A stretch of 60,555 bases of DNA, taken from the IMG/VR virus record IMGVR_UViG_3300010400_000007, one strand, 5' to 3'. Below, one piece after another: positions 1 to 60,555 of this stretch. This DNA comes from a virus. A program made the translations under genes and the position numbers. The notes under the pieces were generated by a model, which made no database searches, was not told the origin of the DNA, and saw nothing but the letters and a program-made list of their open reading frames with translations. Within the stretch, counting starts at the first letter, position 1. Every line of letters starts with the position of its first letter.

Positions 1-123
1 AGGGTCTTGACGCCGGCGGGCACGAAGCCGTCGGCCTCGGCCTGGCGCAGGCGCGTGAACAGCGGCGTCGCATTGCCGCTGGTGGTGATCCCGATGTCCT
101 CAGTCAGCTGAACGAACTGGCGC
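1..123. repeat. Terminal direct repeat, copy 1 (identical to 60433..60555)
   Basis: Read directly: agggtcttgacgccggcggg...aacgaactggcgc occurs at both window ends. Confidence 0.95.
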
Positions 124-983
124 TTCGCTTCGACCAGCGAGACCGCCTTGCCGCGCTCTTCCATCGCGCGGCCCCAGGCGACCGCGCGCCCGGCGTCCTC
201 GCCGTAGGTGTCTCGGTACTGGCCGTCGAACCAGTGCTTCGGGTCCTGCCGGCCACGCGCCTCCTGCGCGCGCCGCTGCGCCTCGTCGAGCTCGCGCTGG
301 AGCTGCTCCTCGCGCGTCTTGTAGGCGGTCCAAACGGCTGGGTCGATCCGCGCCGGATCGGGCTTCGGCGGCAAGTCGCCGCGCGCCGGCGGCGCCAGCC
401 CGAAGCCCTTCTGCACGGTCACCTGGGGCGTGCCCTCAGTGATGCCGCGCTTGGCGGCCTCGCTACGCGTGAGCGAGCGGGGCGACGACCTGCATCGATG
501 GTGCAGCGGCGGCCAGTGCGTGAGCCAGAAGGGGTCCCCCACTGGCTTGACCGTGCCGTTCAGCGACTCGCACAGCTTCGTCGTCCGGCTGTCGAGGATC
601 GCGTCGTACAGCAGGTAAGGCCGGCCGACCGCGAGGTCCGGGTCGGTGAGCTGGTACCAGCGCCCGGTGTTGTAGGCCGTCTGCGTCCAGTTGCGGAAGA
701 CCGTCTCGAGGTGAAAGCCGCTGATCCCGAGCTTGCCCGTCAGCTTCTCGCGGATCGACTTCTTGAAGTCCTCGAGCGAGCTCCCCTTCTCGAGCGCCGC
801 GGCGATCTCGTCGAAGATGGTCTGCACCGCCGAGAGCTCGAGGCTGCCCGCGATCCAGAACGCGGCCGCGCGCGACTTGTCGTCGAGCTCGCCGAGCTCG
901 TCGTGCGTGTAGGCCACGCGGCTTCGGAACCAGCCTACCGCCTCCTCGAAGCGCTCATGGTCGGCTGTGACGTCCCACGACAT
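1..983 (-). CDS. Head morphogenesis protein, MuF/SPP1 gp7 family, N-terminal part (gene continues at 59709..60432 across the junction; 568 aa in total)
   Basis: ATG at 983 (MSWDVTADHERF...) directly after the portal stop. MuF signature FRNWTQTAYNTGRW...LYDAILDSRTTKLCESLNGTV...WPPLHHRCRSS. Frame check: (983-23) is divisible by 3, matching ORF 59709..60455. Confidence 0.85.
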   Translation of the reverse strand, partial: MSWDVTADHERFEEAVGWFRSRVAYTHDELGELDDKSRAAAFWIAGSLELSAVQTIFDEIAAALEKGSSLEDFKKSIREKLTGKLGISGFHLETVFRNWTQTAYNTGRWYQLTDPDLAVGRPYLLYDAILDSRTTKLCESLNGTVKPVGDPFWLTHWPPLHHRCRSSPRSLTRSEAAKRGITEGTPQVTVQKGFGLAPPARGDLPPKPDPARIDPAVWTAYKTREEQLQRELDEAQRRAQEARGRQDPKHWFDGQYRDTYGEDAGRAVAWGRAMEERGKAVSLVEAKRQFVQLTEDIGITTSGNATPLFTRLRQAEADGFVPAGVKT

Positions 984-986
984 GGG

Positions 987-2663
987 TCACGCGTCTTCGC
1001 GCGCGCCCGCGGTGCCGGCGAGGTCGGCGAGGTAGAAGGCGTGCTGCAGGAGCGCGCGCAGCTCTTCGGGCGACTTCATCGCGCCCCAGCGTTCCGTGAC
1101 CGCGTCGCGAATCGCGTCCCAGCTCTTCGCGCCGTTGATGGCGTCGAGCAGCTGCTCGAGCAGCGTGTCTTCGATCTCCTCGCCCGCCGCCGGCTGCGTG
1201 TCTTTGACGACGTCGTCCACGTAGAGCTGGCCGCTGACGAAGCCGCTCGACTTCTCGGCGCGCGCGCCCGAAGCGAGCCGTGCCCGCGCCGCGCGCAGCG
1301 CGCGCGCATTCACCTTGCCGGCAGCGTCGTCCTCGCCAGGCGCGGGATCGCCCCCTGGCGCAGGGTCCGGCTCAGGCTCGGGCTCCTTGAGCTCGCCGAG
1401 GAACGTGAGGCCGAACTCCTCCTTGACCGCCTCGCCGTCGATCTCGAACCCCAGCTTCTGCATCTTGGTGAGCCCGTCGCCGAGCGTGTTCACCATCTGC
1501 GCGCGCTGGTTCTTGTCCTCTTCGGGCTCGACCGGGTACGTCGGCCAGGGCGCGAGGCGCGGGTCGCCGTAGTTGAACTGCGCCCACCACACGAGCGACT
1601 GGTCGTGCAGCGTCGTGCTGATGCTCGACGCGTCGAACCGCAGCTTCGCGTCGTCGCCGGTCTGTTTCTGCGTCTCCGTCGCAGCGCGCGAGCCGTCACC
1701 CTTGCTGATGCTGGTGGTGAGGTTGCCTCCGCGGATGCGCACCGCGATGGCGAGGTCCGCCATCTCGATCTGAGCCTGGTAGATGTCGCGTGTGTTGGCC
1801 TTGACCTCGACCAGGTCCAGTGAGAACCCGTTGGCCAGCGCGACCACTGCGTCCTCCCCGATGGAGGCGAGGTCTTGCGCCAGTTCCTTACGCTGTTTCT
1901 GCGTCGCGTCGTTGGGCGAGGTTGCTACGAGCGTGCCGGCCTTCTCGCCGTGTCGCGCCCAGTCGCTCATCGCGTACTGCTTGAGCAGCACCCAGCGCGC
2001 GAGCGAACGCCAAAGCCCGTGCGCCCACGGGCGCTGTGCACCGTAAGGCGCGTGCAGGATCCATTCGCCATCGCCGGGCACGAGCTCGAGCTCGCGGAGC
2101 TTGTCGTCCTGGATGGTCCAGCGCCGCAGCTGCCAGTCCCACTTGAGCGTTTGCGGGTGCCAGAAGCTCAGGGACGGCAGCACGCGGCCGCCGTGGTCCG
2201 CGCGCACCCGCCAAGGGGCTTGGTTTGCGGGCGCGAGGCCGAGCAAGATGCCCCACGAGAGCACCTGCGTGACCTCGCTCTCCGGGTACGCCTCCCACCA
2301 ATCCTCGCCTGCCTCGAGCGCCTTCACTGCCTGGTTGCGCTTGCGTCCCGCGCCCGGCTCGAAGGTCGGCTGCCGGCCCATCAGCGCCTCGGTGCGCGCG
2401 GACAGAGCGCCCGCTACACGATCGTCGGTCAGCAGCCAATCGCACAGGCTCGCGGCATACATCAAGTAGCCTTGCTCTGCTGTGAGCATGGCTAGCTTGA
2501 TCTTCTTCGGGTCCCAGTCCGCGATGAGCCGTACGCTCGGCGCTACTGCGGCAGCTCGGTCGTCGTCCCGCTCCTCAAAGCGCCTGCGCGGCGGCGGAAC
2601 AAGTGCCAGCTGACGTTTTTCGGCGACCCGCGCCTGGCGCGCGTAGCTGAAGAGCGGGTACAT
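987..2663 (-). CDS. Portal protein (Mu gp29/DUF935-like)
   Basis: 558-aa ORF between TerL and MuF. Size and position are typical of a portal. Acidic, Pro-rich C-terminal tail. Confidence 0.8.
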   Translation of the reverse strand: MYPLFSYARQARVAEKRQLALVPPPRRRFEERDDDRAAAVAPSVRLIADWDPKKIKLAMLTAEQGYLMYAASLCDWLLTDDRVAGALSARTEALMGRQPTFEPGAGRKRNQAVKALEAGEDWWEAYPESEVTQVLSWGILLGLAPANQAPWRVRADHGGRVLPSLSFWHPQTLKWDWQLRRWTIQDDKLRELELVPGDGEWILHAPYGAQRPWAHGLWRSLARWVLLKQYAMSDWARHGEKAGTLVATSPNDATQKQRKELAQDLASIGEDAVVALANGFSLDLVEVKANTRDIYQAQIEMADLAIAVRIRGGNLTTSISKGDGSRAATETQKQTGDDAKLRFDASSISTTLHDQSLVWWAQFNYGDPRLAPWPTYPVEPEEDKNQRAQMVNTLGDGLTKMQKLGFEIDGEAVKEEFGLTFLGELKEPEPEPDPAPGGDPAPGEDDAAGKVNARALRAARARLASGARAEKSSGFVSGQLYVDDVVKDTQPAAGEEIEDTLLEQLLDAINGAKSWDAIRDAVTERWGAMKSPEELRALLQHAFYLADLAGTAGAREDA

Positions 2664-2664
2664 G

Positions 2665-4002
2665 TCAGAGCCGCCTCGTGGATTTCACCCGCACGACACC
2701 GACGCCGTCGACCTCGGGTCCGAGCATGAGTTCGGTCAGCGCCCAGACGAGCGCGTCGAGGCGGTTCGGGCTCCAGGTCGAGACGCCCGGCTCCCACTGG
2801 CACATTTGATCCTCGAGCAAAGGGAACATGCCCACGTGGTGGACGCGCCCCTGCTCGTAGAGACTCGCGATCGGCTCAGCACGTACCGCCTTGCCGCGCG
2901 TTGCCCGCACTTGTTTGAACGAGACGTTCCGATCGATCGACTTGACGTTCGACTCGACGAGGTCGCCACCGTTGTTTACCTCGCCAATGATGCGGTCAGC
3001 CTCGAGCGTGCTGTACAGCGCGATCGCGCCCTTGCCCCACTGCTCCGGCGTGGGCTTGATGATCGACCCATCAGCGAGCACGTATCCGTGCCCATCCTCC
3101 CCGAGCGCGGCCGCCACGATGCCGGTCTCCGCCTCCTCGGCTTCGCTCGAGACCGACGGGTCGACGCCGACGACGATGCGCACGAACTCTGGCGGCTTGT
3201 GGACCCGAAGGTCGTCGATCATCGCCTTGCGCTTCCACAGCGCGCCCGGCGCGTCGTCGAGCACCTCCGCGTCGAGCTCCTGCCGGCCGAGGCGCGTGCC
3301 CTGGTACTTCCGCAGGATGTGGCTCAGCCACTTCGGCGCGACGTTGCCGACGTTCTCGTAGGTGCTGCCCTTGGTGATGCGGCTGAGTGGATCGGCGAGC
3401 AGCTCCTTGATGATCTGCGTCGGGCGCGGCGTCGTCGTGATTATCGCGCGCGGGTTGCGTCCGAGGCGCAGCCCTAGGCAGAGCTGGTCCCAGGCATCCG
3501 GATACCGCCACTTCGCGAGCTCGTCGCACCACGCGCCATCGTGCTGCGGACCGCGCAGCTGGTCAGGCTCATCGGCGCTATAGGTGGTCGCCATCGCGCC
3601 GTTCGGCCAGGTGAGCAGCCGGTTCGAGGGCTGATACTCCGGGCGGAACCACGGCGGCGCGATCGCGAGGATGCCGCTCTCGCCCTTGACCATGACGTCG
3701 CGAGCATCCGCGACCGTCTCTGCCACCAGGGCGATGCGGCCGCACGCGCCGCTCTCTGCCTGCGCCTGGGTCCACTGCGCACCGGTGCGTGTCTTGCCGA
3801 AGCCGCGACCGGCGAGGATCACCCAGAACTGCCAGTCGCCAGGTGGCGTCTGCTGTTTGGGTCGCCCCCAGAACGTCCAGTCGTACTCGAGGGCCTTTGC
3901 CTCCTCCTCGCTCAGCGACTCGAGGAAGCGCGCCTGCTCCGCGGGATCAAGCGCTAGCTGCTCCGCCAGGCTCAGATCCTTCGCGGCGCTTGCGGAGCTC
4001 AT
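2665..4002 (-). CDS. terL: Terminase large subunit
   Basis: Walker A-like VILAGRGFGKTRTG. Walker B/nuclease-type acidic motifs (IVVGVDPS, GDLVE). Lies next to TerS and the portal. Confidence 0.85.
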   Translation of the reverse strand: MSSASAAKDLSLAEQLALDPAEQARFLESLSEEEAKALEYDWTFWGRPKQQTPPGDWQFWVILAGRGFGKTRTGAQWTQAQAESGACGRIALVAETVADARDVMVKGESGILAIAPPWFRPEYQPSNRLLTWPNGAMATTYSADEPDQLRGPQHDGAWCDELAKWRYPDAWDQLCLGLRLGRNPRAIITTTPRPTQIIKELLADPLSRITKGSTYENVGNVAPKWLSHILRKYQGTRLGRQELDAEVLDDAPGALWKRKAMIDDLRVHKPPEFVRIVVGVDPSVSSEAEEAETGIVAAALGEDGHGYVLADGSIIKPTPEQWGKGAIALYSTLEADRIIGEVNNGGDLVESNVKSIDRNVSFKQVRATRGKAVRAEPIASLYEQGRVHHVGMFPLLEDQMCQWEPGVSTWSPNRLDALVWALTELMLGPEVDGVGVVRVKSTRRL

Positions 4003-4513
4003 CCAACTTCCCGGCGAGCGAGGTCTTGGCCGACACCATCTCGACGCTCACGTCGAGCTTCTCCGGAGCCTTCAGCCCGAAGTGGCCCATCAGCAGCTCA
4101 AGCGCCGCCACCTTCGGGTGCAGCTCGACCTGGATCGTCGTCTTGCCGCGCGTGGTCGTCTGCTTCAGCGACTTGATGCAGCGGCGCGCCGCGGGCGTGA
4201 GGTCGTCGAGCCTGCGCACCGTGAAGTAGCGGCCGTCCTTGCTGCTGCTGATCACGTTGCCGATGTCGGAGAGGCCGACGATGCCCAACTCGGCGATCAC
4301 CTGCGCGCCGCTGATCGCCGCGCGCTCCTCCGCTCTCTTTCGAGCCGCTTGGACCGCGTCTTGGATGGCAACATTTGTCAACAGCCGCTGGCCGATGGAG
4401 CGGGCCGTCTTGGCGCTGTAGCCCGCTCGAGCAGCCGCGCGTGTCGCGTTGGAATCCTTGAGGTATTCCAAAACGAATCGCCGCTGTTTATCGCTCAGCT
4501 CGCTACTTCCCAT
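3947..4513 (-). CDS. terS: Terminase small subunit (Terminase_2-like)
   Basis: N-terminus LSDKQRRFVLEYLKDSNATRAAARAGYSAKTARSIGQRLL is the classic TerS HTH. Immediately upstream of terL. Confidence 0.8.
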   Translation of the reverse strand: MGSSELSDKQRRFVLEYLKDSNATRAAARAGYSAKTARSIGQRLLTNVAIQDAVQAARKRAEERAAISGAQVIAELGIVGLSDIGNVISSSKDGRYFTVRRLDDLTPAARRCIKSLKQTTTRGKTTIQVELHPKVAALELLMGHFGLKAPEKLDVSVEMVSAKTSLAGKLDELRKRREGSEPGGAASA

Positions 4514-4532
4514 CGCGCGCCACCTTCGGTCT

Positions 4533-4623
4533 TGGTAGCGGAGGCTGGAGTTGAACCAGCTTCTCGGGGTTATGGGCCCCGCGAGTTTCCCTTTCTCTTC
4601 CCCGCCCTAGCGTTCGCTCCGCA
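4533..4623 (-). ncRNA. tRNA-like element with CAU anticodon loop, T arm, acceptor 3' strand and encoded CCA; the D region is aberrant (non-canonical tRNA or tRNA 3' fragment)
   Basis: Minus strand: stem CGGGG/CCCCG with loop CCCAUAA (4581..4565), T arm GCUGG-UUCAACU-CCAGC, then CUCCGCU-A-CCA ending at 4533. Complementary GCGGAG at 4622..4617. The 35-nt purine tract between them does not fold as a D arm. Confidence 0.45.
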
Positions 4624-4725
4624 TGGAGCGTCTTCGCTTCGTCCGGACCCGACGCGTACATCCCGCCGAGGTCCGCCCCAGCGTAGCCAAAGTCGCACGG
4701 TTTCCCGGCGCGCGACAAGTGGGGC

Positions 4726-4962
4726 TCAGCAGGCTTTTTGCCTGATTTGTCCGCTTTGCCCGATATGTCCACTTGGCGGGCGCCGAATCGGTCTGGTCGC
4801 CGCGCGGAACGCGTCGATGGCCGAGAGCGGGATGCGCCAATGGCCGCCCACGCCTGTGCGGTACGCACCGACCAGCTGCCCCGATTCGCAGAGACGTCCC
4901 ACGGTCTTGCGGTTGAAGCCCAACTCCTCCCCAGCCTGCACCGCGGTCATGATCATCGGCAT
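4726..4962 (-). CDS. Excisionase-family (HTH_17/MerR-like) DNA-binding protein
   Basis: AGEELGFNRKTVGRLCESGQLVGAYRTGVGGHWRIPLSAIDAF matches the excisionase-type HTH pattern. Paralogous to the N-terminus of the next gene. Confidence 0.65.
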   Translation of the reverse strand: MPMIMTAVQAGEELGFNRKTVGRLCESGQLVGAYRTGVGGHWRIPLSAIDAFRAATRPIRRPPSGHIGQSGQIRQKAC

Positions 4963-5420
4963 GATGCACCCCCTCCTACAGCTTCAGAGCACAGCGCCGC
5001 CTTGACGGGTTCCGAGGCGAACCACTCGCCCCGGACCCGGTGCTGCGCGAACCGTTGATGCAGCTGTCGCTCCTCCGCCAAGCCGCCATCGAACACCGCG
5101 ACGAGCTCCACATCGATCGGCAGCATCGTTCTGAGCCCGGCGATTCGTTGCTTGACGTTCGTTGCGGTTCCTATCTTGACGAGCCCGAGCGAGGGCGCCT
5201 CGAGCAGGTAGATGTACGGGCCCTTCACAGGCACCGGCTGATCGGCGACTGGCGGCGCCGGCAGCAGTGCGAGCACTGATGCGCGCGGGATGCGCCAATG
5301 CCTGCCGCCCGTGACGAAGGCATCAGCCAGCACCCCATCGGCGCAGAGGCGTCCGACCGCTCCGCGGGTGACGCCCAGCAGCTTCGCTGCTTCGCCGCTG
5401 CTCAGAACCTCGCTACGCAC
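4953..5420 (-). CDS. HTH_17 domain fused to a T5orf172/GIY-YIG-like domain
   Basis: N-terminus SGEAAKLLGVTRGAVGRLCADGVL...GRHWRIPRASV. C-terminus YIYLLEAP..GLVKIGTATNVKQRIAGL...ERQLHQRFAQHRVRGEWF (T5orf172 pattern). Confidence 0.65.
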   Translation of the reverse strand: MRSEVLSSGEAAKLLGVTRGAVGRLCADGVLADAFVTGGRHWRIPRASVLALLPAPPVADQPVPVKGPYIYLLEAPSLGLVKIGTATNVKQRIAGLRTMLPIDVELVAVFDGGLAEERQLHQRFAQHRVRGEWFASEPVKAALCSEAVGGGASCR

Positions 5421-6262
5421 CCTTCTGCCTCCGGTCGTCGTGCCCAGACACGCGGTGCGGGGATAAGCCCCCGTTCCGCCAGCTCCTCCTCAGCGCGCCG
5501 GCGGCCAGCGCGCACCAGCGCTTGAAGGTCGCCCACCGACACGCCGAAGCGCTCGGCCAGCTCGTCGTAGGCCGGCATGACGGCGACGACGCCGGGCGTC
5601 CGCGCGAGCAGCAGCGCCATGCGCTGGGGCTGGCTCAGGCTCGCGTGCGCGCCCTCGGGATAGGCGAGTTCGAGTGCGAGTCGGACGGCCACGAGTTCGC
5701 CTGCGCGGTGCAGGAGCGGGTCGTCCGGGCGGCTCGCGCCGCCATCGCTGTCGCAGCCGCGCTGCAAACGCGCGATGATGCCGCCGAGCGCACTGGGCCC
5801 GACGCGGTCGTGTCGCTCCCACTCGGCCAGCGCGACCAGCGCGGCCGCGAGGCTGGGCCATCGCGGCGCGTTCTCGGGCTTGCGCAGCTGGTGCTCGCGA
5901 TTGTGCGCGCTGACCTCGCGCGCGCCCCACACGTTCGCTTCGCGCTCCCAGTCGCAGATAACGCACTCGCCGCACTTGCGGTGCTCGCCGCCCTTGCACG
6001 ACCCGGCCCAGAGCGGCGCCGTGAGGCGCGGCGGCGGGTCGGCCTTCGGCGCGAGCACCTTCTTGAGCTCCGCGTCGGTCGCGTCGCGTTCGGCCTTGCG
6101 CCTGCGGGGCGGCATCACCTTGCCCTCACGCTTCAGCCTGCGGCAGACCTTGCACGTCACCTTCGTCAGGTCGGTCTCGGTGTCGACGAACGGCCAGCCG
6201 CACAGTCCGGTGCGACCGACATCGCCCGGCTTGCTCGCGTCGTAGTGCACCGCGCGACTCAT
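5402..6262 (-). CDS. Cys-rich protein with C-terminal sigma-70 region-4-like HTH (candidate late-gene regulator)
   Basis: CxxC clusters (VTCKVCRRL; CKGGEHRKCGECVIC). C-terminus LSQPQRMALLLAR...YDELAERFGVSVGDLQALVRAGRRRAEEEL resembles sigma region 4. Confidence 0.45.
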   Translation of the reverse strand: MSRAVHYDASKPGDVGRTGLCGWPFVDTETDLTKVTCKVCRRLKREGKVMPPRRRKAERDATDAELKKVLAPKADPPPRLTAPLWAGSCKGGEHRKCGECVICDWEREANVWGAREVSAHNREHQLRKPENAPRWPSLAAALVALAEWERHDRVGPSALGGIIARLQRGCDSDGGASRPDDPLLHRAGELVAVRLALELAYPEGAHASLSQPQRMALLLARTPGVVAVMPAYDELAERFGVSVGDLQALVRAGRRRAEEELAERGLIPAPRVWARRPEAEGCVARF

Positions 6263-6726
6263 ACCGACACCACGCTCAGGCGCTTGGCGATCTCAGGCCG
6301 CTCGGCGCACAGCAGCTTGTACTTGAGCTTCCACTCGGGCGTCTCGTGCCCCTTCACTTCGACGAAGCGCACGGAGCCATCCCGCTCGAGGATCATGAAG
6401 TCCACGCGGTAAGTGATGCCCTCCGACAGCTTGATCGGGACCTGCTCGAGCCAATCGGCGATCACGCCCAGTCGCCGCTGGTTGCAAAGCGACGCGGCGA
6501 AGCGCGCCTCGGCCTTGCTGGCGTAGCCGTCCGTGCGCACGGCGTTGAACTTGTTGCGGCCGCGGCGGCGCTTCTTGAGCTCCTGCTCCAGCAGCTCTGC
6601 CGGCGACTGACCAGGCGCGAGCTCGAGCCGCTCCGTGGCAGCGCGCGGGCGCGGCGTTGCGGGCTTGCGGCTCGGCAGCGCGCGCAGCCCACGAAGCACA
6701 GAGCGGTTGATCTCGCTCTCTTTCAC
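6259..6726 (-). CDS. DUF1064-like PD-(D/E)xK nuclease (Holliday-junction resolvase-like)
   Basis: NKFNAVRTDGYASKAEARFAASL...YRVDFMILERDGSVRFVEVKGHETPEWKLKYKLL fits the DUF1064 pattern. ATGA coupling to both neighbours. Confidence 0.6.
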   Translation of the reverse strand: MKESEINRSVLRGLRALPSRKPATPRPRAATERLELAPGQSPAELLEQELKKRRRGRNKFNAVRTDGYASKAEARFAASLCNQRRLGVIADWLEQVPIKLSEGITYRVDFMILERDGSVRFVEVKGHETPEWKLKYKLLCAERPEIAKRLSVVSV

Positions 6727-6923
6727 GACGCGTTACCCTTCGCCTTCTCGCGCATGCGCAGAAACTTGCGGTGCGCATTCGTCAGCGCGCGGTTGCGCAC
6801 GATCACGCTCGCGTCGCGTCCCTCGCGCACGGCATTCAGGAGCGCATCCATCGCCACGACCTCCTCCTCGGTGAACGTCGTCGCCAGGGGGCTGGGGGGG
6901 GGGCGCTTGATTTCGTCGCTCAT
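6723..6923 (-). CDS. Hypothetical protein (66 aa)
   Basis: ATG at 6923 preceded by AGGAGG. High GC3. The upstream part of the tracked ORF is Arg-rich junk. Confidence 0.55.
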   Translation of the reverse strand: MSDEIKRPPPSPLATTFTEEEVVAMDALLNAVREGRDASVIVRNRALTNAHRKFLRMREKAKGNAS

Positions 6924-6975
6924 GCTCGACCTCCTGCCCGCGGGCACCAAAGGAACCATCGAACGCGACACGGCT

Positions 6976-7281
6976 TCATGCGGCGCTCCGACGCGCGGCG
7001 CGCGCCATCGCCGCGCGCGTAGAGAGCGGGAGGGCCTCGAGCGAGGCGCTGGCAAGTCGCTCCGCAGCGAGCTCGCGGTCGAGCTCGTCCGCTGCTGCCT
7101 GTTCGGCAGCCCGTCTCTGCTCGGCCAGCACCGCACGGCCTTTCACCCAGGTGCCTACGACGCTCGCGAAGCTGATGGCGCAGGCGCTGCACATGACGCC
7201 CGAGACGCCGCAGAACGCATAGTGCTCCGCGTCGCGTAGCCGCTTGATCCGTTGCCCGCACAACTTGCACGCGCGGCTCAC
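6976..7281 (-). CDS. Small zinc-ribbon protein
   Basis: GTG start overlaps the stop of the DnaC-like gene (GTGA). CKLCGQR...CGVSGVMCSAC motif followed by a coiled-coil tail. Only the 3' third of tracked ORF 6976..7728 looks coding. Confidence 0.45.
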   Translation of the reverse strand: MSRACKLCGQRIKRLRDAEHYAFCGVSGVMCSACAISFASVVGTWVKGRAVLAEQRRAAEQAAADELDRELAAERLASASLEALPLSTRAAMARAARRSAA

Positions 7282-7928
7282 AGCGACTTCCTCCGGAGGT
7301 CGTCGCCCTGGACCTCGACGAATGCGCCTTGATGCTCGATGCGCCGCACCGTTCGATCGCCGTAGCGCTCGGAAAATGCGTCGCGGCTCATGTTGCCGGT
7401 CAGGATCGTCAACGCGCCGCTCACCTGCCTCGCGTTCACCAGATCCCAGAGGCACGACTCCATGCGCGCGTCGGCGTCCTCCGTGCCGAGGTCGTCCACG
7501 ACGACGAGCTTGCCAAGGTGGAGCTCCTCGAGCTTCGCGCGCTCGCTGAACCGCGGCGAGGAGGCGCGCCGGTGGAGCTCCGGCGCCGAGACGTAGTAGC
7601 CGCCGAGCTCGGCGAGCACGGTGCACGCGGCGACCGTCTTGCCGCGGCTCGGAGGGCCGAGCAGCACCAGGAAGCGCATGGGGCGACCGTCGCGAGAGCG
7701 CCGCAGACCGCGCGCGGTCTCGAACCACAGATTCGTGGTGCGCAGCGCGGGGTAGTCCTTGAACGTGCCGGCGATGATCGCTTCGACGTCCTCGGGCGTG
7801 ATCGCCGGCTTGATGCGGGCGAGGTTGAGCGCGCGTCTCGTCTTCGCTTCCGCGCGCTCAACCGCCTCGCGGTCGGGCACGTCGACCAGATCGAAAAGCT
7901 TCGCGTTCATGTCCTCGAACAGCTTCAC
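7278..7928 (-). CDS. DnaC/IstB-like AAA+ helicase loader
   Basis: Walker A LLGPPSRGKT, Walker B LVVVDDLGTE, sensor region ILTGNMS. Follows the initiator gene. Confidence 0.75.
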   Translation of the reverse strand: MKLFEDMNAKLFDLVDVPDREAVERAEAKTRRALNLARIKPAITPEDVEAIIAGTFKDYPALRTTNLWFETARGLRRSRDGRPMRFLVLLGPPSRGKTVAACTVLAELGGYYVSAPELHRRASSPRFSERAKLEELHLGKLVVVDDLGTEDADARMESCLWDLVNARQVSGALTILTGNMSRDAFSERYGDRTVRRIEHQGAFVEVQGDDLRRKSL

Positions 7929-8911
7929 TTGGCACCTCCGTTGGCAGGCCCGAAAAGATCTTCAGGGTTCGTCGCTTTGAACGCGCTCGCGGGCGCGGCG
8001 CGCAGCACGCCACGGCGCGGATCGCGCGCGACTGGCTTCAGCTCGCCGCGCACGATGCCGAGCAGGTACCGCTCGTCCTTCTGCCCGTCCGCGTGGCGCT
8101 CGGCGAAGATCCGAAACCCGCGCTCAACGGCTTCGATCGGCGCCTTCGCGAGCTTCTCGAGCGTCGTCAGCCAGACCGTGTCGGCCATCGTCCCGTTGCG
8201 CCGGCTCAGCGCGCAGGCCGCGCGCGCCTCGACCACCAGGTGGGGCGCGTAGCGCTGCTCGAGCTCGGCGACCCGCACACGCACGCCGGTGCCGGGGGCC
8301 TCTTCCTGACGCGAGTTGCCATTCGCCGGGCCCCCACCACTGAGAGCAGCCGCGCCAGCGGCGGGACCGCCCGCCGGGCGGGGCCTCTCTTGTCCCTTCT
8401 CTTCTAGTTCCTTTCCCTTCTGTTCTTCCGATGCGGTCGACTCCCCCTTGGAAGGGGGTCTAGAAGGGGCTCCGGAGGGGCTTCGAGGAGGCGGCAATTC
8501 GAGCGCGGAGGCGTACCGGGCATGGAAATCTGGGTACAACACGCTGCGGCGAACCGCCTCCGCAGCCCGGCGAACCGCCTTCCCCCGGTTGTCCTTTTCG
8601 GACAGGCTCTCGCCCTCCTTCAGGTTCAGCTGCTCGCGCGCCATGTTGACGACCCACACCAGCTCGAGCTGCTGGTCGTAGTGGGCGAAGTCGAGCTCCT
8701 GCAACTTCGCGAGCGCCGGCGTCGCGTCGGCGGGCGTGAGGCCGACCTCGCGCGCGGCGTAGTCCAAGGGCAGCCAGTAGAAGCCGATGATGTTGTGGTG
8801 CGGCGACGTGAAGAGGTATGCGGCAAGACGCTGGGCATCGCCGTGCTTGCGGAGCTCTTGCCCCGTCTCGCCCGTCCAGAAGGACGATCGGAACTGCGAG
8901 TAGTCCCTCAC
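7925..8911 (-). CDS. Replication initiator-like protein (N-terminal wHTH, low-complexity linker, C-terminal domain)
   Basis: Lies upstream of the DnaC-like loader. N-terminus FWTGETGQELRKHGDAQRLAAYLFTSPHHNIIGFYWLPLDY is typical of phage replication proteins. Contains an iteron-like DNA tract. Confidence 0.55.
   Translation of the reverse strand: MRDYSQFRSSFWTGETGQELRKHGDAQRLAAYLFTSPHHNIIGFYWLPLDYAAREVGLTPADATPALAKLQELDFAHYDQQLELVWVVNMAREQLNLKEGESLSEKDNRGKAVRRAAEAVRRSVLYPDFHARYASALELPPPRSPSGAPSRPPSKGESTASEEQKGKELEEKGQERPRPAGGPAAGAAALSGGGPANGNSRQEEAPGTGVRVRVAELEQRYAPHLVVEARAACALSRRNGTMADTVWLTTLEKLAKAPIEAVERGFRIFAERHADGQKDERYLLGIVRGELKPVARDPRRGVLRAAPASAFKATNPEDLFGPANGGAK
8385..8495. repeat. Strand-asymmetric pyrimidine tract plus four tandem 11-12-bp GGARGGGGCTYC-like repeats (candidate ori iterons) inside the initiator gene
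   Basis: 8450..8495: ggaagggggtct agaaggggctcc ggaggggcttc gaggaggcggc. 8385..8430: ctctcttgtcccttctcttctagttcctttcccttctgttcttcc, visibly lower GC. Confidence 0.4.
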
Positions 8912-9603
8912 GGCGCCGCGCCCTCCTGGGCCGCCACCGCGTCTGCGCTGCCGGGGAAGAGCTCGCGCTGGGCGAGGTTCTGGCGCGCGAGCTCGCAGTA
9001 CGCCGGGTCGATATCCCAGCCGATCGCGTTGCGCCCGTGTTCCTTGGCGGCGACAAGCGTCGTGCCCGAGCCGCAGAACGGATCAAGGATCGTCTCGCCC
9101 GGCAACGTGCACCAGCGCACCAGCCAGCGGACGTGGTCGATGTCGCGAGGGCACGGGTGCGTGCCGGCCCCCCGCCCGCGGTGCCGACTGCCGTAGCCGC
9201 GAGGCGCTTCGCCCGGCATGACGCGCGTGCCTTCCGGATACCGGGGGCGCCCGTAGATGTACGCCACGTCAGAGCCGATCACGGACTGCCCGCGCGAGAC
9301 GCCGCAGTCGTAGCGAAGCCAGCATGTGCGCCAGAAGGGCCAGTCGGGGTAGTAGGGAATCGCGTTGAGGAAGCGCGGATCTGTCGTGCAGCCAACGTGG
9401 AGCACCAAGTGCGTGATCATGTGCCGGTGCCGGGACAGCAGCATGAGCGTGTGCCCGAGAAGCCGGAACGCATCGACCCCCGCGAACAGGTGCTCGGCGC
9501 GGTTCGGCCACACCGGATCGGTGATCAGCACCGTCGGGCCCGTGGGCACGAATGTCTTCGCGAGCTCGATCGCGTCGCCGCAGATGACCTCCTGCGTGCT
9601 CAT
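8908..9603 (-). CDS. DNA N6-adenine/N4-cytosine methyltransferase (N6_N4_Mtase family, beta-type order)
   Basis: Catalytic-type motif ITDPVWPN near the N-terminus. AdoMet motif ILDPFCGSGTTLVAAKEHGRNAIGWDIDPAY near the C-terminus. Confidence 0.75.
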   Translation of the reverse strand: MSTQEVICGDAIELAKTFVPTGPTVLITDPVWPNRAEHLFAGVDAFRLLGHTLMLLSRHRHMITHLVLHVGCTTDPRFLNAIPYYPDWPFWRTCWLRYDCGVSRGQSVIGSDVAYIYGRPRYPEGTRVMPGEAPRGYGSRHRGRGAGTHPCPRDIDHVRWLVRWCTLPGETILDPFCGSGTTLVAAKEHGRNAIGWDIDPAYCELARQNLAQRELFPGSADAVAAQEGAAP

Positions 9604-9872
9604 GACGACCTCGGCGCGAGCCAGTAGTAGCGACGGACCCAGCTGGTGCCGGTGCGCAGCTCGCTCACCAGCGTCCCGTCGCCCTCCATGTCCACCAGCA
9701 CACGGCGCACGTGGTGGAACGCGATCTCCTCGAGCCCTGGCAGCGCGCGCAACCCGTCGCGCAGCTCAACGATGTAGACCTCAGAGACAGCGGCCAGGCG
9801 CTCGAGCACATACGCGCGCACGCGCGCCGCGCGCTGCTGATACTGCTGGCGCATCGCCTCGACGTTGGTCAT
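9600..9872 (-). CDS. Hypothetical protein (90 aa)
   Basis: ATG at 9872 (MTNVEAMRQQYQQ...). ATGA coupling to the methyltransferase gene. Confidence 0.5.
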   Translation of the reverse strand: MTNVEAMRQQYQQRAARVRAYVLERLAAVSEVYIVELRDGLRALPGLEEIAFHHVRRVLVDMEGDGTLVSELRTGTSWVRRYYWLAPRSS

Positions 9873-10000
9873 TCGCGGCTCCAGTCCACAGCCGCGGCCG
9901 CGCGCGCGAGAGCCCAGTAGTAAGGCCTCGATCCGAACAGGCCGCACGAGGTGAGCGCGTCCATGACCCAGCACCACCACGCGACGCGCGCGCGGCGCAT
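9869..10000 (-). CDS. Possible small Trp-rich protein (43 aa)
   Basis: Hand translation MRRARVAWWCWVMDALTSCGLFGSRPYYWALARAAAAVDWSRE. High GC3. Stop overlaps the next ATG (ATGA). Below the ORF-track size cutoff. Confidence 0.3.
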   Translation of the reverse strand: MRRARVAWWCWVMDALTSCGLFGSRPYYWALARAAAAVDWSRE

Positions 10001-10026
10001 TGAGATCCGTCTATGCGTCCGGCGGA

Positions 10027-10227
10027 TCAAGGTCCCTCCTTCGTGTCGTCTGCGCGCGGGGGCTCGATGGCCTCGCCGCAGGCGGAGCGCGTCGCGACGT
10101 TCGCGATCGCGTCAAGCTCGTGAAGACGCAGCAAGGTCGGCGGGTACTTGTCGGGCTCGCCCATCGTGACCGAGGCGCAGGCGCGGCCATCGCTATCCCA
10201 GAAGATGTGCAGGTCGTACGACTTCAT
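10027..10227 (-). CDS. Hypothetical protein (66 aa)
   Basis: Balanced composition (MKSYDLHIFWDSDGRACASV...). ATGA coupling to the upstream gene. Confidence 0.5.
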   Translation of the reverse strand: MKSYDLHIFWDSDGRACASVTMGEPDKYPPTLLRLHELDAIANVATRSACGEAIEPPRADDTKEGP

Positions 10228-10478
10228 GGGAGCGCCTCGCCGTACAGCATCGCGCGCCGCGCTGAGGTGTCCCGATCACCCAGCGCCCGCTCGAGGCGAT
10301 CGACCAGAGCGTCGAAGCCTTCCTCGTGCCCGGGCGCGCCGTCACGGCCAGCGCGCAAGCAAGCGATGACCGCGCGCGTCGTGTCGTCGGGCAGGAGCGC
10401 GCCCCCCTCGGGGGCGAGGCACGGCACCGCCACGACGGCATTCGACGTAACAGCGCTGACCAGCACGAAGCCCCCCAT
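10224..10478 (-). CDS. Hypothetical protein (84 aa)
   Basis: ATG preceded by GGGGAG. Translationally coupled operon context. Confidence 0.5.
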   Translation of the reverse strand: MGGFVLVSAVTSNAVVAVPCLAPEGGALLPDDTTRAVIACLRAGRDGAPGHEEGFDALVDRLERALGDRDTSARRAMLYGEALP

Positions 10479-10490
10479 GCGTCACTCCCC

Positions 10491-11345
10491 TCACGTCTCG
10501 TAGTTGCGCACTACCAGTTCGCGAACCGGACCACGGCCCTTGGCGTCACAGTTGATGGCACGCGCAGCGCGCACGACCTGGATGGCGTAGCCGCGGTACA
10601 GCCGGCGGATCAGCGGCACATCGCTGTTGGAGAGCATGACCTTGACACCGCGTCGGTCGAGTTCGCGGAACTCGTCACGCAGGCGCGTCTGCTCGACCTG
10701 CGAGAAGCCGTCCTTGGTATATCCGGTGAAGTTTGCGGTCGACGAGCGCGGCGCGTACGGCGGATCCAGGTACACGAAGTCACCAGCGCGCGCCTCGCCC
10801 AGCACGCACTCGAACGAGCCTCTGCGCAGTTCCGCGTGACGCAACCGCGCGCTGGCCGCCAGCAGAGCCGCCGCATCGGCGATGGTGGGGCCCGCCTTGG
10901 CGTATCGGCCCATCGGCACGTTGAACTCGCCTTTGCGGTTGACGCGGAAGAGCCCGTTGAAGCAAGTCTTGTTGAGGTAGATGAACTGCGCGGCACGCTC
11001 AGCGCGGCTCTTTGCGCGGTGCTTGTTGTAGCGCTCCCGCACCGCGTAATAGCGCTGCGCGCAGTGGCCTCGCGCGATGCGCGCGAGCTGTGCCAGCAGA
11101 TCCGCCAACTCATCACGCACCACCTCGTAGGTGGCGATGAGGTCCTCATTGAGGTCGCCGAGCAGCGCGCGCTCCGGGCCGCGGGCGAAAAATACCGCGC
11201 CTCCGCCCACGAAGGGCTCGACGTGCCGCATGGACTCCACGCCATCAGGCATGAGTCCTGTCAGCGCGCCACAGAGCTTGCTCTTACCACCCGCACACTT
11301 GATGAATGGACGCGCCTCGACGCGGGCGGCAGCGTGCGCGCTCAT
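10491..11345 (-). CDS. dam: Dam-family DNA adenine methyltransferase (GATC-type, MethyltransfD12)
   Basis: Motifs FIKCAGGKSKL, VEPFVGGGAVFF, DLNEDLIATYEVV and catalytic YLDPPYAP. ATG at 11345 overlaps the upstream stop. Confidence 0.85.
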   Translation of the reverse strand: MSAHAAARVEARPFIKCAGGKSKLCGALTGLMPDGVESMRHVEPFVGGGAVFFARGPERALLGDLNEDLIATYEVVRDELADLLAQLARIARGHCAQRYYAVRERYNKHRAKSRAERAAQFIYLNKTCFNGLFRVNRKGEFNVPMGRYAKAGPTIADAAALLAASARLRHAELRRGSFECVLGEARAGDFVYLDPPYAPRSSTANFTGYTKDGFSQVEQTRLRDEFRELDRRGVKVMLSNSDVPLIRRLYRGYAIQVVRAARAINCDAKGRGPVRELVVRNYET

Positions 11346-11611
11346 GACGCGACTCCGCGCCGCAGCCAAGCCTGGGCATCCGCGAGGCTGAACGAGTAGC
11401 CCCCGCGCTCGAGCGACCGGAGCTCTTCGAGCGTGAGGCCCAGACGTTCAGCGCCATCCTCGGGCGTCAGCTCGCGGTCCTCGCGGAACACCTTCAACAG
11501 GTCGCCCTGCTTGCGCCAGAACGACGCGTACACGGGTCGCTCTGGGCCGAAGACGCTCGGCTCGAGGCGCAGCGGTTCGTTCGGCGTGATGTGCAGCTTG
11601 AAGAGGTTCAT
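11342..11611 (-). CDS. Small HTH-like protein
   Basis: MNLFKLHITPNEP...LTPEDGAERLGLTLEELRSLERGGYSFSL looks like an XRE-type HTH. ATGA coupling on both sides. Confidence 0.5.
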   Translation of the reverse strand: MNLFKLHITPNEPLRLEPSVFGPERPVYASFWRKQGDLLKVFREDRELTPEDGAERLGLTLEELRSLERGGYSFSLADAQAWLRRGVAS

Positions 11612-11808
11612 GGCTCCGGTTCCGCGATCGCGATGGGTCGGACGCACTTGCCGAGGAGCCACTTGCTCACGTGCACGCGCCCGCCGCGGTATTCGATCCA
11701 GACGTCTCCTTCGAACGGGGCGCGGACCACCTTGCCGGCGCGCCAGTCGTCTCCGATTCGCACGGAGACGCGCTGGCCCTCGGCAAAGAGGTTCGCGCCG
11801 CTGCCCAT
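11608..11808 (-). CDS. Hypothetical protein (66 aa, SH3/Tudor-like beta pattern)
   Basis: EGQRVSVRIGDDWRAGKVVRAPFEGDVWIEYRGGRVHV. Operon context. Confidence 0.45.
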   Translation of the reverse strand: MGSGANLFAEGQRVSVRIGDDWRAGKVVRAPFEGDVWIEYRGGRVHVSKWLLGKCVRPIAIAEPEP

Positions 11809-11812
11809 GGGC

Positions 11813-12724
11813 CTAGGGGGCGCCGCGGAACACCGGCAGGCCGGTGCGCGTGATGGTGATCTGCTGCGCCTCGGCGATGGCGGCCTCGAACACCTGATCG
11901 AGCTTCTGCGGGGTGAGGAACCACCGCACGCGCCCGGAATTCATGCGGTACCGAAGCCGCACGGGGATCTGGAACGGCTGGCCGCTGCGGAACACGGGGA
12001 TGTCGATGGCGAAGGCGCCGGGCACGCGCAACGGCGCCCCCGCTGAGTCTTTGTGCTCCTCGATGAAGGAGAGCGACGCCTCGCCGCTGCCGAGGTTCAC
12101 CTGCTGCGAGGCCTTCGCGTCGACCGTGATCGCAAGGCCCTTCGACAGTGTTAGCAGCTGCGCCGGCGTGGCGAGCTTGAGCTGGAGCTCCTCGGCGAAC
12201 CGCGCGACGGCCCCGCCCTCCTTCGCCAGGCCCACATCGGCGATGCGGTCCTCGAGGAAGATCGCGAAGTCGACCTGCGAGAAGCCATCGGCCGGCATCG
12301 CCTTCCAGGCGACCCACTCGTCCGACAGGGGGAAGTTGTATACGGCGCGGTGGTCTTGCCAGTCTGGCCCGACGTCCTTGTCTTCGTCCGTCCGCGCCTG
12401 CGCCTTGTGCGGGTTGAAGATGGCGACCATCTGCGGCTTGGCCTGATTCGCGTCGTTGACGAAGACGATGCTGTCCTGCGTCTTGTGCCGGTTCACGAAC
12501 TCGCCGAAGTCCGCGAGGGTCGTGAGCATCGTCGTGCCCGTCTTGCGCTCGGGCACGGCAAGGTACTCGTCGAGGAATGGTTTGAGGCTCTTCACCTCCT
12601 TGCCCTTCGGCACGACGAGCACACTCGCGCTCGCATCGTCTCCCCACTCGATGGTCTTCAGATCGACGCCGCCCAGGCGCTCCATCGCTTCGATCACTGC
12701 CGCCGCGTTCCCCGCTTGATCCAT
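11813..12724 (-). CDS. DUF2303 (YfdQ-like) prophage protein
   Basis: 303 aa. Length, composition and segments such as VFVNDANQAKPQMVAIFNPH..WQDHRAVYNFPLSDEW resemble YfdQ-family proteins of lambdoid early regions. Confidence 0.5.
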   Translation of the reverse strand: MDQAGNAAAVIEAMERLGGVDLKTIEWGDDASASVLVVPKGKEVKSLKPFLDEYLAVPERKTGTTMLTTLADFGEFVNRHKTQDSIVFVNDANQAKPQMVAIFNPHKAQARTDEDKDVGPDWQDHRAVYNFPLSDEWVAWKAMPADGFSQVDFAIFLEDRIADVGLAKEGGAVARFAEELQLKLATPAQLLTLSKGLAITVDAKASQQVNLGSGEASLSFIEEHKDSAGAPLRVPGAFAIDIPVFRSGQPFQIPVRLRYRMNSGRVRWFLTPQKLDQVFEAAIAEAQQITITRTGLPVFRGAP

Positions 12725-12771
12725 GTGCCGCCCCTTTCTGCTGTTCTGCTCGCTGCCCTCGTGCCCACTGC

Positions 12772-13164
12772 TCAGACGTCGCGCGCCTCCTGACGCTCGC
12801 CCACGTCGGCCGCCTCACCGCGCCCGCTCACCTCGCGCAGCGGTAGCGACGTCTGTCGCGGCGACTCGAAGATCACGTTGCCGCCCTTGGTGACCCACGC
12901 CTGCGCCGTGGCGCGCTTCTTGGTGGGCTTGTTGACCTTGACGTTGAAGTCGATGCCCATGACGCCGCGTGGATCGCAGGTCATCGGGATCTCGATGATG
13001 AGCTTGCCCTTCACCTTCGCGTTGAGGCGCAAGCTCTCGTCCTGCAGCGCGTTGCTGAGCTCGTAGAGCCCCGACGACGCGTCGGCGAGCAGGTCGCCGT
13101 CGCCCACCTGTTCGATGAAACGCGCGAACGAGCGCGGGCCCTCCTTCTTGTCCACCTGTGCCAT
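12772..13164 (-). CDS. Hypothetical early protein (130 aa)
   Basis: Well-balanced composition (MAQVDKKEGPRSFARFIEQVGDGD...). Upstream of the DUF2303 gene. Confidence 0.55.
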   Translation of the reverse strand: MAQVDKKEGPRSFARFIEQVGDGDLLADASSGLYELSNALQDESLRLNAKVKGKLIIEIPMTCDPRGVMGIDFNVKVNKPTKKRATAQAWVTKGGNVIFESPRQTSLPLREVSGRGEAADVGERQEARDV

Positions 13165-13197
13165 CCGACCTCCCCACGCGCCGAGCTGGCGCAGTCA

Positions 13198-13671
13198 TCA
13201 CGGAACGAGCGCGGAGCTGGCGAGCACGCTTCGCCGCGCGCGCGCCGCCACCCGAGGTGCGCGCCGCGCGCGGTCACCGGGCTCTCGACGGGTCCAGCGC
13301 GGCTCGGGCTCGATCAGAGCGTCGATGTCGATCGGTGCGAGCACCGTGAGCAGATCGAGACCAAGGGCGCGCGCGTAGCGCTGGATCTCGTGGAGCTGGT
13401 GCGTGTGCCGGCCGGCTTCCATGCGGGCCACAATCGGACGGTGCATGCGGCTCCGGCGCGCCACCTGGCCCTGCGACAGCTCGGCGTCGAGCCGCAGCTC
13501 GCGCAGGCGCGCGCCGATGGCGGTCGCGAGCGCGCGCGCGCCTGAACAAGGCGCATCGCCCTGGTCGCCTGGTCGTTCACGCCCCCCGGCGCAATCGTCG
13601 GCGACCAGGACGAGCGGGCGCGCGCTGCGATTTGGGGCTACGGGGCGCGCCTGAGAAGCTTGCTGGCTCAT
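13198..13671 (-). CDS. XRE-family HTH transcriptional regulator
   Basis: IGARLRELRLDAELSQGQVARRSRMHRPIVARMEAGRHTHQLHEIQRYARALGLDL is a canonical XRE HTH. ATGA coupling to the cro-like gene. Confidence 0.7.
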   Translation of the reverse strand: MSQQASQARPVAPNRSARPLVLVADDCAGGRERPGDQGDAPCSGARALATAIGARLRELRLDAELSQGQVARRSRMHRPIVARMEAGRHTHQLHEIQRYARALGLDLLTVLAPIDIDALIEPEPRWTRREPGDRARRAPRVAARARRSVLASSALVP

Positions 13672-13949
13672 GCGGCCGCCTTACGGCGCTGCTGCCTCGC
13701 GGTGGTGCGCGCCCTGGCCATCGCGCGCGCCTTGCGGACCGCGCGGCTGCCGCGGCGCAGCGAATCGTAGGAAACCGCGCCTTGCGTGTAGGCGCGGATG
13801 ATCTCAGCCGACTTGCGCGAGACCGGCTCGCCGCGCTTTGCCCTGCAAATGGTCGCCCAGGAGACCGGCGTTCCGGACTCCTTGGTTTTCCACAGCATTT
13901 CGGTCATCGCCCCCTCGGGCTGAGAGCGGAACCACTCCTTCAGACCCAT
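13668..13949 (-). CDS. Cro/YdaS-like small DNA-binding protein (first gene of the leftward operon)
   Basis: 93 aa and basic. Diverges from the repressor gene across the operator region. Confidence 0.55.
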   Translation of the reverse strand: MGLKEWFRSQPEGAMTEMLWKTKESGTPVSWATICRAKRGEPVSRKSAEIIRAYTQGAVSYDSLRRGSRAVRKARAMARARTTARQQRRKAAA

Positions 13950-13969
13950 GGCGCTTTTGATAGACCAAA

Positions 13970-14041
13970 TGACATATCACTGCAACATCGATCGCGTTGC
14001 GCGCTCACAAACTGGTATGTCAGTAAGTCATCTTGCGATGA
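13970..14041. promoter_or_regulatory. Operator cluster 1: TGACATATCA (13970-13979), TGGTATGTCA (14013-14022) and palindrome TCATC-ttgc-GATGA (14028-14041)
   Basis: AT-rich 10-bp palindromic motif in the divergent intergenic region between the cro-like and CI-like genes. The same motif recurs at 15046-15108. Confidence 0.55.
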
Positions 14042-14070
14042 TAGAAGGCCGGGCTCTAACTTCGTTCGCG

Positions 14071-14574
14071 ATGACAGCAGGGGAGCTGCTCGCCGACGTG
14101 CTCGATGCACGGACGATCGAGAAAACCGAGTTCGCGCGCAGGCTTGGCAAGAGCTACCTGACCGTCAACCGTTGGACCAAGGACCAGGGCTTCAACAAGC
14201 GTAACCAGCGGCTCGCCGCGGAGGAACTGAAGCTCGACCCCGACTTTTTCAGCCGCCCCTCGGGCGACGAGGTCGGGCGCGCGCGTGAAGCATATCGACG
14301 GAAAGTATTCGCAGAATTCCTCGACACTGATGTAGGGAAACGCCTCACGTCTATGAATCCAGACGTCATAAGTGCCTTGAACTCCACGCCAATCCCGCCC
14401 GGCAAACGCCCTACGATCGACTTCTACAATGGTATGTCACTTCTGTTCACGAGGAGCCTCGACCCCGAGCTCGCCGCCGAGGCCATTGAGCTGAACGAGC
14501 AGGTGAGCGCGAGCCTGGCGAGCAAGGGCGCCCCCAGGAAACGCAAAAATCCCGCGAAAAGGCCCAAGTCGTAG
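14071..14574 (+). CDS. CI-like repressor (XRE HTH); start uncertain (alternatives 14017 or 13948)
   Basis: MTAGELLADVLDARTIEKTEFARRLGKSYLTVNRWTKD is an HTH. An ATG at 13948 would overlap the divergent cro-like start codon, so a downstream start is preferred. Confidence 0.6.
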   Translation: MTAGELLADVLDARTIEKTEFARRLGKSYLTVNRWTKDQGFNKRNQRLAAEELKLDPDFFSRPSGDEVGRAREAYRRKVFAEFLDTDVGKRLTSMNPDVISALNSTPIPPGKRPTIDFYNGMSLLFTRSLDPELAAEAIELNEQVSASLASKGAPRKRKNPAKRPKS

Positions 14575-14687
14575 GGCAAAGCCGGCCTGCTACATCACCC
14601 CACCGACGTGCGGCGCATGGACACATTTGGATTGCTCGCCGATATGTCGGACGCGTAACTTTCCTACCCTCACTGTGGGGGGCCAAG

Positions 14688-15035
14688 GTGGGGCGTCGAT
14701 ACACCGCATTGGAAATCGCCAAGAGTTCCGGATACTTCCTCGTGCCAAGCCGAGTTGCGGGCCGAGTCCGCGCCGCAAAAGCGATCGGCGATAGCCTAGA
14801 AGTGTTGGAGGTCGGCCCCGGCGCTGACGAAAACGCAATAGCCACGGCAGGCTGTAGGCACGCTCTCGCGCAGCGCGGTTCCCGCGATGAGACTGCAGTG
14901 CGCAACGCTGTGGAGCGCCACGGTTTTCGCTACGTGGCACCCGGGCCGGCGATCCGGGCGGCGGCGCTGAGTGCCACCAGCGATCGCCGTCGGCTCGGGC
15001 ATTCTCGGAAAAAAGCACACGCAGCGTTCCGCTAA
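14688..15035 (+). CDS. Possible immunity-region ORF of atypical composition (115 aa, GTG start)
   Basis: Only sizeable non-Arg-rich ORF between the repressor gene and the second operator cluster. Mixed GC3 and a weak RBS, so coding status is uncertain. Confidence 0.3.
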   Translation: MGRRYTALEIAKSSGYFLVPSRVAGRVRAAKAIGDSLEVLEVGPGADENAIATAGCRHALAQRGSRDETAVRNAVERHGFRYVAPGPAIRAAALSATSDRRRLGHSRKKAHAAFR

Positions 15036-15045
15036 CGCTTGCGTC

Positions 15046-15108
15046 TGATATATCAACTGTATATCGTTTTGGGTGTGGGAGCACTCGACGAGCAGGCGCG
15101 ATATATCA
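15046..15108. promoter_or_regulatory. Operator cluster 2: TGATATATCA (15046-15055, perfect palindrome), CTGTATATCG (15057-15066), CGATATATCA (15099-15108)
   Basis: Same TGAYATRTCA-type palindrome as at 13970-14022. Sits at the head of the rightward early operon. Confidence 0.55.
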
Positions 15109-15407
15109 GCACGGAGTATGCTGACGATCCGCGCGCATTTCGCGAGGAGAGCCGCGCCGCTGAGGCGCGAGCGAACTACGCGGCGCGCCTCGTCCGGCTG
15201 CTCATCGCTGCGGTGGGCGGACCGTTCGAGCAGCGTCGCCCGACGCGCGACGAATACGAGCGCCTGCGCGTGCCCCTTCTCTACTTCGCGCAGCGCACCC
15301 GTGAGGGGTGGGGCGGGCTGCGTTCACGGATGGTGCAGAACCGGCTCGCAAGCCTGGGTCTGACACTCGAACAGGTGCAGGTGGCTGCGGGGGAGCTGGG
15401 GCAATGA
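15075..15407 (+). CDS. Hypothetical early protein; start uncertain (GTG 15075)
   Basis: Frame shows realistic composition (YADDPRAFREESRAAEARANYAARL...). No in-frame ATG near the 5' end. Confidence 0.45.
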   Translation: MGALDEQARYISTEYADDPRAFREESRAAEARANYAARLVRLLIAAVGGPFEQRRPTRDEYERLRVPLLYFAQRTREGWGGLRSRMVQNRLASLGLTLEQVQVAAGELGQ

Positions 15408-15637
15408 GCAGGGAGAGCAAAGGAGCTTTGATGAAGCGGAACGCGGAAGAGGCGACGGCGGCGATCCAGAAGCTGACCACGAGCCCCGTGCAGGCGTCCT
15501 GCCTGACGTCGTTGACCGACGCGCAGCTGACTGCCGCGCGCTCGATCGAGCGGTCCAAGTTCGATCGGCGCGCGATGCGCAGGGCGCGCAACTCGTTCGC
15601 CGATGCGATTGCAATCCTCAAGGGCTCGAGCCGGTGA
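15404..15637 (+). CDS. Hypothetical protein (77 aa)
   Basis: ATG at 15404 overlaps the upstream stop (ATGA). MSRESKGALMKRNAEEATAAIQKL... Confidence 0.5.
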   Translation: MSRESKGALMKRNAEEATAAIQKLTTSPVQASCLTSLTDAQLTAARSIERSKFDRRAMRRARNSFADAIAILKGSSR

Positions 15638-15849
15638 GCGAGCCGCGCACGTACCTCCACGCTGGCCGGAGCGCGACCGTGCGCGCCAACGCCGGCTCGT
15701 TCCTCATCGAGTGGGACGACGGCGCCAGCAGCGGCGAGCTCGACATCACGGACGAGTCACGTGCGCACATTCTCGCGCGACTTTTCGTGTTCGAAGGGCG
15801 CTCGCCGATCTCGGCCGAGACCCTCACCGACACAGGGAGAACGTCATGA
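15634..15849 (+). CDS. Hypothetical protein (71 aa)
   Basis: GTG start coupled to the upstream stop. Balanced composition. Confidence 0.5.
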   Translation: MSEPRTYLHAGRSATVRANAGSFLIEWDDGASSGELDITDESRAHILARLFVFEGRSPISAETLTDTGRTS

Positions 15850-17108
15850 ACCAGGCCATTCAGAAGCGAGCTGAGGGCGCTGCGGCGCTCGCCGTCGGCA
15901 CCTACCGCAACGCGCAGCAGGTCAACCAGCTCATGGAGCTCGCGCAGGCCGAGGGCATCCTCGTCAGCCCCGCGACGTCGGTCGGCGCGATGCCGGAGGG
16001 CTGCGGGATCGCGCTGACCAAAGTCGTCGTGGACGTGGCGCGCGATGCGAAGGGCAAGTTCCTCTCCGACGACACGTACAGCACTGGCGGCGGCGGTGGC
16101 GGTCGCGACGACGATGATGATGGCAGTAGCGCCAAGCGTGGTCTGAGCAAGACGGTGCTGCAGAAGATCGCCGCCGCCCTGGGCGTGTCGTGGGACCCGC
16201 TCGCGAGCGGGCGCGTCGACGATGGACGCGACCCTTACTACTGCCACTGGCGCTCGGTGGGCTCCTATCGATCGTTCGATGGGCAGGTCCAGCACATCGT
16301 CGGCGAGAAGGAGATGGACCTGCGCGAGGGCTCCGCCCAGGTGCAGGCGCTCTGGGATCGCTACAAGGCAAAGAAGGCCGCCTTCGAGCGCAAGGGCTGG
16401 AAGACGCCCAACGAGCCGACCGGGCAGATCCGAGAGATGCGCCTGCACATCCTCGGGCACGCCGAGACGAAGGCGCAGCTGCGCGCGATCCGCAGCCTGG
16501 GCATCAAGACCTCCTACACGGTCGAAGAGCTCCGCAAGCCGTTCGTGGTGGCCCGGCTGATGTGGACCGGCCAGACCGACGATCCGCAGCTGCGCGGCAT
16601 CTTCGCGGAGAAGATCGCAGACTCGATGCTCAGCGGGCGGCGCGCGCTGTTCGGTCAGGGCGGCGAGTCGTTCGCGCCCAATCGCTCGGGACCAGCGCCG
16701 CTGAAGCTCGCTGGCGCGCCGCCGGTCGGCTCGGTGGCACTCGACGAGGACGACGACGGCTATGGTGATGACCGCGGCGGCACGCCACCCCAGCAGCAGC
16801 GCGAGCCCCAGCGGGACGAGCCGCCGCGCGCCGAGACCAAGGAGCAAGGTGAGAAGCCTGCCAAGGCCAGCGGCCGGCGCGGCGCGAACGCTGGTCCCAC
16901 CCTGCCCGCCGGCGACTCGAAGGGGCTTCCCCTGAGCGAGGCCGCCGACAAGGATCTCACCTACTGGTCGAACCGCCTCGAGCGCGATCTCAACGAGGGC
17001 AGTAGCCGCTATCCGAAGCAGGACCAGGAGCTGCTCGACGCCATCAACGGCGAGCTCGCCAGCCGGGCCGAGTCCGCTGAGGGCGACCGCCAGCAGAAAA
17101 TCTACTGA
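15846..17108 (+). CDS. Putative recombination/single-strand-annealing-like protein with acidic Pro-rich C-terminal tail
   Basis: ATG at 15846. Conserved-looking core ...REMRLHILGHAETKAQLRAIRSLGIKTSY... Immediately upstream of the SbcCD-like nuclease genes. Family assignment not verified. Confidence 0.35.
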   Translation: MNQAIQKRAEGAAALAVGTYRNAQQVNQLMELAQAEGILVSPATSVGAMPEGCGIALTKVVVDVARDAKGKFLSDDTYSTGGGGGGRDDDDDGSSAKRGLSKTVLQKIAAALGVSWDPLASGRVDDGRDPYYCHWRSVGSYRSFDGQVQHIVGEKEMDLREGSAQVQALWDRYKAKKAAFERKGWKTPNEPTGQIREMRLHILGHAETKAQLRAIRSLGIKTSYTVEELRKPFVVARLMWTGQTDDPQLRGIFAEKIADSMLSGRRALFGQGGESFAPNRSGPAPLKLAGAPPVGSVALDEDDDGYGDDRGGTPPQQQREPQRDEPPRAETKEQGEKPAKASGRRGANAGPTLPAGDSKGLPLSEAADKDLTYWSNRLERDLNEGSSRYPKQDQELLDAINGELASRAESAEGDRQQKIY

Positions 17109-17110
17109 CC

Positions 17111-18325
17111 ATGCGCCGCCGCCGCCTCGCCATCGTGGCCGACAGCCACCACGACCACTCCTCGCGCTTCGAGGAGTGCGTGCGCGTTCACGACTGGATC
17201 GCGGAGGACATCGCCGCGCGCGAGGTCGACCTGCTGCTCCACGCGGGCGACGTGTACGAACGGCGCAGCACGCCCGAGGAGCGCCGCGCCGTAGCGGCCT
17301 GGGCGCAGCGGGTCACGAAGCGCACGCCGATGATCATCGTACGCGGCAACCACGACCAGCCGGGCGACTTGTCGCTGCTGGAGCGGCTCGAGACCGAGCA
17401 CGAGCTGCGCGTGGTCGAGGGCGCCGAGGTGCTCTGGGGCTCCGCGTTCGGCGGGTTCGTGGTGGGTTGCCTGGCCTGGCCCACCAAGGCGAGCGTGCTC
17501 GCGCTGGGCGCGACGTCGCGGGCGGAGGGCGAGGCCGACGCGGGCACGGCGCTGCGCAACGTGCTGCTCGGGCTGGGTCAGGACATGGACCGCGCGTCGG
17601 AGCACGAGCCCAAGGTGCTGCTCGCGCACGCCATGGTGCGCGGCTCGCGGGTGTCGACCGGCCAGCCGCTGGTCGGCTGCGACCTCGAGGTCAGCATCGA
17701 GGACCTGGGCCTTGCGCGCGCGGGCTTGTACGCCCTGGGCCACATCCACAAGGGCCAGGACTGGGCGATCAACGGCGCCCCGGTGATCTACCCAGGCAGC
17801 CCCCGGCGGACCGCGTTCGGCGAGCTCGAGCCGAAGGGCTACGTGGTGGCGGAGTTCGACGGGCCCCGCTGCGTCAGCTGGGAGCTGGTGCCCACGCCAT
17901 GCGCGCCGATGATTCACATCACCGCGAACTGGGTGGACCGGCTCGACGTCGCTCTCGATAGCACGGGCGAGATCCGCGACGACGTCGGGCCCGGGCTTGC
18001 TTTCGACCCATACCCCGTCCCGGACGTGGAGTGCGCCGAAGTTCGCGTGCGCTACGTGGTGGAGTCCGACAAGCGCGAGGCAGCGAAGGCCGCCGCGGTT
18101 GCGTTTCGGGACCAACTCCTCGCGGCGGGCGCCGCGAACGTCAAGATCGAAGAAGAGGTCGAGGCCGTCAACGGCGCGCGCGCTCCCGAGGTCGCTCGCG
18201 CGCGCACGCTCGCCGACAAACTCCTCGCGCTCTGGCAGGCGCGGCGCACTACGCCACCGGAACAACGCTTGCACCGCCTCACCGACAAGGCTTCCCAGCT
18301 CGAGGAGGTGGCCCGTGCGGTTTGA
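17111..18325 (+). CDS. SbcD/Mre11-like metallophosphoesterase nuclease
   Basis: Calcineurin-fold motifs VADSHHD, AGDVYE, RGNHD, LLAHA, LGHIH. Confidence 0.8.
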   Translation: MRRRRLAIVADSHHDHSSRFEECVRVHDWIAEDIAAREVDLLLHAGDVYERRSTPEERRAVAAWAQRVTKRTPMIIVRGNHDQPGDLSLLERLETEHELRVVEGAEVLWGSAFGGFVVGCLAWPTKASVLALGATSRAEGEADAGTALRNVLLGLGQDMDRASEHEPKVLLAHAMVRGSRVSTGQPLVGCDLEVSIEDLGLARAGLYALGHIHKGQDWAINGAPVIYPGSPRRTAFGELEPKGYVVAEFDGPRCVSWELVPTPCAPMIHITANWVDRLDVALDSTGEIRDDVGPGLAFDPYPVPDVECAEVRVRYVVESDKREAAKAAAVAFRDQLLAAGAANVKIEEEVEAVNGARAPEVARARTLADKLLALWQARRTTPPEQRLHRLTDKASQLEEVARAV

Positions 18326-20729
18326 TAGAATACGCGGCCGGAACATCGGCCCTTTCAAGGGCGATTTCGATCTCGAAATCGCCGCGCTCCCGGGCCTGCT
18401 GATCAGCGTCGAGGGCGAGAACGGCGCCGGCAAAACGACGCTCCTCGGGCTGTTGCCCGGCACGCTGTTCCGCGAGGTGCCGACGCGCGGCTCGCTCGCC
18501 GCGCTCGCCACTGGCCGCGACTCGTTCTGTGAGGTGACCGTCGTCAACGGCGCGCGGCACGTCGTGCGCCAGCTGATCGACAGCCACACCGGCAAGGGCG
18601 AGACGGCGATCCTTGACGGCGCGGGCGCGGCCGTGCTCGGCAGCGGCAAGGTCAAAGAGGCTGACCGCTGGATCGCAGAGCACTTCCCGCCGGCCGAACT
18701 GCTCTACAGCTCGAGCTTCGCCGTGCAGGGCTCGCGCGGCCTGTTCGACCTGACCGCCACCGAGCGCAAGGCGGTGATCAATCGGGCACTCGGCATCGAG
18801 CACTACGAGCGGCTGGCAGAGGCTGCGCGGGATCGCTCGCGCGGCACGAAGGCGACCTTGGATGGGCTCCGCGCCCGGTTGGCCGACCTCGGCGCGCCCG
18901 ACCTGCCGGCGCTCGAGGCCGCGCTGGTCGGAGCGCGACAGCGCGTCGAGGAGGCCGCCGAGGCCCTGCGCGGCGCGCGGGTGGCGCTCGACCGGGCCAA
19001 GGCGGCCGCCGGCGACGCGGCCCGGCAGGCGGAGCTGGCGGAGCAGCGCCGGGCGGCCCAGCGTCGCCTGGACGCCGCGCAGAAGGGCCTCGCCGAGCTC
19101 GAGGAGCGCCTGCGGAACAATCGGGGGGTCCTGGACCAGGCGCAGCAGATCCGCGCTGCCATCGCCCAGGCGGCGGAACTTGACGCGCAGATCGAGGCCG
19201 CGCGGGGCCCGGCCGCCGAGGCGGTCCGTGCCTACACCGCGGCCGTGGCCGCTGAGCACGCTGCCGGCAACGCGCACCAGCGCGCGGCCGACGATGTGAG
19301 CCAAGCCCAAGGGCGCATGCTGCGGGCGCAGAACCGGCTGAGGGACCGTGCCAGAGTGGCCGAAGCAGCCGGCACCGTCGCGCGCAGCCGGGCGCGCGAG
19401 ACCGAGCTCGAAGCCGAGATCGCGGAGTGTGAGCAGGCGGCGGCTGACTACGAGCGGCTGGTGCTGCGCGGGAAAGACCAGCGAATCGAGGGGCTACGCT
19501 CTGGATTGCAGCGAGTCGCCTCCCACCCCGACGATTTCAAGCAGGAGATCGCGCGCGAAGCCCTCGATGCCGACGACGAACTGGCCGCGCGCGCGGCTGC
19601 GGCGCCGCAGCTCCGCGATGGCGCACGGCAGCAAGTCAGAGACCGTCGGGCACTGCTGGCCGACGTCCGGCGCATCCTGAGCGAGGCGCAGGCACTCGCC
19701 GCGCGCGCGGGCGAGATCGCGCAGGCCGAGGCCGATCATGCGCAGGCCCAGCAAGAGGAAGCGGCCGCGTCCGAGCGGCTCCAGGCCGCCAAGGTGGCGC
19801 GCGACCAGGCGGCGGCGCAGCGCGCGGAGACGAACCGCACCGCCGAGGCTGCCGAGAGCGCGCTCGATTCCCTGCGCGGCAAGCGCGCGGCCCTAAACGC
19901 CGCGCTTGCGCTGCGCGAGCGCCTCGAGAAGGCCGAGGCCCGCATCGAGGAGCTCCAGGCCCAGGAGCCCGTCGCGCGCGCCGCGGTGGCCCAGGCAGAA
20001 GCCGAGCTGGCCACCCTCCCCCAGGTCGATCCGGCCAAGCCGGTGGATCTGGCCAGCCACGAGCGGGAGGTCGAGCGTCGGGAGAGCCTCGAGCGTGCCG
20101 CCGGTGGTGAGCTGGCGCGCGCCGAGGCGAAGATCGACCGTGCCAAGGAGGTCCTGCACGTCCGCGCGGACATCGAGAAGCAGATCTCGGAAGCCGAGGA
20201 CGAGCTCGCCGACTGGACGCGCCTCGCCGCGGACCTCGGCAAGGATGGCCTCCAGGCGATGGAGATCGACGCCGCGCTGCCCGAACTCGGCGCGATCACG
20301 AACGACTTGCTCCACGCCTGCCACGGGCCCCGCTTCACGGTCGAGTTCCGCACCGACCGCCTCAGCGCCGACGCGAAGCGCACGATCGAGGACTTCGAGA
20401 TCCGCGTGATCGACACGGAGCGCGGCCGAGACGCGCTCGCCGAGACTTACAGCGGCGGCGAGCTGGTGCTGGTCGGCTCCGCCGTGTCGCTCGCGCTCAC
20501 TACCCTCGCCTGCCGGCGCTACGGGCACGAGCACGTGACCATCGTGCGCGACGAGTCCGGCGCCGCGCTCTCGCCGACGAACGCGCGCGCCTGGGTGGCG
20601 ATGCTCCGGCGCGCCGCCACCGCCATCAACGCGGACAAGGTGCTGATGGTGACGCACTCGCCCGAGCTCGCCGAGCTGGCCGATGCGCACATCCGGCTGG
20701 CCGACGGGCGCATCGAGGTCATGCCGTGA
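18315..20729 (+). CDS. SbcC/Rad50-like SMC ATPase
   Basis: GTG at 18315 after GAGGAGG. Walker A GENGAGKTTLL, long Ala/Glu/Arg coiled coil, signature YSGGE, Walker B VTIVRDESG, H-loop MVTHS. Confidence 0.8.
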   Translation: MRFDRIRGRNIGPFKGDFDLEIAALPGLLISVEGENGAGKTTLLGLLPGTLFREVPTRGSLAALATGRDSFCEVTVVNGARHVVRQLIDSHTGKGETAILDGAGAAVLGSGKVKEADRWIAEHFPPAELLYSSSFAVQGSRGLFDLTATERKAVINRALGIEHYERLAEAARDRSRGTKATLDGLRARLADLGAPDLPALEAALVGARQRVEEAAEALRGARVALDRAKAAAGDAARQAELAEQRRAAQRRLDAAQKGLAELEERLRNNRGVLDQAQQIRAAIAQAAELDAQIEAARGPAAEAVRAYTAAVAAEHAAGNAHQRAADDVSQAQGRMLRAQNRLRDRARVAEAAGTVARSRARETELEAEIAECEQAAADYERLVLRGKDQRIEGLRSGLQRVASHPDDFKQEIAREALDADDELAARAAAAPQLRDGARQQVRDRRALLADVRRILSEAQALAARAGEIAQAEADHAQAQQEEAAASERLQAAKVARDQAAAQRAETNRTAEAAESALDSLRGKRAALNAALALRERLEKAEARIEELQAQEPVARAAVAQAEAELATLPQVDPAKPVDLASHEREVERRESLERAAGGELARAEAKIDRAKEVLHVRADIEKQISEAEDELADWTRLAADLGKDGLQAMEIDAALPELGAITNDLLHACHGPRFTVEFRTDRLSADAKRTIEDFEIRVIDTERGRDALAETYSGGELVLVGSAVSLALTTLACRRYGHEHVTIVRDESGAALSPTNARAWVAMLRRAATAINADKVLMVTHSPELAELADAHIRLADGRIEVMP

Positions 20730-21052
20730 GCGTCGACTGGCAGAAGCTCAAGACCGATCTGATCGCCGCGCGCGAAGCGGCGCAGGCGGTGCCGAATGCA
20801 GGCGACGGCGGCTCGGCCAATAACGATGCCGCCTCGGTGGTGATCCCGCGCGTGCGCGGGCGCAAGGTGCAGGACGTGGCGCGCTCCGCAGGCCTCGGCT
20901 GCTCAGAGCGCACGCGCTTCGGCACGCGTGTGTTCCTCCTGAACTCGCCGAAGGGCGGACAGGGCGACCACAACACGCAGCAGGCCGAGGCGATGGTGAA
21001 GGTCCTCAAGGCGCGCGGCTGGGCCGCGTCCATGTGGTGGCAGATCGACTGA
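20726..21052 (+). CDS. Hypothetical protein (108 aa)
   Basis: GTGA coupling to the SbcC-like stop. Balanced composition. Confidence 0.5.
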   Translation: MSVDWQKLKTDLIAAREAAQAVPNAGDGGSANNDAASVVIPRVRGRKVQDVARSAGLGCSERTRFGTRVFLLNSPKGGQGDHNTQQAEAMVKVLKARGWAASMWWQID

Positions 21053-21069
21053 TCCGGAGGGGTTGCTCA

Positions 21070-21267
21070 ATGCGCCAAGGGAAGATCGAAGTGAACCGCA
21101 CCGTCGACGGCGTGAGCCTGGCGATGAGCAACGCCCAGCACGCGGTGACGTTCTGGATCACGCCGCAGGAGGCGCGCGAGCTCGCCGCGGCGCTGCTGGT
21201 AGTCTCTGAAGCGCCGGCAGGCGCTCGGCCGCCCGAGTCGCACATGCACATGGGGTTCCGGTTGTGA
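21070..21267 (+). CDS. Hypothetical protein (65 aa)
   Basis: ATG at 21070 preceded by GGAGG. Confidence 0.5.
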   Translation: MRQGKIEVNRTVDGVSLAMSNAQHAVTFWITPQEARELAAALLVVSEAPAGARPPESHMHMGFRL

Positions 21268-21593
21268 TGCCGTGCCGCACCGTCCACCTGCCGGGAGGCA
21301 TGGCGATCACCTGCTCGCGCGAGCGGACGAAGCCCTGCCACCACTGCGGGCGCGGCGCGACCGCGCTGTGCGACTTCCCGCTGAGCGGCGAGAAGGAGGG
21401 CAAGACCTGCGATCGGCCGATGTGCGCCAGGCACGCGCACCGCCAGGGCGTGCACACGTCAGGGCCCCACAAGGGCGACTCGATCGACTACTGCCTGACG
21501 CACCACGAGCTGGCCAAGAAGCACGGACTGGTCGCGGGCGGTGCGCAGCTCGATCTCGAGGCGCTCCTCGAAGGCCGGGACGGTCGGCGATGA
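21264..21593 (+). CDS. Cys/His-rich small protein (putative zinc-binding)
   Basis: CRTVH..CSRERTKPCHHCG..LCDFP..KTCDRPMCARHAH..YCLTHH. Confidence 0.55.
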   Translation: MMPCRTVHLPGGMAITCSRERTKPCHHCGRGATALCDFPLSGEKEGKTCDRPMCARHAHRQGVHTSGPHKGDSIDYCLTHHELAKKHGLVAGGAQLDLEALLEGRDGRR

Positions 21594-22249
21594 TCGTCAT
21601 CGAACACCAGATCGAGGTGATGAGCAAGGCGTGCGCCGAGCACGCGCCTAACGCTACGCCGTGGAACGCGCTCCCTGAACAATGGCGAGCAAACATCCGC
21701 GCCGGCATTAGGGCAGCGCTTGCTGTGCTGCCGGACCCGGAGCCGCGACCCATCCCCGCGGTGTTGAAGCAGCTGGTCCAGCGCTGGTCGGACCGAGCCT
21801 ACTCCGATCGAAAGGTGGAAGCCGGGGAGGTCTGGCGCGAAGCCGTAGCCGAGCTCAAGAAGGCGATCAAGACGCTCGAGCCGCCTGCGACGCCCGGCCA
21901 GCACGACTGGCAGCACACAAGCACGGAGACCATCAGCGAGGAGAGGATCTGCCACGCCTACCGCTGCAGCAATTGCGGAGCAACGCGCGAAATGGATGGG
22001 CCCGAGCGCGATCCCGGGGAGGCAGCGGACTGGCTCGACGTTGAGGGCTGCAGCCCTGCGGCTGCCTCAGGATCGCACGGCGCGGCCGAGCGGCGCCTCG
22101 AAGCGCTGGAGGCAGACCACGCCTTCCTCTACGACGAGTTCCTGAACTACATGCGCGAAGTCGCCAAGGGGCGTGCATCCGGCGCTGCGGCAATCGCACG
22201 CGGCAATCTCACGAAGCGCAAGGCCGCGCGCGCACAAGAGGGCGGCTGA
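21590..22249 (+). CDS. Hypothetical protein (219 aa) with CxxC pair
   Basis: ATG at 21590 (ATGA coupling). ICHAYRCSNCGATRE motif and a C-terminal helical region. Confidence 0.55.
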   Translation: MIVIEHQIEVMSKACAEHAPNATPWNALPEQWRANIRAGIRAALAVLPDPEPRPIPAVLKQLVQRWSDRAYSDRKVEAGEVWREAVAELKKAIKTLEPPATPGQHDWQHTSTETISEERICHAYRCSNCGATREMDGPERDPGEAADWLDVEGCSPAAASGSHGAAERRLEALEADHAFLYDEFLNYMREVAKGRASGAAAIARGNLTKRKAARAQEGG

Positions 22250-22740
22250 TGCTGGCGCTCAGCTTCATCCAGCCGTGGGCATCCGCCGTGCTGCTCGCCG
22301 GCAAGAATATCGAGAACCGCCCGTGGGCGCCCACGAAGGCGGTCCTGGGGACGCGCATCGCGATCCACGCGGGGAAGAAGGTCGATAAGGGCGACGCATG
22401 GGAGCTCCTGCAGCACCTTCCCGACCTCGGCAATGTGCCGCGCGGGGCGATCCTGGGCACTGCCGAGGTTGCTGGCTGGGTTCGATTTGAGAACAGCCTC
22501 AGCGGGCCGCACCTCGGCGTCACGGACTTCGTAGGACTGACCGAGTTCCAGGTGGCGGCTGTCCACGCGTCGATGTGGCTGCATCCATCGACGCCGTGCG
22601 CGTGGGTGCTGCGCGCGCCGCGCGTCCTGCCCGAGCCCATCCCGTGCGCCGGCGCACTTGGACTCTGGCGCCTGCCGGCCGACGTCGAGGCCCGCCTCAA
22701 CGCGCAGCTCGCCGCCCCGGAGGCCTCGACATGCCCCTGA
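22249..22740 (+). CDS. ASCH (PUA-like) domain protein
   Basis: LSFIQPWASAVLLAGKNIENRPW...IAIHAGKK...GAILGTAEV matches the phage ASCH pattern. Confidence 0.65.
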   Translation: MLALSFIQPWASAVLLAGKNIENRPWAPTKAVLGTRIAIHAGKKVDKGDAWELLQHLPDLGNVPRGAILGTAEVAGWVRFENSLSGPHLGVTDFVGLTEFQVAAVHASMWLHPSTPCAWVLRAPRVLPEPIPCAGALGLWRLPADVEARLNAQLAAPEASTCP

Positions 22741-24476
22741 ACATCGCGGCCGACCTCGCGCTGCCCGACAACGCGGTCACCCAAACCTTCGGCTTCCTCG
22801 CGCGCAAGGGCGCCGGCAAGACCTACGCCGCGGGCAAGCTGGTCGAAGAGCTGCTCGAGCTGCGCGCGCCCGTGGTGGTGCTCGATCCGGTCGGCACCTG
22901 GTACGGACTGCGCATCGGCGCCGACGGGAAGTCGCCCGGCGCGAGCGTGCCTGTCTTCGGCGGCGAGCACGGCGACGTGCCGATCGAGGTCCACCAGGGC
23001 GAGGCCGTCGCGCGCCTGATCGTTCAGCGGAACCTCTCCGCGGTCCTCGACGTCAGCGCGTTCCGCAAGAACGAGCGCAAGCGGTTCGTCACGGACTTCG
23101 CCGAGACGCTGTTCCACGAATCGAAGCGGGTGCGCACCGCGCGCATGGTCGTGCTCGAGGAGGCGCAGGTGTTCGCGCCCCAGCAGGCCAAGGGCGAGGA
23201 GCGCATGCTCGGCGCGATCGAGGACATCGTGCGCCTCGGTCGGAACTACGGACTCGGCAGCACCCTGATCAGCCAGCGGCCGCAGAGCGTCAACAAGGAG
23301 GTCCTCAACCAGGTCGAGGCGCTCTTCGTGGGACAGCTGAGCGGCCCGCACGAGCGCAAGGCCATCGAGGGATGGGTCGTCGACAGAGGGGCCGACAAGG
23401 AGTGGCTCCGCGAGCTGCCTTCGCTGCCCGTCGGCACCATGGTGCTCTGGTCACCGCAGTGGCTGCAGACCTTCCGGAAGGTGAAGATTGGGAAGAAGCG
23501 CACGCTCGACGCGAGCGCGACGCCCGAGCTTGGGAAGGCGCGCCTCGTCACCGCGCCCGTCGAGATCGATGTGAGCGAGCTCCGGGCCGCGCTCGACGAG
23601 CCAGAACCGAAACCGAAACCGAAGGCCAAGCGAGCGCCATCTCGCGAGGACGAAGCGCCCGAGAGGCACCACCACGACCTCGTGGCGGAGACGACGCAGC
23701 TCCGGATGGCGAACGACGAACTGCGCGGGGTCAACCGGGCGCTCACGGACCTGGTGGAAACCGCGGTGAAGGAGCTCGACCGCCTGCTGCTCGAGGCGAT
23801 CAGCAACCTGCGCCGGGCGCTCACCGTCGCGCGCGGCGTCGTAGCGTCGTCCGCGAGGAATCACGGCGCGGTCATCGATGCCGAGTTCGATGGGCACGAC
23901 TCCGACTACCCCGAACCGCCGCCGCCGATGCCGAAGGCGCCGCGAATGCGACGTGAGGCTCGGACGATGACGGCGGGCGCGCCCACGAACGGGGCGCTGA
24001 GCGGCCCCCAGCGGGCGATCCTTGAGACGCTGGCAGAACTCCACCCCCTCCCCTTCACGCGCTACCAGCTCGCGAAGGCCCGCGGCGTGCACATGCGCTC
24101 GAAGGGTCACCAGAACACCCTCGGCGCGCTCTCGAGCGGCGGCTACATTGAGAAGTCCGGCGATTCGGTGAGACTCACGGACAAGGGCGTGGTCGCCGCC
24201 GGCCTCCCATTCGTCGCGTCCCCGGCGCGACCGACGCGCAAAAAGATCGAGGCGTTCTGGGCCGACCGCATCACCGGCACCGAGGACAAGATCCTCGGGC
24301 TCGTGAGTCCATTCCGCTCGCCGCCGTTCGACCGCGATGCGCTGGCGCGCAGCCTTGAAGTCCACCCGCGATCGAAGGGCTTCCTCAACGCGCTGGGCGC
24401 GCTTCGCAGCGCCGGGCTGATCACGAAGGGGGCGACCGTCGAGCTCACGCCCTACATGCTCGGGAGGTCGTTGTGA
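22731..24476 (+). CDS. HerA/FtsK-like P-loop ATPase with two C-terminal winged-helix repeats
   Basis: Walker A ARKGAGKTYAAG, VVLDPVGTWYG, Walker B MVVLEEAQVF, LISQRPQSVNKEVLNQ. Tandem repeats ...HMRSKGHQNTLGALSSGGYI... and ...HPRSKGFLNALGALRSAGLI... Confidence 0.65.
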   Translation: MPLNIAADLALPDNAVTQTFGFLARKGAGKTYAAGKLVEELLELRAPVVVLDPVGTWYGLRIGADGKSPGASVPVFGGEHGDVPIEVHQGEAVARLIVQRNLSAVLDVSAFRKNERKRFVTDFAETLFHESKRVRTARMVVLEEAQVFAPQQAKGEERMLGAIEDIVRLGRNYGLGSTLISQRPQSVNKEVLNQVEALFVGQLSGPHERKAIEGWVVDRGADKEWLRELPSLPVGTMVLWSPQWLQTFRKVKIGKKRTLDASATPELGKARLVTAPVEIDVSELRAALDEPEPKPKPKAKRAPSREDEAPERHHHDLVAETTQLRMANDELRGVNRALTDLVETAVKELDRLLLEAISNLRRALTVARGVVASSARNHGAVIDAEFDGHDSDYPEPPPPMPKAPRMRREARTMTAGAPTNGALSGPQRAILETLAELHPLPFTRYQLAKARGVHMRSKGHQNTLGALSSGGYIEKSGDSVRLTDKGVVAAGLPFVASPARPTRKKIEAFWADRITGTEDKILGLVSPFRSPPFDRDALARSLEVHPRSKGFLNALGALRSAGLITKGATVELTPYMLGRSL

Positions 24477-24859
24477 AGAAGGCCGAGCGAACTGTGCGCC
24501 GCGTCGGTCCTCGGCCCACCGACATCGCGTGGGTGCCCGGCGTGTCGTGGCATTCGCAGATCGAACTGCTTTACCGCCGCGAGCACATCCACCGCTGCTG
24601 GTCGCAGGTCCAGCTGTTCACGATCTGGCTGGTGCAGCAGGTATTGAGCGGCTCGCCGGCAAATCCCCTAGCCCCGCTCACCCCGCGCGAGCGCGAGGTC
24701 GTCAAAGCGCTGCAGAGTGGCTTGCGCACGAGCAGCATCGCGACCGCGCTGAGCATAGCCCCGGACACGGTGCGCAACCACCTCAAGCACGCTTTCAGCA
24801 AGCTGGGGGTCAACTCGCAGGTCGAGCTGCTCGCGCTCGTGGGAGGCCGCCGTGGCTGA
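24473..24859 (+). CDS. LuxR/GerE-family HTH regulator
   Basis: C-terminus LTPREREVVKALQSGLRTSSIATALSIAPDTVRNHLKHAFSKLGVNSQVELL. Confidence 0.75.
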   Translation: MKKAERTVRRVGPRPTDIAWVPGVSWHSQIELLYRREHIHRCWSQVQLFTIWLVQQVLSGSPANPLAPLTPREREVVKALQSGLRTSSIATALSIAPDTVRNHLKHAFSKLGVNSQVELLALVGGRRG

Positions 24860-25892
24860 CTCCGCTATCCAGTGGTGCGACAAGGTCTGGAACCCGGTTC
24901 GCGGGTGCCGACGCGTCTCGCCTGGGTGCGAGCACTGCTACGCCGAGCGCCAGGCGCACCGCTTCTCCGGCGCCGGCCAGCCGTACGAGGGCCTCACCAA
25001 GTTGACGAAGCGCGGCCCCGTGTGGACGGGCGAGGCGCGCTTCGTCCCGGAGATGTTGGCGGCGCCGCTCTCCTGGAAGAAGCCCGCGCGCATCTTCGTG
25101 AACAGCATGAGCGACCTGTTCCACGAGGACGTCACCAACGAGCAGATCGCGGCGGTGTTCGGTGTTATGTGGGCGTGCCCGCAGCACACATTCCAGGTGC
25201 TCACGAAGCGACCCGAGCGCGCGGTCCGCTGGTTCGAGTCCATGCGATGGGCGCACGGCAATAGTCCGTTGACGGGCCCATCGCGGATGAGGGTCGACCC
25301 GCTCACATCGTGCCAGATTCTTGCGGGGCGGCTCGTGAAGCTCGGCGCGTACAATCTTGGGGAACGTCCACAAATCTGGCCGCTGCCCAACGTCTGGCTC
25401 GGCGTCAGCGTCGAGGACCAGCAGCGCGCCGACGAGCGCATCCCACCGCTGCTGCGGTGCCCCGCCGCAGTGCGCTTCGTCAGCGCCGAGCCGCTACTCG
25501 GACCGGTGGATCTCTCGTGCGTCGCGCTGCCCGAGAGCTGGCGCGTCGAAGACGACATCGCAGACTGCATCGACGCGCTGCGCTACGACCCAGCGCACAT
25601 CGACTGGGTGATCGCCGGCGGCGAGAGCGGGCCCGGCGCACGCCCCTGCTGCCTCAGCTGGCTGCGCAACATCGTGCACGACTGCGATGAGGCCAGCGTG
25701 CCCTGCTTCGTCAAGCAGCTCGGCGCCAAGCCCTACGAGGCGCGCGACGATGCGCCTGACGACGAAGGTCGGTGGGAGCCCGAAGCATGGCTCAACCTCG
25801 ACGATAAGAAGGGCGGCGATCCGGCGGAGTGGGTCGCGTTCGGCGAGAGCTACCTGAACGTGCGGCAGTTCCCGGAGGTGCGTCATGGCTGA
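24852..25892 (+). CDS. Phage Gp37/Gp68 family protein (DUF5131, three-Cys motif)
   Basis: N-terminus IQWCDKVWNPVRGCRRVSPGCEHCYAE..., IFVNSMSDLFHE, FQVLTKRPER and a GGESG segment are hallmarks of this family. Confidence 0.75.
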   Translation: MADSAIQWCDKVWNPVRGCRRVSPGCEHCYAERQAHRFSGAGQPYEGLTKLTKRGPVWTGEARFVPEMLAAPLSWKKPARIFVNSMSDLFHEDVTNEQIAAVFGVMWACPQHTFQVLTKRPERAVRWFESMRWAHGNSPLTGPSRMRVDPLTSCQILAGRLVKLGAYNLGERPQIWPLPNVWLGVSVEDQQRADERIPPLLRCPAAVRFVSAEPLLGPVDLSCVALPESWRVEDDIADCIDALRYDPAHIDWVIAGGESGPGARPCCLSWLRNIVHDCDEASVPCFVKQLGAKPYEARDDAPDDEGRWEPEAWLNLDDKKGGDPAEWVAFGESYLNVRQFPEVRHG

Positions 25893-26244
25893 CTTCAAGC
25901 CGAGCCAGGTCCTGCTCGACGTGATCCCGCTGGTCGCCACGATGGGCAAGGCCGAGGTGGAGTTCACCGCCGCTTATCTCGTGCGCGCACTCGTCGTGAA
26001 GGGTGACGAGTGGAAGGCGCTGTCACTCAGCGCCGTGGCCGATGTGGCGCGCGACGACATGACCGAGCAGCGCGAACCGATGCGCTACTGGGCAAACCCC
26101 TTCGTGCATCCCTCGCCGTGGCTGATGGTCGAGCGTGGGTTCGCCGTATTCGGTGAATCGCCGGAGGGGGAGACGATCGCTTTCACGGAGAAGGGCCTGG
26201 AGGCGATGCGGCGCTGGGTCCGCGCGGAGGCAGGCCGTGGCTGA
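25885..26244 (+). CDS. Hypothetical protein (119 aa)
   Basis: ATG at 25885 overlaps the upstream gene end. Balanced composition. Confidence 0.5.
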   Translation: MADFKPSQVLLDVIPLVATMGKAEVEFTAAYLVRALVVKGDEWKALSLSAVADVARDDMTEQREPMRYWANPFVHPSPWLMVERGFAVFGESPEGETIAFTEKGLEAMRRWVRAEAGRG

Positions 26245-26449
26245 GCCCACCGAGCGTGAGCACGAGCTCGCCCGCGCCCTCGACGCCCGCCAGCAGGAGC
26301 TCGAGCAGCTCGGCCTGACGCTCGATGAGCACACCGAGCGCAACTGCGCGGAGCTCGCCCACGCGCTGGCCGAGCATCGCGAGGAGGTCCTGCGCGGCCT
26401 CGAACAGAAGACTCCCGCGGCCGAGCCCGCGGGCAACGAAGGGGGCTGA
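26237..26449 (+). CDS. Hypothetical coiled-coil protein (70 aa, GTG start)
   Basis: VAEPTEREHELARALDARQQELEQLGLTLDEH... The upstream part of the tracked ORF is Arg-rich overlap. Confidence 0.4.
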   Translation: MAEPTEREHELARALDARQQELEQLGLTLDEHTERNCAELAHALAEHREEVLRGLEQKTPAAEPAGNEGG

Positions 26450-26450
26450 T

Positions 26451-26771
26451 GTGGGAGCGCTCAAAAAGCCGTTGGAGCAGATTCAGCCGAGCAAGCTGAT
26501 CGTGTGCACGCCCGAGGAGCTCCAGGCGCTGGTGCGCGTGGCCGTTCGGGCGGAGATGGGCGACCGGCAGCAAGCCGAAGAGCTGCCCGAGTACATGACC
26601 ACGCAGCAGGTCGCCGACCTGCTCCAGACGAGCACGCGCAACGTGCGCTACATGGTCACGCGCAAGGAGCTGCGCGCGACCCGTCTCGGCGAGCGCGAGT
26701 ACCGCTTCGCGCGCCCCGACGTGCTGGAGTACCTGGATCAGCAGCGCCTGAAAGCAGGCGCGGGCACGTGA
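26451..26771 (+). CDS. xis: Excisionase-like HTH_17 protein; start uncertain
   Basis: MTTQQVADLLQTSTRNVRYMVTRKELRATRLGEREYRFARPDVLEYL. Stop overlaps the integrase GTG. Confidence 0.6.
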   Translation: MGALKKPLEQIQPSKLIVCTPEELQALVRVAVRAEMGDRQQAEELPEYMTTQQVADLLQTSTRNVRYMVTRKELRATRLGEREYRFARPDVLEYLDQQRLKAGAGT

Positions 26772-28036
26772 CCGTCGGCGTCTACGACCGCGCGCTGCCG
26801 GGGCAGCGGCCGAACCTCTACATCCGCTACACGATCACGGAGGAGCTCCGGATCAAGCACGGGCTGACCGCTCGTAAGGTGCGCGAGCCAACGGGGCTCG
26901 GCGACAAGCGCGCCGCAGCGGCTCTGCGCTCGCAGCGCTTGCGCGAGGTGAAGGCGGGCACCTGGCAGCCGCTCGTCGACGGTTCGACGTCGGGCCTGAC
27001 CGTGCGCGCGCGGGCTGCAGAGCACATCGAGAAGCGCAAGGCCGACGGCGTGATCACCGCAGGCGACGAGGACCAGCGCCTGCGGGATTACGTGCTGCCG
27101 GTGATCGGAGACCGGCCGCTCGACAGCGTGCAGCGCCCGGACATCGCCGCGCTGATGGCGAAGGTGCAGCGCGAGCCGTCGAAACACACGGGCGAGCCCC
27201 ACGCGGCGCGCACGATCCACCGCATCTACGAGGCCGTGCGCATCCTCTTCAACGAAGCCGTGCTCGACGGGCTGCTGATCGCATCCCCGTGCACGCTGCG
27301 CATCAAGCGCGGCGAGCTCCCGCCGAAGAGGGACAAGGATCCGAACTGGCGAGCTCGCGCCATCTTCACTCGCGACGAGGTCGAGGTCCTGATCAGCGAC
27401 GAGCGCATCCCCCAGCGCCGGCGCGTGCTCTACGCGCTCGCGTTCCTCGGCGCGATGCGCCTGGGCGAGGTCTCGGGCCGCCGCTGGCAGGACTATGACC
27501 GCTCGTTCCGACCGCTGGGCCGCCTGGTGGTCAGCACGCAGTACGATGACCTGGCGCTCAAGGGCGAGCGCCCCACGCGCAGCGTGCCCGTACACACTGT
27601 GCTCGCCAAGCTGCTCGCGGAGTGGGAGCTCAACGGCTTCGCCCTCAACTTTGGGCGCCGCCCAACGCCTGACGACTTCATCGTGCCCAAGCGCAGCGTC
27701 GGCCGCACGATCGGCTTCACGCCCGGCGCGCAGCGCCAGCAGAACGTGTGGCGCAACCTGCAGATCGACCTCGAGAAGGTCGGCCTGCGGCCGCGGCGCG
27801 TGCACGACACGCGGCGCACCTTCATCACGCTCGCCAAGGCCGACGGCGCGGACAAATACCTGCTTCGGTGGGTCACGCATGGCCCGCCATCTGAAGACGC
27901 CTTCGACGACTACAACTCGCCGCCGTGGGAGACGCTGTGCGAGCAGGTTGCGAAGCTGCGGATTGGGCTGCGCGGCGCCGCGGACGTGGTGCCGATCGGG
28001 CGCAAGAAAGGACGTGACACCCATGCATCGCGATGA
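26768..28036 (+). CDS. int: Tyrosine integrase
   Basis: Catalytic-type residues in LGAMRLGEV (R), VHDTRRTF (HxxR), WVTHG, DDY. The N-terminal region could be an arm-binding domain. Confidence 0.85.
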   Translation: MTVGVYDRALPGQRPNLYIRYTITEELRIKHGLTARKVREPTGLGDKRAAAALRSQRLREVKAGTWQPLVDGSTSGLTVRARAAEHIEKRKADGVITAGDEDQRLRDYVLPVIGDRPLDSVQRPDIAALMAKVQREPSKHTGEPHAARTIHRIYEAVRILFNEAVLDGLLIASPCTLRIKRGELPPKRDKDPNWRARAIFTRDEVEVLISDERIPQRRRVLYALAFLGAMRLGEVSGRRWQDYDRSFRPLGRLVVSTQYDDLALKGERPTRSVPVHTVLAKLLAEWELNGFALNFGRRPTPDDFIVPKRSVGRTIGFTPGAQRQQNVWRNLQIDLEKVGLRPRRVHDTRRTFITLAKADGADKYLLRWVTHGPPSEDAFDDYNSPPWETLCEQVAKLRIGLRGAADVVPIGRKKGRDTHASR

Positions 28037-28262
28037 ACCACCGCGCGAGCCGCCGCCCGATGCATGGCAGCGGATCTGCGACTTCGGCCATCAGCTCTTC
28101 GTGGAGACGCAGCGCCGACACGGAGCCGCGGAGCACATCGTCTCCGCCGGCACGCTCGCAGCCGGCGTGGGCCTCATGAAAGCAACTGGCGCGAGCGAGG
28201 AAGAGGTCGTGCGCATCGCGCGCAAGCTGTACCGCCAGCTCAACTTCCGGCTGGTGTCGTAG
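28023..28262 (+). CDS. Hypothetical protein (79 aa) between int and attP
   Basis: ATG at 28023. MHRDEPPREPPPDAWQRICDFGHQLFVETQ... has realistic composition. Confidence 0.45.
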   Translation: MHRDEPPREPPPDAWQRICDFGHQLFVETQRRHGAAEHIVSAGTLAAGVGLMKATGASEEEVVRIARKLYRQLNFRLVS

Positions 28263-28337
28263 GGGAACGGCGGGGCACAAACCGGGGCACAGCAGCGGAA
28301 CAGGAGCCAGCGAGATGAATGAATCCAACTACTTGCA

Positions 28338-28372
28338 GGTGCCGAGGGCGGGACTCGAACCCGCCAACCATG
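28338..28372 (-). other. attP core candidate: 3' fragment of a tRNA gene (T arm plus acceptor 3' strand)
   Basis: Minus strand reads GGCGGGTTCGAGTCCCGCC-CTCGGC-A-CC. No matching 5' acceptor or anticodon arm upstream. About 300 bp downstream of int. Confidence 0.55.
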
Positions 28373-28440
28373 AGGGAATTCAGGGGAATTTAGCGGAAAC
28401 AGGGGAATCGACCGGGGGGTTCCCGCCCCCTGAAATTCCC
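28373..28440. repeat. GGGAAT(T) direct repeats (x3) plus inverted AATTCCC beside the attP core (candidate integrase/Xis arm sites)
   Basis: gagGGAATTcagGGGAATTtagcggaaacagGGGAATcgaccggggggttcccgccccctgaAATTCCC. Confidence 0.4.
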
Positions 28441-28479
28441 GAAGATCCCGAGGGTGAGCTGCAGGAGGGCACGCAGCCT

Positions 28480-28815
28480 GTGCCCCTGGGCGAGGGCTTG
28501 CCCGAGGTAGCGTGGGACGGGGACGGCCGCTGGTGCGGGGACGGCCCGGAGCCACCTGGTGGCTGTCCCGCGCTCGAGGTGGCGCACTGCTGCGTCGGCA
28601 TCGACCCCAGCCACCCTACCTGCGGCACCTTCGTTTGCCTCTGGTGCCGCCGCGCCGTGCCGTGGTGCTTCGGAGCCGGCGGAGACCACGGGCTCGACGG
28701 CCGCCTCTGTGACGACTGCTGCAGCGACCTGCACGAAGACGATGAGCCGGGCGAGCTGACCGGCTTGGCGCGCGCCCTCGACTTCATCGCGGGCACCGCA
28801 TCGGAGCAGCCATGA
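28480..28815 (+). CDS. Cys-rich small protein; start uncertain
   Basis: C-terminus CCVGIDPSHPTCGTFVCLWCRRAVPWCFG...LCDDCCSDLHEDDE. The tracked ATG at 28315 would translate through the tRNA fragment, so a later start is preferred. Confidence 0.35.
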   Translation: MPLGEGLPEVAWDGDGRWCGDGPEPPGGCPALEVAHCCVGIDPSHPTCGTFVCLWCRRAVPWCFGAGGDHGLDGRLCDDCCSDLHEDDEPGELTGLARALDFIAGTASEQP

Positions 28816-28979
28816 GGGCCGCGCCTAGGTTCCACCGCGCGCGGCACGCCGCGGACTGCAAGTTCCTGCTTGCCGCCGCCGGCCCCATCGGGATCGCATG
28901 TGATGACCACGGGCGCGATTGCTGCGCGGTGTGCGACCCATGCACCTGCGAGGCCTTCGGCCAGAAGGCCGCGTCATGA
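28812..28979 (+). CDS. Cys-rich micro-protein (55 aa)
   Basis: Hand translation MRAAPRFHRARHAADCKFLL...CDDHGRDCCAVCDPCTCEAFGQKAAS. ATGA coupling at both ends. Below the track size cutoff. Confidence 0.4.
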   Translation: MRAAPRFHRARHAADCKFLLAAAGPIGIACDDHGRDCCAVCDPCTCEAFGQKAAS

Positions 28980-29251
28980 CGTGGCCCGCAAAGCTCATCC
29001 CCGTCGAGGGCGCGATCAGCGACGTTGAGATCGGGCGCTTCGAGGACCTCAGCCCATTGATCGGCGGCGGCCATGTCGAGGTCGTCCGTATTCAGGGCGG
29101 CCGGCTCATCGTGGACGAGGAGGGGCTCCTGAAGGGCCTCGCCCGGAACGTCCGCGCCTCGGTCCTCTACGCCGGCGGGCACATCGTCGGCGACGTCCTG
29201 CTCTTCACCGAGCAAGCCTTCCAGGCCTTCGACCAGAGCCTGGCGCGATGA
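28976..29251 (+). CDS. DUF3846-like protein
   Basis: MTWPAKLIPVEGAISDVEIGRFEDLSPLIGGGHVEVVRIQGGRLIVDEEGLLKGL..N fits the DUF3846 pattern. Confidence 0.5.
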   Translation: MTWPAKLIPVEGAISDVEIGRFEDLSPLIGGGHVEVVRIQGGRLIVDEEGLLKGLARNVRASVLYAGGHIVGDVLLFTEQAFQAFDQSLAR

Positions 29252-29628
29252 CCCCCTTCCACCCAGATCAGCTGACGCTCGGCGACCTGCTCGCTCTGCT
29301 CGCCTGCCGGGACCCGGATCACCGGGTGTGGTTCGATTTCTGCAGCTTCCAGCCCACGCGGCTCGGGAGCTACCGAGGCTTCTACGAGCAGCTGGCGCTC
29401 GGGCATGAGGAGAGCACCATGAACGGTCCTCTTGTCCGCGGCTTGCTGGTGCAGCTGCGCAACGCCGTGGGCGCGACGTTCCATGGGTACAAGGGCGGCG
29501 CGTACGTCATGGGCCCGAGCACCCCCTTGTGGGTCGCCAATCCCGGCGACGCAGGCAGCACCGCCATCGTCGGGCTCGCCGACTGCTCCTGGGCGACCGT
29601 CATCCTCACCAGGTGGCTCGATGTCTAG
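29248..29628 (+). CDS. Hypothetical protein (126 aa)
   Basis: ATGA coupling. Balanced composition. Confidence 0.5.
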   Translation: MTPFHPDQLTLGDLLALLACRDPDHRVWFDFCSFQPTRLGSYRGFYEQLALGHEESTMNGPLVRGLLVQLRNAVGATFHGYKGGAYVMGPSTPLWVANPGDAGSTAIVGLADCSWATVILTRWLDV

Positions 29629-29863
29629 GCTCAGCCCCGAAGACGAGCGCGAGCTCCGGTTCTGCAGTCGCGCTGCGAAGATCACGATGCCCGGGGCGCT
29701 GCTCCGCGACGCTATCGCCGAGCTCGACGCTGCACGCGCTGCGCTGGCACGGGCGAACGTCTGCGAAGCGTGCGGCGACTGCCTCGAGCCCGTGCCACCG
29801 CGCTGCGAGCGGCACGTGCACACCGAGCCAGGCGACCCCGAGTGGACGATGGAGTCGCCATGA
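29621..29863 (+). CDS. Hypothetical protein (80 aa)
   Basis: ATG at 29621. CEACGDCLEPVPPRCERH motif. Confidence 0.45.
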   Translation: MSRLSPEDERELRFCSRAAKITMPGALLRDAIAELDAARAALARANVCEACGDCLEPVPPRCERHVHTEPGDPEWTMESP

Positions 29864-30192
29864 CGACGAAGCGCCTCGCCCCCGAGCGGGAAGCCGAACT
29901 CCGCGCATTCGTTGCTGGGGAGCACGCGAGCTTTGCCTGGCGCGAACTGTTCGACGAGATCGACGCCCTGCGCGCTCAGCTGGCGCACGAACTGGCGATG
30001 GATGTGATCCCTGTCGCGATGCGCGACGCAGAGCAACGCGGGCGCGAGGCCGAGCGCGCTGACGTCGTCGCGCATCTGAAAGCCCTAGCGGCGGGACTCG
30101 GCGCGAACCTCTTCGAGACGCACGCAAAGAACACCCTCGGCTTGGTTGCACGCCAAATCGGGCGCGGTGAGCACGTGAAGGGGCGCGGCTGA
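29860..30192 (+). CDS. Hypothetical protein (110 aa)
   Basis: ATG at 29860 (ATGA coupling). Helical composition. Confidence 0.5.
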   Translation: MTTKRLAPEREAELRAFVAGEHASFAWRELFDEIDALRAQLAHELAMDVIPVAMRDAEQRGREAERADVVAHLKALAAGLGANLFETHAKNTLGLVARQIGRGEHVKGRG

Positions 30193-31901
30193 TGCGCGAG
30201 CTCGTCTACCGCTGCCTCTTCCCCTTCGGCGGCTCCGGGAGCGGCGCTCGCGGATTTCTCGACGCCGCGATCACCCTCCCCGGCCTGGGCGTCTCGGCCC
30301 GCTTCGAGTGCGTGGGCGGGGTCGACCTGGACCCGCTGGCCTGCGCTGACTTCGAGTACCTCACGGGCACGCCCGAGCTCTGCTCGGATGTCGAGGCCCT
30401 GACGCCGGCCGATCTGCGCCAGCGCTTCGGCGCGCGCGCCCCGCACTGCGTGTTCCTGTCGCCGCCCTGCAAGGGCGCGTCAGGGCTGCTCTCGGCCGCC
30501 AAGTCGCGCACCAGCAAGTACGAGCGCATGAACGAGCTCGCGCTCGTCTGGACGCGGCTGATGCTGCAGGCGTGGGCGGGCGACCCGCCGCCGCTGGTGC
30601 TGCTCGAGAACGTGCCGCGGCTCAAGACCCGCGCCGCGAAGATGCTGCGCGAGGTGCGCCGGCTGCTGCGCGGCGCCGGCTACGTGCTGACCGACGGCTT
30701 CCACGACTGCGGCGAGCTCGGAGGGCTCGCGCAGCGCCGGCGCCGCTACCTGCTGGTGGCCCGGCACCCGCGGCGCTGCCCGCCGGTGCTCTACCAGCCG
30801 CCGAAGCGCCGCGTGCGCGGCTGCGGCGAGGTCCTCGGCGAGCTGCCCGTGCCGGGTACCGTCGACGCGCGCGCCTTCGGGAAGATGCACGAGCTGCCGC
30901 GCCTGAGCTGGCTGAACTGGGTCAGGCTCTCGCTCATCCCTGCCGGCGGCGACTGGCGCGACCTCGAGGGCGTACTGGCCGAGGGCCAGGCTCGGCGCGA
31001 GGCCTTCAAGCGGCACGCGGTGGAGGGCTGGGGCGAGCCGACGGGCACCGTGGGCGGGAGCGGCTCGAACGGGGTCGCGAACGTCGCTGATCCGCGAATT
31101 ACCGACCTGCGTCCGGACGGCAACTTGCGCAATTCAGCAAGTTGGGGCGGCGGACGACTAGGCATTACAGGTTGGCAGGAACCCGCAGGAACGGTCACCG
31201 GGCAGAGCCTCCCTAACAACGGCCGCTTCGCGGTGGGGGATCCGCGCTTCTCGCCGAGCAACGGCCGCCACTGGAACAAGTACGCGGTCGGCGCCTGGGA
31301 GGATCCGGCGCGCACAGTGATCGGCGCGATCCAGCCCGGCTCCGGTGGGCCCGGCGTCGCCGATCCGCGCGTGAGCAACGCGTTCGATGCCGGCTACGCG
31401 GTCCTCCGCTGGGAGGACGCCGCGCGCACGGTGGCTGGCAAGAGCGCTGTCGGCTGCGGCGCCTATGCGGTCGCGGACATCCGGGTCGGCTGCGAGCCGC
31501 GCGCCGGCGCCTACGGCGTGGTCCGCTGGGACGAGAGCGCGCGGACGATCACCGCCTCGCTCAACGTCGACAACGGCGCGGCCGCGGTGGCGGACCCGCG
31601 CCGGCCGCCGTCGTTCATCCCCGTGATCATCGCGGCCGACGACACCTGGCACCGGCCGCTGACCACGCTCGAGCTCGCCGCGCTGCAGGGCTTCCCGCTG
31701 CGCGTGCGCGGTGAGCCGCTGAAGCTCGCTGGCGACGGCCACTCGAAGTGGCGCGAGCGAATCGGCAACGCGGTGCCGGCGCCGGCTGCGCGCGCGATCG
31801 CAGAGAAGATGCTCGTCGCGCTCGCCGAGTCGTCGATCGGTGCGTTCTCACTCTCGGGCGAGGCGGTGTGGGTGCAGCCGGAAGCCGTGGCGCAGCGATG
31901 A
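30192..31901 (+). CDS. DNA (cytosine-5) methyltransferase with a five-fold repeated variable-region module
   Basis: Motif I FPFGGSGSGARGF, IV SPPCKGAS, VI LLENVPRL, VIII QRRRRYLL, IX-like LTTLELAALQGFP, X GNAVPAPAA. Residues 275-470 contain five W-[EDG]-[EDP]-x-x-[RG]-T-[VI]...V-[AG]-D-[PI]-R units. Confidence 0.85.
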   Translation: MRELVYRCLFPFGGSGSGARGFLDAAITLPGLGVSARFECVGGVDLDPLACADFEYLTGTPELCSDVEALTPADLRQRFGARAPHCVFLSPPCKGASGLLSAAKSRTSKYERMNELALVWTRLMLQAWAGDPPPLVLLENVPRLKTRAAKMLREVRRLLRGAGYVLTDGFHDCGELGGLAQRRRRYLLVARHPRRCPPVLYQPPKRRVRGCGEVLGELPVPGTVDARAFGKMHELPRLSWLNWVRLSLIPAGGDWRDLEGVLAEGQARREAFKRHAVEGWGEPTGTVGGSGSNGVANVADPRITDLRPDGNLRNSASWGGGRLGITGWQEPAGTVTGQSLPNNGRFAVGDPRFSPSNGRHWNKYAVGAWEDPARTVIGAIQPGSGGPGVADPRVSNAFDAGYAVLRWEDAARTVAGKSAVGCGAYAVADIRVGCEPRAGAYGVVRWDESARTITASLNVDNGAAAVADPRRPPSFIPVIIAADDTWHRPLTTLELAALQGFPLRVRGEPLKLAGDGHSKWRERIGNAVPAPAARAIAEKMLVALAESSIGAFSLSGEAVWVQPEAVAQR

Positions 31902-32248
31902 GTACCCAGCTGCCCATCCACGTCGGCCGCCCAGGCGAGCGCGACCCGGACAGCCCGTGCGAGGGGTTCAAACCCGGCAAGCCGGGCCTACGTGGCGAGT
32001 GCGGCACGGACGGTCACTACCTCTGCGACGAGTGCACGGAGCGCAAGACATGCTCGGGGTGTGGCAAGCGGCCGATGCACTGCGGGTGCGAGCGCTGCGA
32101 CTATTGCCGGCGATACCCACCTGGCAGCTCGTGCCTGGGCGCGTTCGAGCTGGCGTGCCAATGCACAGCGGACCGATGCGCTGAGTGCCGACAGCTGCAC
32201 CGGTTCTGCGAGTGCGAGCACGATATTGAGGTGCCGTACTCGTGCTGA
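31898..32248 (+). CDS. Cys-rich protein (116 aa, over 20 Cys)
   Basis: ATG at 31898 (ATGA coupling). CDECTERKTCSGCGKRPMHCGCERCDYCRR...CQCTADRCAECRQLHRFCECEH. Confidence 0.55.
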   Translation: MSTQLPIHVGRPGERDPDSPCEGFKPGKPGLRGECGTDGHYLCDECTERKTCSGCGKRPMHCGCERCDYCRRYPPGSSCLGAFELACQCTADRCAECRQLHRFCECEHDIEVPYSC

Positions 32249-32261
32249 GGAACGCCTACCC

Positions 32262-32519
32262 ATGAGTCGCGCACCCGAAGGCGCCGAAGTCGGCCTCTAC
32301 GTCGACCTGCTCGCGCGCGTGCGCGTGGGGCACGTGATCCAGACGCAGACCGGTCGCCGCTACGGCGTGGTCTCGGTGCGCGTTCAGGAGCGCGGAATCC
32401 ACGCCGGGCGGCAGCACCTGCGGTGCGTGGTGCTCGGGCCCGACACGGAGCTCGCGCGCGGCACCAAGGTCCACACGATCCACTGGTACAAGCGCGGCCG
32501 CGCGCGGAGGGCAGCATGA
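32262..32519 (+). CDS. Hypothetical protein (85 aa)
   Basis: ATG at 32262 preceded by GAGGA. Confidence 0.5.
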   Translation: MSRAPEGAEVGLYVDLLARVRVGHVIQTQTGRRYGVVSVRVQERGIHAGRQHLRCVVLGPDTELARGTKVHTIHWYKRGRARRAA

Positions 32520-32749
32520 CCCGCCGCTGGTTCCACCAAAGCCCCGACGAGCGCGCGCGCCAGAAGGCGATGGAGGCTTTCCTTAGCGCCGCCCACGCCC
32601 TGTGCGGGTACGACCCCGACGGCGTCACGGCGGCGATCCTTTACGGCTCGCTGGGCCTCGTGCGCCTGATGCCGCTGTGCACGCACGCCGTGATCGAGAA
32701 AGCGATGGCGGTGGTGCGCGACGCGCAGGAAGGCAGGTCGGCATCATGA
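32516..32749 (+). CDS. Hypothetical protein (77 aa)
   Basis: ATGA coupling. MTRRWFHQSPDERARQKAMEAFL... Confidence 0.5.
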   Translation: MTRRWFHQSPDERARQKAMEAFLSAAHALCGYDPDGVTAAILYGSLGLVRLMPLCTHAVIEKAMAVVRDAQEGRSAS

Positions 32750-33249
32750 CCCGCGAGCGCTGGCCGAAGGACCTGATCGCGTGGCGCCGCAGGCGGGAGC
32801 TGCCGCCGCTCCAGCCCAAGCCGATCAGCGCCAGCGCCTGGCAGTGCGGTCCGATCTGCGTGATCTCCTCGCTCGTCCTCGCGGAGGCGCCCGACGGCAA
32901 AGGCGATGCGATCCCGCAGTGGCACGTGTCGATCGCGAGTGTCGGCCGCCGGCCGAAACCCCACCACGTGCGCAAGGCGCTGCGCGCATTCGGGATCGAG
33001 GCCGCCGAGGAGGACAACCACGAGCCCGGCAATGCGCGGCACTTCTGGCTGCCCGTGGACCCGGCGCGCCGCGTCGACTGCGAGTGCAAGACCACCGAGA
33101 CGGTGATCACCGACCCCGACGGCTATCGCTGGTCGAACCCCGTCGATGGGCCCTGCCGCGGCTGCGAGATGGCGCCGATCACCCGGCGGCCCTGCCCGCT
33201 GCACGGCGCACACGCCACAACCGCGGCCTCGCGATCTCGACTTTTGTGA
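32746..33249 (+). CDS. Hypothetical protein (167 aa)
   Basis: ATGA coupling. Realistic composition with a CxC...CxxC...C..H segment near the C-terminus. Confidence 0.5.
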   Translation: MTRERWPKDLIAWRRRRELPPLQPKPISASAWQCGPICVISSLVLAEAPDGKGDAIPQWHVSIASVGRRPKPHHVRKALRAFGIEAAEEDNHEPGNARHFWLPVDPARRVDCECKTTETVITDPDGYRWSNPVDGPCRGCEMAPITRRPCPLHGAHATTAASRSRLL

Positions 33250-33276
33250 GGAGCTCGCGCAATCTGCGCGCACCCG

Positions 33277-33738
33277 ATGGCCAAAAAGAGCGACGAGGAA
33301 GAGCCCATTCGCAGCTGGCGCGAGGTGCCGCCAGCCGCGTTCATGGCGGTCGTACGGTCCATTTTCTCGAAAGAGACCGTCGTCTCCGCGACGTTCCTCT
33401 GGTTCCTTTACAACTTTGGAATCACTTGGCTTTTGCCTCCAGCAGACCGTGCGAAGTTTGCCGCCGACTCGAGCGGCGCGGCCGCCCGCCTAGCGGGCGA
33501 CGCCGTGCAGTCGCCGTGGTTCGCCTATGGCGGGTGGGGCGTCGCGGCGGTAGTTTTGCTCTTGGGCGTCCCCTACGTCGTGTATCAACATCGTCGTATC
33601 CAGCAGCAAGGCGCTGTCAACGCCCAGCTGCGACCGGAGTCGGAAACGGGACGTCTGTCGTCGCGGAACCCGCAGGGATTGGCGGAGTACGCGGCCCAGA
33701 GCAGGGATCGCAAGAAGGAGGAGGGCCCAAAGGAATGA
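33277..33738 (+). CDS. Membrane protein (two predicted TM helices), lower-GC gene
   Basis: Hydrophobic segments TVVSATFLWFLYNFGITWLL and WFAYGGWGVAAVVLLLGVPYVVY. Visibly AT-richer codons than neighbours. Confidence 0.6.
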   Translation: MAKKSDEEEPIRSWREVPPAAFMAVVRSIFSKETVVSATFLWFLYNFGITWLLPPADRAKFAADSSGAAARLAGDAVQSPWFAYGGWGVAAVVLLLGVPYVVYQHRRIQQQGAVNAQLRPESETGRLSSRNPQGLAEYAAQSRDRKKEEGPKE

Positions 33739-34292
33739 TCAATCTCGTCGTGTTCAGCGGGGCGGTGTTCCTCACCGCGTTCGTCTTTCTGGCGGCCATC
33801 CCGTGGATGTTCAAGACGCTGTGCTTGTACGGGCTCCATTCGCTGCGAGATAAGACCTACGACCTTGGCCGAAGGCTCCCGCAGATCACCGGCACGCGCG
33901 TCTACCAAGACGTCGTCTTCATGCAGACGAACACGATCTACTCGGTGCGCGAGCTGGGGGTCGTGGAGTGCCTCGAGACTGTTTTTGACCGCCTCAAGGA
34001 CCTTCCTACGAGGACCAACTGGCGAGAGTCGGCCTACGCCAATGAAATCGACGAGTGCTTCAGTGGACGGGAGGAGCGCGAAGCGCTCGAGAAGATGGTC
34101 GACGGCGTGATGCTCAGCTTCATGCTCGTGCTGCTGCGCCTGGTCACTTCCCATCCGCTGGTCACGTTGGCGTCGATCGCCGCCCTGGTCGTGTACGTCT
34201 GCAAGTGGCTGTTCGACCTTGCTTCCAACACGACGGAGCCCGCCGGTCTCGCCCGAAAGCTCGCGCGCTCGATGGAGCTCAGCGCCCATTGA
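33735..34292 (+). CDS. Membrane protein (N-terminal TM, soluble core, two C-terminal TM helices), lower-GC gene
   Basis: MINLVVFSGAVFLTAFVFLAAIPWMF...; VMLSFMLVLLRLV / LVTLASIAALVVYVCKWLF. ATGA coupling to 33277..33738. Confidence 0.6.
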   Translation: MINLVVFSGAVFLTAFVFLAAIPWMFKTLCLYGLHSLRDKTYDLGRRLPQITGTRVYQDVVFMQTNTIYSVRELGVVECLETVFDRLKDLPTRTNWRESAYANEIDECFSGREEREALEKMVDGVMLSFMLVLLRLVTSHPLVTLASIAALVVYVCKWLFDLASNTTEPAGLARKLARSMELSAH

Positions 34293-34337
34293 AGGCCCCG
34301 GCTGGCGCGGGCCCGCCGGCTGATCCAGATCCGTACG

Positions 34338-34637
34338 ATGCCCGCTGCCGAGCAGGACGGCTTGCCTATCGGGCCCGATGTCGTCGACCGATCGTCGGCG
34401 CGCGAGGAGGTCGCCGCGGCGTCGCGAGCCGAGCTGGAGCGGTGCCTCGCCGCGGGCATGCCGCTCGATCTCGCGCGGATCGAGGCGTCGAAGGAGGCGG
34501 CGAGGGCGCGCCGCGTGCAGATCGGATTGGAGCCTGAGGAGCCCGACTTCTACGTGCCGCCGGCGCAGCGCTTGCGCTTCGACGCCGCGGGCCGCGTGGT
34601 CCCACCCAAGACGGGGCGCGTGCGCCCGCGCGGGTAG
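34338..34637 (+). CDS. Hypothetical protein (99 aa)
   Basis: High GC3 in frame. No clear RBS. Confidence 0.45.
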   Translation: MPAAEQDGLPIGPDVVDRSSAREEVAAASRAELERCLAAGMPLDLARIEASKEAARARRVQIGLEPEEPDFYVPPAQRLRFDAAGRVVPPKTGRVRPRG

Positions 34638-34644
34638 CTCTGGG

Positions 34645-34673
34645 AAAAAGTGCCGGCCGCCAAGCGCCGGCAC
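34645..34673 (-). terminator. Intrinsic-terminator-like hairpin oriented for the minus strand
   Basis: gtgccggc-cgccaagc-gccggcac (34650..34673) preceded on the plus strand by AAAAA, which is a U-run after the hairpin on the minus strand. Confidence 0.4.
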
Positions 34674-34752
34674 CGCTTCACGAATCAGCCGGTCACCCCT
34701 GGGGCATGGGCAAAAGTTGGCACCGCGCGGGGCAGGGCGGCGATACCGGAGC

Positions 34753-34932
34753 ATGCCGCTGCGCCCGCTCTACACCCTGCCCGTCGGCGATCACCACGCG
34801 GTCGTCCTCGCCCTCCCCTGCGGCCGCGAGATCGAGCTCGTCTTCTACGACGGGGGCGGCTGCTGCCCCTCGGTGGGCCTCTGGCGCTGCGCTGGACGCC
34901 CGCTCGGCGTGGTGCTGGCCGGCGCGGCGTGA
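34753..34932 (+). CDS. Hypothetical small protein (59 aa), last gene of the plus arm
   Basis: Very high GC3 in frame. MPLRPLYTLPVGDHHAVVLALPCGREIELVFYDGGGCC... Confidence 0.4.
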   Translation: MPLRPLYTLPVGDHHAVVLALPCGREIELVFYDGGGCCPSVGLWRCAGRPLGVVLAGAA

Positions 34933-34967
34933 TCCCAGAGGGATCACATGGATCCCTCTGGGATCAC
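34929..34967. repeat. Tandem double palindrome GTGATCCC-aga-GGGATCAC / TGGATCCC-tct-GGGATCAC at the convergence point (four GATC sites)
   Basis: Read directly. Each unit is a hairpin-capable palindrome, and the two units are reverse complements of each other. Confidence 0.8.
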
Positions 34968-34979
34968 CTGCCGGAACGC

Positions 34980-35005
34980 AAAAAAGCCCCGGCCGAAGCC
35001 GGGGC
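34980..35005 (-). terminator. Rho-independent terminator of the late (minus-strand) operon
   Basis: Minus strand: GCCCCGGC-UUCG-GCCGGGGC followed by UUUUUU. About 40 nt downstream of the last late gene, which ends at 35045. Confidence 0.75.
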
Positions 35006-35044
35006 GCAGTGCGGGTCGCGAACGCGTCTGGCGTGGGGGTCAGT

Positions 35045-35479
35045 TCAGCGGATGCGCTCGAACAGCTCGGGCGACGGCGGCGGCAGCCCCGATGGGCTCG
35101 GTGGAATCAGGCTCATGTGGGCGCGCGCGAGCGGCATCTTCGCTTCGACGGCGGCCTCGTCGATCAGCGGCTTGAGCTCGGGTGGCGCTTGGCTCTTCGC
35201 GACGGTCGTCGCGTGCTCGAGCTTGGCGCGCGACGTGTAGTTGAGTCCCTGCCGCGCAGCGTTGCGAGCGTATTCCTCGGCCGACCCGATCCCCGTCAGG
35301 ATGAACTGATCAACGAGCTTGAGCAGCGTCTCGTGGCTCTTGAGTCCCGCCGCCTCAGCCATCTTTCTTGCCGCTGCGCGGACGTAGAGTCGGACCTGCA
35401 GGCCCACGACGGTCAGCACCGCCAGCGTGAGTGCCAAGAGGGCTTGAACGACCTCGGGGGTCAGGATCGACTTCAGCAT
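35045..35479 (-). CDS. Membrane protein with N-terminal TM (holin candidate, LL-H-like layout)
   Basis: MLKSILTPEVVQALLALTLAVLTVVGLQV followed by a soluble tail. In the lysis cassette. Confidence 0.4.
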   Translation of the reverse strand: MLKSILTPEVVQALLALTLAVLTVVGLQVRLYVRAAARKMAEAAGLKSHETLLKLVDQFILTGIGSAEEYARNAARQGLNYTSRAKLEHATTVAKSQAPPELKPLIDEAAVEAKMPLARAHMSLIPPSPSGLPPPSPELFERIR

Positions 35480-35942
35480 GCTTCTCCCTCACGGGCACGG
35501 TTTGGTGCCCGCGCATGTCGTTGCGCAGCCCATCTGCCTCCGCCTGGGCGGCGAGCGCGAGCTTCTTCCACTTCTCGGCGTCCTGCTCCGCCTGGTCCTT
35601 GGCAGCGGCCAGTGCCCCCATGTCGTCGCCAAGGCCCCGGGCATTCTCGATCGCGGCGTCGCGTGCGACCTCGGCGCGCTCCGCGCGCTGCTTCGCGGCG
35701 GAGAGCTCGGCGCCGAGCTCGATCAGCTTCGCGTGCAGCGGCCCTTCGGCCGCCACCTGCTCGACCTCCTTCTCGCGCTCCGCCATGCGGTCGATCTCCT
35801 GCGCCGCGCGCTGGAACATCCTGGTCTTCAGCCGCTGAAGGAAGGGCCCCAGCGCTCTGCAGATCACGAGGATCAGCCCGCCGGCGAACCCGCCGATCCA
35901 CTCGGCCTTGATCCCCTGCAGGACGTGAATGATCCAGCTCAC
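35355..35942 (-). CDS. TM plus coiled-coil protein (i-spanin-like); 3' end overlaps the next gene by 125 nt
   Basis: N-terminal TM GGFAGGLILVICRALGPFL followed by an Ala/Glu/Arg coiled coil. The tail after residue ~150 is Arg/Gly/Pro-rich, out of frame with the 35045 gene. Confidence 0.45.
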   Translation of the reverse strand: MSWIIHVLQGIKAEWIGGFAGGLILVICRALGPFLQRLKTRMFQRAAQEIDRMAEREKEVEQVAAEGPLHAKLIELGAELSAAKQRAERAEVARDAAIENARGLGDDMGALAAAKDQAEQDAEKWKKLALAAQAEADGLRNDMRGHQTVPVREKHAEVDPDPRGRSSPLGTHAGGADRRGPAGPTLRPRSGKKDG

Positions 35943-35957
35943 AACCCTCGCGCCGGG

Positions 35958-36092
35958 CTACAACCCCCGGTAGATGCGGTGGCACGCCCTGCATCGGCAC
36001 ACCCAGGTGAAGAGGCCCGCCGGCTCAAGGCGCTGGCGCCTCCACGGCGGGTGCACGCCGAAGAAGCACAGCGCGCTCCTGAAGAAGCTCAC
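35958..36092 (-). CDS. Possible 44-aa protein coupled to the endolysin stop
   Basis: Hand translation VSFFRSALCFFGVHPPWRRQRLEPAGLFTWVCRCRACHRIYRGL. GTGA overlap. Not in the track (too short). Confidence 0.25.
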   Translation of the reverse strand: MSFFRSALCFFGVHPPWRRQRLEPAGLFTWVCRCRACHRIYRGL

Positions 36093-36553
36093 GCGAGCCT
36101 CGGCCAGCGAATCGCATCGATGGTCTCGCGCGCCCGGTGCGCAGCGCTAACGGCGTTGCCCTGGTTTCCGCCAAGCGCGAGCACGCGTGAGCCGTTCCAG
36201 CCGCCGCAAAGGGCCACGTGGCCGGTGCCGCGCGCATCCGGATCCGACTTGCCGAAGTAGAGCACCGCGCCCAGGCGCAGAGGGCTTGGATCACCCCACG
36301 TCTTCCAGCTGACGGCGCCCTTGTTCCGCGTGGACAAGATGCCCTGCTGCTCGAAGGCGGCGCAGAGGATGCTTGAGCACCAAGCGACCTCGTCGGGCGC
36401 TTCGCCGGCGGCCGTGAAGCTGTGATACCAGGTGATCCGCGGGTTGTGGCGCGTGCCCGCGATCTCGCGCTGCCCGAGCTCGCTGAGCATCCACTCGAGC
36501 CACGGCGGGCCCCAGCTGCCGAGCGCAGCGGTCGCAATATCAACCGGATGCAC
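36089..36553 (-). CDS. Endolysin candidate, NlpC/P60-CHAP-like (TIGR02594-like) cell-wall hydrolase
   Basis: PWLEWMLSELGQREIAG..HNPRI...EVAWCSSILCAAFEQ...GHVALCGGW shows a Cys/His catalytic pattern. GTG at 36553 is preferred over the upstream start. Confidence 0.6.
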   Translation of the reverse strand: MHPVDIATAALGSWGPPWLEWMLSELGQREIAGTRHNPRITWYHSFTAAGEAPDEVAWCSSILCAAFEQQGILSTRNKGAVSWKTWGDPSPLRLGAVLYFGKSDPDARGTGHVALCGGWNGSRVLALGGNQGNAVSAAHRARETIDAIRWPRLA

Positions 36554-36713
36554 GTTTTCGCTTTCTCGCACGCGCCCGTTGCTCGCGCGCGAGCAGGCTG
36601 CCGATGTGCGCATTGAGCTCGTCGACTGATGCCTTGTGGTCCTGCAGCGTCTGGTTGAACTGCAGGATCGCGTTCGTCAGCCGCGAGTAGATCTCCTTGT
36701 CCTCAGCGTTCAT
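36540..36713 (-). CDS. Small coiled-coil protein (57 aa) upstream of the endolysin
   Basis: MNAEDKEIYSRLTNAILQFNQTLQDHKASVDELNAHIGSLLAREQRARARKRKRASG. The rest of tracked ORF 36540..37142 is Arg-rich overlap. Confidence 0.45.
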   Translation of the reverse strand: MNAEDKEIYSRLTNAILQFNQTLQDHKASVDELNAHIGSLLAREQRARARKRKRASG

Positions 36714-37483
36714 CGGCTCGCCGCCCCGCCCAGGCGGTGCGTGCGGCTCGCTGGGTGCTGCTTTCGATCGAGCTTGCGCGAGTACGACGCCAGGGGACCC
36801 GTCATGTCCTCCGACCACTGGCGATAGCCGCCGTCCGCGCGCCGCTCGCGCAGCACCGCGTAGCCCTCGCTCGAGATCTCGCCGGGCGTCTTCAGGCGCT
36901 TGAGCCAGTCCAGGCCGTAGCCCTCGGAATCCTCCAGCGCCTTCACCGCCTGCGGGTTGCCGACGTAGCTCGTCATGAACCAGAAGGGCGTGACGAAGTT
37001 CGAGACGTTCCAGTCCGTGCCGTCTGCGCGGATCACGTAGTGGTCCTGCGTCGGATCGCACACCTCGTGGGCGACCTCGACGCCGGCGCGCGCCCGCGCG
37101 GGGACCGGATGCGGCTTCCACACGGCGAGCATGGGGTTGCACAGCTGCTCCAGGATCTCGTGCGACGCGATCTCGCTGACCGAGTAGGGGCCGCTGCTCA
37201 GCGCCGTGGCGCGCTGCACGAGCACGCGCGCCGCGGGGATCTGGCGCTTCCGATCGAACCAGTGCTCGCCGACGATGCCGCCTTCGCCGCCCTCGTCCAC
37301 CATCACGACCGGGTAGCAGTCAACCGGGAGGTGCGACTCCTTGTCGATCGGCACGATCGCAACGGGCTCGTAGATCTGGTGGGCCTTGCAGCAGTGCGCG
37401 ACGTTCTGCTCCAGCGCCTTGCCCATGCGCCAAAGGTCCTGCTCCGACACGAGCTTCGTGGTGGTGATCAGGGCGAAGATCAT
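36710..37483 (-). CDS. Hypothetical protein (257 aa)
   Basis: ATG at 37483 (ATGA coupling). Realistic composition, with SHEILEQLCNP and VAHEVCDP segments. Confidence 0.55.
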   Translation of the reverse strand: MIFALITTTKLVSEQDLWRMGKALEQNVAHCCKAHQIYEPVAIVPIDKESHLPVDCYPVVMVDEGGEGGIVGEHWFDRKRQIPAARVLVQRATALSSGPYSVSEIASHEILEQLCNPMLAVWKPHPVPARARAGVEVAHEVCDPTQDHYVIRADGTDWNVSNFVTPFWFMTSYVGNPQAVKALEDSEGYGLDWLKRLKTPGEISSEGYAVLRERRADGGYRQWSEDMTGPLASYSRKLDRKQHPASRTHRLGGAASR

Positions 37484-37812
37484 GCGGTCTTCACCTCGCC
37501 ATCGGTGATCCAACCGTGCCAGCCGCACCCGGGAGGCTTCGTGCGAAGGATCGAAGGCGACAGCGTGAGCGTATCGAACGTTTCCCCGGTGCGATCCCAG
37601 AGTGGCTTGCTCTCGTCGCGCGCAGCGCCGCCGTCGAGCGGTTGCCTGAACGGCACGTAGAGAGGGCTTCCACAACCGCATGGGCAATCGAGCTGGACGC
37701 CTACCCCGATGCGCCTTGGCACCGGCTCGAGCTGCCCGGTGGCTGGGTCGCGCTGGTAGACACCCTCGCCACCCGCGTCGAGAAACACTGGGTTGAGGTC
37801 GACGAGCCTCAC
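37480..37812 (-). CDS. DUF6527-like small protein (CPCGCG motif)
   Basis: GTG at 37812 (GTGA coupling). ...VQLDCPCGCGSPLYVPF...TLSPSILRTKPPGCGWHGWITDGEV. Confidence 0.5.
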   Translation of the reverse strand: MRLVDLNPVFLDAGGEGVYQRDPATGQLEPVPRRIGVGVQLDCPCGCGSPLYVPFRQPLDGGAARDESKPLWDRTGETFDTLTLSPSILRTKPPGCGWHGWITDGEVKTA

Positions 37813-38267
37813 CAGGGGTTCTCCAGCGCCGCGTCGTCGAGCTGCGGCTGCGTGCCCACGACGCGGAGGAAGTGGCGTCCGCGCGCGGCTGCGGCCAGCC
37901 TCCGCGGCTCCGGCGCCGCGCCGGGCGAGGTCCAGTCGTGGACGATGCGCTCGACGACGCAGGCCACAAGCTCCGGCGTGTGCGTGCGCGCCAGCTCCTC
38001 GAGCGCGTCCTTCCCGCGCGCGCTGATCGTCTTCTGGTCCTCTGGACCGTCCCCGATCAGGATGCGGCTCACGGTGCTCACGAGGTCGCTGATCCCCGGC
38101 TCGCACTGCACGATGCCCGGCCAGTTGATAGGGCTGTGCGGAGCGCACCCCACCAGGAGGTAAGCCCACGCAGCGAGCACGTGGCCGACCACAAGAGCCG
38201 CCGCCCACTTCAACGCCCAGCGCTTCACCACGTGCGCGCGGCGCTTGTTCGTCAGGCAAAACCGCAT
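37809..38267 (-). CDS. Predicted lipoprotein (152 aa)
   Basis: MRFCLTNKRRAHVVKRWALKWAAALVVGHVLAAWAYLLVGC: basic n-region, hydrophobic core and lipobox LVGC. Confidence 0.55.
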   Translation of the reverse strand: MRFCLTNKRRAHVVKRWALKWAAALVVGHVLAAWAYLLVGCAPHSPINWPGIVQCEPGISDLVSTVSRILIGDGPEDQKTISARGKDALEELARTHTPELVACVVERIVHDWTSPGAAPEPRRLAAAARGRHFLRVVGTQPQLDDAALENPW

Positions 38268-38392
38268 GGAACAACTCCGTGGGTGCGAAGCAGCTAACAG
38301 CTGCGTCGAAAACTGCTCCCGCACACGTTTACGCGCCGCGCGCGGCGCCGATACCGTTCTCGTCGACGAACACGCAAGAAACGGAGCCCAAC

Positions 38393-38653
38393 ATGCTGGA
38401 CTGGATCATCGCATCGTGCCTTTTCCTGACCTCGCCCGGAGTGCTGCAGGTGCACGACGGCACTGGCACCTGCTACGAAGCGGACTTCGCCTCAGAAGGC
38501 ATGTCGATGTACGAAGCGGGAGCCGACTGGTGTGAGCAGTTCGACCCCGACGGCACTGGCGCATGGAACGGCATGTACTGGACGGGGACCGAGCAGAACG
38601 CCGGCGCGCTGCAATGCCCGTCCGGGTACATGTGCATCGGCTGCGAGTGGTGA
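38393..38653 (+). CDS. Small secreted Cys-rich protein, reverse-oriented moron in the late region
   Basis: ATG at 38393 after GGAG. MLDWIIASCLFLTSPGVLQ signal-like N-terminus, five further Cys, good GC3. Opposite strand to all flanking late genes. Confidence 0.55.
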   Translation: MLDWIIASCLFLTSPGVLQVHDGTGTCYEADFASEGMSMYEAGADWCEQFDPDGTGAWNGMYWTGTEQNAGALQCPSGYMCIGCEW

Positions 38654-38655
38654 CA

Positions 38656-38898
38656 TCACCCTTCGGTGTCGACGCCCACTTCGGCGCGCCAGCTCTCCCC
38701 GACCGCCTCGCCGCCCTCGAACCGTTGCAGGTCGACCATACGGTGCGGACCCGCCGCAAAGCTCGATTCCGCGTAGCTGATCGCGAGCTGCGCATCCGTG
38801 GCGCTGGCGTCCTCGACGACCGCGTGACGTAGTTGCCCCTGGTCGTCGGCCTGCACCTCGCGCTCGCCCTGGCCGGCCGGCCCTTCGCTCCATTGCAT
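38656..38898 (-). CDS. Acidic 80-aa protein downstream of the tailspike (possible fiber-assembly factor)
   Basis: ATG at 38898 preceded by GAGGAGG. Only the last 80 codons of tracked ORF 38656..40155 are credible. Confidence 0.55.
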   Translation of the reverse strand: MQWSEGPAGQGEREVQADDQGQLRHAVVEDASATDAQLAISYAESSFAAGPHRMVDLQRFEGGEAVGESWRAEVGVDTEG

Positions 38899-38909
38899 CG
38901 CAGCCTCCT

Positions 38910-40496
38910 CTATTGGACGTAGACCGAGCCCACGACCGTCGGGTTTGTCATCGACCCACCCCAGCCACCGGACCCGATCGCGGTGTTGAGCAAGGCCCAC
39001 GTGAAGTTGCGTGCGGCCTGTGCCGCGCCTGCCGAGTCGAACACGTAGCTGCTCGTCAGACCGGCAATTTGGATGTCCCCGCCGGTTGGCGCGCACGTGA
39101 TCGTGGATATGATGCCGGCCGTCACGCCGACGTGACAGGCGCGATCGAGCTCGAGGAGTTTCGCGGAAGTCGTGTTGCCTGCGCCCCATACCGCGCCGGT
39201 GATGCGACCGGTCGCGCGCCCGACGAACACAAAGATCTTGTTCGCCCCGGTCACCTTGCGAACGCAGCAGCCATCGATAAACCCTTGCGAGCCTTGCGCC
39301 ACGCCGGTGTACCCGACCTTGTCGAACACGGTGTCGAAGCGGAACGTGATGTCGCCGTGCGCGGTGATGCCCGTCGTGAAGGCAGTGCGGACCCAGCACG
39401 TATTCAGGAACGCGCGGGAGAAGAGCTCGTTGCCAAATAGAGCTCCCTGGTTCAGGAACTGGCAGCCGTTGTAATAGAGCGCGCCGCCGCAGTGGGACTG
39501 ACCGCTGCCCTCGACGATGCATCGATTGAACATGATGGACGCGTTGAGCGCCATCAGCCGGTTTTGGCCGGTCGTGCATTTGAGGTGCACGTCGCTGATC
39601 ACCAGCCCGCGGTTGCCCATCAGGTCCAGCGCAAAACCCCGGATGATCGAGGCGTGTGTGTACGTCGTGCCCGTCGCGCCACTGGTCGGATTCGCGACGC
39701 TCGTCTGCGTCGGAGCGACATTCACATCGCTCGTATCCACGGTCGTCCAGGGCATCATCGCTGCCTGGTTTGGGGACCCGCCGAGATCCTCCATGACCCA
39801 TGAATGCAGGTTTGCTGACGAGATCGCGAGCCGCCCGACTTCGTTCGCGGCCGTCCACGACGCGGAACTCACGTGGTCGACGTTCGTCGTGCGGTTGATG
39901 TTGGTGACGGTGGTCAGAGCGCCTGTGAACTGCGCGGTCAGCTTCCCCTTGATGTGTACGCGGTACGATTTCGTGGTGGCCGCTTGGCTCAGCACCCGGA
40001 TCATCAAGGGATCGTCCTCGGACGTCTCCCCGACGAAGGACCAGGTCTGATTCTGCCTGGGCGTGTAGTCCCGCCCGAGCCTGCGCGCCAGCTCGGTCCA
40101 CGACTTGATCGGGCCAACGAGGCCGCCACCAGCGGTGTCCTGAGACGCGTCCCATTCATCGTTGCCGATGTTTGCGTCCAGGTTGAGCGTCTGCGCGTAG
40201 GCCCAGCTCGGGTGCGGGAGGCAGAGGCGCTCCCAGCGCCAGTTGCTCCCGCTGGCGTGCGCGAGGACCTCATCCGCCTTCAAGGCAAGCGGGGAGCTTC
40301 GATTCGAGCTCGTGAAGTAGTCGCGGTACGACTTGACGAAGATCGTCAGGCCCTCGACGCTGTTGGTCAGCGCGCTGAGCGCCGCTCCGTTGGCCACAGG
40401 CGTCGAGATCAGCGCCTCGAGCGCGGCGATCCGGGCGACGTCGGCAGGCCCGTAGTCGATGTTGTCGTCGCCGAGTTTGACGCTTTGGAAGCCCAT
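38910..40496 (-). CDS. Tailspike/tail fiber protein with beta-helix-like C-terminal region
   Basis: ATG at 40496 (TAATG overlap). Gly/Thr/Asn/Cys-rich repetitive beta pattern (...NRCIVEGSGQSHCGGALYYNGCQFLNQG...) typical of pectate-lyase-fold spikes. Confidence 0.6.
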   Translation of the reverse strand: MGFQSVKLGDDNIDYGPADVARIAALEALISTPVANGAALSALTNSVEGLTIFVKSYRDYFTSSNRSSPLALKADEVLAHASGSNWRWERLCLPHPSWAYAQTLNLDANIGNDEWDASQDTAGGGLVGPIKSWTELARRLGRDYTPRQNQTWSFVGETSEDDPLMIRVLSQAATTKSYRVHIKGKLTAQFTGALTTVTNINRTTNVDHVSSASWTAANEVGRLAISSANLHSWVMEDLGGSPNQAAMMPWTTVDTSDVNVAPTQTSVANPTSGATGTTYTHASIIRGFALDLMGNRGLVISDVHLKCTTGQNRLMALNASIMFNRCIVEGSGQSHCGGALYYNGCQFLNQGALFGNELFSRAFLNTCWVRTAFTTGITAHGDITFRFDTVFDKVGYTGVAQGSQGFIDGCCVRKVTGANKIFVFVGRATGRITGAVWGAGNTTSAKLLELDRACHVGVTAGIISTITCAPTGGDIQIAGLTSSYVFDSAGAAQAARNFTWALLNTAIGSGGWGGSMTNPTVVGSVYVQ

Positions 40497-40831
40497 TAGG
40501 CGCTCTTCGCGTGCACGACGACGCGCATGGCGCCGGTCCCGCTCGAATAGACTTCGCGGATCCGATACCACCGCGAGCGCATGTTGCTGATCTCGATCAG
40601 CTGCTTGCCGGCAACGCCCGCGATCGACTCGAAGGTGACCTCCGACACGGTGACCCAGTCATCCGGAAACCCGACGGGATCGTCGTTGGCCTCCAGCGTC
40701 AGCACCGCCGCGACGGCGCCGTAGACGGCGTGGATCGAGGCGCCGTCGAACATCGTGAAGTCCATGCCCTGGCTGACAGCGGACTCTGCTTGGGCCTGGT
40801 CGAGGACCGCGCCTAAGTACCGGTAGCTCAT
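40496..40831 (-). CDS. Hypothetical tail-associated protein (111 aa)
   Basis: ATG at 40831 preceded by GGGAG. Confidence 0.5.
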   Translation of the reverse strand: MSYRYLGAVLDQAQAESAVSQGMDFTMFDGASIHAVYGAVAAVLTLEANDDPVGFPDDWVTVSEVTFESIAGVAGKQLIEISNMRSRWYRIREVYSSGTGAMRVVVHAKSA

Positions 40832-40847
40832 CGCGTGCGCGCTCCCT

Positions 40848-41315
40848 TCAGAGAGGCAGATAGGATCCGACGATCCACCACTTGGACACGCCGTCACTCT
40901 GGAAAATCAGGGTCTGGCTCGCGTCGATCGTGAAGCTGGGCCCAGCGCCGTGGATGTCGTCCTCTCCCTGCGCGCTGATCGGGTTGCCGCCGGATGCAGT
41001 GGCGGTCACGCCGACGCGGCCGTTGACCTGCCCCGACGCGGCCGGCAGGAGCAGCGACGGCATCGGATCGCCCGAGCCGAGCACGACATGCTGGCCGTAC
41101 GACGCCGAGTAGTCCGCATCCTGGATGGGCGTGAGCGCGAGCCCCCCGCTCTGCCCGACCATGACGATGCGGAGCACTTCGTTGACCGTGTCGGGGATTA
41201 CCTGGGCGGCACCCTCGACTTGGATCTTCGAGTAGCGCGGCATCTCGACCGGAGTCTCGCCAGTGGCGTCGATCAAGTCCTTGATGCCTGGGAGCCCCTC
41301 CCACCAGTCGCTCAT
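40848..41315 (-). CDS. Hypothetical tail-fiber-associated protein (155 aa)
   Basis: ATGA coupling to the fiber gene. Gly/Ser-rich beta composition. Confidence 0.5.
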   Translation of the reverse strand: MSDWWEGLPGIKDLIDATGETPVEMPRYSKIQVEGAAQVIPDTVNEVLRIVMVGQSGGLALTPIQDADYSASYGQHVVLGSGDPMPSLLLPAASGQVNGRVGVTATASGGNPISAQGEDDIHGAGPSFTIDASQTLIFQSDGVSKWWIVGSYLPL

Positions 41316-41908
41316 GCGAGCCTGCCGATGGAAAGCAGTCGGTTGGTGTCACCCGTGGGGGGCGTGCTGAGGTCGGCCATGGAGGCCTTCACGGAGATCT
41401 TCTGTCCCGCCGCGAGAGCAAGCACCACGGTGCACACGACCATCACGCTGATGTCGACCTCAGTGTTGAAACGCCGCGCGGTACCGTTGGCGACCTCCAC
41501 CGCGTCTGCGTAGATGCCCGCTGCGACATAGGCGCCATCTTCGGTGCCCGCACCGTCGTCGGTCACATTTCTCGCCAGCGAGCAATGGAGCGCGAGGAGG
41601 TAGAGCCCCGCCGTGACGATCGTGACTTCGTTGCTCGCGACCGTGAGCTCGTTTGCGGCGACCTCCGTGAGGGTGAACTTCGCACCGCTGGCTGGTGTGC
41701 CGGACACCGCATAGCGGCCGAACGCGTTGGCAGCATCGATCTCGTCGAGGCGTGCCTCGTGCGCATCGACCCTGTTCTTGAGGTTGCGCGTGCGGTTCGA
41801 AAGGTCCTGCGCGCCGAGGAGCTGCGATGCGCCCGTTGCCGCCTCTCCGTCCTCCGGCACTTGGACCGGGTCGGTGAACTCGTCAACGTCCGTGATGTTC
41901 TGAGGCAT
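41312..41908 (-). CDS. Tail fiber / receptor-binding protein candidate
   Basis: N-terminus ITDVDEFTDPVQVPEDGEAATGASQLLGAQDLSNRTRNLKNRVDAHE is a typical fiber shoulder motif. The C-terminus has a compact beta domain. Confidence 0.55.
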   Translation of the reverse strand: MPQNITDVDEFTDPVQVPEDGEAATGASQLLGAQDLSNRTRNLKNRVDAHEARLDEIDAANAFGRYAVSGTPASGAKFTLTEVAANELTVASNEVTIVTAGLYLLALHCSLARNVTDDGAGTEDGAYVAAGIYADAVEVANGTARRFNTEVDISVMVVCTVVLALAAGQKISVKASMADLSTPPTGDTNRLLSIGRLA

Positions 41909-41912
41909 TCAG

Positions 41913-42584
41913 TCAAACCCCCACGTAGATCGTCTCGCCGCCGTACACGAGGCCGGGCTCGCCGTACGTGTGGCCCGTGCCGAAGGTCCACCCGCTGAGC
42001 TCGAAGACGATGGCCCGGCACACCCAGTGCCCGGGCTTGAACTTGCGGATGATCGCGCGCATCGCACCGAGCTGCTCCGCGGTGATGCCCGTGGGCCCAA
42101 ACGTCGTCCCGTCGCCCCAGTTGAAGCTGCCGTAGGCGGGGCCCGGGCCCGTCACGGGGTGCATGCCGGCCGGGTAGAACACCACGAACTGGCTCCAGGA
42201 CGTGAGAAAGCCCGGCCAGTCCGTCACGTAGAAGATCACCGCGCCTGGGAACCCCGCCGCGGCGAGCTGCGCCTCGATACTGGTCTCGTGCCCCGCGACC
42301 GGCCAGTCCGTCCAAGCGCGCTGCAGGCGCGCGTGGTAGCTCGTCCACGTCTCACCTGGGTAGCGCGGCAACGAGAGTTCTCGCCCCCCGGGCTCGAGCG
42401 CGTCGTATGCCGGACCGTTCCCCGTGCGGTCGCCGATCCACATCGCGCGCACGGCTTGGCGCGCGCCCTCCGCGATGTAGTCGCACAGGAGCCCCGTCAA
42501 CCCGACGAGCTTCTGCCCGGGCAGGCTGCGCAGCACCCTCGGCGCGATGCGCACGAGGTAGTCGCGATAGGTCCGGATCGCCAC
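41913..42584 (-). CDS. Baseplate/tail protein (Mu gp48 / DUF2313-like)
   Basis: Directly after the J-like gene. ...LSLPRYPGETWTSYHARLQRAW... resembles DUF2313. Confidence 0.5.
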   Translation of the reverse strand: MAIRTYRDYLVRIAPRVLRSLPGQKLVGLTGLLCDYIAEGARQAVRAMWIGDRTGNGPAYDALEPGGRELSLPRYPGETWTSYHARLQRAWTDWPVAGHETSIEAQLAAAGFPGAVIFYVTDWPGFLTSWSQFVVFYPAGMHPVTGPGPAYGSFNWGDGTTFGPTGITAEQLGAMRAIIRKFKPGHWVCRAIVFELSGWTFGTGHTYGEPGLVYGGETIYVGV

Positions 42585-42585
42585 G

Positions 42586-43770
42586 TCAGGCCGTCACCGG
42601 CACGGCAGTGATGGTCCACGTGCCCTCGATCACGAGGGCGAGCGTGCCCACGGAGAGCGTTGCGAACGAGGTCACGACCGTCTTCACGCCGTCGACGTCT
42701 TTGAGACGGTCGACCAGCTCCTCGCGGGTGACCACGTTCGCGGGCCCCGGCGAGTAGTCCCAGCCACCGATGGGCGTCACGCGCAAGAACTCGAGCAGCG
42801 CGGCGCGCCCGCGCGCGACGATGTCTGCGGGGTCTTGGTTCGGATCGTGATAGAGCGTCGCGGTCACGTCGAGCGCGACGGTCGGCGGATGCCGGTTCGC
42901 CACGCGCGAGAGGTTGCCCGGTGGCCAGGGATGGCTCCACGCAGAGTCGGTCTGGAACGCGCGCTCGCTGAAAGCCACCTGGATGGCCTGCATCGTCAGG
43001 TCGCCGAGCAGCGCCGTTTCCTCCGCACTGTAGACGTCGATGGTGCCCGCCCCGCGCGGGTTCGTATCGTTGACCTTGACCTTCTTCGCTCCGTGGTTGA
43101 GCGCGATGTTCTCGTACGACTCGGCCACGAGCTCCACCGTAAGGCTCGCCCACTTCGTCTCGTTCCTGCGCCGCAGGACCTCGTCTGACTGCTGGTCGGC
43201 GCCCGCGATCGAGTACCACGGTGTGCCCTGGTCGTTCGCGATGGTGACACCCGCGAGGGGCTTGAGCAGGCGCCGCACGCTGTTCAGCGGGACGTTCCCT
43301 TGCGCGCCGGCGACAAGCGCTTCGAAGTTGAGCACCAGCGTTGCTGGGCTCGCTACGCTGCCGGCGGGCAGCGTCTCTTGGTTGTCGTGGACGTTGCGGA
43401 ACTGCACGCCCGCGTCCGTCGATGCGATCAGGCTGCCGGGGTCGATCGTGTAGGGGATCGAGGCGGTTGAGCGCAGGGTCATGGGGCCGCTCGTCCGGAC
43501 GGCTCGCACCACCTCGTTTTGAAACCGGCTCCGCGAATACTCGTGGAGGGCGTCCCCGCTCGCATAGACGTTCGAGCCAAACTCGACGATGGCCTTGACC
43601 ACCTCGGTGAGGTCGCTGAAAACGACCGCGAACATGTTGAACCAGGTCTTTTGAACGCGCCCGTCCTGCCAGCCGGTCGTATCGAACCCGAGCGCGGTCA
43701 GGAGCTCCGTGATCCGCGTGGCTGCCTCCGCGCGCGTGAGGGGCTTGCGCAGCTGCGCGATGGTGAGCAT
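42586..43770 (-). CDS. Baseplate J-like protein (Mu gp47 / P2 gpJ family)
   Basis: 394 aa. Position between the W-like and gp48-like genes. Composition is typical of J-family wedge proteins. Confidence 0.65.
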   Translation of the reverse strand: MLTIAQLRKPLTRAEAATRITELLTALGFDTTGWQDGRVQKTWFNMFAVVFSDLTEVVKAIVEFGSNVYASGDALHEYSRSRFQNEVVRAVRTSGPMTLRSTASIPYTIDPGSLIASTDAGVQFRNVHDNQETLPAGSVASPATLVLNFEALVAGAQGNVPLNSVRRLLKPLAGVTIANDQGTPWYSIAGADQQSDEVLRRRNETKWASLTVELVAESYENIALNHGAKKVKVNDTNPRGAGTIDVYSAEETALLGDLTMQAIQVAFSERAFQTDSAWSHPWPPGNLSRVANRHPPTVALDVTATLYHDPNQDPADIVARGRAALLEFLRVTPIGGWDYSPGPANVVTREELVDRLKDVDGVKTVVTSFATLSVGTLALVIEGTWTITAVPVTA

Positions 43771-44193
43771 TCAGGCCGCCTCTTGGAAAATCTCGACGCC
43801 GTCGATCAGCGCCTGCACCGTGAGCTCGCTCGCGACGATCGTCAGATCGAAGGGTCCGTCGCCATCCACCACGGCAATGTCGGTTGTCAGCCTGCCGTTG
43901 TCGAAGCTGACTGAGCAGCTCGCGTCCTCGACTTCTTCCTCCTCTAGCACCTGCTCGAGGACGCGCTGCTCCACCGCGCTCGGGGGCACGGTTGAGCCGA
44001 TCACAGACAGCAAATCGTAGCCGTATTTGGGCGCGCCGATGAGGCCGCCACGCGGCGTCGTCAGCCGGCGCAGAATCTGGTTCGCCAGCGCGCGCCTACC
44101 CGTGGCTGTCGAAAGCGCATAGTCGACCGACAGCACGCCCGCGAAGTCGGAGCCCAGCGGGAACGCGCGCGGCGCAGTAGGGTTGAGTGGCAC
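43771..44193 (-). CDS. Baseplate wedge protein (gp25/GPW/XkdS-like)
   Basis: GRRALANQILRRLTTPRGGLIGAPKYGYDLLSVIG matches the ALxQxIxxRLxTxxGE..P.YG pattern. Confidence 0.6.
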   Translation of the reverse strand: MPLNPTAPRAFPLGSDFAGVLSVDYALSTATGRRALANQILRRLTTPRGGLIGAPKYGYDLLSVIGSTVPPSAVEQRVLEQVLEEEEVEDASCSVSFDNGRLTTDIAVVDGDGPFDLTIVASELTVQALIDGVEIFQEAA

Positions 44194-44196
44194 GTC

Positions 44197-44712
44197 TCAG
44201 CTCTTCAGCACGGTGTGGAGCGCATTGATGGTGGCGCCGTCGTTCGCGAGCAGCACCGAGCCGGCGATCATCTCGTTCGGTCCGGCGCCGCCGGGTAGCC
44301 CGCCTACCAGCAGCGCGCCGAGCTCGGCGCCGAGCTGGCCGGCCTGGCCGGCGAACAGGTAGTAATGCACGCCGGGCGCGCCAAGCAGCTGGCCGAAGCC
44401 GAGCGAGAACGCAAGCCCGCCGGCAAGCTGCGCTGCCTGCGCTTGCAGATCGACCAGGGCCGCCGTCGTCGCGCCCGCGTCGGGAAGCGGCGCCGCGAGC
44501 AGCTGGTTGAGCGCAGCGAGCGTGGCCGTCACGCCCGCGATCAGGTCGGCGAGCGATGGCGGCGGCTGCACGCTGAGCGCAAGCAGCCCCGAAATCCGCG
44601 CCTGGATGTCGGGCAGCGCCAGACCGACAGCGTCGCCGAGCGCGAGCTGCGCGCTCAGCGCCATCGGAACCGCCTGGCCCAGTGTAAGCGAGCCAGCATA
44701 GGTCACGGTCAT
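44197..44712 (-). CDS. Hypothetical baseplate-region protein (171 aa, Ala/Leu/Gly-rich)
   Basis: Continuous ORF in the late operon. Function unknown. Confidence 0.45.
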   Translation of the reverse strand: MTVTYAGSLTLGQAVPMALSAQLALGDAVGLALPDIQARISGLLALSVQPPPSLADLIAGVTATLAALNQLLAAPLPDAGATTAALVDLQAQAAQLAGGLAFSLGFGQLLGAPGVHYYLFAGQAGQLGAELGALLVGGLPGGAGPNEMIAGSVLLANDGATINALHTVLKS

Positions 44713-44786
44713 CTGTGCATGACCTCACGGTTGTGGCTGATTTCGCTCAACCCCAAACGGGCCGGGTCCGTAGAATTGATATACCA

Positions 44787-45776
44787 ATGAAACACGCCGT
44801 AGTGATAGCTGGCCTTGCTCTGCTCCTCGGATGCGAGCCTCCGACCCATGCCGACGCAACCCTCGATCAGCCCTACGACGACGAGGCCGACGCGACCGCT
44901 GGCGGCAGCCACGCCGGCGGCGACGGCGGTACATCCGGCACCTCGACCACCGATGGTGGCGTGGGCGGAGACGCGGATGGCGCTGTGCAGGGCGACGCGG
45001 CGAGCGCGAGCGGCGACGGGGGCCTGACGAACATGGGATCCGATGCGGATCCCGGCACCGCGGGTGATGCCGGCGCAAGCACGCGTCAGTGGCCGCGGTG
45101 CGACCAGGTGAGTGCGTGCGCTGCGCTCGATGGCCCCTGCTCTGCGGCGTGGGGCAGCGAGTGCGGCTCGGTCAGCATGGGGGGCTTCTCGTGCGGCGAC
45201 GCGACGCAGTCGGCCTCGGGATTCCACTTCAGCGACGGGACGTCCTTCGCCTGCGTAGGCTCCGACTGCGCGGCAGCTTCGCAGTCTGCCGCGCAGCACT
45301 GCGCCGCGGTCATGACCAGCGGCGGCGGGGGCGGCGGCACGGGTGGCGGCGGCAGCATGCAACCGACGTCCGTGTGGTCGAAGCGCCACGAGACGACATC
45401 GAACCTCGGTGCGGTCGCGACGCAGGCCTACCACCGCGCGCGCTTCTCGCTCGACCTTCAGGCTGACGCAGCGTGCAGCGTGAACGTCGACTCGCCGATG
45501 CTGCCGACCGGGTACACGGGCACGACGACGCTCGCGCTGAGCTCCGCGCAGCAAGCGTGTCTCAAGCAGACCGCGAATTGCGCGAAGCCGGTCAAGGTCC
45601 AGTGGGGTTCGTGCGGCAGCGCGAGCTGCGGCGAGCTCGAGACCGGTCCGGTCTGGGAGACCGCGCGCCCTGGCTGCTCCGTTACGATGCCCGCGGGCGC
45701 GTTCTCGCTTCGTCTGACGATCGCTCGGCTCGGCGCGGGCGGGCTCGACGAAACCTGGGAGGTCATCTCGCCATGA
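44787..45776 (+). CDS. Predicted lipoprotein, Gly/Asp-rich linker plus Cys-rich domains; reverse-oriented moron gene 1
   Basis: MKHAVVIAGLALLLGC has lipobox LLGC. AT-richer upstream region. 20 Cys in the mature part. Opposite strand to the flanking baseplate genes. Confidence 0.65.
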   Translation: MKHAVVIAGLALLLGCEPPTHADATLDQPYDDEADATAGGSHAGGDGGTSGTSTTDGGVGGDADGAVQGDAASASGDGGLTNMGSDADPGTAGDAGASTRQWPRCDQVSACAALDGPCSAAWGSECGSVSMGGFSCGDATQSASGFHFSDGTSFACVGSDCAAASQSAAQHCAAVMTSGGGGGGTGGGGSMQPTSVWSKRHETTSNLGAVATQAYHRARFSLDLQADAACSVNVDSPMLPTGYTGTTTLALSSAQQACLKQTANCAKPVKVQWGSCGSASCGELETGPVWETARPGCSVTMPAGAFSLRLTIARLGAGGLDETWEVISP

Positions 45777-46333
45777 AGCAGATGATGATCCTCGCAGCTG
45801 TTCTGCTGGTGGTGGCACGCGCCGGCGCCGAGCCCCCCAAGTGGCAGAACGAAGCCACCGCCGCAACCTGTGCCAAGAGCTTCCCCGAAAGGCTCACCGA
45901 CTTCCGTGAGGGCGTCGTCGCGCAACAGCGCTACATGGCCGAGTACAACCGCGTGATCCCCTGGTTCCAGGAGCACTGCCGCTGGCTCTCCACGCGCGAG
46001 ATCGCCATCCGGAAGCTCGACGATCCCGCCGCGTTCGTGTGCGACACCCGCCGAGGCCGCCCGAAGGAGCTCTCGAGCGAGTTCGCCCTGAGCCATGACT
46101 CGCCGCGCGACATCGCCACCTTCATCGAGCATTCCGAGGTGAACCGGTGGTGCGGCCCGTTCGATCGAGCTTCGCGCATCTCGCTCGAGCTCGCTCAGGC
46201 TGAGCAGCCCGAGGTCGAGGCGCGCATCGTGCTCGAGGTGATGTGCTGGCACGTCGAAAGCCCCAAGTGCGACCGGGCACGTGCTGCGCTCGCAGGCGCT
46301 CGCGGTCCCGGCGATGCTCGTCGCGACGAGTAA
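45773..46333 (+). CDS. Secreted protein (signal peptide), reverse-oriented moron gene 2
   Basis: MKQMMILAAVLLVVARAGA|EPP. ATGA coupling to the lipoprotein gene. Diverse composition and high GC3. The antisense ORF 45458..46363 was rejected. Confidence 0.65.
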   Translation: MKQMMILAAVLLVVARAGAEPPKWQNEATAATCAKSFPERLTDFREGVVAQQRYMAEYNRVIPWFQEHCRWLSTREIAIRKLDDPAAFVCDTRRGRPKELSSEFALSHDSPRDIATFIEHSEVNRWCGPFDRASRISLELAQAEQPEVEARIVLEVMCWHVESPKCDRARAALAGARGPGDARRDE

Positions 46334-46378
46334 CAGGCATATCCAGAGCAATCGATTTCGCATGGTCGTCTCCTGGGC

Positions 46379-46915
46379 CTACGCTTTGACGCGCGCGGCT
46401 CCTCCAAAAACGCGCCCACGCACAGGCGCGCCGAGTGTCGCAAACCCCGTGAACTGCGTCCCGGGCGCGAGCGGCGTCGGGATCGTGGGCGGGGGGGGGC
46501 TCGGGTTGGTCGCTTGAACGATCCCCGTGATCACGCCCGAGATGGGCGCCGCGGGCGAGAGATAGAGTTCGATCAGGTCGCCGTTGCGCGCCACGCCCGC
46601 GGCGCCACCGTCGAGCGAGACCACCGCGCTGCCCTGCTCGTAAGCCCACGCCACGATCCTCGGCTTGCGCGGGTCGCCGTCGGCGAACGAGAGCAGCCCA
46701 CGCGTCCCCGGCTCCACACGCGAGCTCGTGCCAGCGGGGCTCGCCAGCACAGGCACGCGCTGCAGGCCTTGGCCGCGGAGCTCGACCGCGTCCGCCAGGA
46801 CGTCCACCGTGCCGTCGTCGTGTTGGGCCTGCACCTCAACGCCGTACGACCGCAGATACACCGCGTCGCCGAGAACGGCGCGGACGATGCGCTCGATCGC
46901 GGCACGCGGGTCCAT
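46379..46915 (-). CDS. Baseplate spike/hub protein, gpV / Mu gp45-like, paralog 2
   Basis: MDPRAAIERIVRAVLG...LLSFADGDPRKPRIV...GGAARVKA. Shares these blocks with the adjacent paralog. Carries an extra Pro-rich insertion. Confidence 0.6.
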   Translation of the reverse strand: MDPRAAIERIVRAVLGDAVYLRSYGVEVQAQHDDGTVDVLADAVELRGQGLQRVPVLASPAGTSSRVEPGTRGLLSFADGDPRKPRIVAWAYEQGSAVVSLDGGAAGVARNGDLIELYLSPAAPISGVITGIVQATNPSPPPPTIPTPLAPGTQFTGFATLGAPVRGRVFGGAARVKA

Positions 46916-47397
46916 CAGGCCTTGACCCGTGCGGCGCCCGACTGAATCGTGCCCGAGCTCTGCGTCCCGATCGTGAGGGTGCCGGTGATCGCCCCGCTGA
47001 CGGGCCCCACCAGCGTCCCCGTGAACGGCACGGTCGCGGGCCAGCTGCAGACGACCACATCGCCCACGCGCGCCACGCTGGCAGCCCCACCATCGAAGGC
47101 CAGCTCCTCGATGCTCCCGCGGTGCCAGAGGGACGCGTAGGGCTTGCGCGGGTCGCCGTCGGCGAAGCCGAGCAGCACACGCGAGCCCGTCACGACACGC
47201 ACACTGACGCCCGGCAGCCCGTGCCGGATCGGCACCCGGGAGAGCCCCGTGCCGCGCACGCGCTCGTCGTCGGGCAGAAGATCGAGGGTCTGGTCCCCGT
47301 GGTCGCGCTCGACCGTGCATTCGAAGTTGCGCAGGTAGAGCGGATCGTGCCCCACGACCGCGCGGATGATCCGCTCGAGCGCCGCGCGCGGCTCCAC
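46915..47397 (-). CDS. Baseplate spike/hub protein, gpV / Mu gp45-like, paralog 1
   Basis: MEPRAALERIIRAVVG...LLGFADGDPRKPYAS...SGAARVKA. OB-fold gpV-type pattern. Confidence 0.6.
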   Translation of the reverse strand: MEPRAALERIIRAVVGHDPLYLRNFECTVERDHGDQTLDLLPDDERVRGTGLSRVPIRHGLPGVSVRVVTGSRVLLGFADGDPRKPYASLWHRGSIEELAFDGGAASVARVGDVVVCSWPATVPFTGTLVGPVSGAITGTLTIGTQSSGTIQSGAARVKA

Positions 47398-47757
47398 TCA
47401 GATCTCCTCTTCGAGCAGTCGCAGCGCGTGCCGCACGGACATCGTCACGCGCAGGCACGTCATGAGCAGTCCGGCGACACCGCCCGTCTCACCTGTCGTG
47501 CTCGTGGCGCTCGCGCTGACAGCGCGCCAGGAGGCGTCGATCAGCGCGCGGTGCGTCTTCGCCGGCGTCGCTTGCGGTGCGATGACCACGGTCGGTGGAT
47601 CGAGGCTCGTGATCCCCACCGCCCGCTCTTCGGCCGTGGTGGCGCGCTGCGGCTCGAGTCCGTCTACCTCCAGCACGCACTGGAAACCGCCCGCGTCCGT
47701 GCGCGTGAGCGTGACCCTGGGTCCCGTCGACGCGTCGTACACCACGCTGGTGCTCAC
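47398..47757 (-). CDS. Hypothetical baseplate protein (119 aa, GTG start)
   Basis: GTGA coupling to the upstream gene. Only the 3' end of tracked ORF 47398..48507 looks coding. Confidence 0.45.
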   Translation of the reverse strand: MSTSVVYDASTGPRVTLTRTDAGGFQCVLEVDGLEPQRATTAEERAVGITSLDPPTVVIAPQATPAKTHRALIDASWRAVSASATSTTGETGGVAGLLMTCLRVTMSVRHALRLLEEEI

Positions 47758-48407
47758 GCAGCCTCCAACCAGAACGTGGTGCGCAGCTCGTCGGTTCCCT
47801 GGACATGCTCGACGCGGCCCACCCGCTCGCCGCGCAAGGTGACGCCCGGCACAAGGGAGAACGTCTCGGGCGCGAGCAGCACCGTGCCGGCGGCCGCGTC
47901 TCGGTCGAGCTCGAGCGCGTCGTAGTCGCTCGGGACTGCGGGCCAGGTCTCTGTACCGACCCACACGGCGCCGGAAGGCAGGACGCGCCAGCGCGCCGCC
48001 AGAGCATCGACGACACTCGAGAGCGCCACGCTGGCGCGTCCTGCAGCCCGTGTCCAATACGCGAACGTGGTGCTGAGCACCGAGCGCGTGGCCCCCCCGT
48101 CCAAGCGCTCTCCCACCCCCGCCAAAAGATCTCCGATGATCGCGCGCGCGCTCGCGCCCTGGTACGACCGCGCAGTGAGGTCGCGGCCGAGGCCGCCCGT
48201 GCCGCCGACGGCTTCCACCAGCGCCACGCCGTTGACCGCCGCTCCACGCAGCACCGCGCCGGTGTAGCGAACGGTGTCGTCTTGCTCGAGGGTCAGAGTG
48301 CCCTCGATGTCGTCCTCGGTGCTGACCTGCAGCGTCGCCACCCAGATCCCTTGGACGGGCAGCGTCAAGCGCATGGCGAGGACCGGCTGGCCGTTGGCGG
48401 TGATCAT
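47754..48407 (-). CDS. Hypothetical tail/baseplate protein (217 aa)
   Basis: Between the tape measure and spike genes. Realistic composition. Confidence 0.55.
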   Translation of the reverse strand: MITANGQPVLAMRLTLPVQGIWVATLQVSTEDDIEGTLTLEQDDTVRYTGAVLRGAAVNGVALVEAVGGTGGLGRDLTARSYQGASARAIIGDLLAGVGERLDGGATRSVLSTTFAYWTRAAGRASVALSSVVDALAARWRVLPSGAVWVGTETWPAVPSDYDALELDRDAAAGTVLLAPETFSLVPGVTLRGERVGRVEHVQGTDELRTTFWLEAA

Positions 48408-48988
48408 CAGAAGCCGCTACCGGGGATGTCGCCTTCGGAGAAGTTGGGCTCCTCGCCCGACGTGAAGTTGGCCTGTGCGGCGCCCTGGCGCGATGGGCGC
48501 AATGCATCGATGAGCGGCTGGACGTTCCAGTCCTCAGGCTCGCCGCTCTCGGGCTTGGCCGCCGGCTTCTTGACCTTCGCCGGCGTGTCGACGTGCTCGT
48601 ACGCGGAGAACTTCAGGACGAACGAGCCGCCCGGAGCCGGCTGCGGCGACGACACCTGCCGGATCTTGATGACATTGACCCCCCAGAGCCGGGCATTGGG
48701 GTGTCCGATCTCGAGCGGCTTGCGCGCGCTGTTCGCCGCGCGCGGCCGCAGCAGGTCGATCCGACGCTCGAGCTCCGGCATCTCCTCGGCCAGCACCTCG
48801 ATCTCGATGTCGAGCTCGGCCGGCGGCACACCGACGTCGCGGATACGCGCCTTCTTCCCGCCGCGCGGCTTGTGCACCTCGAGCCCGCTCGGCAGCTGGA
48901 TCTCGACGCGCGCCACCCCCGGCATGCGCTTGCCGCCGAGGAACAGGACCTCCCAGTCCTCCCCGGTGATCCAGCTCGGAACCGGCAT
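48407..48988 (-). CDS. Hypothetical tail protein (193 aa)
   Basis: Immediately downstream of the tape measure gene, with coupled start and stop. Confidence 0.55.
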   Translation of the reverse strand: MPVPSWITGEDWEVLFLGGKRMPGVARVEIQLPSGLEVHKPRGGKKARIRDVGVPPAELDIEIEVLAEEMPELERRIDLLRPRAANSARKPLEIGHPNARLWGVNVIKIRQVSSPQPAPGGSFVLKFSAYEHVDTPAKVKKPAAKPESGEPEDWNVQPLIDALRPSRQGAAQANFTSGEEPNFSEGDIPGSGF

Positions 48989-50835
48989 CAGACCTCCAGC
49001 GCCAGCTGCCGAAAGAAGGACTCGAACTCGCGCCGTGCCTCGCGCGCTGCGATCCGCCCGACCTCCTCAGCGTCGCCGCCACCGTGGATCTCCTGGTGCA
49101 GGGTGACGTTGATGTCGCCACGCGGGCCCCCGCCGTCGAACCCGCCCGCCCCCATCGAGGACATGGGCGGTCCGAACGCTGGACCGAAACCGGCTTCCAT
49201 CCCGCCGAGGCTGGCCGTCGCCATGCTGCGGCCGGAGGCCTCGACGCGGCGCTCCTCGCGCCCGACGCCCAGCGCGAGGCCGCGCCCCACGTTGCCGCCG
49301 ATCGCCATCGTCACGCGAGACGGCGAGTGGATGTTGAAGATGTCCTTGAGCGCGCCAAGCGCCTTGCTGCCAACGCTTGCGAGCGTGTCCGCCGGCAGGT
49401 TCACCAGCGACCACATGCCGTTGGCAAGGCCTGTGACGACGGCCTTGCCGATGCCGAGCGCCTTCTCCCCCAGCGTCAAGCCCGCGCTGTTGAACACGCC
49501 TGCGACGTTCTCAAACCAAACGAAGATGTCCGCCGAGATCTTGGCCAGCGGGTTGATGATGCCCTCGAGCAGCGACTTGCCGATCGAGAAGATCGGGCCC
49601 GCGATGGCGCCGAGGGCCGTGCCCACCAGCGAGATTCCGGTGGCCGCTGCCACCGTGAAGGCGGCCAGGTCGCCCAGCGAACGCCCCAGCGCCTTCGCAG
49701 CGCTGTCGCCCCCCGAGAACAGCCCGAAGAGCTCAAACATTGGTTTGACGTTGCTCTCAAACGTCTTGCCGAAGGCCGCCGCGAACGAGTCGGCGAGCAC
49801 GCCTGCGAACTCTGCGGCGCGTCCGAGCCCATCGGCGATCCGGGAGATCGTCGCAGCGCCCTCGGGACTGCCGAGGAACTTCTCGAGCGCATCGAGGCCG
49901 CGCCCGGTCATGGCCGTGAGCGGCGCCGTGACCTTGTCGACGAGGCTGATGCCCGCATCCTGCCCGAGCGACTTGATGCGGTTCAGCATCCCCGTGAACG
50001 TGGTGTCCGCGAACTTCGCGCCCGACTGGCCGAGCGAGCTCTGGCCGAGCTTGCGGTTGATGGCCTGTTCGATTGCCTGGAGGCCGACGTCGGCGCTGAT
50101 CTTGCCAGCTTGCTGGAGCTTCTGGACCTGGTCGCGCGTCTTGCCGCCGAGGATCTTGCCGATCTCCTCCTGCACCAGCACGGTCGAGATGCCGCGCTCG
50201 GCGAGCTGCAGCATCTCCTCGCCCTGCAGCCTGCCCTTGCCCTTGATCTGGCCGAGCGCGAGGAAGACACCCTTGACGTCCTCGGCGCTGTTGCCGAGCG
50301 CCTGCAGGTCCGCGCCCATGCGGATCAGGTTGTCCGCCGCCTTCGGCGAGAACTGCAGCGCGAGGAACTTCTTGTATTGGTCGGTGGTGTCGAGGACGTC
50401 GAGACCGAACCGCACCGCGAGCGCGCGGGCGTGCTCGAAGAGCTTCTCCGGCATCGCGCCGTGCTTGGTGAGGTTCCCTAGCGCGAGCCGCGAGTTTTGC
50501 CCGAATGCAACGAGCTCGAACGTGGCGCCGGCGACCTCCTTGGCGAACCCGGCGACCCGCCCGATCGCCATGGTCATCAGGTTGCCGCCGAAGATACTCA
50601 GCGCGCCGATCGAGCCTCCGCCACCAGCTTTGCCCATCCCTGCGACGAAGCGACCGTTCGCCTCGCGCATCCGCCCAGTGGCATCGCGGAAGCGACCGCT
50701 CGTCTTCGAGGCAGCGTCCGTCGTACGCGCGAAGCGCCCCGCCGCATTACTAACGCGGCCGAGCGCTTTCTCGACATCCTTTGCGCCCTTCGTGTTGCCG
50801 AGGACACGGACGGTGAAGTCAGCACCAGCACCCAT
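48988..50835 (-). CDS. Tail tape measure protein
   Basis: 615 aa, Gly/Ala-rich. Tape-measure domain GQIKGKGRLQGEEMLQLAERGI...QKLQQAGKISADVGLQAIEQAI. Follows the chaperone genes. Confidence 0.85.
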   Translation of the reverse strand: MGAGADFTVRVLGNTKGAKDVEKALGRVSNAAGRFARTTDAASKTSGRFRDATGRMREANGRFVAGMGKAGGGGSIGALSIFGGNLMTMAIGRVAGFAKEVAGATFELVAFGQNSRLALGNLTKHGAMPEKLFEHARALAVRFGLDVLDTTDQYKKFLALQFSPKAADNLIRMGADLQALGNSAEDVKGVFLALGQIKGKGRLQGEEMLQLAERGISTVLVQEEIGKILGGKTRDQVQKLQQAGKISADVGLQAIEQAINRKLGQSSLGQSGAKFADTTFTGMLNRIKSLGQDAGISLVDKVTAPLTAMTGRGLDALEKFLGSPEGAATISRIADGLGRAAEFAGVLADSFAAAFGKTFESNVKPMFELFGLFSGGDSAAKALGRSLGDLAAFTVAAATGISLVGTALGAIAGPIFSIGKSLLEGIINPLAKISADIFVWFENVAGVFNSAGLTLGEKALGIGKAVVTGLANGMWSLVNLPADTLASVGSKALGALKDIFNIHSPSRVTMAIGGNVGRGLALGVGREERRVEASGRSMATASLGGMEAGFGPAFGPPMSSMGAGGFDGGGPRGDINVTLHQEIHGGGDAEEVGRIAAREARREFESFFRQLALEV

Positions 50836-50838
50836 CGA

Positions 50839-51057
50839 TCACCGCCGTCGACGCCCGCCGCGGCCACCGCGCTTGAGCGCTTTGGCGTAGGACTCGGCGA
50901 AGTTCGCCAGGGTATGGACATTATCGAGCAGCTCCGTAGCGATCAGCGCGCCTGCCCAGTCCCAGTCGGTGCCGTCGTGCGCGATGAAGGCGCGCAGCGC
51001 GCGCGCTGCCGTGTAGTGGCGCCGACGCGCACGCTTCCAGAGGCTCAGCCTTTTTTT
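50839..51057 (-). CDS. -1 frame extension (T part) of the tail assembly chaperone; G-T fusion = 51359..51051 plus 51051..50839
   Basis: Open -1 frame with no start codon: RLSLWKRARRRHYTAARALRAFIAHDGTDWDWAGALIATELLDNVHTLANFAESYAKALKRGGRGGRRRR, then a stop 4 nt before the tape measure ATG. High GC3. Confidence 0.65.
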   Translation of the reverse strand, partial: KKRLSLWKRARRRHYTAARALRAFIAHDGTDWDWAGALIATELLDNVHTLANFAESYAKALKRGGRGGRRRR

Positions 51058-51359
51058 ACGGTCACCTCGATGTCGGCGCCGGCGAGATCGCCCACCGCGT
51101 CACCGATCCGGGCCGTGATCCCCGGATGGGCCTGAAACATCGCCTGAAGGTCCTCGAGCGTGGGATGCACCAGGGTCACCTGCGCGAGCTCGCGGAAGCA
51201 CGCGCCGCGGCGCTTCTTTCCCAGCGCCTCCTGAAAGTCCTCCCACTCGTCGAGCGTTGGCGCGCGGAACACATAGAGCTTGCCGTCGAGCTCGACGTGC
51301 GCCACGCGCCCGTGCTGGCTACCGAGCTCCGTCAATTTGGTCTCGTTCGAACTGTTCAC
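51045..51359 (-). CDS. Tail assembly chaperone (gpG-like)
   Basis: GTG at 51359 after AAGGAG. 104 aa and acidic. Lies between the tube and tape measure genes. Ends ...GTA AAA AAA GGC TGA. Confidence 0.65.
   Translation of the reverse strand: MNSSNETKLTELGSQHGRVAHVELDGKLYVFRAPTLDEWEDFQEALGKKRRGACFRELAQVTLVHPTLEDLQAMFQAHPGITARIGDAVGDLAGADIEVTVKKG
51051..51057 (-). promoter_or_regulatory. Slippery heptamer A AAA AAA (programmed -1 frameshift site)
   Basis: Seven consecutive T on the plus strand, in X XXY YYZ register of the chaperone frame, two codons before its stop. Confidence 0.65.
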
Positions 51360-51373
51360 ACGTGCTCCTTCTC

Positions 51374-51835
51374 TCAGCGCGTCGGGGCGGGCAGCCCGAG
51401 GTGCGGCACCTTGCCGTTGATCGTGTGGTACATGAACGAGAACGTGACATCCCCGCCGAGCGCTGCCTCGCCCTGCTCGTGCGCGATCGGATTGTCGAGC
51501 ACGCGGCAGCCGTGGCCTGCGATCTTCACGCTCGGTTGTCCGCGAGCCACGAGGATCCAGCTCAAGCCCCAGATCACGCTGCGCCAGCCGTTGCCGAGAT
51601 CGGTGAGGAACGCAAGCCGCTCGCCCTCGTCGCTGAACGTGATCGTGCCCTCGCCGAGCTCCATGTTGCCCTCGGTCCGCTTCAGCGGCCAAGGGCGCGT
51701 GCCCATGATGGCGGCCTCCGTGGTCGGCTGACCGATCTCGACGTTGGTGATCGCCGTGTAGATGCGGCGTCGCAGCGACAGCTCGGCGCGCGAGAAGGAG
51801 TAGCCAAGACCTTCGACATCAGGATAGCCAGACAT
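51374..51835 (-). CDS. Tail tube protein
   Basis: 153 aa, directly downstream of the sheath gene and upstream of the chaperone genes. Confidence 0.6.
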   Translation of the reverse strand: MSGYPDVEGLGYSFSRAELSLRRRIYTAITNVEIGQPTTEAAIMGTRPWPLKRTEGNMELGEGTITFSDEGERLAFLTDLGNGWRSVIWGLSWILVARGQPSVKIAGHGCRVLDNPIAHEQGEAALGGDVTFSFMYHTINGKVPHLGLPAPTR

Positions 51836-51846
51836 CGTTCACTCCT

Positions 51847-53640
51847 TCACGCCGCCGCCGGCAGCGCGACCACGAACCCGACGCTTGTCGTCGCATAGTC
51901 GACCGATTGGTACGGCAGGATGCCGACCTCGCCGATCACGACGCCGGTGGCGAGAAAGTTGTGCGTCCGCGAGATGCGGTAGCGGATGTCCTGCACGTAC
52001 CCAGCAAACCCCTCCGCATTGACGGGTGTGCCGAGCTGGGCGACGAGATCGGCCGAGATGGCGTCCTCGATGATCGTCGCGTCCCTGTCGTCGATGACTC
52101 CGGGATACTCGACGTCGTCGATCACGACCGTTTCGGTGCGCGTGAGGCGCCCGATCTCGCGCGTCAGCCCGCGGTTGACGGTCTCGCAGGCGATGTCCAT
52201 CACGATGCCGCGCGGCCACTGCGTGAAGTCGCTCCCGTCGGGCGACTTCAACCGGCCCTGCGTGATGTAGAACCCGTTGAAGTTCTCGTAGGTGCGCAGG
52301 GTCGAGACCTTGATGTCGTCGAGGTTGCTCGGCGCTCGGTACTCGTCGTGGAAGATCTTCACGACCTCCGCGAGCGGCCCGCTCTTCACCCGCTTGAGGT
52401 CGGTGCTCGGGAGGCTCGCCGCGGCGCGCGCCGCGAAGACGTCCGCGGCGTTGGTCACCGGGAAAGCGTGCCCGCTGAACGGCTTCACGGAGGTGCGCCG
52501 CACCTGGCCGTGCGCGACCAGCAGCCGGATCGCGGTCACGTCGTCCCAGGCCGCGACGACCGCAGACGCGCTGTCCTCGTGGGTCGCAGCGATGATGCCG
52601 CGACGGTACTTGGATGTGTTCGCGAGCGTGGTCAGCTGCGACTGCAGCGCGGCGCCCAGGAGCGCGTGGGCCGTCGCGTCGCCGTTGCCCTTGCTGGTCA
52701 CGAACTGAACGAAGCGCCAGCGCGTCGGGCTCGCCGCGATCGCCGTGAACGCCGCGGCCAGGTTGGTCGCGTTGGCCGCCGCGCATTTGACCGAGCAGAG
52801 ATAGCTGTCGCCTGCCGCGAAGGCGGTGGGCGTGTCGTCGAAGTTGAGGGTCAGCCCGAGGCCTGGGATGGTGAACGTGCCCCCCGCGGGCACGAAGAGC
52901 GTTTCGCTGTACGTGCGCTCGGCCTCCGTATCGCCGACGTAGCCATCGAGGCTGTAGCGGAAGCGCGCCACGCCGTTCGCCCCGCTCGTCATGACTTCGA
53001 CCCGCACCAGCGCATCGAGGGTCGGCGTGCCCGAGACCGCGAGCACGCCCCCGCCGGCCGTGGTCGTGAAGTCGTAGGTGGCGTTGAGGACGTAGTTGCC
53101 CGCCGGGAATGTGACGGTCACGCCCGTGGTCACGCCCGTCGCGCTGAGCACGTAGGTGTTGCCCGTGGGGGTGGGGATCGCGGACGCGACCCAGGTCGTG
53201 CCGCCGTCGATCGACCAGCGGAACGCGCTGGTGCCGAGCACGCCCGCGGTCGTGATCTGGATGCGTACGTTGTAGTGCCCCGTCGGGTCGGTGCCGGCTG
53301 CCGTGACCGTCGGCCCGCCGCCCGTGTTCGTGACCGAGCTGAGCGAGCCATCGGCGCCGTAGGTGGGCTGGACCTCGCCCCGCGCGGCGGCGATGCTCGC
53401 GGTCATCTTCAGGAAGCCGATGGGCCCGCCGCCCTGGCTCAGGATCTCGGCGCCCGCCTCGACGGCGGGGCCCTCGCCGGCTTCGTCGCGCAGCGTGGTG
53501 GGCGAGGAATAGAGCAGGAGCTCGTTCGCCGCGATCGCGCCGCTGCACACGCCGATCACCAGCGCCATCATCGACGCGGGCTGGCTGATCCCCAGGCCGA
53601 AGTCGCGGACGTTCTCGGTAGCGCTCGGGATCGCAGCCAT
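51847..53640 (-). CDS. Contractile tail sheath protein with an internally duplicated beta domain
   Basis: 597 aa at the canonical position. Duplicated segments ...VRIQITTAGVLGTSAFRWSIDGGTTW... and ...VRVEVMTSGANGVARFRYSLDGYVG... Conserved-looking C-terminal core. Confidence 0.7.
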   Translation of the reverse strand: MAAIPSATENVRDFGLGISQPASMMALVIGVCSGAIAANELLLYSSPTTLRDEAGEGPAVEAGAEILSQGGGPIGFLKMTASIAAARGEVQPTYGADGSLSSVTNTGGGPTVTAAGTDPTGHYNVRIQITTAGVLGTSAFRWSIDGGTTWVASAIPTPTGNTYVLSATGVTTGVTVTFPAGNYVLNATYDFTTTAGGGVLAVSGTPTLDALVRVEVMTSGANGVARFRYSLDGYVGDTEAERTYSETLFVPAGGTFTIPGLGLTLNFDDTPTAFAAGDSYLCSVKCAAANATNLAAAFTAIAASPTRWRFVQFVTSKGNGDATAHALLGAALQSQLTTLANTSKYRRGIIAATHEDSASAVVAAWDDVTAIRLLVAHGQVRRTSVKPFSGHAFPVTNAADVFAARAAASLPSTDLKRVKSGPLAEVVKIFHDEYRAPSNLDDIKVSTLRTYENFNGFYITQGRLKSPDGSDFTQWPRGIVMDIACETVNRGLTREIGRLTRTETVVIDDVEYPGVIDDRDATIIEDAISADLVAQLGTPVNAEGFAGYVQDIRYRISRTHNFLATGVVIGEVGILPYQSVDYATTSVGFVVALPAAA

Positions 53641-54026
53641 CAGACTTTCTCCTTCGGCTTCAACATCGGGGACATCGCCGGCTCATGGAGCGGCGTGGTC
53701 GGGTACGAGGCCGCCGCCTCGAGCGCAGCCTCGTAGTCGGCCTGGGTGATCAGGAGGGGGTCCTTCTCGTAGTGGAACGCGTGCTTCGACCAGCCGTGCC
53801 CCTTGTCCGCCGCGGCGTGCTGCCAATCGGGGTGGGTCTCGCTCTGCGGGATCCGCTTGTCGCGCTTCTTGATGTGGCCCAGGCGCTCGGCCCAGTCCTC
53901 GGGCGTGCGCTTGGGCGCGGGCGCGGATCCGCCTGCGGCCGGCGAGCTCGGCGGGGACTGCTCCCGCAGACGCACGCCCGCGTCCTCGCTGATCACGAGC
54001 GGCCGCTCGTTCTGGTCGTCTTTCAT
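53640..54026 (-). CDS. Hypothetical protein (128 aa)
   Basis: Late operon ORF upstream of the sheath gene. Confidence 0.5.
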   Translation of the reverse strand: MKDDQNERPLVISEDAGVRLREQSPPSSPAAGGSAPAPKRTPEDWAERLGHIKKRDKRIPQSETHPDWQHAAADKGHGWSKHAFHYEKDPLLITQADYEAALEAAASYPTTPLHEPAMSPMLKPKEKV

Positions 54027-54034
54027 CGTGTCTC

Positions 54035-54553
54035 CTACTTGAAGAGCTCCGTGAGGACCTCTTCGGCGGTGCGGATGTATCGCTCACGCCAGCGGCTCGG
54101 GATCTCGCCCTTCTCGGGCACCATGCGTCGGCGCTCGACGCCGGCGACCGAAGCCGCGAAGCTCGGACCACCGGGGCCCGGGAAGCGCAGCGCGCGCGCG
54201 TGTCTGGGCTTGATCCGCTGGGCCTTCGGGCCGTGGATGCCCGTGCCGTCCTGGTGGTAGCGCGCGTAGTCCTTGCCCGATGCCACCACGAAGCCCTGCG
54301 CGGTCACGAACCGCCGGTGCCAGCTGCTCTGCAGGCCGCCCGTGTCGCGAAGGGGCTGACCGGAGCGCAGCTTCAGCGGCGCCCAGCGATCTCCATACGG
54401 GTCGGTGCTGGTCGCGAAGCCCTCGCGGATCAGCTCGATGGTCTCCTCCGCGAGGTTCGCCGAGACCACGCGCATCGAGTCCTGCGCCTGCGCGAGCTTG
54501 TCCATCCAGCGCTCGAGCTCGGCGAAGTCGCCGGTCAGCTTGAGCGCAAGCAT
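54035..54553 (-). CDS. Virion morphogenesis / tail completion protein (Mu gpG-like)
   Basis: ...PLKLRSGQPLRDTGGLQSSWH...YARYHQDGTG resembles the phage virion morphogenesis family. Confidence 0.5.
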   Translation of the reverse strand: MLALKLTGDFAELERWMDKLAQAQDSMRVVSANLAEETIELIREGFATSTDPYGDRWAPLKLRSGQPLRDTGGLQSSWHRRFVTAQGFVVASGKDYARYHQDGTGIHGPKAQRIKPRHARALRFPGPGGPSFAASVAGVERRRMVPEKGEIPSRWRERYIRTAEEVLTELFK

Positions 54554-55087
54554 TCAGACCTCTTGGGGCTTGATCGATCCGTCCGGCTGCAGCGTGCCGC
54601 AGACGTCCTCGACGCCGGTGATGGGCGTGAGCGGTTTGATCTCCTCGGGGACAGGCAGGCGCAAGAGAAAGCGCAGCACGCAGCACGCCACGCGCAGCGC
54701 GCGCCCGGCCTCGCCGACCTCTTCGGTCCGCCACTCGTAGCCGGGGATCTCGACGACCTGGAGCACCGTGCACAGAGCGGCGATGACCTGGTCGAGAAGC
54801 TGCTCGGTGAGCTCGCGTGTCTCGGCAAAGAGGTGCGCATCCACGCGCTCGACACGCGTCTTGCAAGCCTGGATGCGATATGCCGACGCATCGGACGGCA
54901 GGCGCCCACCTCCCTGCTTCGGTGGCTCGGTGGTGCCGCCCTGGGTGAGCCACACGATGCGCCGACGCTGCTGGTGCTGCGTCAGCGCGACCTGGTCGTG
55001 GTAGTCCTTGACCTGCTCGGCCTCCGGCAGCGCTGCGTTGAGCAGCTCGTGCACCGCGACCGCGACTTCCTTGAGCCGGGTCGCCAC
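54554..55087 (-). CDS. Head-tail joining region protein (177 aa)
   Basis: Position between the DUF1320-like and gpG-like genes. Confidence 0.45.
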   Translation of the reverse strand: MATRLKEVAVAVHELLNAALPEAEQVKDYHDQVALTQHQQRRRIVWLTQGGTTEPPKQGGGRLPSDASAYRIQACKTRVERVDAHLFAETRELTEQLLDQVIAALCTVLQVVEIPGYEWRTEEVGEAGRALRVACCVLRFLLRLPVPEEIKPLTPITGVEDVCGTLQPDGSIKPQEV

Positions 55088-55822
55088 TTACCAGCCCCGC
55101 GGCGGCTTGCCGGATACGACGAAGCTGCCGCCCTCGTCCTCTTCAGGAGTCGAGTCGACGATCCCCGGCGGGCTCAGACGCCCGTTCGCGAGGCGATCGA
55201 ACCACTTCAGGGCGCTGTCGCGGTTGTCGATCACGACCTTGTCCGGGCCGCCCGGATCGACGCCGCGTCGGCTGAACAGCTGCGCTGCTGCGAGGTAGGC
55301 GGTTTGCTGCCGAAGATCCTCGCCCCACGCCGTGAGCGGCAGTTCGTAAGCCGCGCCAACGTAGCCTGCGGCGACGTCGGTGGCTGCAATGCAGCCGTCA
55401 GCTCGTGCGCTCGCGCTGATCTCCGCGATCGAGTGCTCGGGCACGGCGTAGTTCGTGATGTCGGCCGGGTCGCAGTAGGTGACGTGCGCCACGCCGAGGA
55501 CCGCGAAGGTGACCGTCGTCAGGTTCGCGAGCGCCCAGCTGACGCGCACGTAGCGGTCGAGACCGCCAGCCGAGAGCTCCGCGACACCAAGCCCGAGAAC
55601 GTCGAGCTGATCCGCGGCTCGCCATGGATCGGACGGGTCCGCGCGGGTCTCCAGCGTGAGCGTCAGGGTGGGCACCGGGTCCGAGTCCACGGGCGTGAAC
55701 GTCGTGATGCGCGCAGTGAGCCGCAGAGCACGCCGAAGCGTGCCCATGTCGACGGCGCTGCCGCTGCCGGCAGCTACAACCGCCGCCGAGGCTACGAGAT
55801 CGACCGCAAGGGGCTGCGTCAC
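55088..55822 (-). CDS. Head-tail connector candidate with DUF1320 (Mu gp36)-like C-terminal half
   Basis: C-terminal segment YCDPADITNYAVPEHSIAEIS...LPLTAWGEDLRQQTAYLAAAQLFSRRG resembles DUF1320. Has an extra N-terminal domain. Confidence 0.45.
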   Translation of the reverse strand: MTQPLAVDLVASAAVVAAGSGSAVDMGTLRRALRLTARITTFTPVDSDPVPTLTLTLETRADPSDPWRAADQLDVLGLGVAELSAGGLDRYVRVSWALANLTTVTFAVLGVAHVTYCDPADITNYAVPEHSIAEISASARADGCIAATDVAAGYVGAAYELPLTAWGEDLRQQTAYLAAAQLFSRRGVDPGGPDKVVIDNRDSALKWFDRLANGRLSPPGIVDSTPEEDEGGSFVVSGKPPRGW

Positions 55823-56109
55823 GGTCCTTCCTCGCTGACCAGCAGGGCGATCGCCGCCAAGATGGCCTTCGCTTCCCGGCTGCTGAAGCCTTGAAGCTGG
55901 AGCTCGCTCTCCGTGGCCCCGTCGAGGTCCTCACGCGTCGTGTAGCCCTGCGCTGCAAGGCGCGTGAGGTGTGGGAAGTCGGTCGGGAGCGCCGTGCCGG
56001 GCTGCGCCTGCTGCTTCGTGCGCCACACGCCAGCGAGGTCCCACTCCTCGTCGCGCACCGCCTGCTGGCGCTGGCGGAGGTAGTAGCGACGCGGAACCTT
56101 GAGGGCCAT
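55819..56109 (-). CDS. Hypothetical protein (96 aa)
   Basis: Late operon ORF with overlapping stop and start. Confidence 0.5.
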   Translation of the reverse strand: MALKVPRRYYLRQRQQAVRDEEWDLAGVWRTKQQAQPGTALPTDFPHLTRLAAQGYTTREDLDGATESELQLQGFSSREAKAILAAIALLVSEEGP

Positions 56110-56118
56110 GCGAGCGCC

Positions 56119-56307
56119 TCAGTGGCGCTTGTCGCGCCGGTCCTTGCCTTGTGCAGCGACCTTCGCCGCCGCGGCCTCGGCCTTCTTCTTCTTCTCGTCG
56201 TCCTCGTAAGAGAACGACTCGTCGTAGGCCTTGCTCTCGGCCGCGCGGGCTGCGCGCAGCGCCTTGGCCTTCGGCCGCCGGAAGATCGCCGAGCTCGCCT
56301 GCGCCAT
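56119..56307 (-). CDS. Small basic Lys/Ala-rich protein (62 aa)
   Basis: ATG at 56307 (TGATG overlap). MAQASSAIFRRPKAKALRAARAAESKAYDESFSYEDDEKKKKAE... Confidence 0.45.
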   Translation of the reverse strand: MAQASSAIFRRPKAKALRAARAAESKAYDESFSYEDDEKKKKAEAAAAKVAAQGKDRRDKRH

Positions 56308-56774
56308 CAGTCGACCACCTTGCCGCAGATATGCACGTAGCCCGCGCCCGCGGTGAAGGCCGATGTGATGCGGTCGAAGCGGATGGTCGCGCCGGGTTCG
56401 AGCAGCACGATGCCATTCGAGCCGAACTTCGCGCCGATCGTCCCGCCCTTCACGCCCGCCACCAAGGTGGCCAGGACGTCGCCGCTCGCACCGCCGAGGA
56501 GGTCGCCCTTGGTGGTGTAACCGGTGCCGCTCGAGCTCAGGCCGATCGCGCTGCTCGAGCCGCCGGTGAAGGCCGTGATGATCTCCCAGAAGGTCCGCTC
56601 GATCAGCATGCGCTTGCCGGTCGGCACGGTGAACAGCACCGCAGCGTCGGCAAGGGCGAAGCCGATCGCGAGCTTCAGGGCGAAGACGTTGGGCACGTTG
56701 AGCTTCCACGTGCCGTCGGCGGCCATTTGGCCCTGCGGGTGGCCGTACGGGGACTTCTCTGCTGAGGCGGTCAT
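56307..56774 (-). CDS. Head-associated protein (possible decoration/DUF2190-like)
   Basis: ATG at 56774 after AAGGAG. Gly/Ser/Thr-rich beta protein directly after the capsid gene. Confidence 0.5.
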   Translation of the reverse strand: MTASAEKSPYGHPQGQMAADGTWKLNVPNVFALKLAIGFALADAAVLFTVPTGKRMLIERTFWEIITAFTGGSSSAIGLSSSGTGYTTKGDLLGGASGDVLATLVAGVKGGTIGAKFGSNGIVLLEPGATIRFDRITSAFTAGAGYVHICGKVVD

Positions 56775-56823
56775 GGTCCTGTGTCTCCTTCGAAAGCGCC
56801 TGGATCGGAGCGGGTCGCCTCGC

Positions 56824-57699
56824 TCAGTTCGTGACGATCTTGACGATGCCGGGCTTGGTGCCGGCGCCGCGGATGCGCTTGTACCGGTGCGCAGCCCAGT
56901 ACATGTGGATCGCGACCACGTCCGTGTCGGCCAACGGGTCGAAGCCCACACGCACGCGCGGCGTACCCTGATACCAGAAGGCCAGCGCGGCGCGCTTGGC
57001 GATGATCGAGGTGTACTTCGGGGGCGTATCGGTGCTCTTCGCGTTCTTGTCGGACACGGTCACGGGGACGCCCGCGAACCTCGTCACGGAGCCATCGGCG
57101 GGGTCGGTCAGCAACGGGCGGTTGGTCGTGTCTTTGAACTTCAGCAGATCCCCGTAGACCTTGCTGTGAGTGCCCAAGAGCACGATGTCGTTTTGCTCGT
57201 CCCCCCACTTCAGGCGCGCGTCGACCATTTGATCGTAGCCCAGGGTCACCGGGCTGCCCGAGTTGTACACGTCGTGGATGTAGTCCGACGGCAGCGAGGC
57301 CATCGCCGCATCGAGAAGCGCCTTGTCGACGCGGCGCTCCACCAGCTCGCGGAACTGGCGCGCGACCTCCGCGTACGGATCTGCGTATTGCGCGGCCAGT
57401 TGTGCCCACATCGTGAGCTCGACGGCCTTGCCCGAGTGCCGCGTAACCGCGGTCTCCTCGCTCATGCTGAGCACCTCGGGCGTCAGGGCATCGCCCTCGG
57501 TGTCGATGTCTTCCATCTCGCCGAGTGCGTTGAAGTAAGGGACCGTGACGGTTTTCCCGCCCTTGATATTGGCGGGGAGCGTCCCGCTGATCACAGCCGC
57601 ACCGGTCCCGGCGAGGAGGCGCATGCCGGCGAACTCCGCTTGGATCGCCTCGGTCAAAATCTCCGGGACGACAAGATCCGTCGACAACGTTGTGCCCAT
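56824..57699 (-). CDS. Major capsid protein (HK97-fold type)
   Basis: 291 aa directly after the protease/scaffold gene. Composition and length are typical. Confidence 0.8.
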   Translation of the reverse strand: MGTTLSTDLVVPEILTEAIQAEFAGMRLLAGTGAAVISGTLPANIKGGKTVTVPYFNALGEMEDIDTEGDALTPEVLSMSEETAVTRHSGKAVELTMWAQLAAQYADPYAEVARQFRELVERRVDKALLDAAMASLPSDYIHDVYNSGSPVTLGYDQMVDARLKWGDEQNDIVLLGTHSKVYGDLLKFKDTTNRPLLTDPADGSVTRFAGVPVTVSDKNAKSTDTPPKYTSIIAKRAALAFWYQGTPRVRVGFDPLADTDVVAIHMYWAAHRYKRIRGAGTKPGIVKIVTN

Positions 57700-57702
57700 G
57701 TC

Positions 57703-58956
57703 CTAGTTCCTCCCGCCCGTGGCGTGCTGGGCCGGGCGAGCGCCAGGCCGGTGGTTCTTGCGCATCTCCTCGAAGAGCTCGCTGTTCTTTGCCTTGAGAT
57801 CGGCGCGCTCCTGGAACGAGAGCTCCGCGTAGGTCTTGCCGTTCCACCGCAGTTCCGTGGCCCCCGCAGCCAGCGGCGAAGGCGCGGGCTGCTTCTTGTC
57901 CCCGCTGAGCGCCGCGATCGGACTCAGGTTCTCGATCCACTTCTCGGCGCCCTTGAGCGTGACATCGCCGGCCGCGACCTGGTCGCGGACCTCCTTCTCG
58001 AGGTGCGGCGTCAGCTTGTTCTCGGCCTTGCCCTTCGCGATCAGCGTCTCGAGCGTGCTCGCCTGCATGCTCTTCTCGAGCGCGACGTTCTGCTCCTTCA
58101 CCTTGGGCAGCTCGGTGTGCGAGCCCTGCCACGCCTTCAGCGTGCCGATGGCTTCCTCGCCGGTGGCGCCGAGAATCGCCTCGATGCGGGTCAACAGCGC
58201 GAGACGCGCGGACGTCGTGGGGTCTTCAGCCATGGTCCTCTCCTCGTCGGCGCTTTGATCCTCGCCGCTGGTCTGCGCCCGGATCCGTCCGGGTACCGAA
58301 ATCTCCGATCGCGCCTGGGCAACCGCTGCGAGCAAGCCCGCGGGGACATGCACCAGGTCGCTCAGGTCGAGGCCCGCGAGCGCCTTCGCCTTGCTCGCGC
58401 CCTTCTTTGCAGGCTTCACCTTGTCGACGAAGCCCTTCTCCTTGGCCTCGTTCGGGGTCATCCAGGTCTCGGCGTCCATCATCGCCAGGACCTCGTCGCG
58501 GCCGATGCCCGTGCGCGCCATGTAGGCCGCAGCGATCTGGTCGCGCATCTTGTCGAGCAGGTCCGCCGTCGCGCGCATCTCGTCGGACTCGCCGAGCGCC
58601 AACCCCCACGGGTTGTGGATCATGACGAAGCCGTTTGATGCGATGCGGATCTCGTCGGCCGCCATCAAGATCACGCTCGCCATGCTCGCGGCGAGCGCGT
58701 CGACGTCGGCCTCGACGCGCGCGGGGTGCTCGTTCAGCAGGTTGTAGATCGCGAACCCGTCGATGACATCGCCGCCGCGGCTGTTCACGCGCAGCTTGAT
58801 CGTCGAGGCGTTTTTCGCCTCCTTGAGGCGCGCGCGCACGCTCTTCGCCGACACGCCTTCGCGCCACCAGCTCTCGCCGATCACGTCGTAGATGTCGATC
58901 TCGAGCGTCTCCGAGCCCTCGCCCCGGAGCGCAAACGTCCATCGCGGATTCGACAT
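57703..58956 (-). CDS. ClpP-like (S14) head maturation protease fused to a scaffold-like C-terminal half
   Basis: INSRGGDVIDGFAIYNLL...ALAASMASVILMAADEIRIASNGFVMIHNPWG shows the Ser/His catalytic pattern. The C-terminus is helical and Ala/Glu/Lys-rich. Confidence 0.8.
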   Translation of the reverse strand: MSNPRWTFALRGEGSETLEIDIYDVIGESWWREGVSAKSVRARLKEAKNASTIKLRVNSRGGDVIDGFAIYNLLNEHPARVEADVDALAASMASVILMAADEIRIASNGFVMIHNPWGLALGESDEMRATADLLDKMRDQIAAAYMARTGIGRDEVLAMMDAETWMTPNEAKEKGFVDKVKPAKKGASKAKALAGLDLSDLVHVPAGLLAAVAQARSEISVPGRIRAQTSGEDQSADEERTMAEDPTTSARLALLTRIEAILGATGEEAIGTLKAWQGSHTELPKVKEQNVALEKSMQASTLETLIAKGKAENKLTPHLEKEVRDQVAAGDVTLKGAEKWIENLSPIAALSGDKKQPAPSPLAAGATELRWNGKTYAELSFQERADLKAKNSELFEEMRKNHRPGARPAQHATGGRN

Positions 58957-58965
58957 GGATGGACC

Positions 58966-59241
58966 TCAGCCCGCGTCGGCTTCGGGGGCGGGCTGGCCGC
59001 TCGCCGCGGGCGTGAAGTCGACGTACACCTCGCCGCCGAGTTCGAACTCGGCAACCGCCTCGGGCTTGACGCAAGTCAGCGAGATCTGTCCTCCAGGCGT
59101 CGCTTGCCAAAACTTCGAGTTCTCGCTGTTGGGATCGCTCCCCTGGTAGACGGCGGACAGCTTCACCGTCTGCACCTCCTGACCGTTGCCCCACTTCGAA
59201 CGCTCGATGCTGTCGACCTTGAACTTGGCTCGGACGGTCAT
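58966..59241 (-). CDS. Hypothetical head-module protein (91 aa)
   Basis: ATG at 59241 after CAGGAGAG. MTVRAKFKVDSIERSKWGNGQEVQTVKLSAVYQG... Confidence 0.55.
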   Translation of the reverse strand: MTVRAKFKVDSIERSKWGNGQEVQTVKLSAVYQGSDPNSENSKFWQATPGGQISLTCVKPEAVAEFELGGEVYVDFTPAASGQPAPEADAG

Positions 59242-59267
59242 GGTGCTCTCCTGATGGGAATGCGGAC

Positions 59268-59293
59268 GCCCCGGGGAGGCGCCTCCCCGGGGC
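59268..59293. repeat. Perfect 26-bp palindrome GCCCCGGGGAGGCGCCTCCCCGGGGC
   Basis: Read directly. Lies in the 160-nt gap between the 59401 gene and the capsid-assembly genes. A second small palindrome CTAGTgACTAG is at 59321..59331. Confidence 0.85.
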
Positions 59294-59400
59294 TTAGACA
59301 ACCGCGTGCCCGCAGCGTGGCTAGTGACTAGCGCCGCCAGGTCGTGACCCGGAAGCTCCTCACCACGCCGCACCTTCTCTTTTTTGGTGTAGCTGCCCGC

Positions 59401-59712
59401 TCAGTGGATCGGCTGCTTCGGAGCGCCGTCCGGTTCTGGCGGATTGAATCGTTCGATCGGCTCGAGCTCGGGCGCGCTGGTCACCGTCACGCCCGCGCGC
59501 ACCGCGTGCGCGTTGAGCCACTCGTTCACGAGCTGCGCGTCCTCGATGTCGAGCCGGCGCGGCTTGCAGGGGGCCATCTCGACCTGCACCGGCACGAGGA
59601 ACCCGCCCTTCGCCTTCAGCACGTCGGCGCGCACCGCCTCGGCGAGCGCGCTTGTGCCGCGCACCCTGCCGCCGAGGCTGACCTCCGTGCCGTCGCTGAG
59701 CTCCCACTTCAC
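59401..59712 (-). CDS. Hypothetical protein (103 aa)
   Basis: ATGA coupling to the MuF stop. Balanced composition. Confidence 0.5.
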   Translation of the reverse strand: MKWELSDGTEVSLGGRVRGTSALAEAVRADVLKAKGGFLVPVQVEMAPCKPRRLDIEDAQLVNEWLNAHAVRAGVTVTSAPELEPIERFNPPEPDGAPKQPIH

Positions 59713-60555
59713 TTCACGGACTCTCCCGCGAGCTGCCCGAGGGCAAACCAGAACGCTTCCTCGTCTTTGTCTACCAAATTCGCGGTGTTCTGGTGGAGCT
59801 CCTCGAGCGCCATGGAAGAAACCTCCGTGGCGAAGCGCGTGCCCATGCGGTCCAAGTAATCCTTGCCCATGTAAGGATTGAAGAAACGGTCCCGCTTGGC
59901 GATTTCGTCAGCCCGATAACCATTGTTCCCGGTCAGCTCGCGCATGGTGAGTGCGACCTCGCCTGCGGTGCGCTGCTTCAGGAACGCTTCGGCCGCGCGC
60001 CGGGCCCGGTCGTTGTGCTGCTCGAGGCCGTGCGCCATCTCGTGCACCAGGGTCGAGTGCCCGTCGTCGAGCAGCTGGCCGAGGCGCGTGATCCAGTGGG
60101 TCCAAACGACGCGCGCCGCGGGGTCGTAGTAGGCGCGCGAGTTCGCCCACTTGATCACGTAGCCGCGGCGCCGGTCGGGCAGCACCAGCGACGCGTCCGA
60201 CAGCTCAGCCCAGAACGCACGCACCTTGCGGACGATCTCGCCCGCCGTCTTTCTCAGCTGCAGCGGCGCACCCGGTCCCACGGCCGGAGTCGCCAAGCTC
60301 ACTGCCTGCCCGGTCGGCCGGATGCCGGCGCGGTGCCCGATCAGGCCGGCCAGCGCGCGCACCTCGTCGAGCGTGCCCTTGAGCGAGGGCGTCTTGTCGA
60401 GCGCGCCCGTGAGCGCGTCCGCGACCTCGCCCAGGGTCTTGACGCCGGCGGGCACGAAGCCGTCGGCCTCGGCCTGGCGCAGGCGCGTGAACAGCGGCGT
60501 CGCATTGCCGCTGGTGGTGATCCCGATGTCCTCAGTCAGCTGAACGAACTGGCGC
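59709..60555 (-). CDS. C-terminal part of the MuF-family protein: HExxH (zincin-like) domain; continuous with 1..983
   Basis: The tracked M at 60455 is an internal GTG (..DGFVPAGVKTL..). STLVHEMAHGLEQHND at 60030..60044, followed by a helical region with conserved-looking E/D residues. Confidence 0.75.
   Translation of the reverse strand, partial: RQFVQLTEDIGITTSGNATPLFTRLRQAEADGFVPAGVKTLGEVADALTGALDKTPSLKGTLDEVRALAGLIGHRAGIRPTGQAVSLATPAVGPGAPLQLRKTAGEIVRKVRAFWAELSDASLVLPDRRRGYVIKWANSRAYYDPAARVVWTHWITRLGQLLDDGHSTLVHEMAHGLEQHNDRARRAAEAFLKQRTAGEVALTMRELTGNNGYRADEIAKRDRFFNPYMGKDYLDRMGTRFATEVSSMALEELHQNTANLVDKDEEAFWFALGQLAGESVK
60433..60555. repeat. Terminal direct repeat, copy 2 (identical to 1..123)
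   Basis: Same 123-nt string as the window start. Consistent with an assembly overlap of a circular molecule or a short DTR. Confidence 0.95.

Follow-up and report, generated by a model that had tools for sequence, protein, structure and literature searches.

A probable full-length initiator-type tRNA gene with cytidine 33 upstream of the small terminase gene of a temperate phage

Results

A full-length tRNA gene in the gap upstream of terS

The window (the whole stretch of viral DNA that was analysed, 60,555 nucleotides) probably encodes a full-length phage initiator-type tRNA gene with a CAU anticodon on the minus strand at 4606..4533, its function being predicted from the features described below. 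The gene is homologous to tRNAs, has a complete cloverleaf and initiator hallmarks, belongs to a wider class of phage tRNAs and is very unlikely to be the att site. The phage genome is circularly closed, temperate and ~60.4 kb long, and an initiator-type tRNA aboard a temperate phage, ahead of its packaging genes, is a known sort of phage cargo.

Both an Rfam covariance-model search and ARAGORN in relaxed mode, which a first-pass annotation of this DNA had proposed as checks, recovered the tRNA. The Rfam tRNA model RF00005 matched 4606..4536 untruncated (model positions 1-71 of 71) with a score of 49.7 bits, exceeding the gathering score of 29 bits by 20 bits, and with E = 1.2e-7 when all 60.5 kb of the window are considered. 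Given only the 3' part (4582..4536), the Rfam tRNA model scored 28.1 bits, so that the 5' third contributes ~21.6 bits. ARAGORN made zero tRNA calls in the window at default settings, and at a 95% threshold it called a 74-nt tRNA-Met(cat) with its ends exactly at 4606..4533. The default miss is caused by A8, A15/A48, A13.A22, C33 and the 4-nt variable loop, which sink the score just below the threshold; a single reversion to U, at A8, A22 or C33, was enough to restore the default call. With the Rfam model, E. coli initiator genes scored 57-61 bits and accepted phage C33 tRNA-Met genes 40-61 bits, and the 49.7 bits of 4606..4533 are mid-range among these. The predicted gene and its parts are as follows:

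4533..4606, minus strand: complete tRNA gene, probably of initiator type, 74 nt, with encoded CCA (Rfam RF00005 and ARAGORN at 95%)
4600..4606, minus strand: acceptor 5' strand GGCGGGG (positions 1-7), pairing with 4543..4537 (Rfam alignment and ARAGORN drawing)
4583..4599, minus strand: A8, A9 and the D arm (Rfam alignment and ARAGORN)
4565..4581, minus strand: anticodon arm CGGGG-CCCAUAA-CCCCG, with C33 (sequence)
4561..4564, minus strand: variable loop AGAA, 4 nt, position 47 missing, A48 (Rfam alignment)
4544..4560, minus strand: T arm GCUGG-UUCAACU-CCAGC, stem 5/5 paired (sequence and Rfam alignment)
4533..4543, minus strand: acceptor 3' strand CUCCGCU, discriminator A73 and encoded CCA (sequence and Rfam alignment)

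The acceptor stem GGCGGGG/CUCCGCU is paired at 7/7 positions (G1.U72, G2:C71, C3:G70, G4:C69, G5:C68, G6.U67 and G7:C66), two of which are G.U wobbles (1:72 and 6:67), and the anticodon stem is paired at 5/5, with three G:C pairs beside the loop and the CAU anticodon at 4574..4572. The D stem GAG(A)/(A)CUC is paired at three of its four positions, A11:U24 being present and A13.A22 unpaired, while the D loop AAGGGAA holds G18 G19 and the D arm is followed by G26. Among the nucleotides that are conserved in tRNAs without being defining (U8, A14, R15:Y48, G18 G19, A21, U33, G53:C61 and U54..A58), the gene keeps A14, G18 G19, A21, G53:C61 and U54/A58 and departs from the conserved state at U8 (A), 15:48 (A/A) and U33 (C). 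The D arm was not formed in the minimum-energy thermodynamic fold, for which the z-score was only -1.4. An alternative acceptor register and a shifted reading of the anticodon were ruled out on pairing.

These results bear on the first-pass annotation, which had described a tRNA-like element at 4533-4623. Its reading of 4581..4533 on the minus strand, with the stem CGGGG/CCCCG, the loop CCCAUAA with a CAU anticodon, C at position 33, a 4-nt variable region (AGAA), the T arm GCUGG-UUCAACU-CCAGC, a 7-nt acceptor 3' strand (CUCCGCU), discriminator A and CCA, is confirmed by the sequence, and the G-C run next to the anticodon loop that it had called initiator-like corresponds to three G:C pairs accompanied by further initiator hallmarks. 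The element is shorter than had been proposed, as the actual gene is 4533..4606. The GCGGAG at 4622..4617, taken to be the complement of the acceptor, is indeed present, but it is the arm of a hairpin in a separate element, and the real acceptor 5' strand is GGCGGGG at 4606..4600. A 35-nt purine tract had been held unable to form a D arm; this is not borne out by the full-length Rfam alignment, which includes a D arm and no 35-nt insert. The proposal of a non-canonical phage tRNA-Met/Ile2-like RNA was essentially right in its tRNA-Met part, but it was drawn wrongly with a missing D arm, the cloverleaf being of normal length.

Initiator identity

A11:U24, G2:C71, C3:G70 and A73 are formylation determinants. 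They are present in 4606..4533 together with CAU and the pairs G29:C41, G30:C40 and G31:C39, and three consecutive G:C pairs at 29:41, 30:40 and 31:39 are among the described initiator identity elements (PMC11231383). Position 1:72 is G1.U72, a weak wobble that is neither Watson-Crick nor the canonical C1xA72 and that was found as G.U in 1/80 members of the phage family described below. Given these hallmarks, an Ile2 identity would be unlikely.

Similar to the window tRNA, E. coli tRNA-fMet (metZWV/metY) has CAU, G29:C41/G30:C40/G31:C39, A11:U24, G2:C71, C3:G70 and A73 (PMC11231383), and it also lacks a strong 1:72 pair and has a UUCAA-type T loop. It differs in that it is encoded by a cellular gene, has U33, C1xA72, U8, G15:C48 and a 5-nt variable loop, and scores 57-61 rather than 49.7 bits. 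The E. coli genes compared here, presumed to be the initiator genes metZWV and metY, were the tRNA-Met genes that occur in a cluster (three in tandem next to amiC, with a median of four per genome).

A class of phage initiator-type tRNAs with C33

The phage C33 initiator-type class was defined operationally by the anticodon arm GGGCCCAUAACCC in a viral genome together with initiator hallmarks, and 4606..4533 carries the class motif. This arm was found in at least 120 viral contigs, and C33 arms made up 12 of 120, or ~10%, of the initiator-type anticodon arms sampled from viral contigs. Members of the class lie in many genomic settings, tRNA arrays among them, and they differ in composition at 1:72 from the host-like C1xA72 state. 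The placement of a C33 tRNA-Met right before terS recurs in one unrelated contig, L106; when eight window proteins were compared with all C33 loci by tblastn, the sole match was a weak one, to terS in L106. No description of a phage C33 initiator tRNA class was found in the literature searched.

Family statistics were calculated from 80 unique parsed sequences. A G:C or C:G pair at 1:72 was seen in 0/80, while G2:C71 and C3:G70 were each present in 74/80, A73 in 76/80 and A11:U24 in 66/80. In the core, U8 was found in 78/80 (A8 in 1/80), 15:48 was G:C in 76/80 and 13:22 was C:G in 66/80 (A13.A22 in 2/80). Two members of the family (L014 and L020) have a purine at 8, A22 and a nucleotide other than C at 48, and these variant cores hint that core variation is tolerated. 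When the window tRNA was aligned with 39 class members, RNAalifold returned a cloverleaf in which 14 of 20 pairs show compensatory changes.

Within the class, the window tRNA is a divergent singleton, whose nearest sequences are identical at 59/74 positions. The viral-contig scan found the C33 anticodon arm combined with a 4-nt variable loop in 2 viral contigs, which are unrelated, and gave 0 matches for the GAGA..ACUC D arm. The 3' two-thirds of the tRNA are 83-85% identical to the annotated tRNA-Met of the Pseudomonas phages D3, BUCT566 and phPA-G, and the CCCAUAA loop is identical in the tRNA-Met of D3-like Pseudomonas phages. Compared to BUCT566, compensatory double changes occur at 4:69 (G:C versus A:U) and 28:42 (G:C versus C:G), and single changes at 5:68 and 6:67 preserve wobble pairing.

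The tRNA-Met genes of the Pseudomonas phage D3 group (BUCT566, phPA-G and Haboob; Detrevirus) and of Janthinobacterium phage Donnerlittchen have the same CCCAUAA loop with CAU and C33, and likewise three G:C pairs, A11:U24, a non-Watson-Crick 1:72, A73 and an encoded CCA; the D3 group also has the GAGA D-stem 5' strand of the window tRNA. However, overall identity to these genes is only ~80%, and they have U8, A13:U22, G15:C48, a 5-nt variable loop and a default ARAGORN call, all of which the window tRNA is without. The locations differ as well, since the D3-group gene lies after ninG, by a tRNA cluster and lysis genes, whereas the window tRNA lies directly before terS.

C33, which roughly a tenth of the initiator-type tRNAs of viral contigs have, is a state known elsewhere from initiators of multicellular eukaryotes. 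The cytoplasmic initiators of multicellular eukaryotes have C33 in place of the near-universal U33 and function with it, so C33 is compatible with initiation, and C33 blocks t6A37 formation by bacterial TsaBCDE in vitro (PMC8887486). These initiators belong to another domain of life and have another identity set, and common descent of their C33 with that of the phage tRNAs is unsupported.

The terS locus and its leader-like element

The tRNA shares the strand of its neighbours. It is preceded by a leader-like element and followed by the terS ribosome-binding site, in a gap that is flanked, as had been annotated, by terS (Terminase_2) and, on the other side, by two HTH_17 genes:

3947..4513, minus strand: terS, small terminase (Pfam Terminase_2, E = 1e-30)
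4607..4711, minus strand: conserved non-coding two-hairpin element, directly 5' of the tRNA and a separate feature (conservation in L233 and L230)
4726..4962, minus strand: HTH_17 gene upstream of the tRNA (Pfam HTH_17)
4953..5420 (5420..4953), minus strand: second HTH_17 gene flanking the gap (Pfam HTH_17)

A Shine-Dalgarno-like GAAGGUGG is found at 4527..4520, 6 nt past the CCA of the tRNA, and the terS start codon follows 19 nt past the CCA. An independent gene caller (Logan contig) placed no ORF in the gap, which is 212 nt long and contains both the element and the tRNA, and a scan around the tRNA gene detected neither a sigma-70-type promoter nor an intrinsic terminator.

The element at 4607..4711 is probably the leader of a late or packaging operon. 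Its identity is 99% across 100 nt of L233 and 93% across 75 nt of L230, with indels of 1-2 nt located in the hairpin loops, and the neighbouring proteins diverge more (terS is 60% identical in L230, and the HTH_17 protein ~45% by eye in L233). One of its hairpins, with the GCGGAG of 4622..4617 as its 3' arm, is CGCUCC-AUGC-GGAGCG. The element had no Rfam match and was found in 0 contigs of the viral scan and in 1 contig of the metagenome scan, namely L233.

No tRNA occurs at the equivalent place in the loci most similar by terS or by leader element, namely L233 and, as the sources of the three nearest terS homologues in the protein database, L230, L231 and L232. The HTH_17 - gap - terS layout with the tRNA absent was seen both in terS relatives from viral contigs and in L230, L231 and L232. 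Since the related loci are without the tRNA, there are no true orthologues for a test of covariation or purifying selection. A TerL search of genome contigs returned prophage or GTA-like terminases with 47-56% identity, from Alphaproteobacteria and a few Betaproteobacteria.

The integration module

The likely excisionase-integrase-attP module of the phage lies ~22 kb from the tRNA-Met gene:

26325..26771, plus strand: HTH_17 ORF preceding the integrase, likely excisionase (HTH_17)
26504..28036, plus strand: tyrosine integrase (phrog_1 integrase, E = 2e-28)
28333..28362, minus strand: likely attP core, a bare tRNA-Leu-type 3' fragment (tRNA-Leu match and conservation in L347)

Homologues of the integrase, ~410 aa long, suggest that its start lies later than 26504. 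The first-pass annotation had described the two HTH genes beside the tRNA as excisionase-type. They are indeed HTH_17 genes, but they are probably not excisionases because a third HTH_17 gene lies directly upstream of the integrase, and this ORF (26325..26771) is the likelier excisionase.

The attP candidate is situated in non-coding DNA ~300 nt downstream of the integrase. It consists of a T arm (GCGGG-UUCGAGU-CCCGC), the acceptor strand CCUCGGC, A and CC, and its core sequence is GGGTTCGAGTCCCGCCCTCGGCAC. It matches the 3' end of a Paraburkholderia tRNA-Leu(GAG) at 26/27 nt, and its 24-nt core recurs downstream of the integrase in the related phage L347, where the flanks are divergent. Among sites that copy host tRNA 3' ends, the window's likely example is 28362..28333 by the integrase, of the tRNA-Leu type; 4606..4533, being a whole gene far from the integrase, is without the anatomy of an attP core.

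We also considered tRNA-dependent lysogeny, in which, as outlined in PMC10865867, a whole tRNA gene of the phage replaces the host gene that is disrupted on integration. The phage studied here resembles this scheme in being temperate, in probably targeting a tRNA gene and in carrying a complete tRNA gene at another place. This scheme was rejected here because the isotypes differ: the att fragment matches Leu(GAG) and the complete gene is Met(CAU), which would therefore be unable to complement the integration target.

Discussion

We infer from the features of the gene and its locus that the tRNA is expressed, charged and formylated and that it benefits the phage. It would be transcribed within the late or packaging operon transcript and excised by host RNase P and 3'-end processing enzymes, the CCA being already encoded. 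Host MetRS would charge it via the CAU anticodon and A73, and the methionine on the tRNA would be formylated, because 1:72 is non-Watson-Crick and G2:C71, C3:G70 and A11:U24 are present. The three G:C pairs would then guide it to the ribosomal P site, and the host initiator tRNA may in this way be supplemented or replaced during synthesis of the phage structural proteins. tRNA genes that are co-transcribed with an mRNA are exemplified by E. coli thrU-tyrU-glyT-thrT-tufB; similar to that operon, the window locus has a tRNA immediately upstream of a protein gene on the same strand, with neither a promoter nor a terminator separating the two, and co-transcription may apply here too.

Instead of a working gene, the tRNA could be a decaying one that was acquired between the leader element and terS and has since been drifting. 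This explanation, to which we give a low but appreciable probability, would account for the departures at U8, G15:C48, 13:22 and U33 from what is near-invariant in the family, the score under the default ARAGORN threshold, the missing tRNA at all four related loci, the unique D-arm variant and the weakness of the D arm in the thermodynamic fold. However, at ~20% divergence from the nearest relatives, none of the 17 pairs of the acceptor, anticodon and T stems is broken, two pairs have changed on both sides in a compensatory way, two further changes preserve wobble pairing, and the encoded CCA and every initiator identity element have been kept. The Rfam score also lies inside the range of accepted phage tRNAs, and L014 and L020 have a similarly variant core (purine 8, A22 and non-C 48). 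It is improbable that the element acts as a tRNA-shaped signal for RNase P or RNase Z, which would split the leader from the terS mRNA or set the mRNA 5' end and have no role in translation. The cloverleaf does have the structured leader (4711..4607) on one side and the Shine-Dalgarno sequence of terS on the other, and RNase P, which reads chiefly the acceptor and T arms, might still recognise a core with A8 and A15/A48. Yet relatives with the same leader do without the tRNA, the wider class occurs in many contexts including tRNA arrays, and CAU, the three G:C pairs, A11:U24 and A73 have been kept although they are needless for processing.

The identity of the tRNA leaves very little room for an elongator tRNA-Met or for a tRNA-Ile2 in which C34 is converted to lysidine. 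CAU is common to all three kinds of tRNA and G1.U72 is a pair of sorts, but initiators are characterised by three consecutive G:C pairs next to the loop, by A11:U24 and by G2:C71 with C3:G70 (PMC11231383), all of which the tRNA has, the C33 family consensus is 86-87% identical to the E. coli clustered tRNA-Met genes, and a strong 1:72 pair was never seen in the family. The suggestion of the first-pass annotation that the element could be a tRNA 3' fragment, a fossil or a second att site, with its 3' part copied from the end of a host tRNA, found no support and is extremely unlikely. HTH_17 genes do adjoin the tRNA, and the phage is temperate, with an integrase from a family that targets tRNA genes. 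The gene is, however, full length and not a 3' part only, its 5' third being worth 21.6 bits, and the integrase is 22 kb off. A better attP exists in the bare tRNA-Leu-type fragment by the integrase, which is what would be expected of such a site and whose core is kept in L347, and the likelier Xis, the third HTH_17 gene, also sits beside the integrase. Moreover, U72 and C33 would be unexpected in a copy of a canonical host initiator gene.

Taken as a full-length initiator-type tRNA gene, 4606..4533 is a case in which the standard tRNA finder, at default settings, overlooked a genuine tRNA gene of a complete phage genome. Because three individually tolerable deviations cause the default miss, counts of phage tRNAs made with a single tool are underestimates. 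The case also illustrates how a carried tRNA gene can be separated from an att site within one genome.

Codon-usage compensation is no explanation for the carriage of an initiator tRNA. It has been proposed that phages bring their own copies of tRNAs that are depleted or cleaved by their hosts (PMC10264068), and an initiator tRNA at the start of a packaging/structural operon fits this idea better than codon-usage compensation. Tentatively, and with low confidence, we suggest that the C33 phage initiator-type tRNAs are a distinct, selected class whose loop escapes host enzymes, and that the window gene is a functional, further remodelled variant of it. If so, the C33 loop could evade the t6A machinery, against which C33 acts as an anti-determinant, or host enzymes such as anticodon-loop nucleases of the VapC type, and translation initiation of the phage would continue when the host shuts initiation down. 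The window variant, with A8, A15/A48 and a 4-nt variable loop, would then head the late operon and be made when structural proteins are needed.

A complete tRNA-Met gene upstream of terS

The minus strand at 4606..4533 reads GGCGGGG AA GAGA AAGGGAA ACUC G CGGGG CCCAUAA CCCCG AGAA GCUGG UUCAACU CCAGC CUCCGCU A CCA. Positions 1-71 of the Rfam tRNA covariance model aligned untruncated to 4606..4536 with 49.7 bits (gathering score 29; E = 1.2e-7 over the full 60.5 kb); Rfam matched nothing else in the window. The 3' part scored alone with the same model gave 28.1 bits, so that the 5' third contributes about 21.6 bits. ARAGORN found no tRNA in the window at default settings; at the 95% threshold it called a 74-nt tRNA-Met(cat) with ends exactly at 4606..4533, and any single change to U at A8, A22 or C33 restored the default call. 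We conclude that 4606..4533 holds a real tRNA gene of the phage, of a kind already known, which the default tool narrowly missed.

The first-pass annotation had read 4581..4533 correctly throughout (anticodon arm, 4-nt variable loop, T arm, acceptor 3' strand, A73 and CCA), and the C that it reported at position 33 is indeed there. Its 5' third was misdrawn, as the purine tract held to be incapable of forming a D arm contains A8, A9 and that arm:

4606..4600 (-), acceptor 5' strand GGCGGGG, seven pairs including the G1.U72 and G6.U67 wobbles
purine-rich stretch (-), A8 A9 and the D arm, with G10:C25, A11:U24, G12:C23 and A13.A22, and G18 G19 in the loop

The GCGGAG that it proposed as acceptor complement is present at 4622..4617, where it forms the 3' side of a hairpin belonging to a separate, leader-like element.

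Initiator-type hallmarks and the C33 class

The gene carries the hallmarks of a bacterial initiator tRNA: anticodon CAU, the pairs G29:C41, G30:C40 and G31:C39, A11:U24, G2:C71, C3:G70, A73 and a non-Watson-Crick pair at 1:72. As elements for formylation, A-site exclusion and P-site binding, PMC11231383 names a mismatch at 1:72 and the trio of G:C pairs. Among cultured phages, BLAST matched the tRNA-Met genes of Pseudomonas phages D3, BUCT566, phPA-G and Haboob (83-85% identity across the 3' two-thirds), as well as one further annotated tRNA-Met in a Janthinobacterium phage. C33 in a CCCAUAA loop, three G:C pairs and A11:U24 are found in these relatives too, and their 1:72 positions are mismatched.

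By pattern scan, at least 120 viral contigs carry the C33 anticodon arm, and nearly all C33 loci listed are ARAGORN-callable tRNA-Met genes. When C or U was allowed at position 33, the first 120 matches listed comprised 108 U33 and 12 C33 loci; C33 thus occurs in roughly 10% of initiator-type anticodon arms in the viral contig collection, as judged from the matches listed. RNAalifold, run on the window's gene with 39 C33 members, gave a cloverleaf in which 14 of 20 pairs show compensatory changes and 1:72 is left open.

Frequencies in 80 unique parsed C33 sequences, among the matches listed
1:72 as G:C or C:G: 0/80 (U/U 24, A/C 10, C/U 8, others)
U8: 78/80
A11:U24: 66/80
G15:C48: 76/80
A73: 76/80

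Host-like C1xA72 ends occurred in 7/80 sequences of the C33 set and 24/79 of the U33 set, and U1xU72 ends in 24/80 of the C33 set (matches listed). The C33 gene was the sole tRNA at 81 of 120 loci, again among the matches listed.

The commonest C33 sequence is 86-87% identical to E. coli tRNA-Met genes whose median copy number per genome is four, including a tandem array of three next to amiC; we interpret them as the initiator genes metZWV and metY. A match of at least 90% was found in none of the E. coli genomes searched, which marks the C33 class as a phage-borne relative of the canonical initiator tRNA. Rfam model scores were 57-61 bits for E. coli initiators and 40-61 for phage C33 members, the window's 49.7 being mid-range. 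Our literature search for a paper describing this phage class found none.

Position 33 does not exclude initiator function, since initiators of multicellular eukaryotes carry C33; in E. coli initiator tRNA, U33C blocks t6A37 formation by TsaBCDE in vitro (PMC8887486). It has been proposed that changes in the anticodon loop protect phage tRNAs from host tRNA nucleases, among them VapC, an enzyme that cuts initiator tRNA (PMC10264068); such protection could be a reason for C33.

Genome context

The first 123 nt of the window (1-123) recur unchanged at its end (60433-60555), so that the contig closes into a circle and the genome measures about 60.4 kb. The window's G+C content is about 69%, and it was also recovered as a Logan assembly of run SRR6185295. 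The tRNA-Met gene sits in the 212-nt gap that separates an HTH_17 gene (4962..4726) from terS (4513..3947). TerL and a Mu-type portal come after terS, and all of these genes lie on the minus strand. An independent gene caller placed no gene in this gap. The CCA lies 19 nt upstream of the terS start codon, with GAAGGUGG in between. A search for sigma-70-type promoters and intrinsic terminators near the tRNA-Met gene found none, and co-transcription with the packaging operon is the simplest inference. In an otherwise unrelated viral contig (L106), a C33 initiator-type tRNA (6067..6140) lies about 100 nt upstream of terS (6245..6742; 33% identical), so that placement at the head of the packaging operon recurs. 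A second HTH gene (4953..5420, -) fuses an HTH_17 domain to a T5orf172/MUG113 (GIY-YIG-like) domain and runs 10 nt into the beginning of the next HTH_17 gene.

The closest relatives of TerL (2665..4002, -) in bacterial genomes are 47-56% identical and almost all from Alphaproteobacteria, whereas an integrase homologue (44%) was found in a Myxococcales MAG. The phage genome looks mosaic.

The likely att site lies elsewhere

The first-pass annotation had suggested, as an equal alternative, that the element could be a tRNA 3' fragment, as a fossil or second att site. Such a fragment does exist in the window, beside the integrase:

26325..26771 (+), HTH_17 ORF directly upstream of the integrase, likely an excisionase
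26504..28036 (+), tyrosine integrase (phrog_1, E = 2e-28); the ORF as given (510 aa) is probably too long, because homologues have about 400-420 aa
28333..28362 (-), non-coding tRNA 3' fragment GCGGG-UUCGAGU-CCCGC CCUCGGC A CC, about 300 nt downstream of the integrase

The fragment consists of T arm, acceptor 3' strand, discriminator and CC without a 5' part; 26 of its 27 compared positions agree with the 3' end of tRNA-Leu(GAG) from a Paraburkholderia. A phage-sized contig (L347) whose integrase is 68% identical has the same 24-nt core downstream of the integrase, with divergent flanks; a more distant homologue on a 440-kb contig adjoins tRNA-Ser genes on the opposite strand. The region 26325..28362 is thus likely a xis-int-attP module with a bare tRNA-Leu-type 3' fragment as attP core. 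The tRNA-Met gene is full length, lies 22 kb away and is without this anatomy, and on these grounds we reject the att reading. Nor does the gene fit the model of tRNA-dependent lysogeny (PMC10865867), since a Leu-type fragment at the att site would be paired with a Met-type gene carried by the phage.

A conserved leader-like element

4711..4607 (-), leader-like non-coding element of 105 nt with two hairpins, immediately 5' of G1 of the tRNA-Met gene
window 4712..4765 (-), L233 about 395..450 (-) and L230 about 4835..4890, A-rich short repeats upstream of the element

A metagenome contig (L233) shares 100 nt of the leader-like element at 99% identity, and a Logan contig (L230) 75 nt at 93%. Conservation is much lower in the flanking proteins, with 60% identity for terS in L230 and about 45%, judged by eye, for HTH_17 in L233. 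The hairpins of the element are GGACCUCGGCG...CGUCGGGUCC and AGCG..CGCUCC-AUGC-GGAGCG..CGCU; the copies differ in the hairpin loops, including 1- and 2-nt indels, and there was no match to it in Rfam. The element might be a late-operon leader or a protein-binding site, both of which are guesses. The repeats, seen in all three loci, have the units CGTAAGAA / CGCAAGAAA in L230 and L233 and GCAAAG / GACAAAT / GGCAAAAAG in the window, and may serve in protein binding or DNA bending.

In both relatives the element runs directly into the first downstream gene with no tRNA, and the window's similarity to them stops exactly at the start of the tRNA-Met gene, indicating a lineage-specific presence. Most simply, the gene would have been inserted between the element and the terS ribosome-binding site.

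Functional status

The gene is a complete initiator-type homologue of the C33 class, placed ahead of terS and separate from the att module. Its unusual core nucleotides leave its functional status uncertain. It is a divergent singleton whose nearest sequences match 59 of 74 positions, with core states that are rare in the family (A8 1/80, A13.A22 2/80, A15/A48 1/80). Viral contig scans found the same anticodon arm and 4-nt variable loop in only two contigs, both unrelated, and the D-arm variant of the window's gene in none. Such nucleotides are what a decaying gene might show. A few C33 tRNAs (L014 2580..2651, L020 4813..4885 and L087) likewise have a purine at 8, A22 opposite a purine 13 and a non-C 48, a faint hint that the combination can be tolerated, and they and the window's gene may have a variant tRNA core. 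The T loop ends in CU or UU in these three, as in the window; L014 also has a second, weak tRNA-like match (2087..2153, 30.4 bits).

Against decay, the helix differences from the D3-type gene preserve structure, with double changes at 4:69 (G:C vs A:U) and 28:42 (G:C vs C:G), wobble-preserving single changes at 5:68 and 6:67, and 13:22 as the only pair opened; in this one pairwise comparison, the pattern speaks for a fold still under selection rather than for free decay. On balance, we consider the gene rather probably functional and decay unlikely, with small shares left to other readings. If functional, it would be included in the late-operon transcript and freed by RNase P and 3' processing; charging by MetRS and formylation would follow, and the charged tRNA, used in the P site, could keep translation initiation going while the late genes are expressed. 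As leads, both the entire C33 class and the conserved leader-like element are more interesting than the window's single gene.

Follow-up and report, generated by a model that had tools for sequence, protein, structure and literature searches.

Does a phage C5-cytosine DNA methyltransferase that carries one short module five times in a row modify a single DNA target or several? Multispecific C5-methyltransferases are a textbook curiosity, represented by a handful of Bacillus phage enzymes in which each target-recognition domain (TRD) measures about 40 aa. The initial annotation of the present locus invoked such enzymes, and the stacking of TRDs by phage C5-methyltransferases is indeed documented for Bacillus phages, whose enzymes methylate several targets by means of multiple tandem TRDs (PMC8936443, PMC12707154).

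Genomic setting and catalytic core of the methylase

The window (the whole stretch of 60,555 nucleotides that was analyzed) is a complete, circular phage genome of 60.4 kb with a 123-nt terminal overlap and a GC content of 69%. Terminase, portal, capsid, sheath, tape measure and integrase genes are present, and the host of the phage is probably a member of the Polyangiales. The methylase gene is part of an operon of small genes (Table 1). No recognizable nuclease or nuclease domain was found in the genes neighboring the methylase, and the absence of a nuclease domain from the neighbor genes both here and at the locus of the homolog P0001 led us to reject a restriction-modification system. The methylase is thus a phage-encoded orphan without a cognate restriction enzyme.

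By its motifs, the ORF is an intact C5-cytosine DNA methyltransferase. Motifs I, IV, VI, VIII and X, which the initial annotation described as normal, can all be read directly and are conserved in 62 homologs, and the order I, IV, VI, VIII, IX, X is that of C5-methyltransferases (PF00145). Pfam PF00145 matches at 48.2 bits (cutoff 22) in two stretches that are split by the array, with its positions 271-322 mapping to motif IX of the query, in which W486, H487, R488, P489, T491, L493, E494 and Q499 are invariant among the 62 homologs. The phrog_116 family ('DNA methyltransferase') matches the ORF at 2.6e-44. The score of 33 bits for TIGR00675 (dcm) lies below the curated cutoff of 100.65, which leaves the query outside this model and in a divergent phage clade (phrog_116, phrog_32684). 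Motif IV aligns with the PCQ motif of DNMT1, and the IPAGGDWRDL segment aligns with the G-S-DWRDLP segment of the same enzyme. AlphaFold2 models the catalytic domain (aa 1-170 and 490-550) with pLDDT >90, and a Foldseek search with this model matched DNMT1, MET1, DNMT2 and M.HaeIII (E 3e-13 to 5e-10).

Table 1 Positions of the methylase gene, its neighbors, its catalytic motifs and its tandem units in the window.
Feature	Sequence	Residues (aa)	Position (nt)	Strand	Basis or remark
Upstream small ORF, 140 aa		 	29770..30192	+	No family match; stop overlaps methylase start (TGATG)
C5-cytosine DNA methyltransferase CDS, 569 aa			30192..31901	+	ORF list
Motif I (AdoMet binding)	FPFGGSGSG / FPFGGSGSGARGF	10-22	30219..30257	+	F12, G14, G21 invariant (62 homologs)
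Motif IV (catalytic Cys)	SPPCKGAS	90-97	30459..30482	+	S90, P92, C93 invariant (62 homologs)
Motif VI	ENVP	139-142	30606..30617	+	4/4 residues invariant (62 homologs)
Motif VIII	QRRRR	181-185	30732..30746	+	Direct reading and homolog alignment
Start of variable (TRD) region	IPAGGDWRDL	249-258	30936..30965	+	Invariant in homologs
Predicted TRD-core unit 1 (type A)	FKRHAVEGWGEPTGTVGGSGSNGVANVADPR	272-302	31005..31097	+	46.5 bits
Predicted TRD-core unit 2 (type C)	GRLGITGWQEPAGTVTGQSLPNNGRFAVGDPR	321-352	31152..31247	+	49.0 bits
Predicted TRD-core unit 3 (type D)	WNKYAVGAWEDPARTVIGAIQPGSGGPGVADPR	361-393	31272..31370	+	46.6 bits
Predicted TRD-core unit 4 (type B)	AGYAVLRWEDAARTVAGKSAVGCGAYAVADIR	400-431	31389..31484	+	50.0 bits
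Predicted TRD-core unit 5 (type E)	AGAYGVVRWDESARTITASLNVDNGAAAVADPR	438-470	31503..31601	+	48.5 bits
Motif IX	WHRPLTTLELAALQGFP	486-502	31647..31697	+	Direct reading
Motif X	GNAVP	525-529	31764..31778	+	Direct reading and homolog alignment
Downstream Cys-rich ORF, 116 aa			31898..32248	+	No family match; start overlaps methylase stop (ATGA)

Layout and nature of the tandem units

The five-fold tandem module reported at the outset is borne out by two regular expressions and by a profile. The pattern W-x5-T-[VI] matches at aa 280, 328, 369, 407 and 446, and [VA][AG]D[PI]R at aa 298, 348, 389, 427 and 466. Using a 33-position profile built from the units of the family, from which the query and the four proteins closest to it had been withheld, we obtained five matches in the query of 46.5-50.0 bits, each spanning 31-33 aa. 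The best score among 2000 shuffles of the query protein was 5.5 bits, and this difference from the 46-50 bits of each unit rules out a chance or low-complexity repeat. All five units lie between QRRRR (motif VIII) and motif IX, at aa 272-470, and the linkers between them are short (median 6 aa). The array had been placed at 31014-31601; its end stands, but its start moves to nt 31005 because the unit begins 8 residues ahead of each W. We also considered motif IX as a sixth copy and rejected it: WHRPLTTL fits W-x5-T-[VIL], yet gives no match to the unit profile (domain E <=1).

The units fall into types that differ in their behavior within the query's subfamily. Unit 1 (type A) is always first, unit 4 (type B) is penultimate in most members, and unit 2 (type C) is a variable middle cassette. 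Unit 3 is of type D, which reads WNKYAVGAW..PARTVIGAIQPGSGGP.VADPR, and matches unit 3 of P0010 at all but 3 of 33 positions; that unit of P0010 is one of three that are absent from its close relative P0062.

The suggestion that the array is recently expanded does not hold. TRF finds no DNA-level tandem repeat, and DNA similarity between units is confined to patches of 15-41 nt (61-93% identity) at the conserved VADPR boundaries. The copies are 33-52% identical to one another, whereas each has closer orthologs in other proteins (55-71%, medians) with a conserved place in the array. Together, these observations rule out recent tandem duplication.

What, then, is the unit? The core of known TRDs is the 'TL motif', with the consensus (YFW)X(RK)X5P(STCA)PT(ILV)(TASV)X5-16H(PFYWL); its flanks have been described as 'crucial for DNA recognition' (PMC2413257). 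The five units keep the spacing of this motif (aromatic/hydrophobic, x, x, x5, P/A/S, [STCA], x, T, [VI], x, x11-13, D, P/I), with V/I in place of R/K, G/R in place of the second P and D in place of H, so the strict regular expression is unmatched. The module had also been held to be single in ordinary enzymes, and both ordinary enzymes compared here agree. In the monospecific, experimentally validated C5-methyltransferase M_MAGs_10 (sequence from PMC11954522), the unit profile has exactly one match, inside the TRD, at 12.4 bits; in the PDB, its sole match is residues 225-243 of the M.HaeIII TRD (E = 0.49). M.HaeIII (PDB 1DCT/3UBT) and M_MAGs_10 have the catalytic motifs and probably the TL-motif module in common with the query, the module reading RNRVRQWNEPAFTVQASGR...LHP and YGRMEWDKPSPTITT...GHP, respectively, but each carries one module closing with H-P where the query carries five closing with A-D-P-R, an ending that counts against reading the unit as a TRD core. 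Taking the spacing and these matches together, we tentatively assign the unit to the TL-motif core of a TRD on sequence grounds, the M.HaeIII profile match alone being not significant.

The distribution of conservation within the unit points in the same direction. A fixed scaffold (V6, W9, P12, T15-V16, G18, G25 and V-A-D-P-R at 29-33) carries two type-specific segments, positions 1-5/7 and 17-28, on either side of the T-V dipeptide. Across all units, positions 1-5, 7, 17, 19-24 and 26-28 show high variability (2-3.2 bits), which drops to 0.7-1.8 bits among units of one type, where these positions are conserved. In the profile alignment, S224, R225, R227 and R243 of M.HaeIII fall on unit positions 2, 3, 5 and 21; the first three of these residues contact the bases of GGCC, and the R243Q substitution moved specificity towards GCGC (PMC3526282). 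The type-specific residues of the units would thus coincide with base-contact positions of M.HaeIII, a pattern that resembles one of specificity.

Variation of the array across the family

The array-bearing family comprises 515 clusters at 50% identity, among whose members are orf41 of Pseudomonas phage phiCTX and gp34 of Sinorhizobium phage PBC5. A literature search found no paper on such a methylase family, which is apparently undescribed. The homologs phiCTX orf41, the methylases of LKA5, H66 and Dobby, and PBC5 gp34 are 38-42% identical to the query over 94-100% of its length and sit in the early or replication regions of these temperate phages. They differ from the query in the set and number of their units, with arrays of 5 units in phiCTX orf41 and 8 units in PBC5 gp34. 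They are annotated merely as 'hypothetical protein' or 'DNA cytosine methyltransferase', and we found no published specificity for any of them in the literature.

A survey of homologs for repeat number, as proposed in the initial annotation, revealed variation from 3 to 12 units. The 121 closest proteins have 2-10 units in 74 architectures, and their length follows 357 + 42.7 aa per unit (r = 0.86); the 113 complete representatives of the wider family have 3-11 units, and up to 12 matched stretches occur in one protein. About 25-75 unit sequence types exist in the family. Unit number differs in 14 of 29 protein pairs whose cores are at least 85% identical. For example, P0010 (9 units) and P0062 (6 units) have cores that are 92% identical and differ by three discrete whole units, none of which is a copy of its neighbors, and the C and D units of the query (A-C-D-B-E) occur in swapped order in P0008 (A-D-C-B-E). 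Comparison of these intact, presumably active homologs indicates that the units behave as cassettes that are added, removed and reordered.

The closest 120 homologs suggested that A, B and E might form a fixed structural scaffold, with only the middle units acting as TRDs. The wider family makes this idea less likely: of its 113 representatives, only 32 begin with type A and only 8 have type B as the penultimate unit, and neither of these places is reserved for a particular type. The occurrence of unit arrays outside methyltransferases was rejected, the only candidates being P0146 and 'core-less' fragments at contig ends. In P0146, a single representative, a GcrA domain is joined to 7 units and the C-terminus reads as frameshifted, which makes a pseudogene or an assembly artefact the probable explanation.

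One target or several

The nearest functional parallel is offered by the Bacillus temperate-phage enzymes M.SPRI, M.Phi3TI, M.Rho11sI, M.H2I and M.SPBetaI, with M.(phi)BssHII as a further example. Like the query, they are phage-encoded orphans in which one core carries contiguous tandem TRDs between motifs VIII and IX, each module being centered on a T-[LIV] dipeptide, and a likely common role is protection from several restriction systems at once. Their sequences contain 3-4 T[LIV]-centered modules that are visible as weak sequence repeats, and visible repetition is therefore not unique to the query. However, the query family has far more regular modules (W..P..TV.G...G...VADPR), which number 3-12 and permute freely. 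Its hosts belong to Gram-negative groups (Pseudomonas, Sinorhizobium, Marinobacter, Achromobacter), and its catalytic cores are related to those of the Bacillus enzymes at the general C5-methyltransferase level only. Searched against M.SPRI, M.Rho11sI and M.H2I, the unit profile gave a best E of 0.19-0.31, covering only the heptapeptide DEPAFTV. The likeness of the TRDs is thus analogous or very distant, and the query lies outside that sequence family. We found no solved structure of a multispecific C5-methyltransferase.

We favor, with moderate confidence, the explanation that the query is an orphan phage multispecific methylase, analogous to the SPR, phi3T, rho11s and H2 enzymes of Bacillus phages, from an unrelated family and with a more regular array. 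As a plausible mechanism, five autonomous mini target-recognition domains in tandem would share a single catalytic core, and one of them at a time would dock beside the active site and position the cytosine within its own short target sequence. From such unit-by-unit docking it would follow that several different motifs are methylated, up to one per unit, and that phage DNA, whether replicating or already packaged, would resist several restriction systems of the host; the gain, loss and reordering of cassettes in evolution would then retune the set of protected sites. Each unit would be active with its own specificity, for which the type-specific residues at the base-contact positions of M.HaeIII offer indirect support. 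Several points weigh against this explanation. The units close with A-D-P-R in place of H-P, their profile does not detect the Bacillus TRDs, and AlphaFold2 models the array at low confidence only (pLDDT 25-49). With linkers of such length, it is hard to see how as many as 12 units could take turns at one active site, and coarse unit types recur within one protein (e.g., CCCCCGDDE), which would be redundant if type equals specificity.

The same recurrence would fit an enzyme of a single specificity, with one unit acting as the TRD, most likely the last one, which adjoins motif IX, and the others binding DNA along the duplex as an extended arm or clamp that raises affinity or processivity or reads the flanks, without new targets. 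The last unit is in fact the most positionally conserved (type E is last in the subfamily, and of the 113 complete representatives of the wider family 69 end with an E-like unit), and the shared scaffold and short linkers of all units are reminiscent of solenoid-type repeats. We nevertheless regard a single specificity as unlikely, since the middle units permute and near-identical enzymes differ by the presence or absence of whole units, which is unexpected for an integrated fold, and since type-specific conservation extends beyond the scaffold to the base-reading positions of M.HaeIII. AlphaFold2 predicts no regular solenoid either; in a test of separate lobes against a solenoid, however, its two runs (one on the query with 62 sequences, the other on the 3-unit homolog P0027, of architecture A-B-E, with 117 sequences) gave pLDDT values of 25-49 over the array and thus no confident fold of either kind, with Foldseek being informative solely for the catalytic domain.

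A partly decayed array, of multispecific origin but with several units kept as spacers in the form of inactive 'pseudo-TRDs', would place the number of motifs well below the number of units. Unit 4, with A for P at scaffold position 12 and I for P in VADIR, and unit 5, with S at position 12, are consistent with such decay, and inactive TRDs have been reported in Bacillus phage enzymes. However, all five units score alike, and the conservation of loops within types points to each of these types, B and E among them, being under purifying selection, so that we consider decay quite unlikely. Highly improbable is a relaxed, near-nonspecific hypermethylase in which many weakly specific units would serve bulk 5mC modification of phage DNA, methylating most cytosines in short contexts such as CG, GC or CC; although a GC-rich genome has many restriction sites needing protection, arrays reach 12 units, and near-nonspecific phage and prophage adenine methylases exist (M.EcoGII is cited as one in PMC12707154), the strongly conserved type-specific loops suggest defined recognition, and the sequence gives no hint of lost specificity.

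In the multispecific explanation, the 3-12 interchangeable modules probably serve to guard the phage DNA simultaneously against many restriction enzymes of the host. More tentatively, the family may be 'hyper-multispecific', its 33-aa mini-TRD being a plug-and-play cassette present 3-12 times per enzyme, with each type reading one DNA target.

The tandem-TRD solution thus appears in a family unrelated to the Bacillus enzymes and much larger (515 clusters), whose regular scaffold allows unit boundaries, types and candidate specificity residues to be read straight from sequence. Should the units prove to be independent TRDs, the natural variants with 3 to 12 units would constitute a deletion and swap series for the 5mC recognition code, and the array would explain how a single gene allows temperate phages of Gram-negative hosts to escape many Type II systems; many prophage methylases that are annotated as single-specificity enzymes would then need revised annotation. 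If each type corresponds to one target, the family would provide a natural library linking short peptide loops to DNA motifs, usable to decode and engineer the specificity of C5-methyltransferases, and the anti-restriction strategy of Gram-negative phages would be far more elaborate than the Bacillus paradigm.

The methylase gene and its phage

The window (69% GC) is the complete circular genome, ~60.4 kb in length, of a temperate tailed phage. It carries an exact 123-nt terminal direct repeat (1-123 = 60433-60555), a 610-aa open frame on the minus strand runs across the junction of its ends, and its genes include terminase, portal, protease, capsid, sheath, tape-measure, baseplate, integrase, SbcCD-like and DnaC-like genes. 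Upstream of the integrase (17111-20729 and 22575-25892, both on the + strand) lies a set comprising SbcD-like and SbcC-like nuclease subunits, a HerA/DUF87-type ATPase (633 aa) and a DUF5131 protein (E = 1e-81). The C5-cytosine methyltransferase (C5-MTase) is an orphan methylase, and no nuclease domain was found among its neighbours, either in the window or at the locus of the homologue P0001. Its start overlaps the stop of the ORF upstream (TGATG), and the Cys-rich ORF that follows it in translational coupling, for which no Pfam match was found, could encode a zinc-binding partner or regulator.

Coordinates of the methylase, its repeat units and adjacent small ORFs
Feature	Position	Strand	Basis or remark
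DUF3846 small protein	28919-29251	+	27.7 bits (cutoff 27.5); two genes 5' of methylase, same small-ORF operon
C5-cytosine methyltransferase ORF, 569 aa	30192..31901	+	ORF list
Unit 1	aa 272-302	+	leave-out unit profile
Unit 2	aa 321-352	+	leave-out unit profile
Unit 3	aa 361-393	+	leave-out unit profile
Unit 4	aa 400-431	+	leave-out unit profile
Unit 5	aa 438-470	+	leave-out unit profile
Cys-rich ORF, 116 aa, many CxxC pairs	31898-32248	+	start overlaps methylase stop (ATGA)

The initial annotation had described the catalytic motifs as normal, and direct reading bears this out for I, IV, VI, VIII and X; the complete set, I, IV (SPPCKG), VI (ENVP), VIII (QRRRR), IX and X (GNAVP), is invariant across homologues. 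The enzyme matches Pfam PF00145 (48.2 bits; cutoff 22) and phrog_116 'DNA methyltransferase' (2.6e-44), and its similarity to DNMT1 covers motifs IV-VIII and IX-X. In the AlphaFold2 model the catalytic domain has pLDDT >90, and a Foldseek search with it returns DNMT1, MET1, DNMT2 and M.HaeIII. The protein is a member of a divergent phage clade and not a Dcm orthologue; it does not reach the curated 'dcm' model TIGR00675 (33 bits against a cutoff of 100.65). Several homologues (P0132, P0197, P0256, P0217 and P0082) carry an intein with Hint and LAGLIDADG domains in the catalytic domain, at core position ~85-100 near motif IV, which about doubles their length.

The repeated unit and known target-recognition domains

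Five W-x5-T-[VI] ... [VA][AG]D[PI]R modules had been placed at 31014-31601, and we recover all of them there. A 33-position unit profile was built from 484 modules of the query and its 120 closest homologues, then rebuilt after both the query and four of its relatives, those nearest to it, had been left out; run on the query, this leave-out profile gives five matches of 46.5-50.0 bits each. The repeat is real, because shuffling the protein 2000 times yields no score above 5.5 bits. As each unit starts 8 residues before the Trp, the array begins at nt 31005; linkers between units are short (median 6 aa).

In a search of all PDB sequences with a profile derived from 67 diverse units (alignment A2), M.HaeIII was the only protein to match; the match (residues 225-243, RNRVRQWNEPAFTVQASGR), though weak (E = 0.49), sits exactly where expected in the target-recognition domain (TRD). 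The monospecific, experimentally validated enzyme of PMC11954522 likewise has exactly one unit match (VYGRMEWDKPSPTITTQ), in agreement with the earlier statement that ordinary enzymes carry the module once. The published TRD 'TL motif', (YFW)X(RK)X5P(STCA)PT(ILV)(TASV)X5-16H(PFYWL), in which the residues flanking TL on both sides are crucial for DNA recognition (PMC2413257), has spacing identical to that of the query units, which differ from it in carrying V/I for R/K and A-D-P-R for H-P.

Unit number, type and order across the family

A word-index search with the query returned >6000 proteins at E <=1e-5, among which the closest named relatives come from Polyangiales MAGs. In the query and the best 120 of these matches, unit number varies from 2 to 10 (mode 5), and protein length is described by 357 aa plus 42.7 aa for each unit (r = 0.86). 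Among 1.84 billion representatives, the unit profile matches 515 clusters (390 at E <=1e-10, 181 at <=1e-30), and one protein can contain as many as 12 matched stretches; both halves of the query-family catalytic core, together with 3-11 units, are present in 113 of the 149 best representatives. Phage members include phiCTX orf41 (5 units) and PBC5 gp34 (8 units). A full-text literature search, with most subscription journals and REBASE outside its reach, found no description of the query family or its repeat array.

The suggestion that the array had recently expanded is not borne out, since the five query units are only 33-52% identical to one another (over 33 profile positions), whereas each has a best match of 55-71% (median) in other proteins. 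TRF detects no DNA-level repeat in the array, where similarity is limited to 15-41 nt patches at the VADPR codons. When clustered, the 660 units fall into 24 types at ~50% identity and into 75 at ~60%, arranged in 74 distinct architectures in 121 proteins. Unit numbers differ in 14 of 29 protein pairs with identity of at least 85% over the first 260 residues. Two homologues with cores 92% identical, P0010 (9 units) and P0062 (6 units), have six units in common, at 73-97% identity. None of the three additional units of P0010 exceeds 64% identity to another unit of its own array, and one of the three differs from query unit 3 at only 3 of 33 positions. The query array A-C-D-B-E and that of the homologue P0008, A-D-C-B-E, consist of reciprocal best matches. 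Among the query's closer relatives unit 1 is always first, unit 4 mostly penultimate and unit 5 last; across the 113 wider-family representatives there is no fixed first or penultimate type, and an E-like final unit (69 of 113) is the only common placement.

In a divergent sub-branch (P0164 and P0264) the unit ends in S-Y-A-D-P or A-Y-A-I-A, not V-A-D-P-R, and an additional ~80 aa segment precedes motif IX. The 614-aa P0146 lacks a methylase core and has seven TRD-type units behind a GcrA domain of the cell-cycle-regulator kind (aa 5-162, E = 5e-45); its C-terminus is apparently frameshifted, and it is therefore perhaps a pseudogene or chimera. If real, its unit array would serve as a stand-alone DNA-binding module.

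Proposed target recognition by the array

All units share a scaffold (V6, W9, P12, T15, V16, G18, G25 and V-A-D-P-R 29-33), while positions 1-5, 7, 17, 19-24 and 26-28 are very variable overall, yet kept within each type. In the HMM alignment, unit positions 2, 3, 5 and 21 correspond to M.HaeIII S224, R225, R227 and R243. In that enzyme S224 and R227 make contact with the inner bases of GGCC and R225 with its first G, and R243Q moves specificity towards GCGC (PMC3526282). Judged from sequence, such type-wise variability is what one would expect were each unit type to recognise a sequence of its own.

The enzyme is a probable multispecific phage C5-MTase. Enzymes of this kind from Bacillus phages carry several TRDs in tandem and methylate more than one target (PMC8936443, PMC12707154). 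The variable regions of M.SPRI, M.Rho11sI and M.H2I contain 3-4 T[LIV]-centred modules (e.g., VYNSSGLSPTITTNKGEG, DEPAFTVNTIDRHG), which the unit profile does not detect (E >=0.19); the query is therefore alike in architecture and lies outside the family that they form by sequence. In regularity, length and plasticity its array surpasses theirs.

Two AlphaFold2 runs, on the query (62 sequences, array pLDDT 25-49) and on P0027, a homologue with units A-B-E (117 sequences, array pLDDT 33-49), give no confident fold for the array and predict no regular solenoid. An array with a single active TRD, the remaining units forming a DNA-binding arm, is an unlikely arrangement. Somewhat less probable again is a partly decayed array with pseudo-TRDs, and a relaxed hypermethylase is improbable. 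Five autonomous mini-TRDs serving one catalytic core by turns are, by a modest balance of probability, the arrangement we favour. Such turn-taking would lead to methylation of several motifs, which in turn would give the phage broad protection against restriction.

Follow-up and report, generated by a model that had tools for sequence, protein, structure and literature searches.

A plus-strand pair of genes for exported proteins within the minus-strand baseplate operon of a temperate, probably Polyangiales-infecting myovirus

What are two plus-strand genes for exported proteins doing among tail genes that all lie on the minus strand? The question arises in the window, the whole stretch of 60,555 nt from IMG/VR record IMGVR_UViG_3300010400_000007. 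An earlier note, made from the letters alone, described here a reverse-oriented cassette of a Cys-rich lipoprotein gene (ORF A) and a gene for a secreted protein (ORF B), and proposed that it may be a receptor-masking or exclusion system. The window has the content of a complete-looking temperate phage (Mu-type portal, terminase, integrase-like gene, ClpP-type protease domain, sheath, tape measure, and Baseplate_J), and the phage that carries the cassette is a ~60 kb temperate myovirus that probably infects Polyangiales, i.e., soil myxobacteria. To our knowledge, no envelope-targeted conversion or exclusion genes have been described for such phages. Very little work exists on the phages of Polyangiales and of other myxobacteria outside Myxococcus (bioRxiv 10.64898/2026.09.14.751636). 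The locus defines two orphan families of exported proteins and a mix-and-match hot spot in a baseplate operon, and it gives concrete candidates for prophage remodelling of the envelope in social, predatory bacteria.

Gene order, coding evidence and transcription signals

The two-gene cassette is real, and its limits were found exactly at 44787-46333 (Table 1). The flanking tail genes (Baseplate_J, the gp25/sheath-initiator-like gene, and the tape measure gene) are all on the minus strand. The adjoining 171-aa baseplate-module protein showed 52-64% identity in most related loci. The earlier note placed the cassette between spike and wedge genes. Its position within the baseplate operon held, and the 'spike' label for the two genes on the right comes from position and weak matches only (DUF6484, E = 0.01-0.025; phrog_2103, E = 0.048; VgrG chain 6sjl, E = 0.2). 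A fibre-like gene (38910-40571) lies about 4 kb away, and the cassette itself sits between the spike-like and 171-aa genes.

Table 1. Positions of the cassette, its parts, its neighbours and the lysis genes in the window.
Feature	Position	Strand	Details
Holin-like gene	35045-35479		label by sequence reading only
i-Spanin-like gene	35355-35942		N-terminal transmembrane segment and coiled coil; label by sequence reading only
Tail-lysozyme/CHAP-like gene	36089-36613		lysis cluster
Baseplate_J	42586-43770	-	
gp25/sheath-initiator-like gene	43771-44193	-	
171-aa baseplate-module gene (left flank)	44197-44712	-	conserved; diverges from ORF A
Divergent intergenic leader	44713-44786	+	between the minus-strand 171-aa gene and ORF A
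ORF A	44787-45776	+	329 aa; lipoprotein; MKHAVVIAGLALLLG then C16
ORF A signal peptide and lipobox	44787-44834	+	MKHAVVIAGLALLLG then C16; +2 residue Glu
ORF A acidic low-complexity tether	44835-45095	+	residues 17-103; composition
ORF A optional 8-Cys module	45096-45311	+	residues 104-175
ORF A poly-Gly hinge	45312-45365	+	residues 176-193, 10 Gly; GCG/GGC repeat 45319-45354
ORF A conserved C-terminal domain and stop codon	45366-45776	+	residues 194-329; family alignment, AlphaFold
ORF B	45773-46333	+	186 aa; signal-peptide protein; MKQMMILAAVLLVVARAGA then EPP
ORF B type I signal peptide	45773-45829	+	MKQMMILAAVLLVVARAGA then EPP; start overlaps ORF A stop in ATGA
ORF B mature protein and stop codon	45830-46333	+	residues 20-186; alignment, AlphaFold
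183-aa spike-like paralogue (right flank)	46379-46930	-	convergent with ORF B; 45-nt gap
Second spike-like gene	46915-47397	-	
Tape measure gene	48988-50835	-	

ORF A and ORF B are genuine genes under purifying selection. The third-codon-position GC peak tracked the plus frames, with GC3 values of 0.83 and 0.84 for ORF A and ORF B, respectively, and 0.82-0.91 for the flanking genes; the two long antisense ORFs gave 0.74 and 0.64. When homologous loci were compared, the differences fell mostly at codon position 3 and many were synonymous codon changes. The good coding statistics claimed for both genes, and the poor ones claimed for the antisense 301-aa ORF, agree with GC3, synonymous bias and the stops of homologues. 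The antisense ORFs of 301 aa and 385 aa were dropped as genes because of their low GC3 and because stops break the antisense frames of homologues.

The AT-richer leader ahead of ORF A was also borne out, with 54% GC in the 70 nt at 44717-44786, compared with 69% over the window as a whole. A -10-like hexamer, TAGAAT, lies in this leader at 44771-44776, 10 nt 5' of the ORF A ATG. This hexamer occurs just twice in 60.5 kb, and the same TAGAAT is found 17 nt 5' of the ATG in L001 and L015. No Shine-Dalgarno sequence was seen in the leader before ORF A. Because the cassette faces the other way from the late operon, ORF A and ORF B cannot be transcribed from the late promoter. A sigma-70 consensus scan of the cassette region did not find a full promoter, and for this reason an own, likely leaderless promoter is put forward only as a candidate.

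Translation of the two genes appears coupled by the ATGA overlap that had been noted at 45773-45776. GGGAGG stands 12 nt upstream of the ORF B start, inside the ...ETWEV codons of ORF A, and the ATGA junction recurs at all loci with a partner gene upstream of ORF B (window, L001, L004, and L010). After ORF B, neither a hairpin terminator nor a T-run for the plus strand was present in 46334-46480; in several relatives ORF B extends into the 3' end of the gene that converges with it. Morons are independent accessory transcription units in phage genomes, with HK97 gene 15 as the prototype (PMC3594210). With no terminator of its own and a GC content (0.66-0.73) that does not differ from that of its neighbours (0.64-0.73), the cassette lacks two classic moron hallmarks. 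Rfam gave chance sub-threshold matches only, and the tandem-repeat search returned only the Gly-codon run.

Two orphan families of exported proteins

ORF A has the anatomy that was claimed for it, i.e., a Gly/Asp/Ala/Thr-rich linker, two Cys-rich regions and a poly-Gly hinge. Its lipoprotein export signal passed the PS51257-type lipobox pattern, which was matched by 12 of the 15 family proteins checked; none of them had Lys at +2. In M. xanthus, Lys at +2 is the signal for inner-membrane retention (PMC3222651), and from its absence we infer sorting of ORF A to the outer membrane. The tether contains 20 Gly, 15 Ala, 14 Asp and 10 Thr with only one Lys/Arg, and its length and sequence vary within the family alignment. 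Compared with the 96%-identical homologue P0001, ORF A showed 14 differences, and these concentrate in the tether (9 of 14), away from the domains. The 8-Cys module is missing in P0002 and P0018 and is present with identical Cys spacing in P0023 and P0027.

The C-terminal domain of ORF A carries six invariant cysteines in the family alignment (C230, C258, C265, C276, C281, and C297). Its AlphaFold model (pLDDT 77) showed beta strands and two short helices, and the domain is predicted to be a beta-sandwich. Its family comprised just 16 representative clusters among 1.84 billion proteins. ORF B, for which the earlier note had called a signal peptide, has one of type I with an AxA site. Its mature part contains six conserved cysteines and an invariant core, CRxL..E.AIRK.DD...FVC....GRP, in the alignment. 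Fifteen homologous clusters were found, and the AlphaFold model (pLDDT 83, pTM 0.71) was mostly helical. The export signals are kept throughout both families. Identities were 29-52% for the ORF A C-terminal domain and 45-64% for ORF B, compared with mostly 44-80% for the flanking structural proteins; the two proteins thus diverge faster than their flanks, as expected for proteins that interact with a host or a phage.

ORF A and ORF B each represent an orphan family. The earlier note could match neither protein to a known family, and the homology and structure searches it had called for likewise came back empty. No meaningful match was obtained for ORF A and ORF B in Pfam, PHROGs, PADLOC and NCBIfam, or for family members and relatives in Pfam and NCBIfam. 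Trypan_PARP, the lone Pfam match in one family member, was set aside as it reflects a Pro/Glu-rich linker. A PDB sequence/profile search with ORF B, the ORF A C-terminal domain and the 8-Cys module gave no match. Foldseek with the ORF B model found nothing at E < 1 in PDB and BFVD (best E about 2-4). With the ORF A C-terminal domain it found no PDB match at E <= 0.001, only weak, generic beta-sandwich or C2-like matches with TM values of up to 0.42; the best of them was C2-like (TM 0.41). No match to either protein was found by tblastn against 50,697 deposited phage genomes. A metagenome scan with the C-terminal-domain alignment yielded no confirmed relative, and viral-contig scans with P0022, P0027 and P0025 yielded nothing. 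Neither protein showed homology or a similar fold to Llp, Cor, Sp, gp15 or Ltp.

Occupancy of the spot in related phages

The same spot in related phages holds different combinations of genes. ORF A and ORF B occur together in four phages (window, L001, L015, and L004), and ORF B occurs there alone in two (L007 and L009), the spot of L007 additionally holding a P22_AR_N antirepressor-like gene. In L010, a lipoprotein with a metzincin motif (HExxHxxGxxH) precedes an ORF B that is 56% identical despite the unrelated upstream lipoprotein. Three phages (L023, L024, and L026) have an A-family lipoprotein alone at the spot; L025 has its A-family gene alone and elsewhere in the tail module, and is the only locus where such a gene lies directly before the fibre block. 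These four A-family genes have no downstream partner gene. In the distant relative L022, the homologue of the 171-aa gene and the gene before it are directly adjacent, and nothing is inserted between them on the reverse strand. The gene convergent to ORF B in L015 had been guessed to be a lytic transglycosylase; this guess was dropped as Pfam gave no support.

The ORF A family was reverse-oriented within a baseplate/fibre module in all eight known contexts, and the close homologues of ORF A (49-96% identity) were followed by ORF B in 4/4 cases. ORF B itself has a wider range of neighbours. It stands beside the integrase gene in L005 and upstream of a terminase-like gene in L017, which was labelled by its N-terminal sequence and the gene order only. 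In a Polyangiales MAG (L012) its neighbour is a Fic/Doc gene. Such neighbours are typical of a mobile accessory gene. L004 has ORF A with a different fibre set, so the presence of ORF A does not track tail-fibre type, and ORF B is retained in phages with differing fibres. Both observations make it less likely that the phage simply masks its own receptor. The two-component system of the earlier note did not survive as an obligate pair, since ORF B and A-family genes each occur alone and the lipoprotein of L010 is unrelated.

A proposed accessory-gene hot spot and its possible function

We consider the locus best read as an accessory-gene (moron) hot spot for independently mobile, envelope-targeted genes, with superinfection exclusion as their most likely function; the rough probability that we give to this reading is 0.45. 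The hot spot would lie within the baseplate operon of a temperate myovirus clade that probably infects Polyangiales. Transcription may start at the TAGAAT hexamer ahead of the ORF A ATG, giving an essentially leaderless bicistronic mRNA that could be made from a repressed prophage. ORF A would be exported, lipidated at Cys16 and, with +2 Lys absent, sorted to the outer membrane, where the acidic disordered tether of ~90 residues, the 8-Cys module and the Gly hinge would hold out a disulfide-stabilised beta-sandwich. ORF B would be translated through the ATGA coupling, exported by Sec, cleaved after Ala19, and folded in the periplasm (or beyond) into a compact helical protein with three likely disulfides. 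Each protein may bind an envelope component or a part of the incoming phage, so that adsorption or DNA entry of superinfecting phages would be blocked; alternatively, such binding could keep progeny from being lost on cell debris. Exclusion of this kind would resemble that by the outer-membrane lipoproteins Llp and Cor and by the entry blockers Sp and gp15. The two proteins would act independently or additively and not as an obligate complex. The suggested receptor-masking or exclusion function is an analogy, with precedents in morons of tail operons and in exclusion lipoproteins adjoining receptor-binding genes (PMC3594210, PMC9586334).

The likeness to morons (PMC3594210) lies in extra genes between tail genes that abut in L022, content that varies among close relatives, products probably destined for the envelope and a temperate phage, and ORF B also takes classic moron positions, e.g., beside the integrase gene. 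Unlike morons of the HK97 gene 15 type, the cassette is opposite to the operon, has no recognisable terminator and no GC deviation, and consists of two genes. Its products would be a large lipoprotein on a tether and a protein of the periplasm instead of one small protein of the inner membrane, and they have no homology to gp15/YebO. Llp and Cor are small, and their genes directly follow that of the receptor-binding protein; both block TonB-dependent transporters from the periplasmic side, and Llp has a disulphide, Cys11-Cys58 (PMC9586334). ORF A resembles them as a phage-encoded, disulfide-containing, probably outer-membrane lipoprotein from an adsorption-apparatus gene region, and its family is strictly tail-module-linked (8/8 contexts). 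In contrast to the small Llp and Cor, mature ORF A has 313 aa, with a ~90-aa tether and extra modules. Its gene lies between spike-like and baseplate genes and not beside a fibre or receptor-binding gene, does not co-vary with fibre type, and the protein has no sequence or fold similarity to them.

T4 Sp (Spackle) and Ltp of TP-J34 are periplasmic or membrane entry blockers. Like these (Ltp is described in PMC3952083), the phage protein ORF B is small, helical, disulfide-bearing and exported; its gene lies beside tail-tip genes, and it is conserved alongside the injection machinery (tape measure and spike-like genes), not the fibres. It differs from Sp and Ltp in having no detectable structural relation to them (by the Foldseek searches of PDB and BFVD given above) and in occurring also in a bacterial genome and in phages whose tail modules are different.

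The genes could also serve generic lysogenic conversion unrelated to phage exclusion, the tail module being merely a tolerated insertion site; adhesion or extracellular matrix, predation via outer-membrane vesicles, and stress tolerance are examples of what the myxobacterial lysogen could gain. We consider this unlikely, though a serious competitor. The diverse cargo (the metzincin-motif lipoprotein of L010 and the antirepressor-like gene of L007) and the ORF B genes far from tail genes in L005, L012 and L017 fit it. So does the Ala at +7 in the window ORF A, a matrix-lipoprotein signal in M. xanthus (PMC3222651), but this residue is not conserved in the family. Moreover, no similarity to a known adhesin or enzyme was found, and the placement of the ORF A family in baseplate/fibre modules in all eight contexts points to a phage-linked role. 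If the two proteins instead formed one obligate envelope system, a single complex in which, e.g., ORF B loads or activates ORF A, the ATGA overlap wherever ORF B has an upstream partner and the ORF B gene after all four close ORF A homologues would be accounted for. The solitary ORF B genes (L007, L009, L005, L012, and L017), the solitary A-family genes (L023, L024, L025, and L026), and the 56% identity that ORF B keeps behind a wholly different lipoprotein in L010 speak against an obligate partnership, which we regard as improbable.

A kin-discrimination cassette of the SitA type would pair a lipoprotein toxin (ORF A or the metzincin-motif lipoprotein of L010), delivered by outer-membrane exchange, with ORF B as periplasmic immunity protein and with orphan immunity genes in other loci. 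SitA/SitI and SitB (PMC5562445, PMC8546572) share with our locus a myxobacterial setting (the host is probably a myxobacterium), prophage carriage, SitA cassettes being found on prophage-like Mx-alpha elements (PMC5562445), and a tightly linked neighbouring gene. Like SitA, ORF A is probably a lipoprotein of the outer membrane whose C-terminal part varies; it has a lipobox and no +2 Lys, and it is followed by a tightly coupled small gene; as in SitB, one partner has a type I signal peptide. The swappable upstream lipoprotein and the 'orphan' ORF B genes would also suit such a cassette. However, the C-terminal domains of SitA proteins are nucleases that act in the cytoplasm, and the proteins share a conserved N-terminal region (PMC5562445). 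The C-terminal domain of ORF A is a predicted beta-sandwich without nuclease or toxin family match, and its six invariant cysteines indicate a fold of an oxidising compartment. ORF A lacks the shared SitA N-terminal region, and the N-terminal regions of the ORF A and L010 types are not shared either. ORF B is exported, whereas SitI has no signal peptide (PMC5562445), and ORF B does not co-vary with ORF A: it is conserved while the 'toxin' fold changes, the opposite of cognate immunity. For a toxin, the lack of any downstream gene seen at some A-family loci would be suicidal. We regard this explanation as quite improbable, and give still less weight to a lysis or virion function, as a two-component spanin or as structural baseplate proteins. 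In two-component spanins, the i-spanin has an N-terminal membrane anchor and a coiled-coil periplasmic domain and the o-spanin is a small lipoprotein, and both are encoded in the lysis cassette and expressed late. A lipoprotein with a second envelope protein is superficially like Rz1/Rz, and the genes do lie among structural genes. The window, however, has a separate lysis cluster (35045-36613), the cassette runs counter to the late operon, and either gene may be missing in related phages. ORF B has a short cleavable signal peptide (19 aa) instead of a membrane anchor and is globular and Cys-rich, not a coiled coil, and ORF A (329 aa) greatly exceeds the usual size of an o-spanin. Proteins exported by Sec/Lol would not be available for virion assembly, which takes place in the cytoplasm.

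Myxobacteria exchange outer-membrane lipoproteins between kin in a TraAB-dependent manner. Within the hot-spot reading, a bolder version, which we regard as a long shot, would see in the ORF A family outer-membrane lipoproteins of a new, long-tethered class and in ORF B a periplasmic protein of a new kind. Each of them would block adsorption or DNA entry of phages in myxobacteria. A prophage exclusion lipoprotein could then pass to non-lysogenic neighbours by TraAB-dependent outer-membrane exchange and provide phage-encoded protection at the group level. If an exclusion function is true, new folds would be added to the short list of known entry blockers, and one would have to ask whether kin cells gain protection from phages through outer-membrane exchange. 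If it is false, the locus is still a clean case of modular accessory-gene turnover in a tail operon. The metzincin-motif partner of ORF B in L010 suggests that the cargo of the site may also serve other envelope functions.

Coding evidence for the cassette

The two plus-strand genes were found exactly at the coordinates proposed earlier, ORF A ending and ORF B starting in a shared ATGA. The leader was AT-richer (54% GC, against 69% in the window), as had been described. Third-codon-position GC tracked the plus-strand frames, with GC3 values of 0.83 for ORF A, 0.84 for ORF B and 0.82–0.91 for the genes on either side, compared with 0.74 and 0.64 for the long antisense ORFs. When homologous loci were compared, codon position 3 was richest in differences, many codon changes were synonymous, and stops interrupted the antisense frames. 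This result confirms that both ORFs are real genes, and GC3 agreed with it that good coding statistics belong to the plus strand and not to the antisense. The cassette is real, conserved and correctly described in the earlier note.

The neighbours were minus-strand tail genes as claimed (Baseplate_J, gp25/sheath-initiator-like, tape measure). The adjoining baseplate "spike" was present as two paralogues; the label itself is tentative, their sole matches being weak ones to DUF6484 and a VgrG chain. These paralogues are in tandem, 46% identical, with N-termini MDPRAAIERIV and MEPRAALERII; the copy number in related phages ranges from one to three.

Coordinates of the cassette, its parts and other features in the window
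Feature	Position	Strand	Remark
Mu-type portal	987-2663	-	
Large terminase	2665-4002	-	
Integrase-like gene	26504-28036		
Probable lysis cluster	35045-36613	-	three genes, separate from cassette
Second reverse-oriented ORF	38279-38653	+	124 aa, GC3 0.79
Putative tail-fibre gene	38910-40571	-	
Baseplate_J	42586-43770	-	
gp25/sheath-initiator-like protein	43771-44193	-	
ORF A	44787-45776	+	329 aa, begins MKHAVVIAGLALLLGC
ORF A lipobox	N-terminal	+	with Cys16
ORF A linker	residues 17-103	+	acidic, Gly/Asp/Ala/Thr
ORF A 8-Cys module	residues 104-175	+	
ORF A poly-Gly hinge	residues 176-193	+	
ORF A C-terminal domain	residues 194-329	+	6 Cys
GGGAGG	45755-45760		Shine-Dalgarno-like, for ORF B
ORF B	45773-46333	+	186 aa, begins MKQMMILAAVLLVVARAGA
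Spike-like paralogues	46379-46930, 46915-47397	-	
Tape measure	48988-50835	-	
DUF2586 protein	51847-53640		sheath position
ClpP-protease-domain protein	57703-58956	-	

Two orphan protein families

The lipobox, linker, two Cys-rich regions and poly-Gly hinge reported for ORF A were all recovered. Its relatives were few: a word-indexed search gave three clusters, and an exhaustive HMM search of 1.84 billion proteins gave 16 representatives. Nearly all members were built alike, with a lipobox, then a long tether of low complexity whose sequence varies, then a C-terminal domain of ~140 aa with six invariant Cys, modelled for ORF A as a beta-sandwich (AlphaFold, pLDDT 77). The 8-Cys module was present again in the family proteins P0023 and P0027, which makes it an optional domain. 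Lys at +2, which in M. xanthus signals retention in the inner membrane (PMC3222651), was seen in no family member, and from this we infer sorting to the outer membrane, whose lipoproteins typically have long disordered N-terminal linkers (bioRxiv 10.1101/2021.01.05.425367).

ORF B had 15 homologous clusters. Every full-length member had a type I signal peptide and a mature part with six Cys, and the invariant core CRxL..E.AIRK.DD...FVC....GRP was common to them; the AlphaFold model was confident and mainly helical (pLDDT 83, pTM 0.71). The Shine-Dalgarno-like GGGAGG of ORF B falls within the codons for ...ETWEV, a conserved motif at the ORF A C-terminus, which may therefore be under dual constraint.

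Neither family matched Pfam, PHROGs, NCBIfam, PADLOC, PDB sequences or deposited phage genomes. Foldseek returned no PDB match for the ORF A model and no PDB or BFVD match for that of ORF B. The suggestion of no known family was thus upheld by homology and structure searches, by which ORF A and ORF B are two orphan families.

Occupancy of the baseplate spot in relatives

Ten related phage contigs with a common tail module were compared, in which the tape measure, 119/217-aa, spike-like, 171-aa, gp25-like and Baseplate_J proteins were mostly 41–80% identical. The reverse-oriented spot held an A-type lipoprotein plus ORF B in the window, L001 (= L002/L003), L015 and L004, a lipobox protein with a metzincin motif plus ORF B in L010, ORF B alone in L007 and L009, and an A-family lipoprotein alone in L023 and L026. 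A solitary A-family lipoprotein was also found one gene further along (L024) and between the baseplate and fibre blocks (L025); in the distant relative L022 the flanking genes abut. The L010 gene (5851-6462, plus strand), which is coupled to ORF B on its upstream side, codes for a small protein with the full HExxHxxGxxH motif and weak matches to Peptidase_M10 and the myxosortase-dependent MXAN_2677/2678 metalloprotease family. In L007, a P22_AR_N antirepressor-like gene (8638-9417, minus strand) adjoins the solitary ORF B. The spot takes varied accessory cargo.

ORF B also adjoined an integrase (L005/L018), immediately preceded a terminase-like gene (L017, labelled by N-terminal sequence and gene order only), and shared a short contig (L011) with Usp and CBS genes. 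In L012, a Polyangiales MAG (DASVHQ010000009.1, 9106-10459), a 211-aa homologue with signal peptide is directly downstream of a Fic/Doc-family gene, among ORFs of mobile-element-like appearance by eye. Wherever ORF B had an upstream partner, the junction was ATGA.

The occupancy pattern and these unrelated ORF B contexts argue for two independent accessory modules in one hot spot. An obligate two-component complex is contradicted, since A and B each occur without the other. The earlier interpretation as a two-component cassette has to be corrected in one respect: the region is a modular accessory-gene hot spot and not a fixed two-gene system. Identity across relatives was 29–52% for the ORF A C-terminal domain and 45–64% for ORF B, a faster divergence than that of the flanking structural proteins. 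All ORF A-family contexts (8/8) were inside baseplate/fibre modules, and ORF A presence did not track fibre type.

Expression, possible function and host

A sigma-70 consensus scan of the region gave no promoter, its single terminator-like site was on the minus strand, and no plus-strand hairpin was found 3' of ORF B. TAGAAT occurs only twice in 60.5 kb, one copy being 10 nt 5' of the ORF A ATG; L001 and L015 have it 17 nt 5' of the ATG, and several other loci showed related A/T-containing hexamers 6–17 nt upstream of the start. At most of these starts, in the window and relatives, a Shine-Dalgarno sequence was absent. The cassette would have a dedicated promoter that gives a near-leaderless transcript. 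Late transcription cannot express the cassette, which faces the late operon, and must run through it antisense before it arrives at the baseplate genes further downstream.

ORF A and ORF B would be envelope-targeted accessory genes expressed from the prophage: ORF A as an outer-membrane-anchored lipoprotein whose long flexible tether holds out a disulfide-stabilised beta-sandwich, ORF B as a soluble, helical, disulfide-bonded periplasmic protein. By analogy, the most likely function is superinfection exclusion: the ORF A family is strictly linked to baseplate/fibre modules, divergence is fast, and there are precedents in HK97 gp15, whose gene lies in a tail operon (PMC3594210), in T5 Llp and Cor, encoded beside receptor-binding genes (PMC9586334), and in Ltp (PMC3952083). 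Simple self-receptor masking is disfavoured, as ORF A presence is not tied to fibre type; blocking of a conserved step (penetration or DNA entry), or a non-phage function, would fit better. Another form of lysogenic conversion, with matrix, predation or adhesion roles, is a serious alternative, favoured by the metzincin-motif cargo in L010.

A SitA-like toxin/immunity cassette (PMC5562445) fails on its defining features: the ORF A C-terminal domain is Cys-rich with no nuclease signature, the would-be immunity protein ORF B is exported and shows no co-variation, and A-family genes were found with no partner whatever. That the products are spanins or virion proteins is contradicted by a signal peptide that is cleavable, by ORF A's size, by the cassette orientation, by the dispensability of either gene and by a lysis cluster elsewhere. 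This cluster comprises a CHAP/tail-lysozyme-like protein (phrog_1259, E=2e-18), an i-spanin-like protein with a coiled coil and an N-terminal transmembrane segment, and a holin-like small membrane protein, the latter two labels being sequence readings only. In kind the cassette is already known, from tail-operon morons for envelope proteins; what is new is its architecture and the way its genes are mixed and matched.

The window seems to be an entire temperate myovirus. With the terminase/portal genes (987-4002) at its low end and the head protease and the genes after it (56824-60455) at its high end, all on the minus strand, it has the look of a circularly permuted phage genome that is complete or nearly so. 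The ORF B family had a single match in 185,579 species-representative genomes, the Polyangiales MAG, and the Baseplate_J protein distantly matched Myxococcus phage Mx4. Together with the fitting GC content, these matches suggest that the host is probably an uncultured member of the Polyangiales (Myxococcota).

The second reverse-oriented ORF lies just beyond the putative tail-fibre gene on its 3' side, the classic position of Cor/Llp. It gave no Pfam match and did not satisfy the strict lipobox pattern; read from an internal Met, it is MLDWIIASC... with a tail of ~70 aa, rich in Cys, after it.
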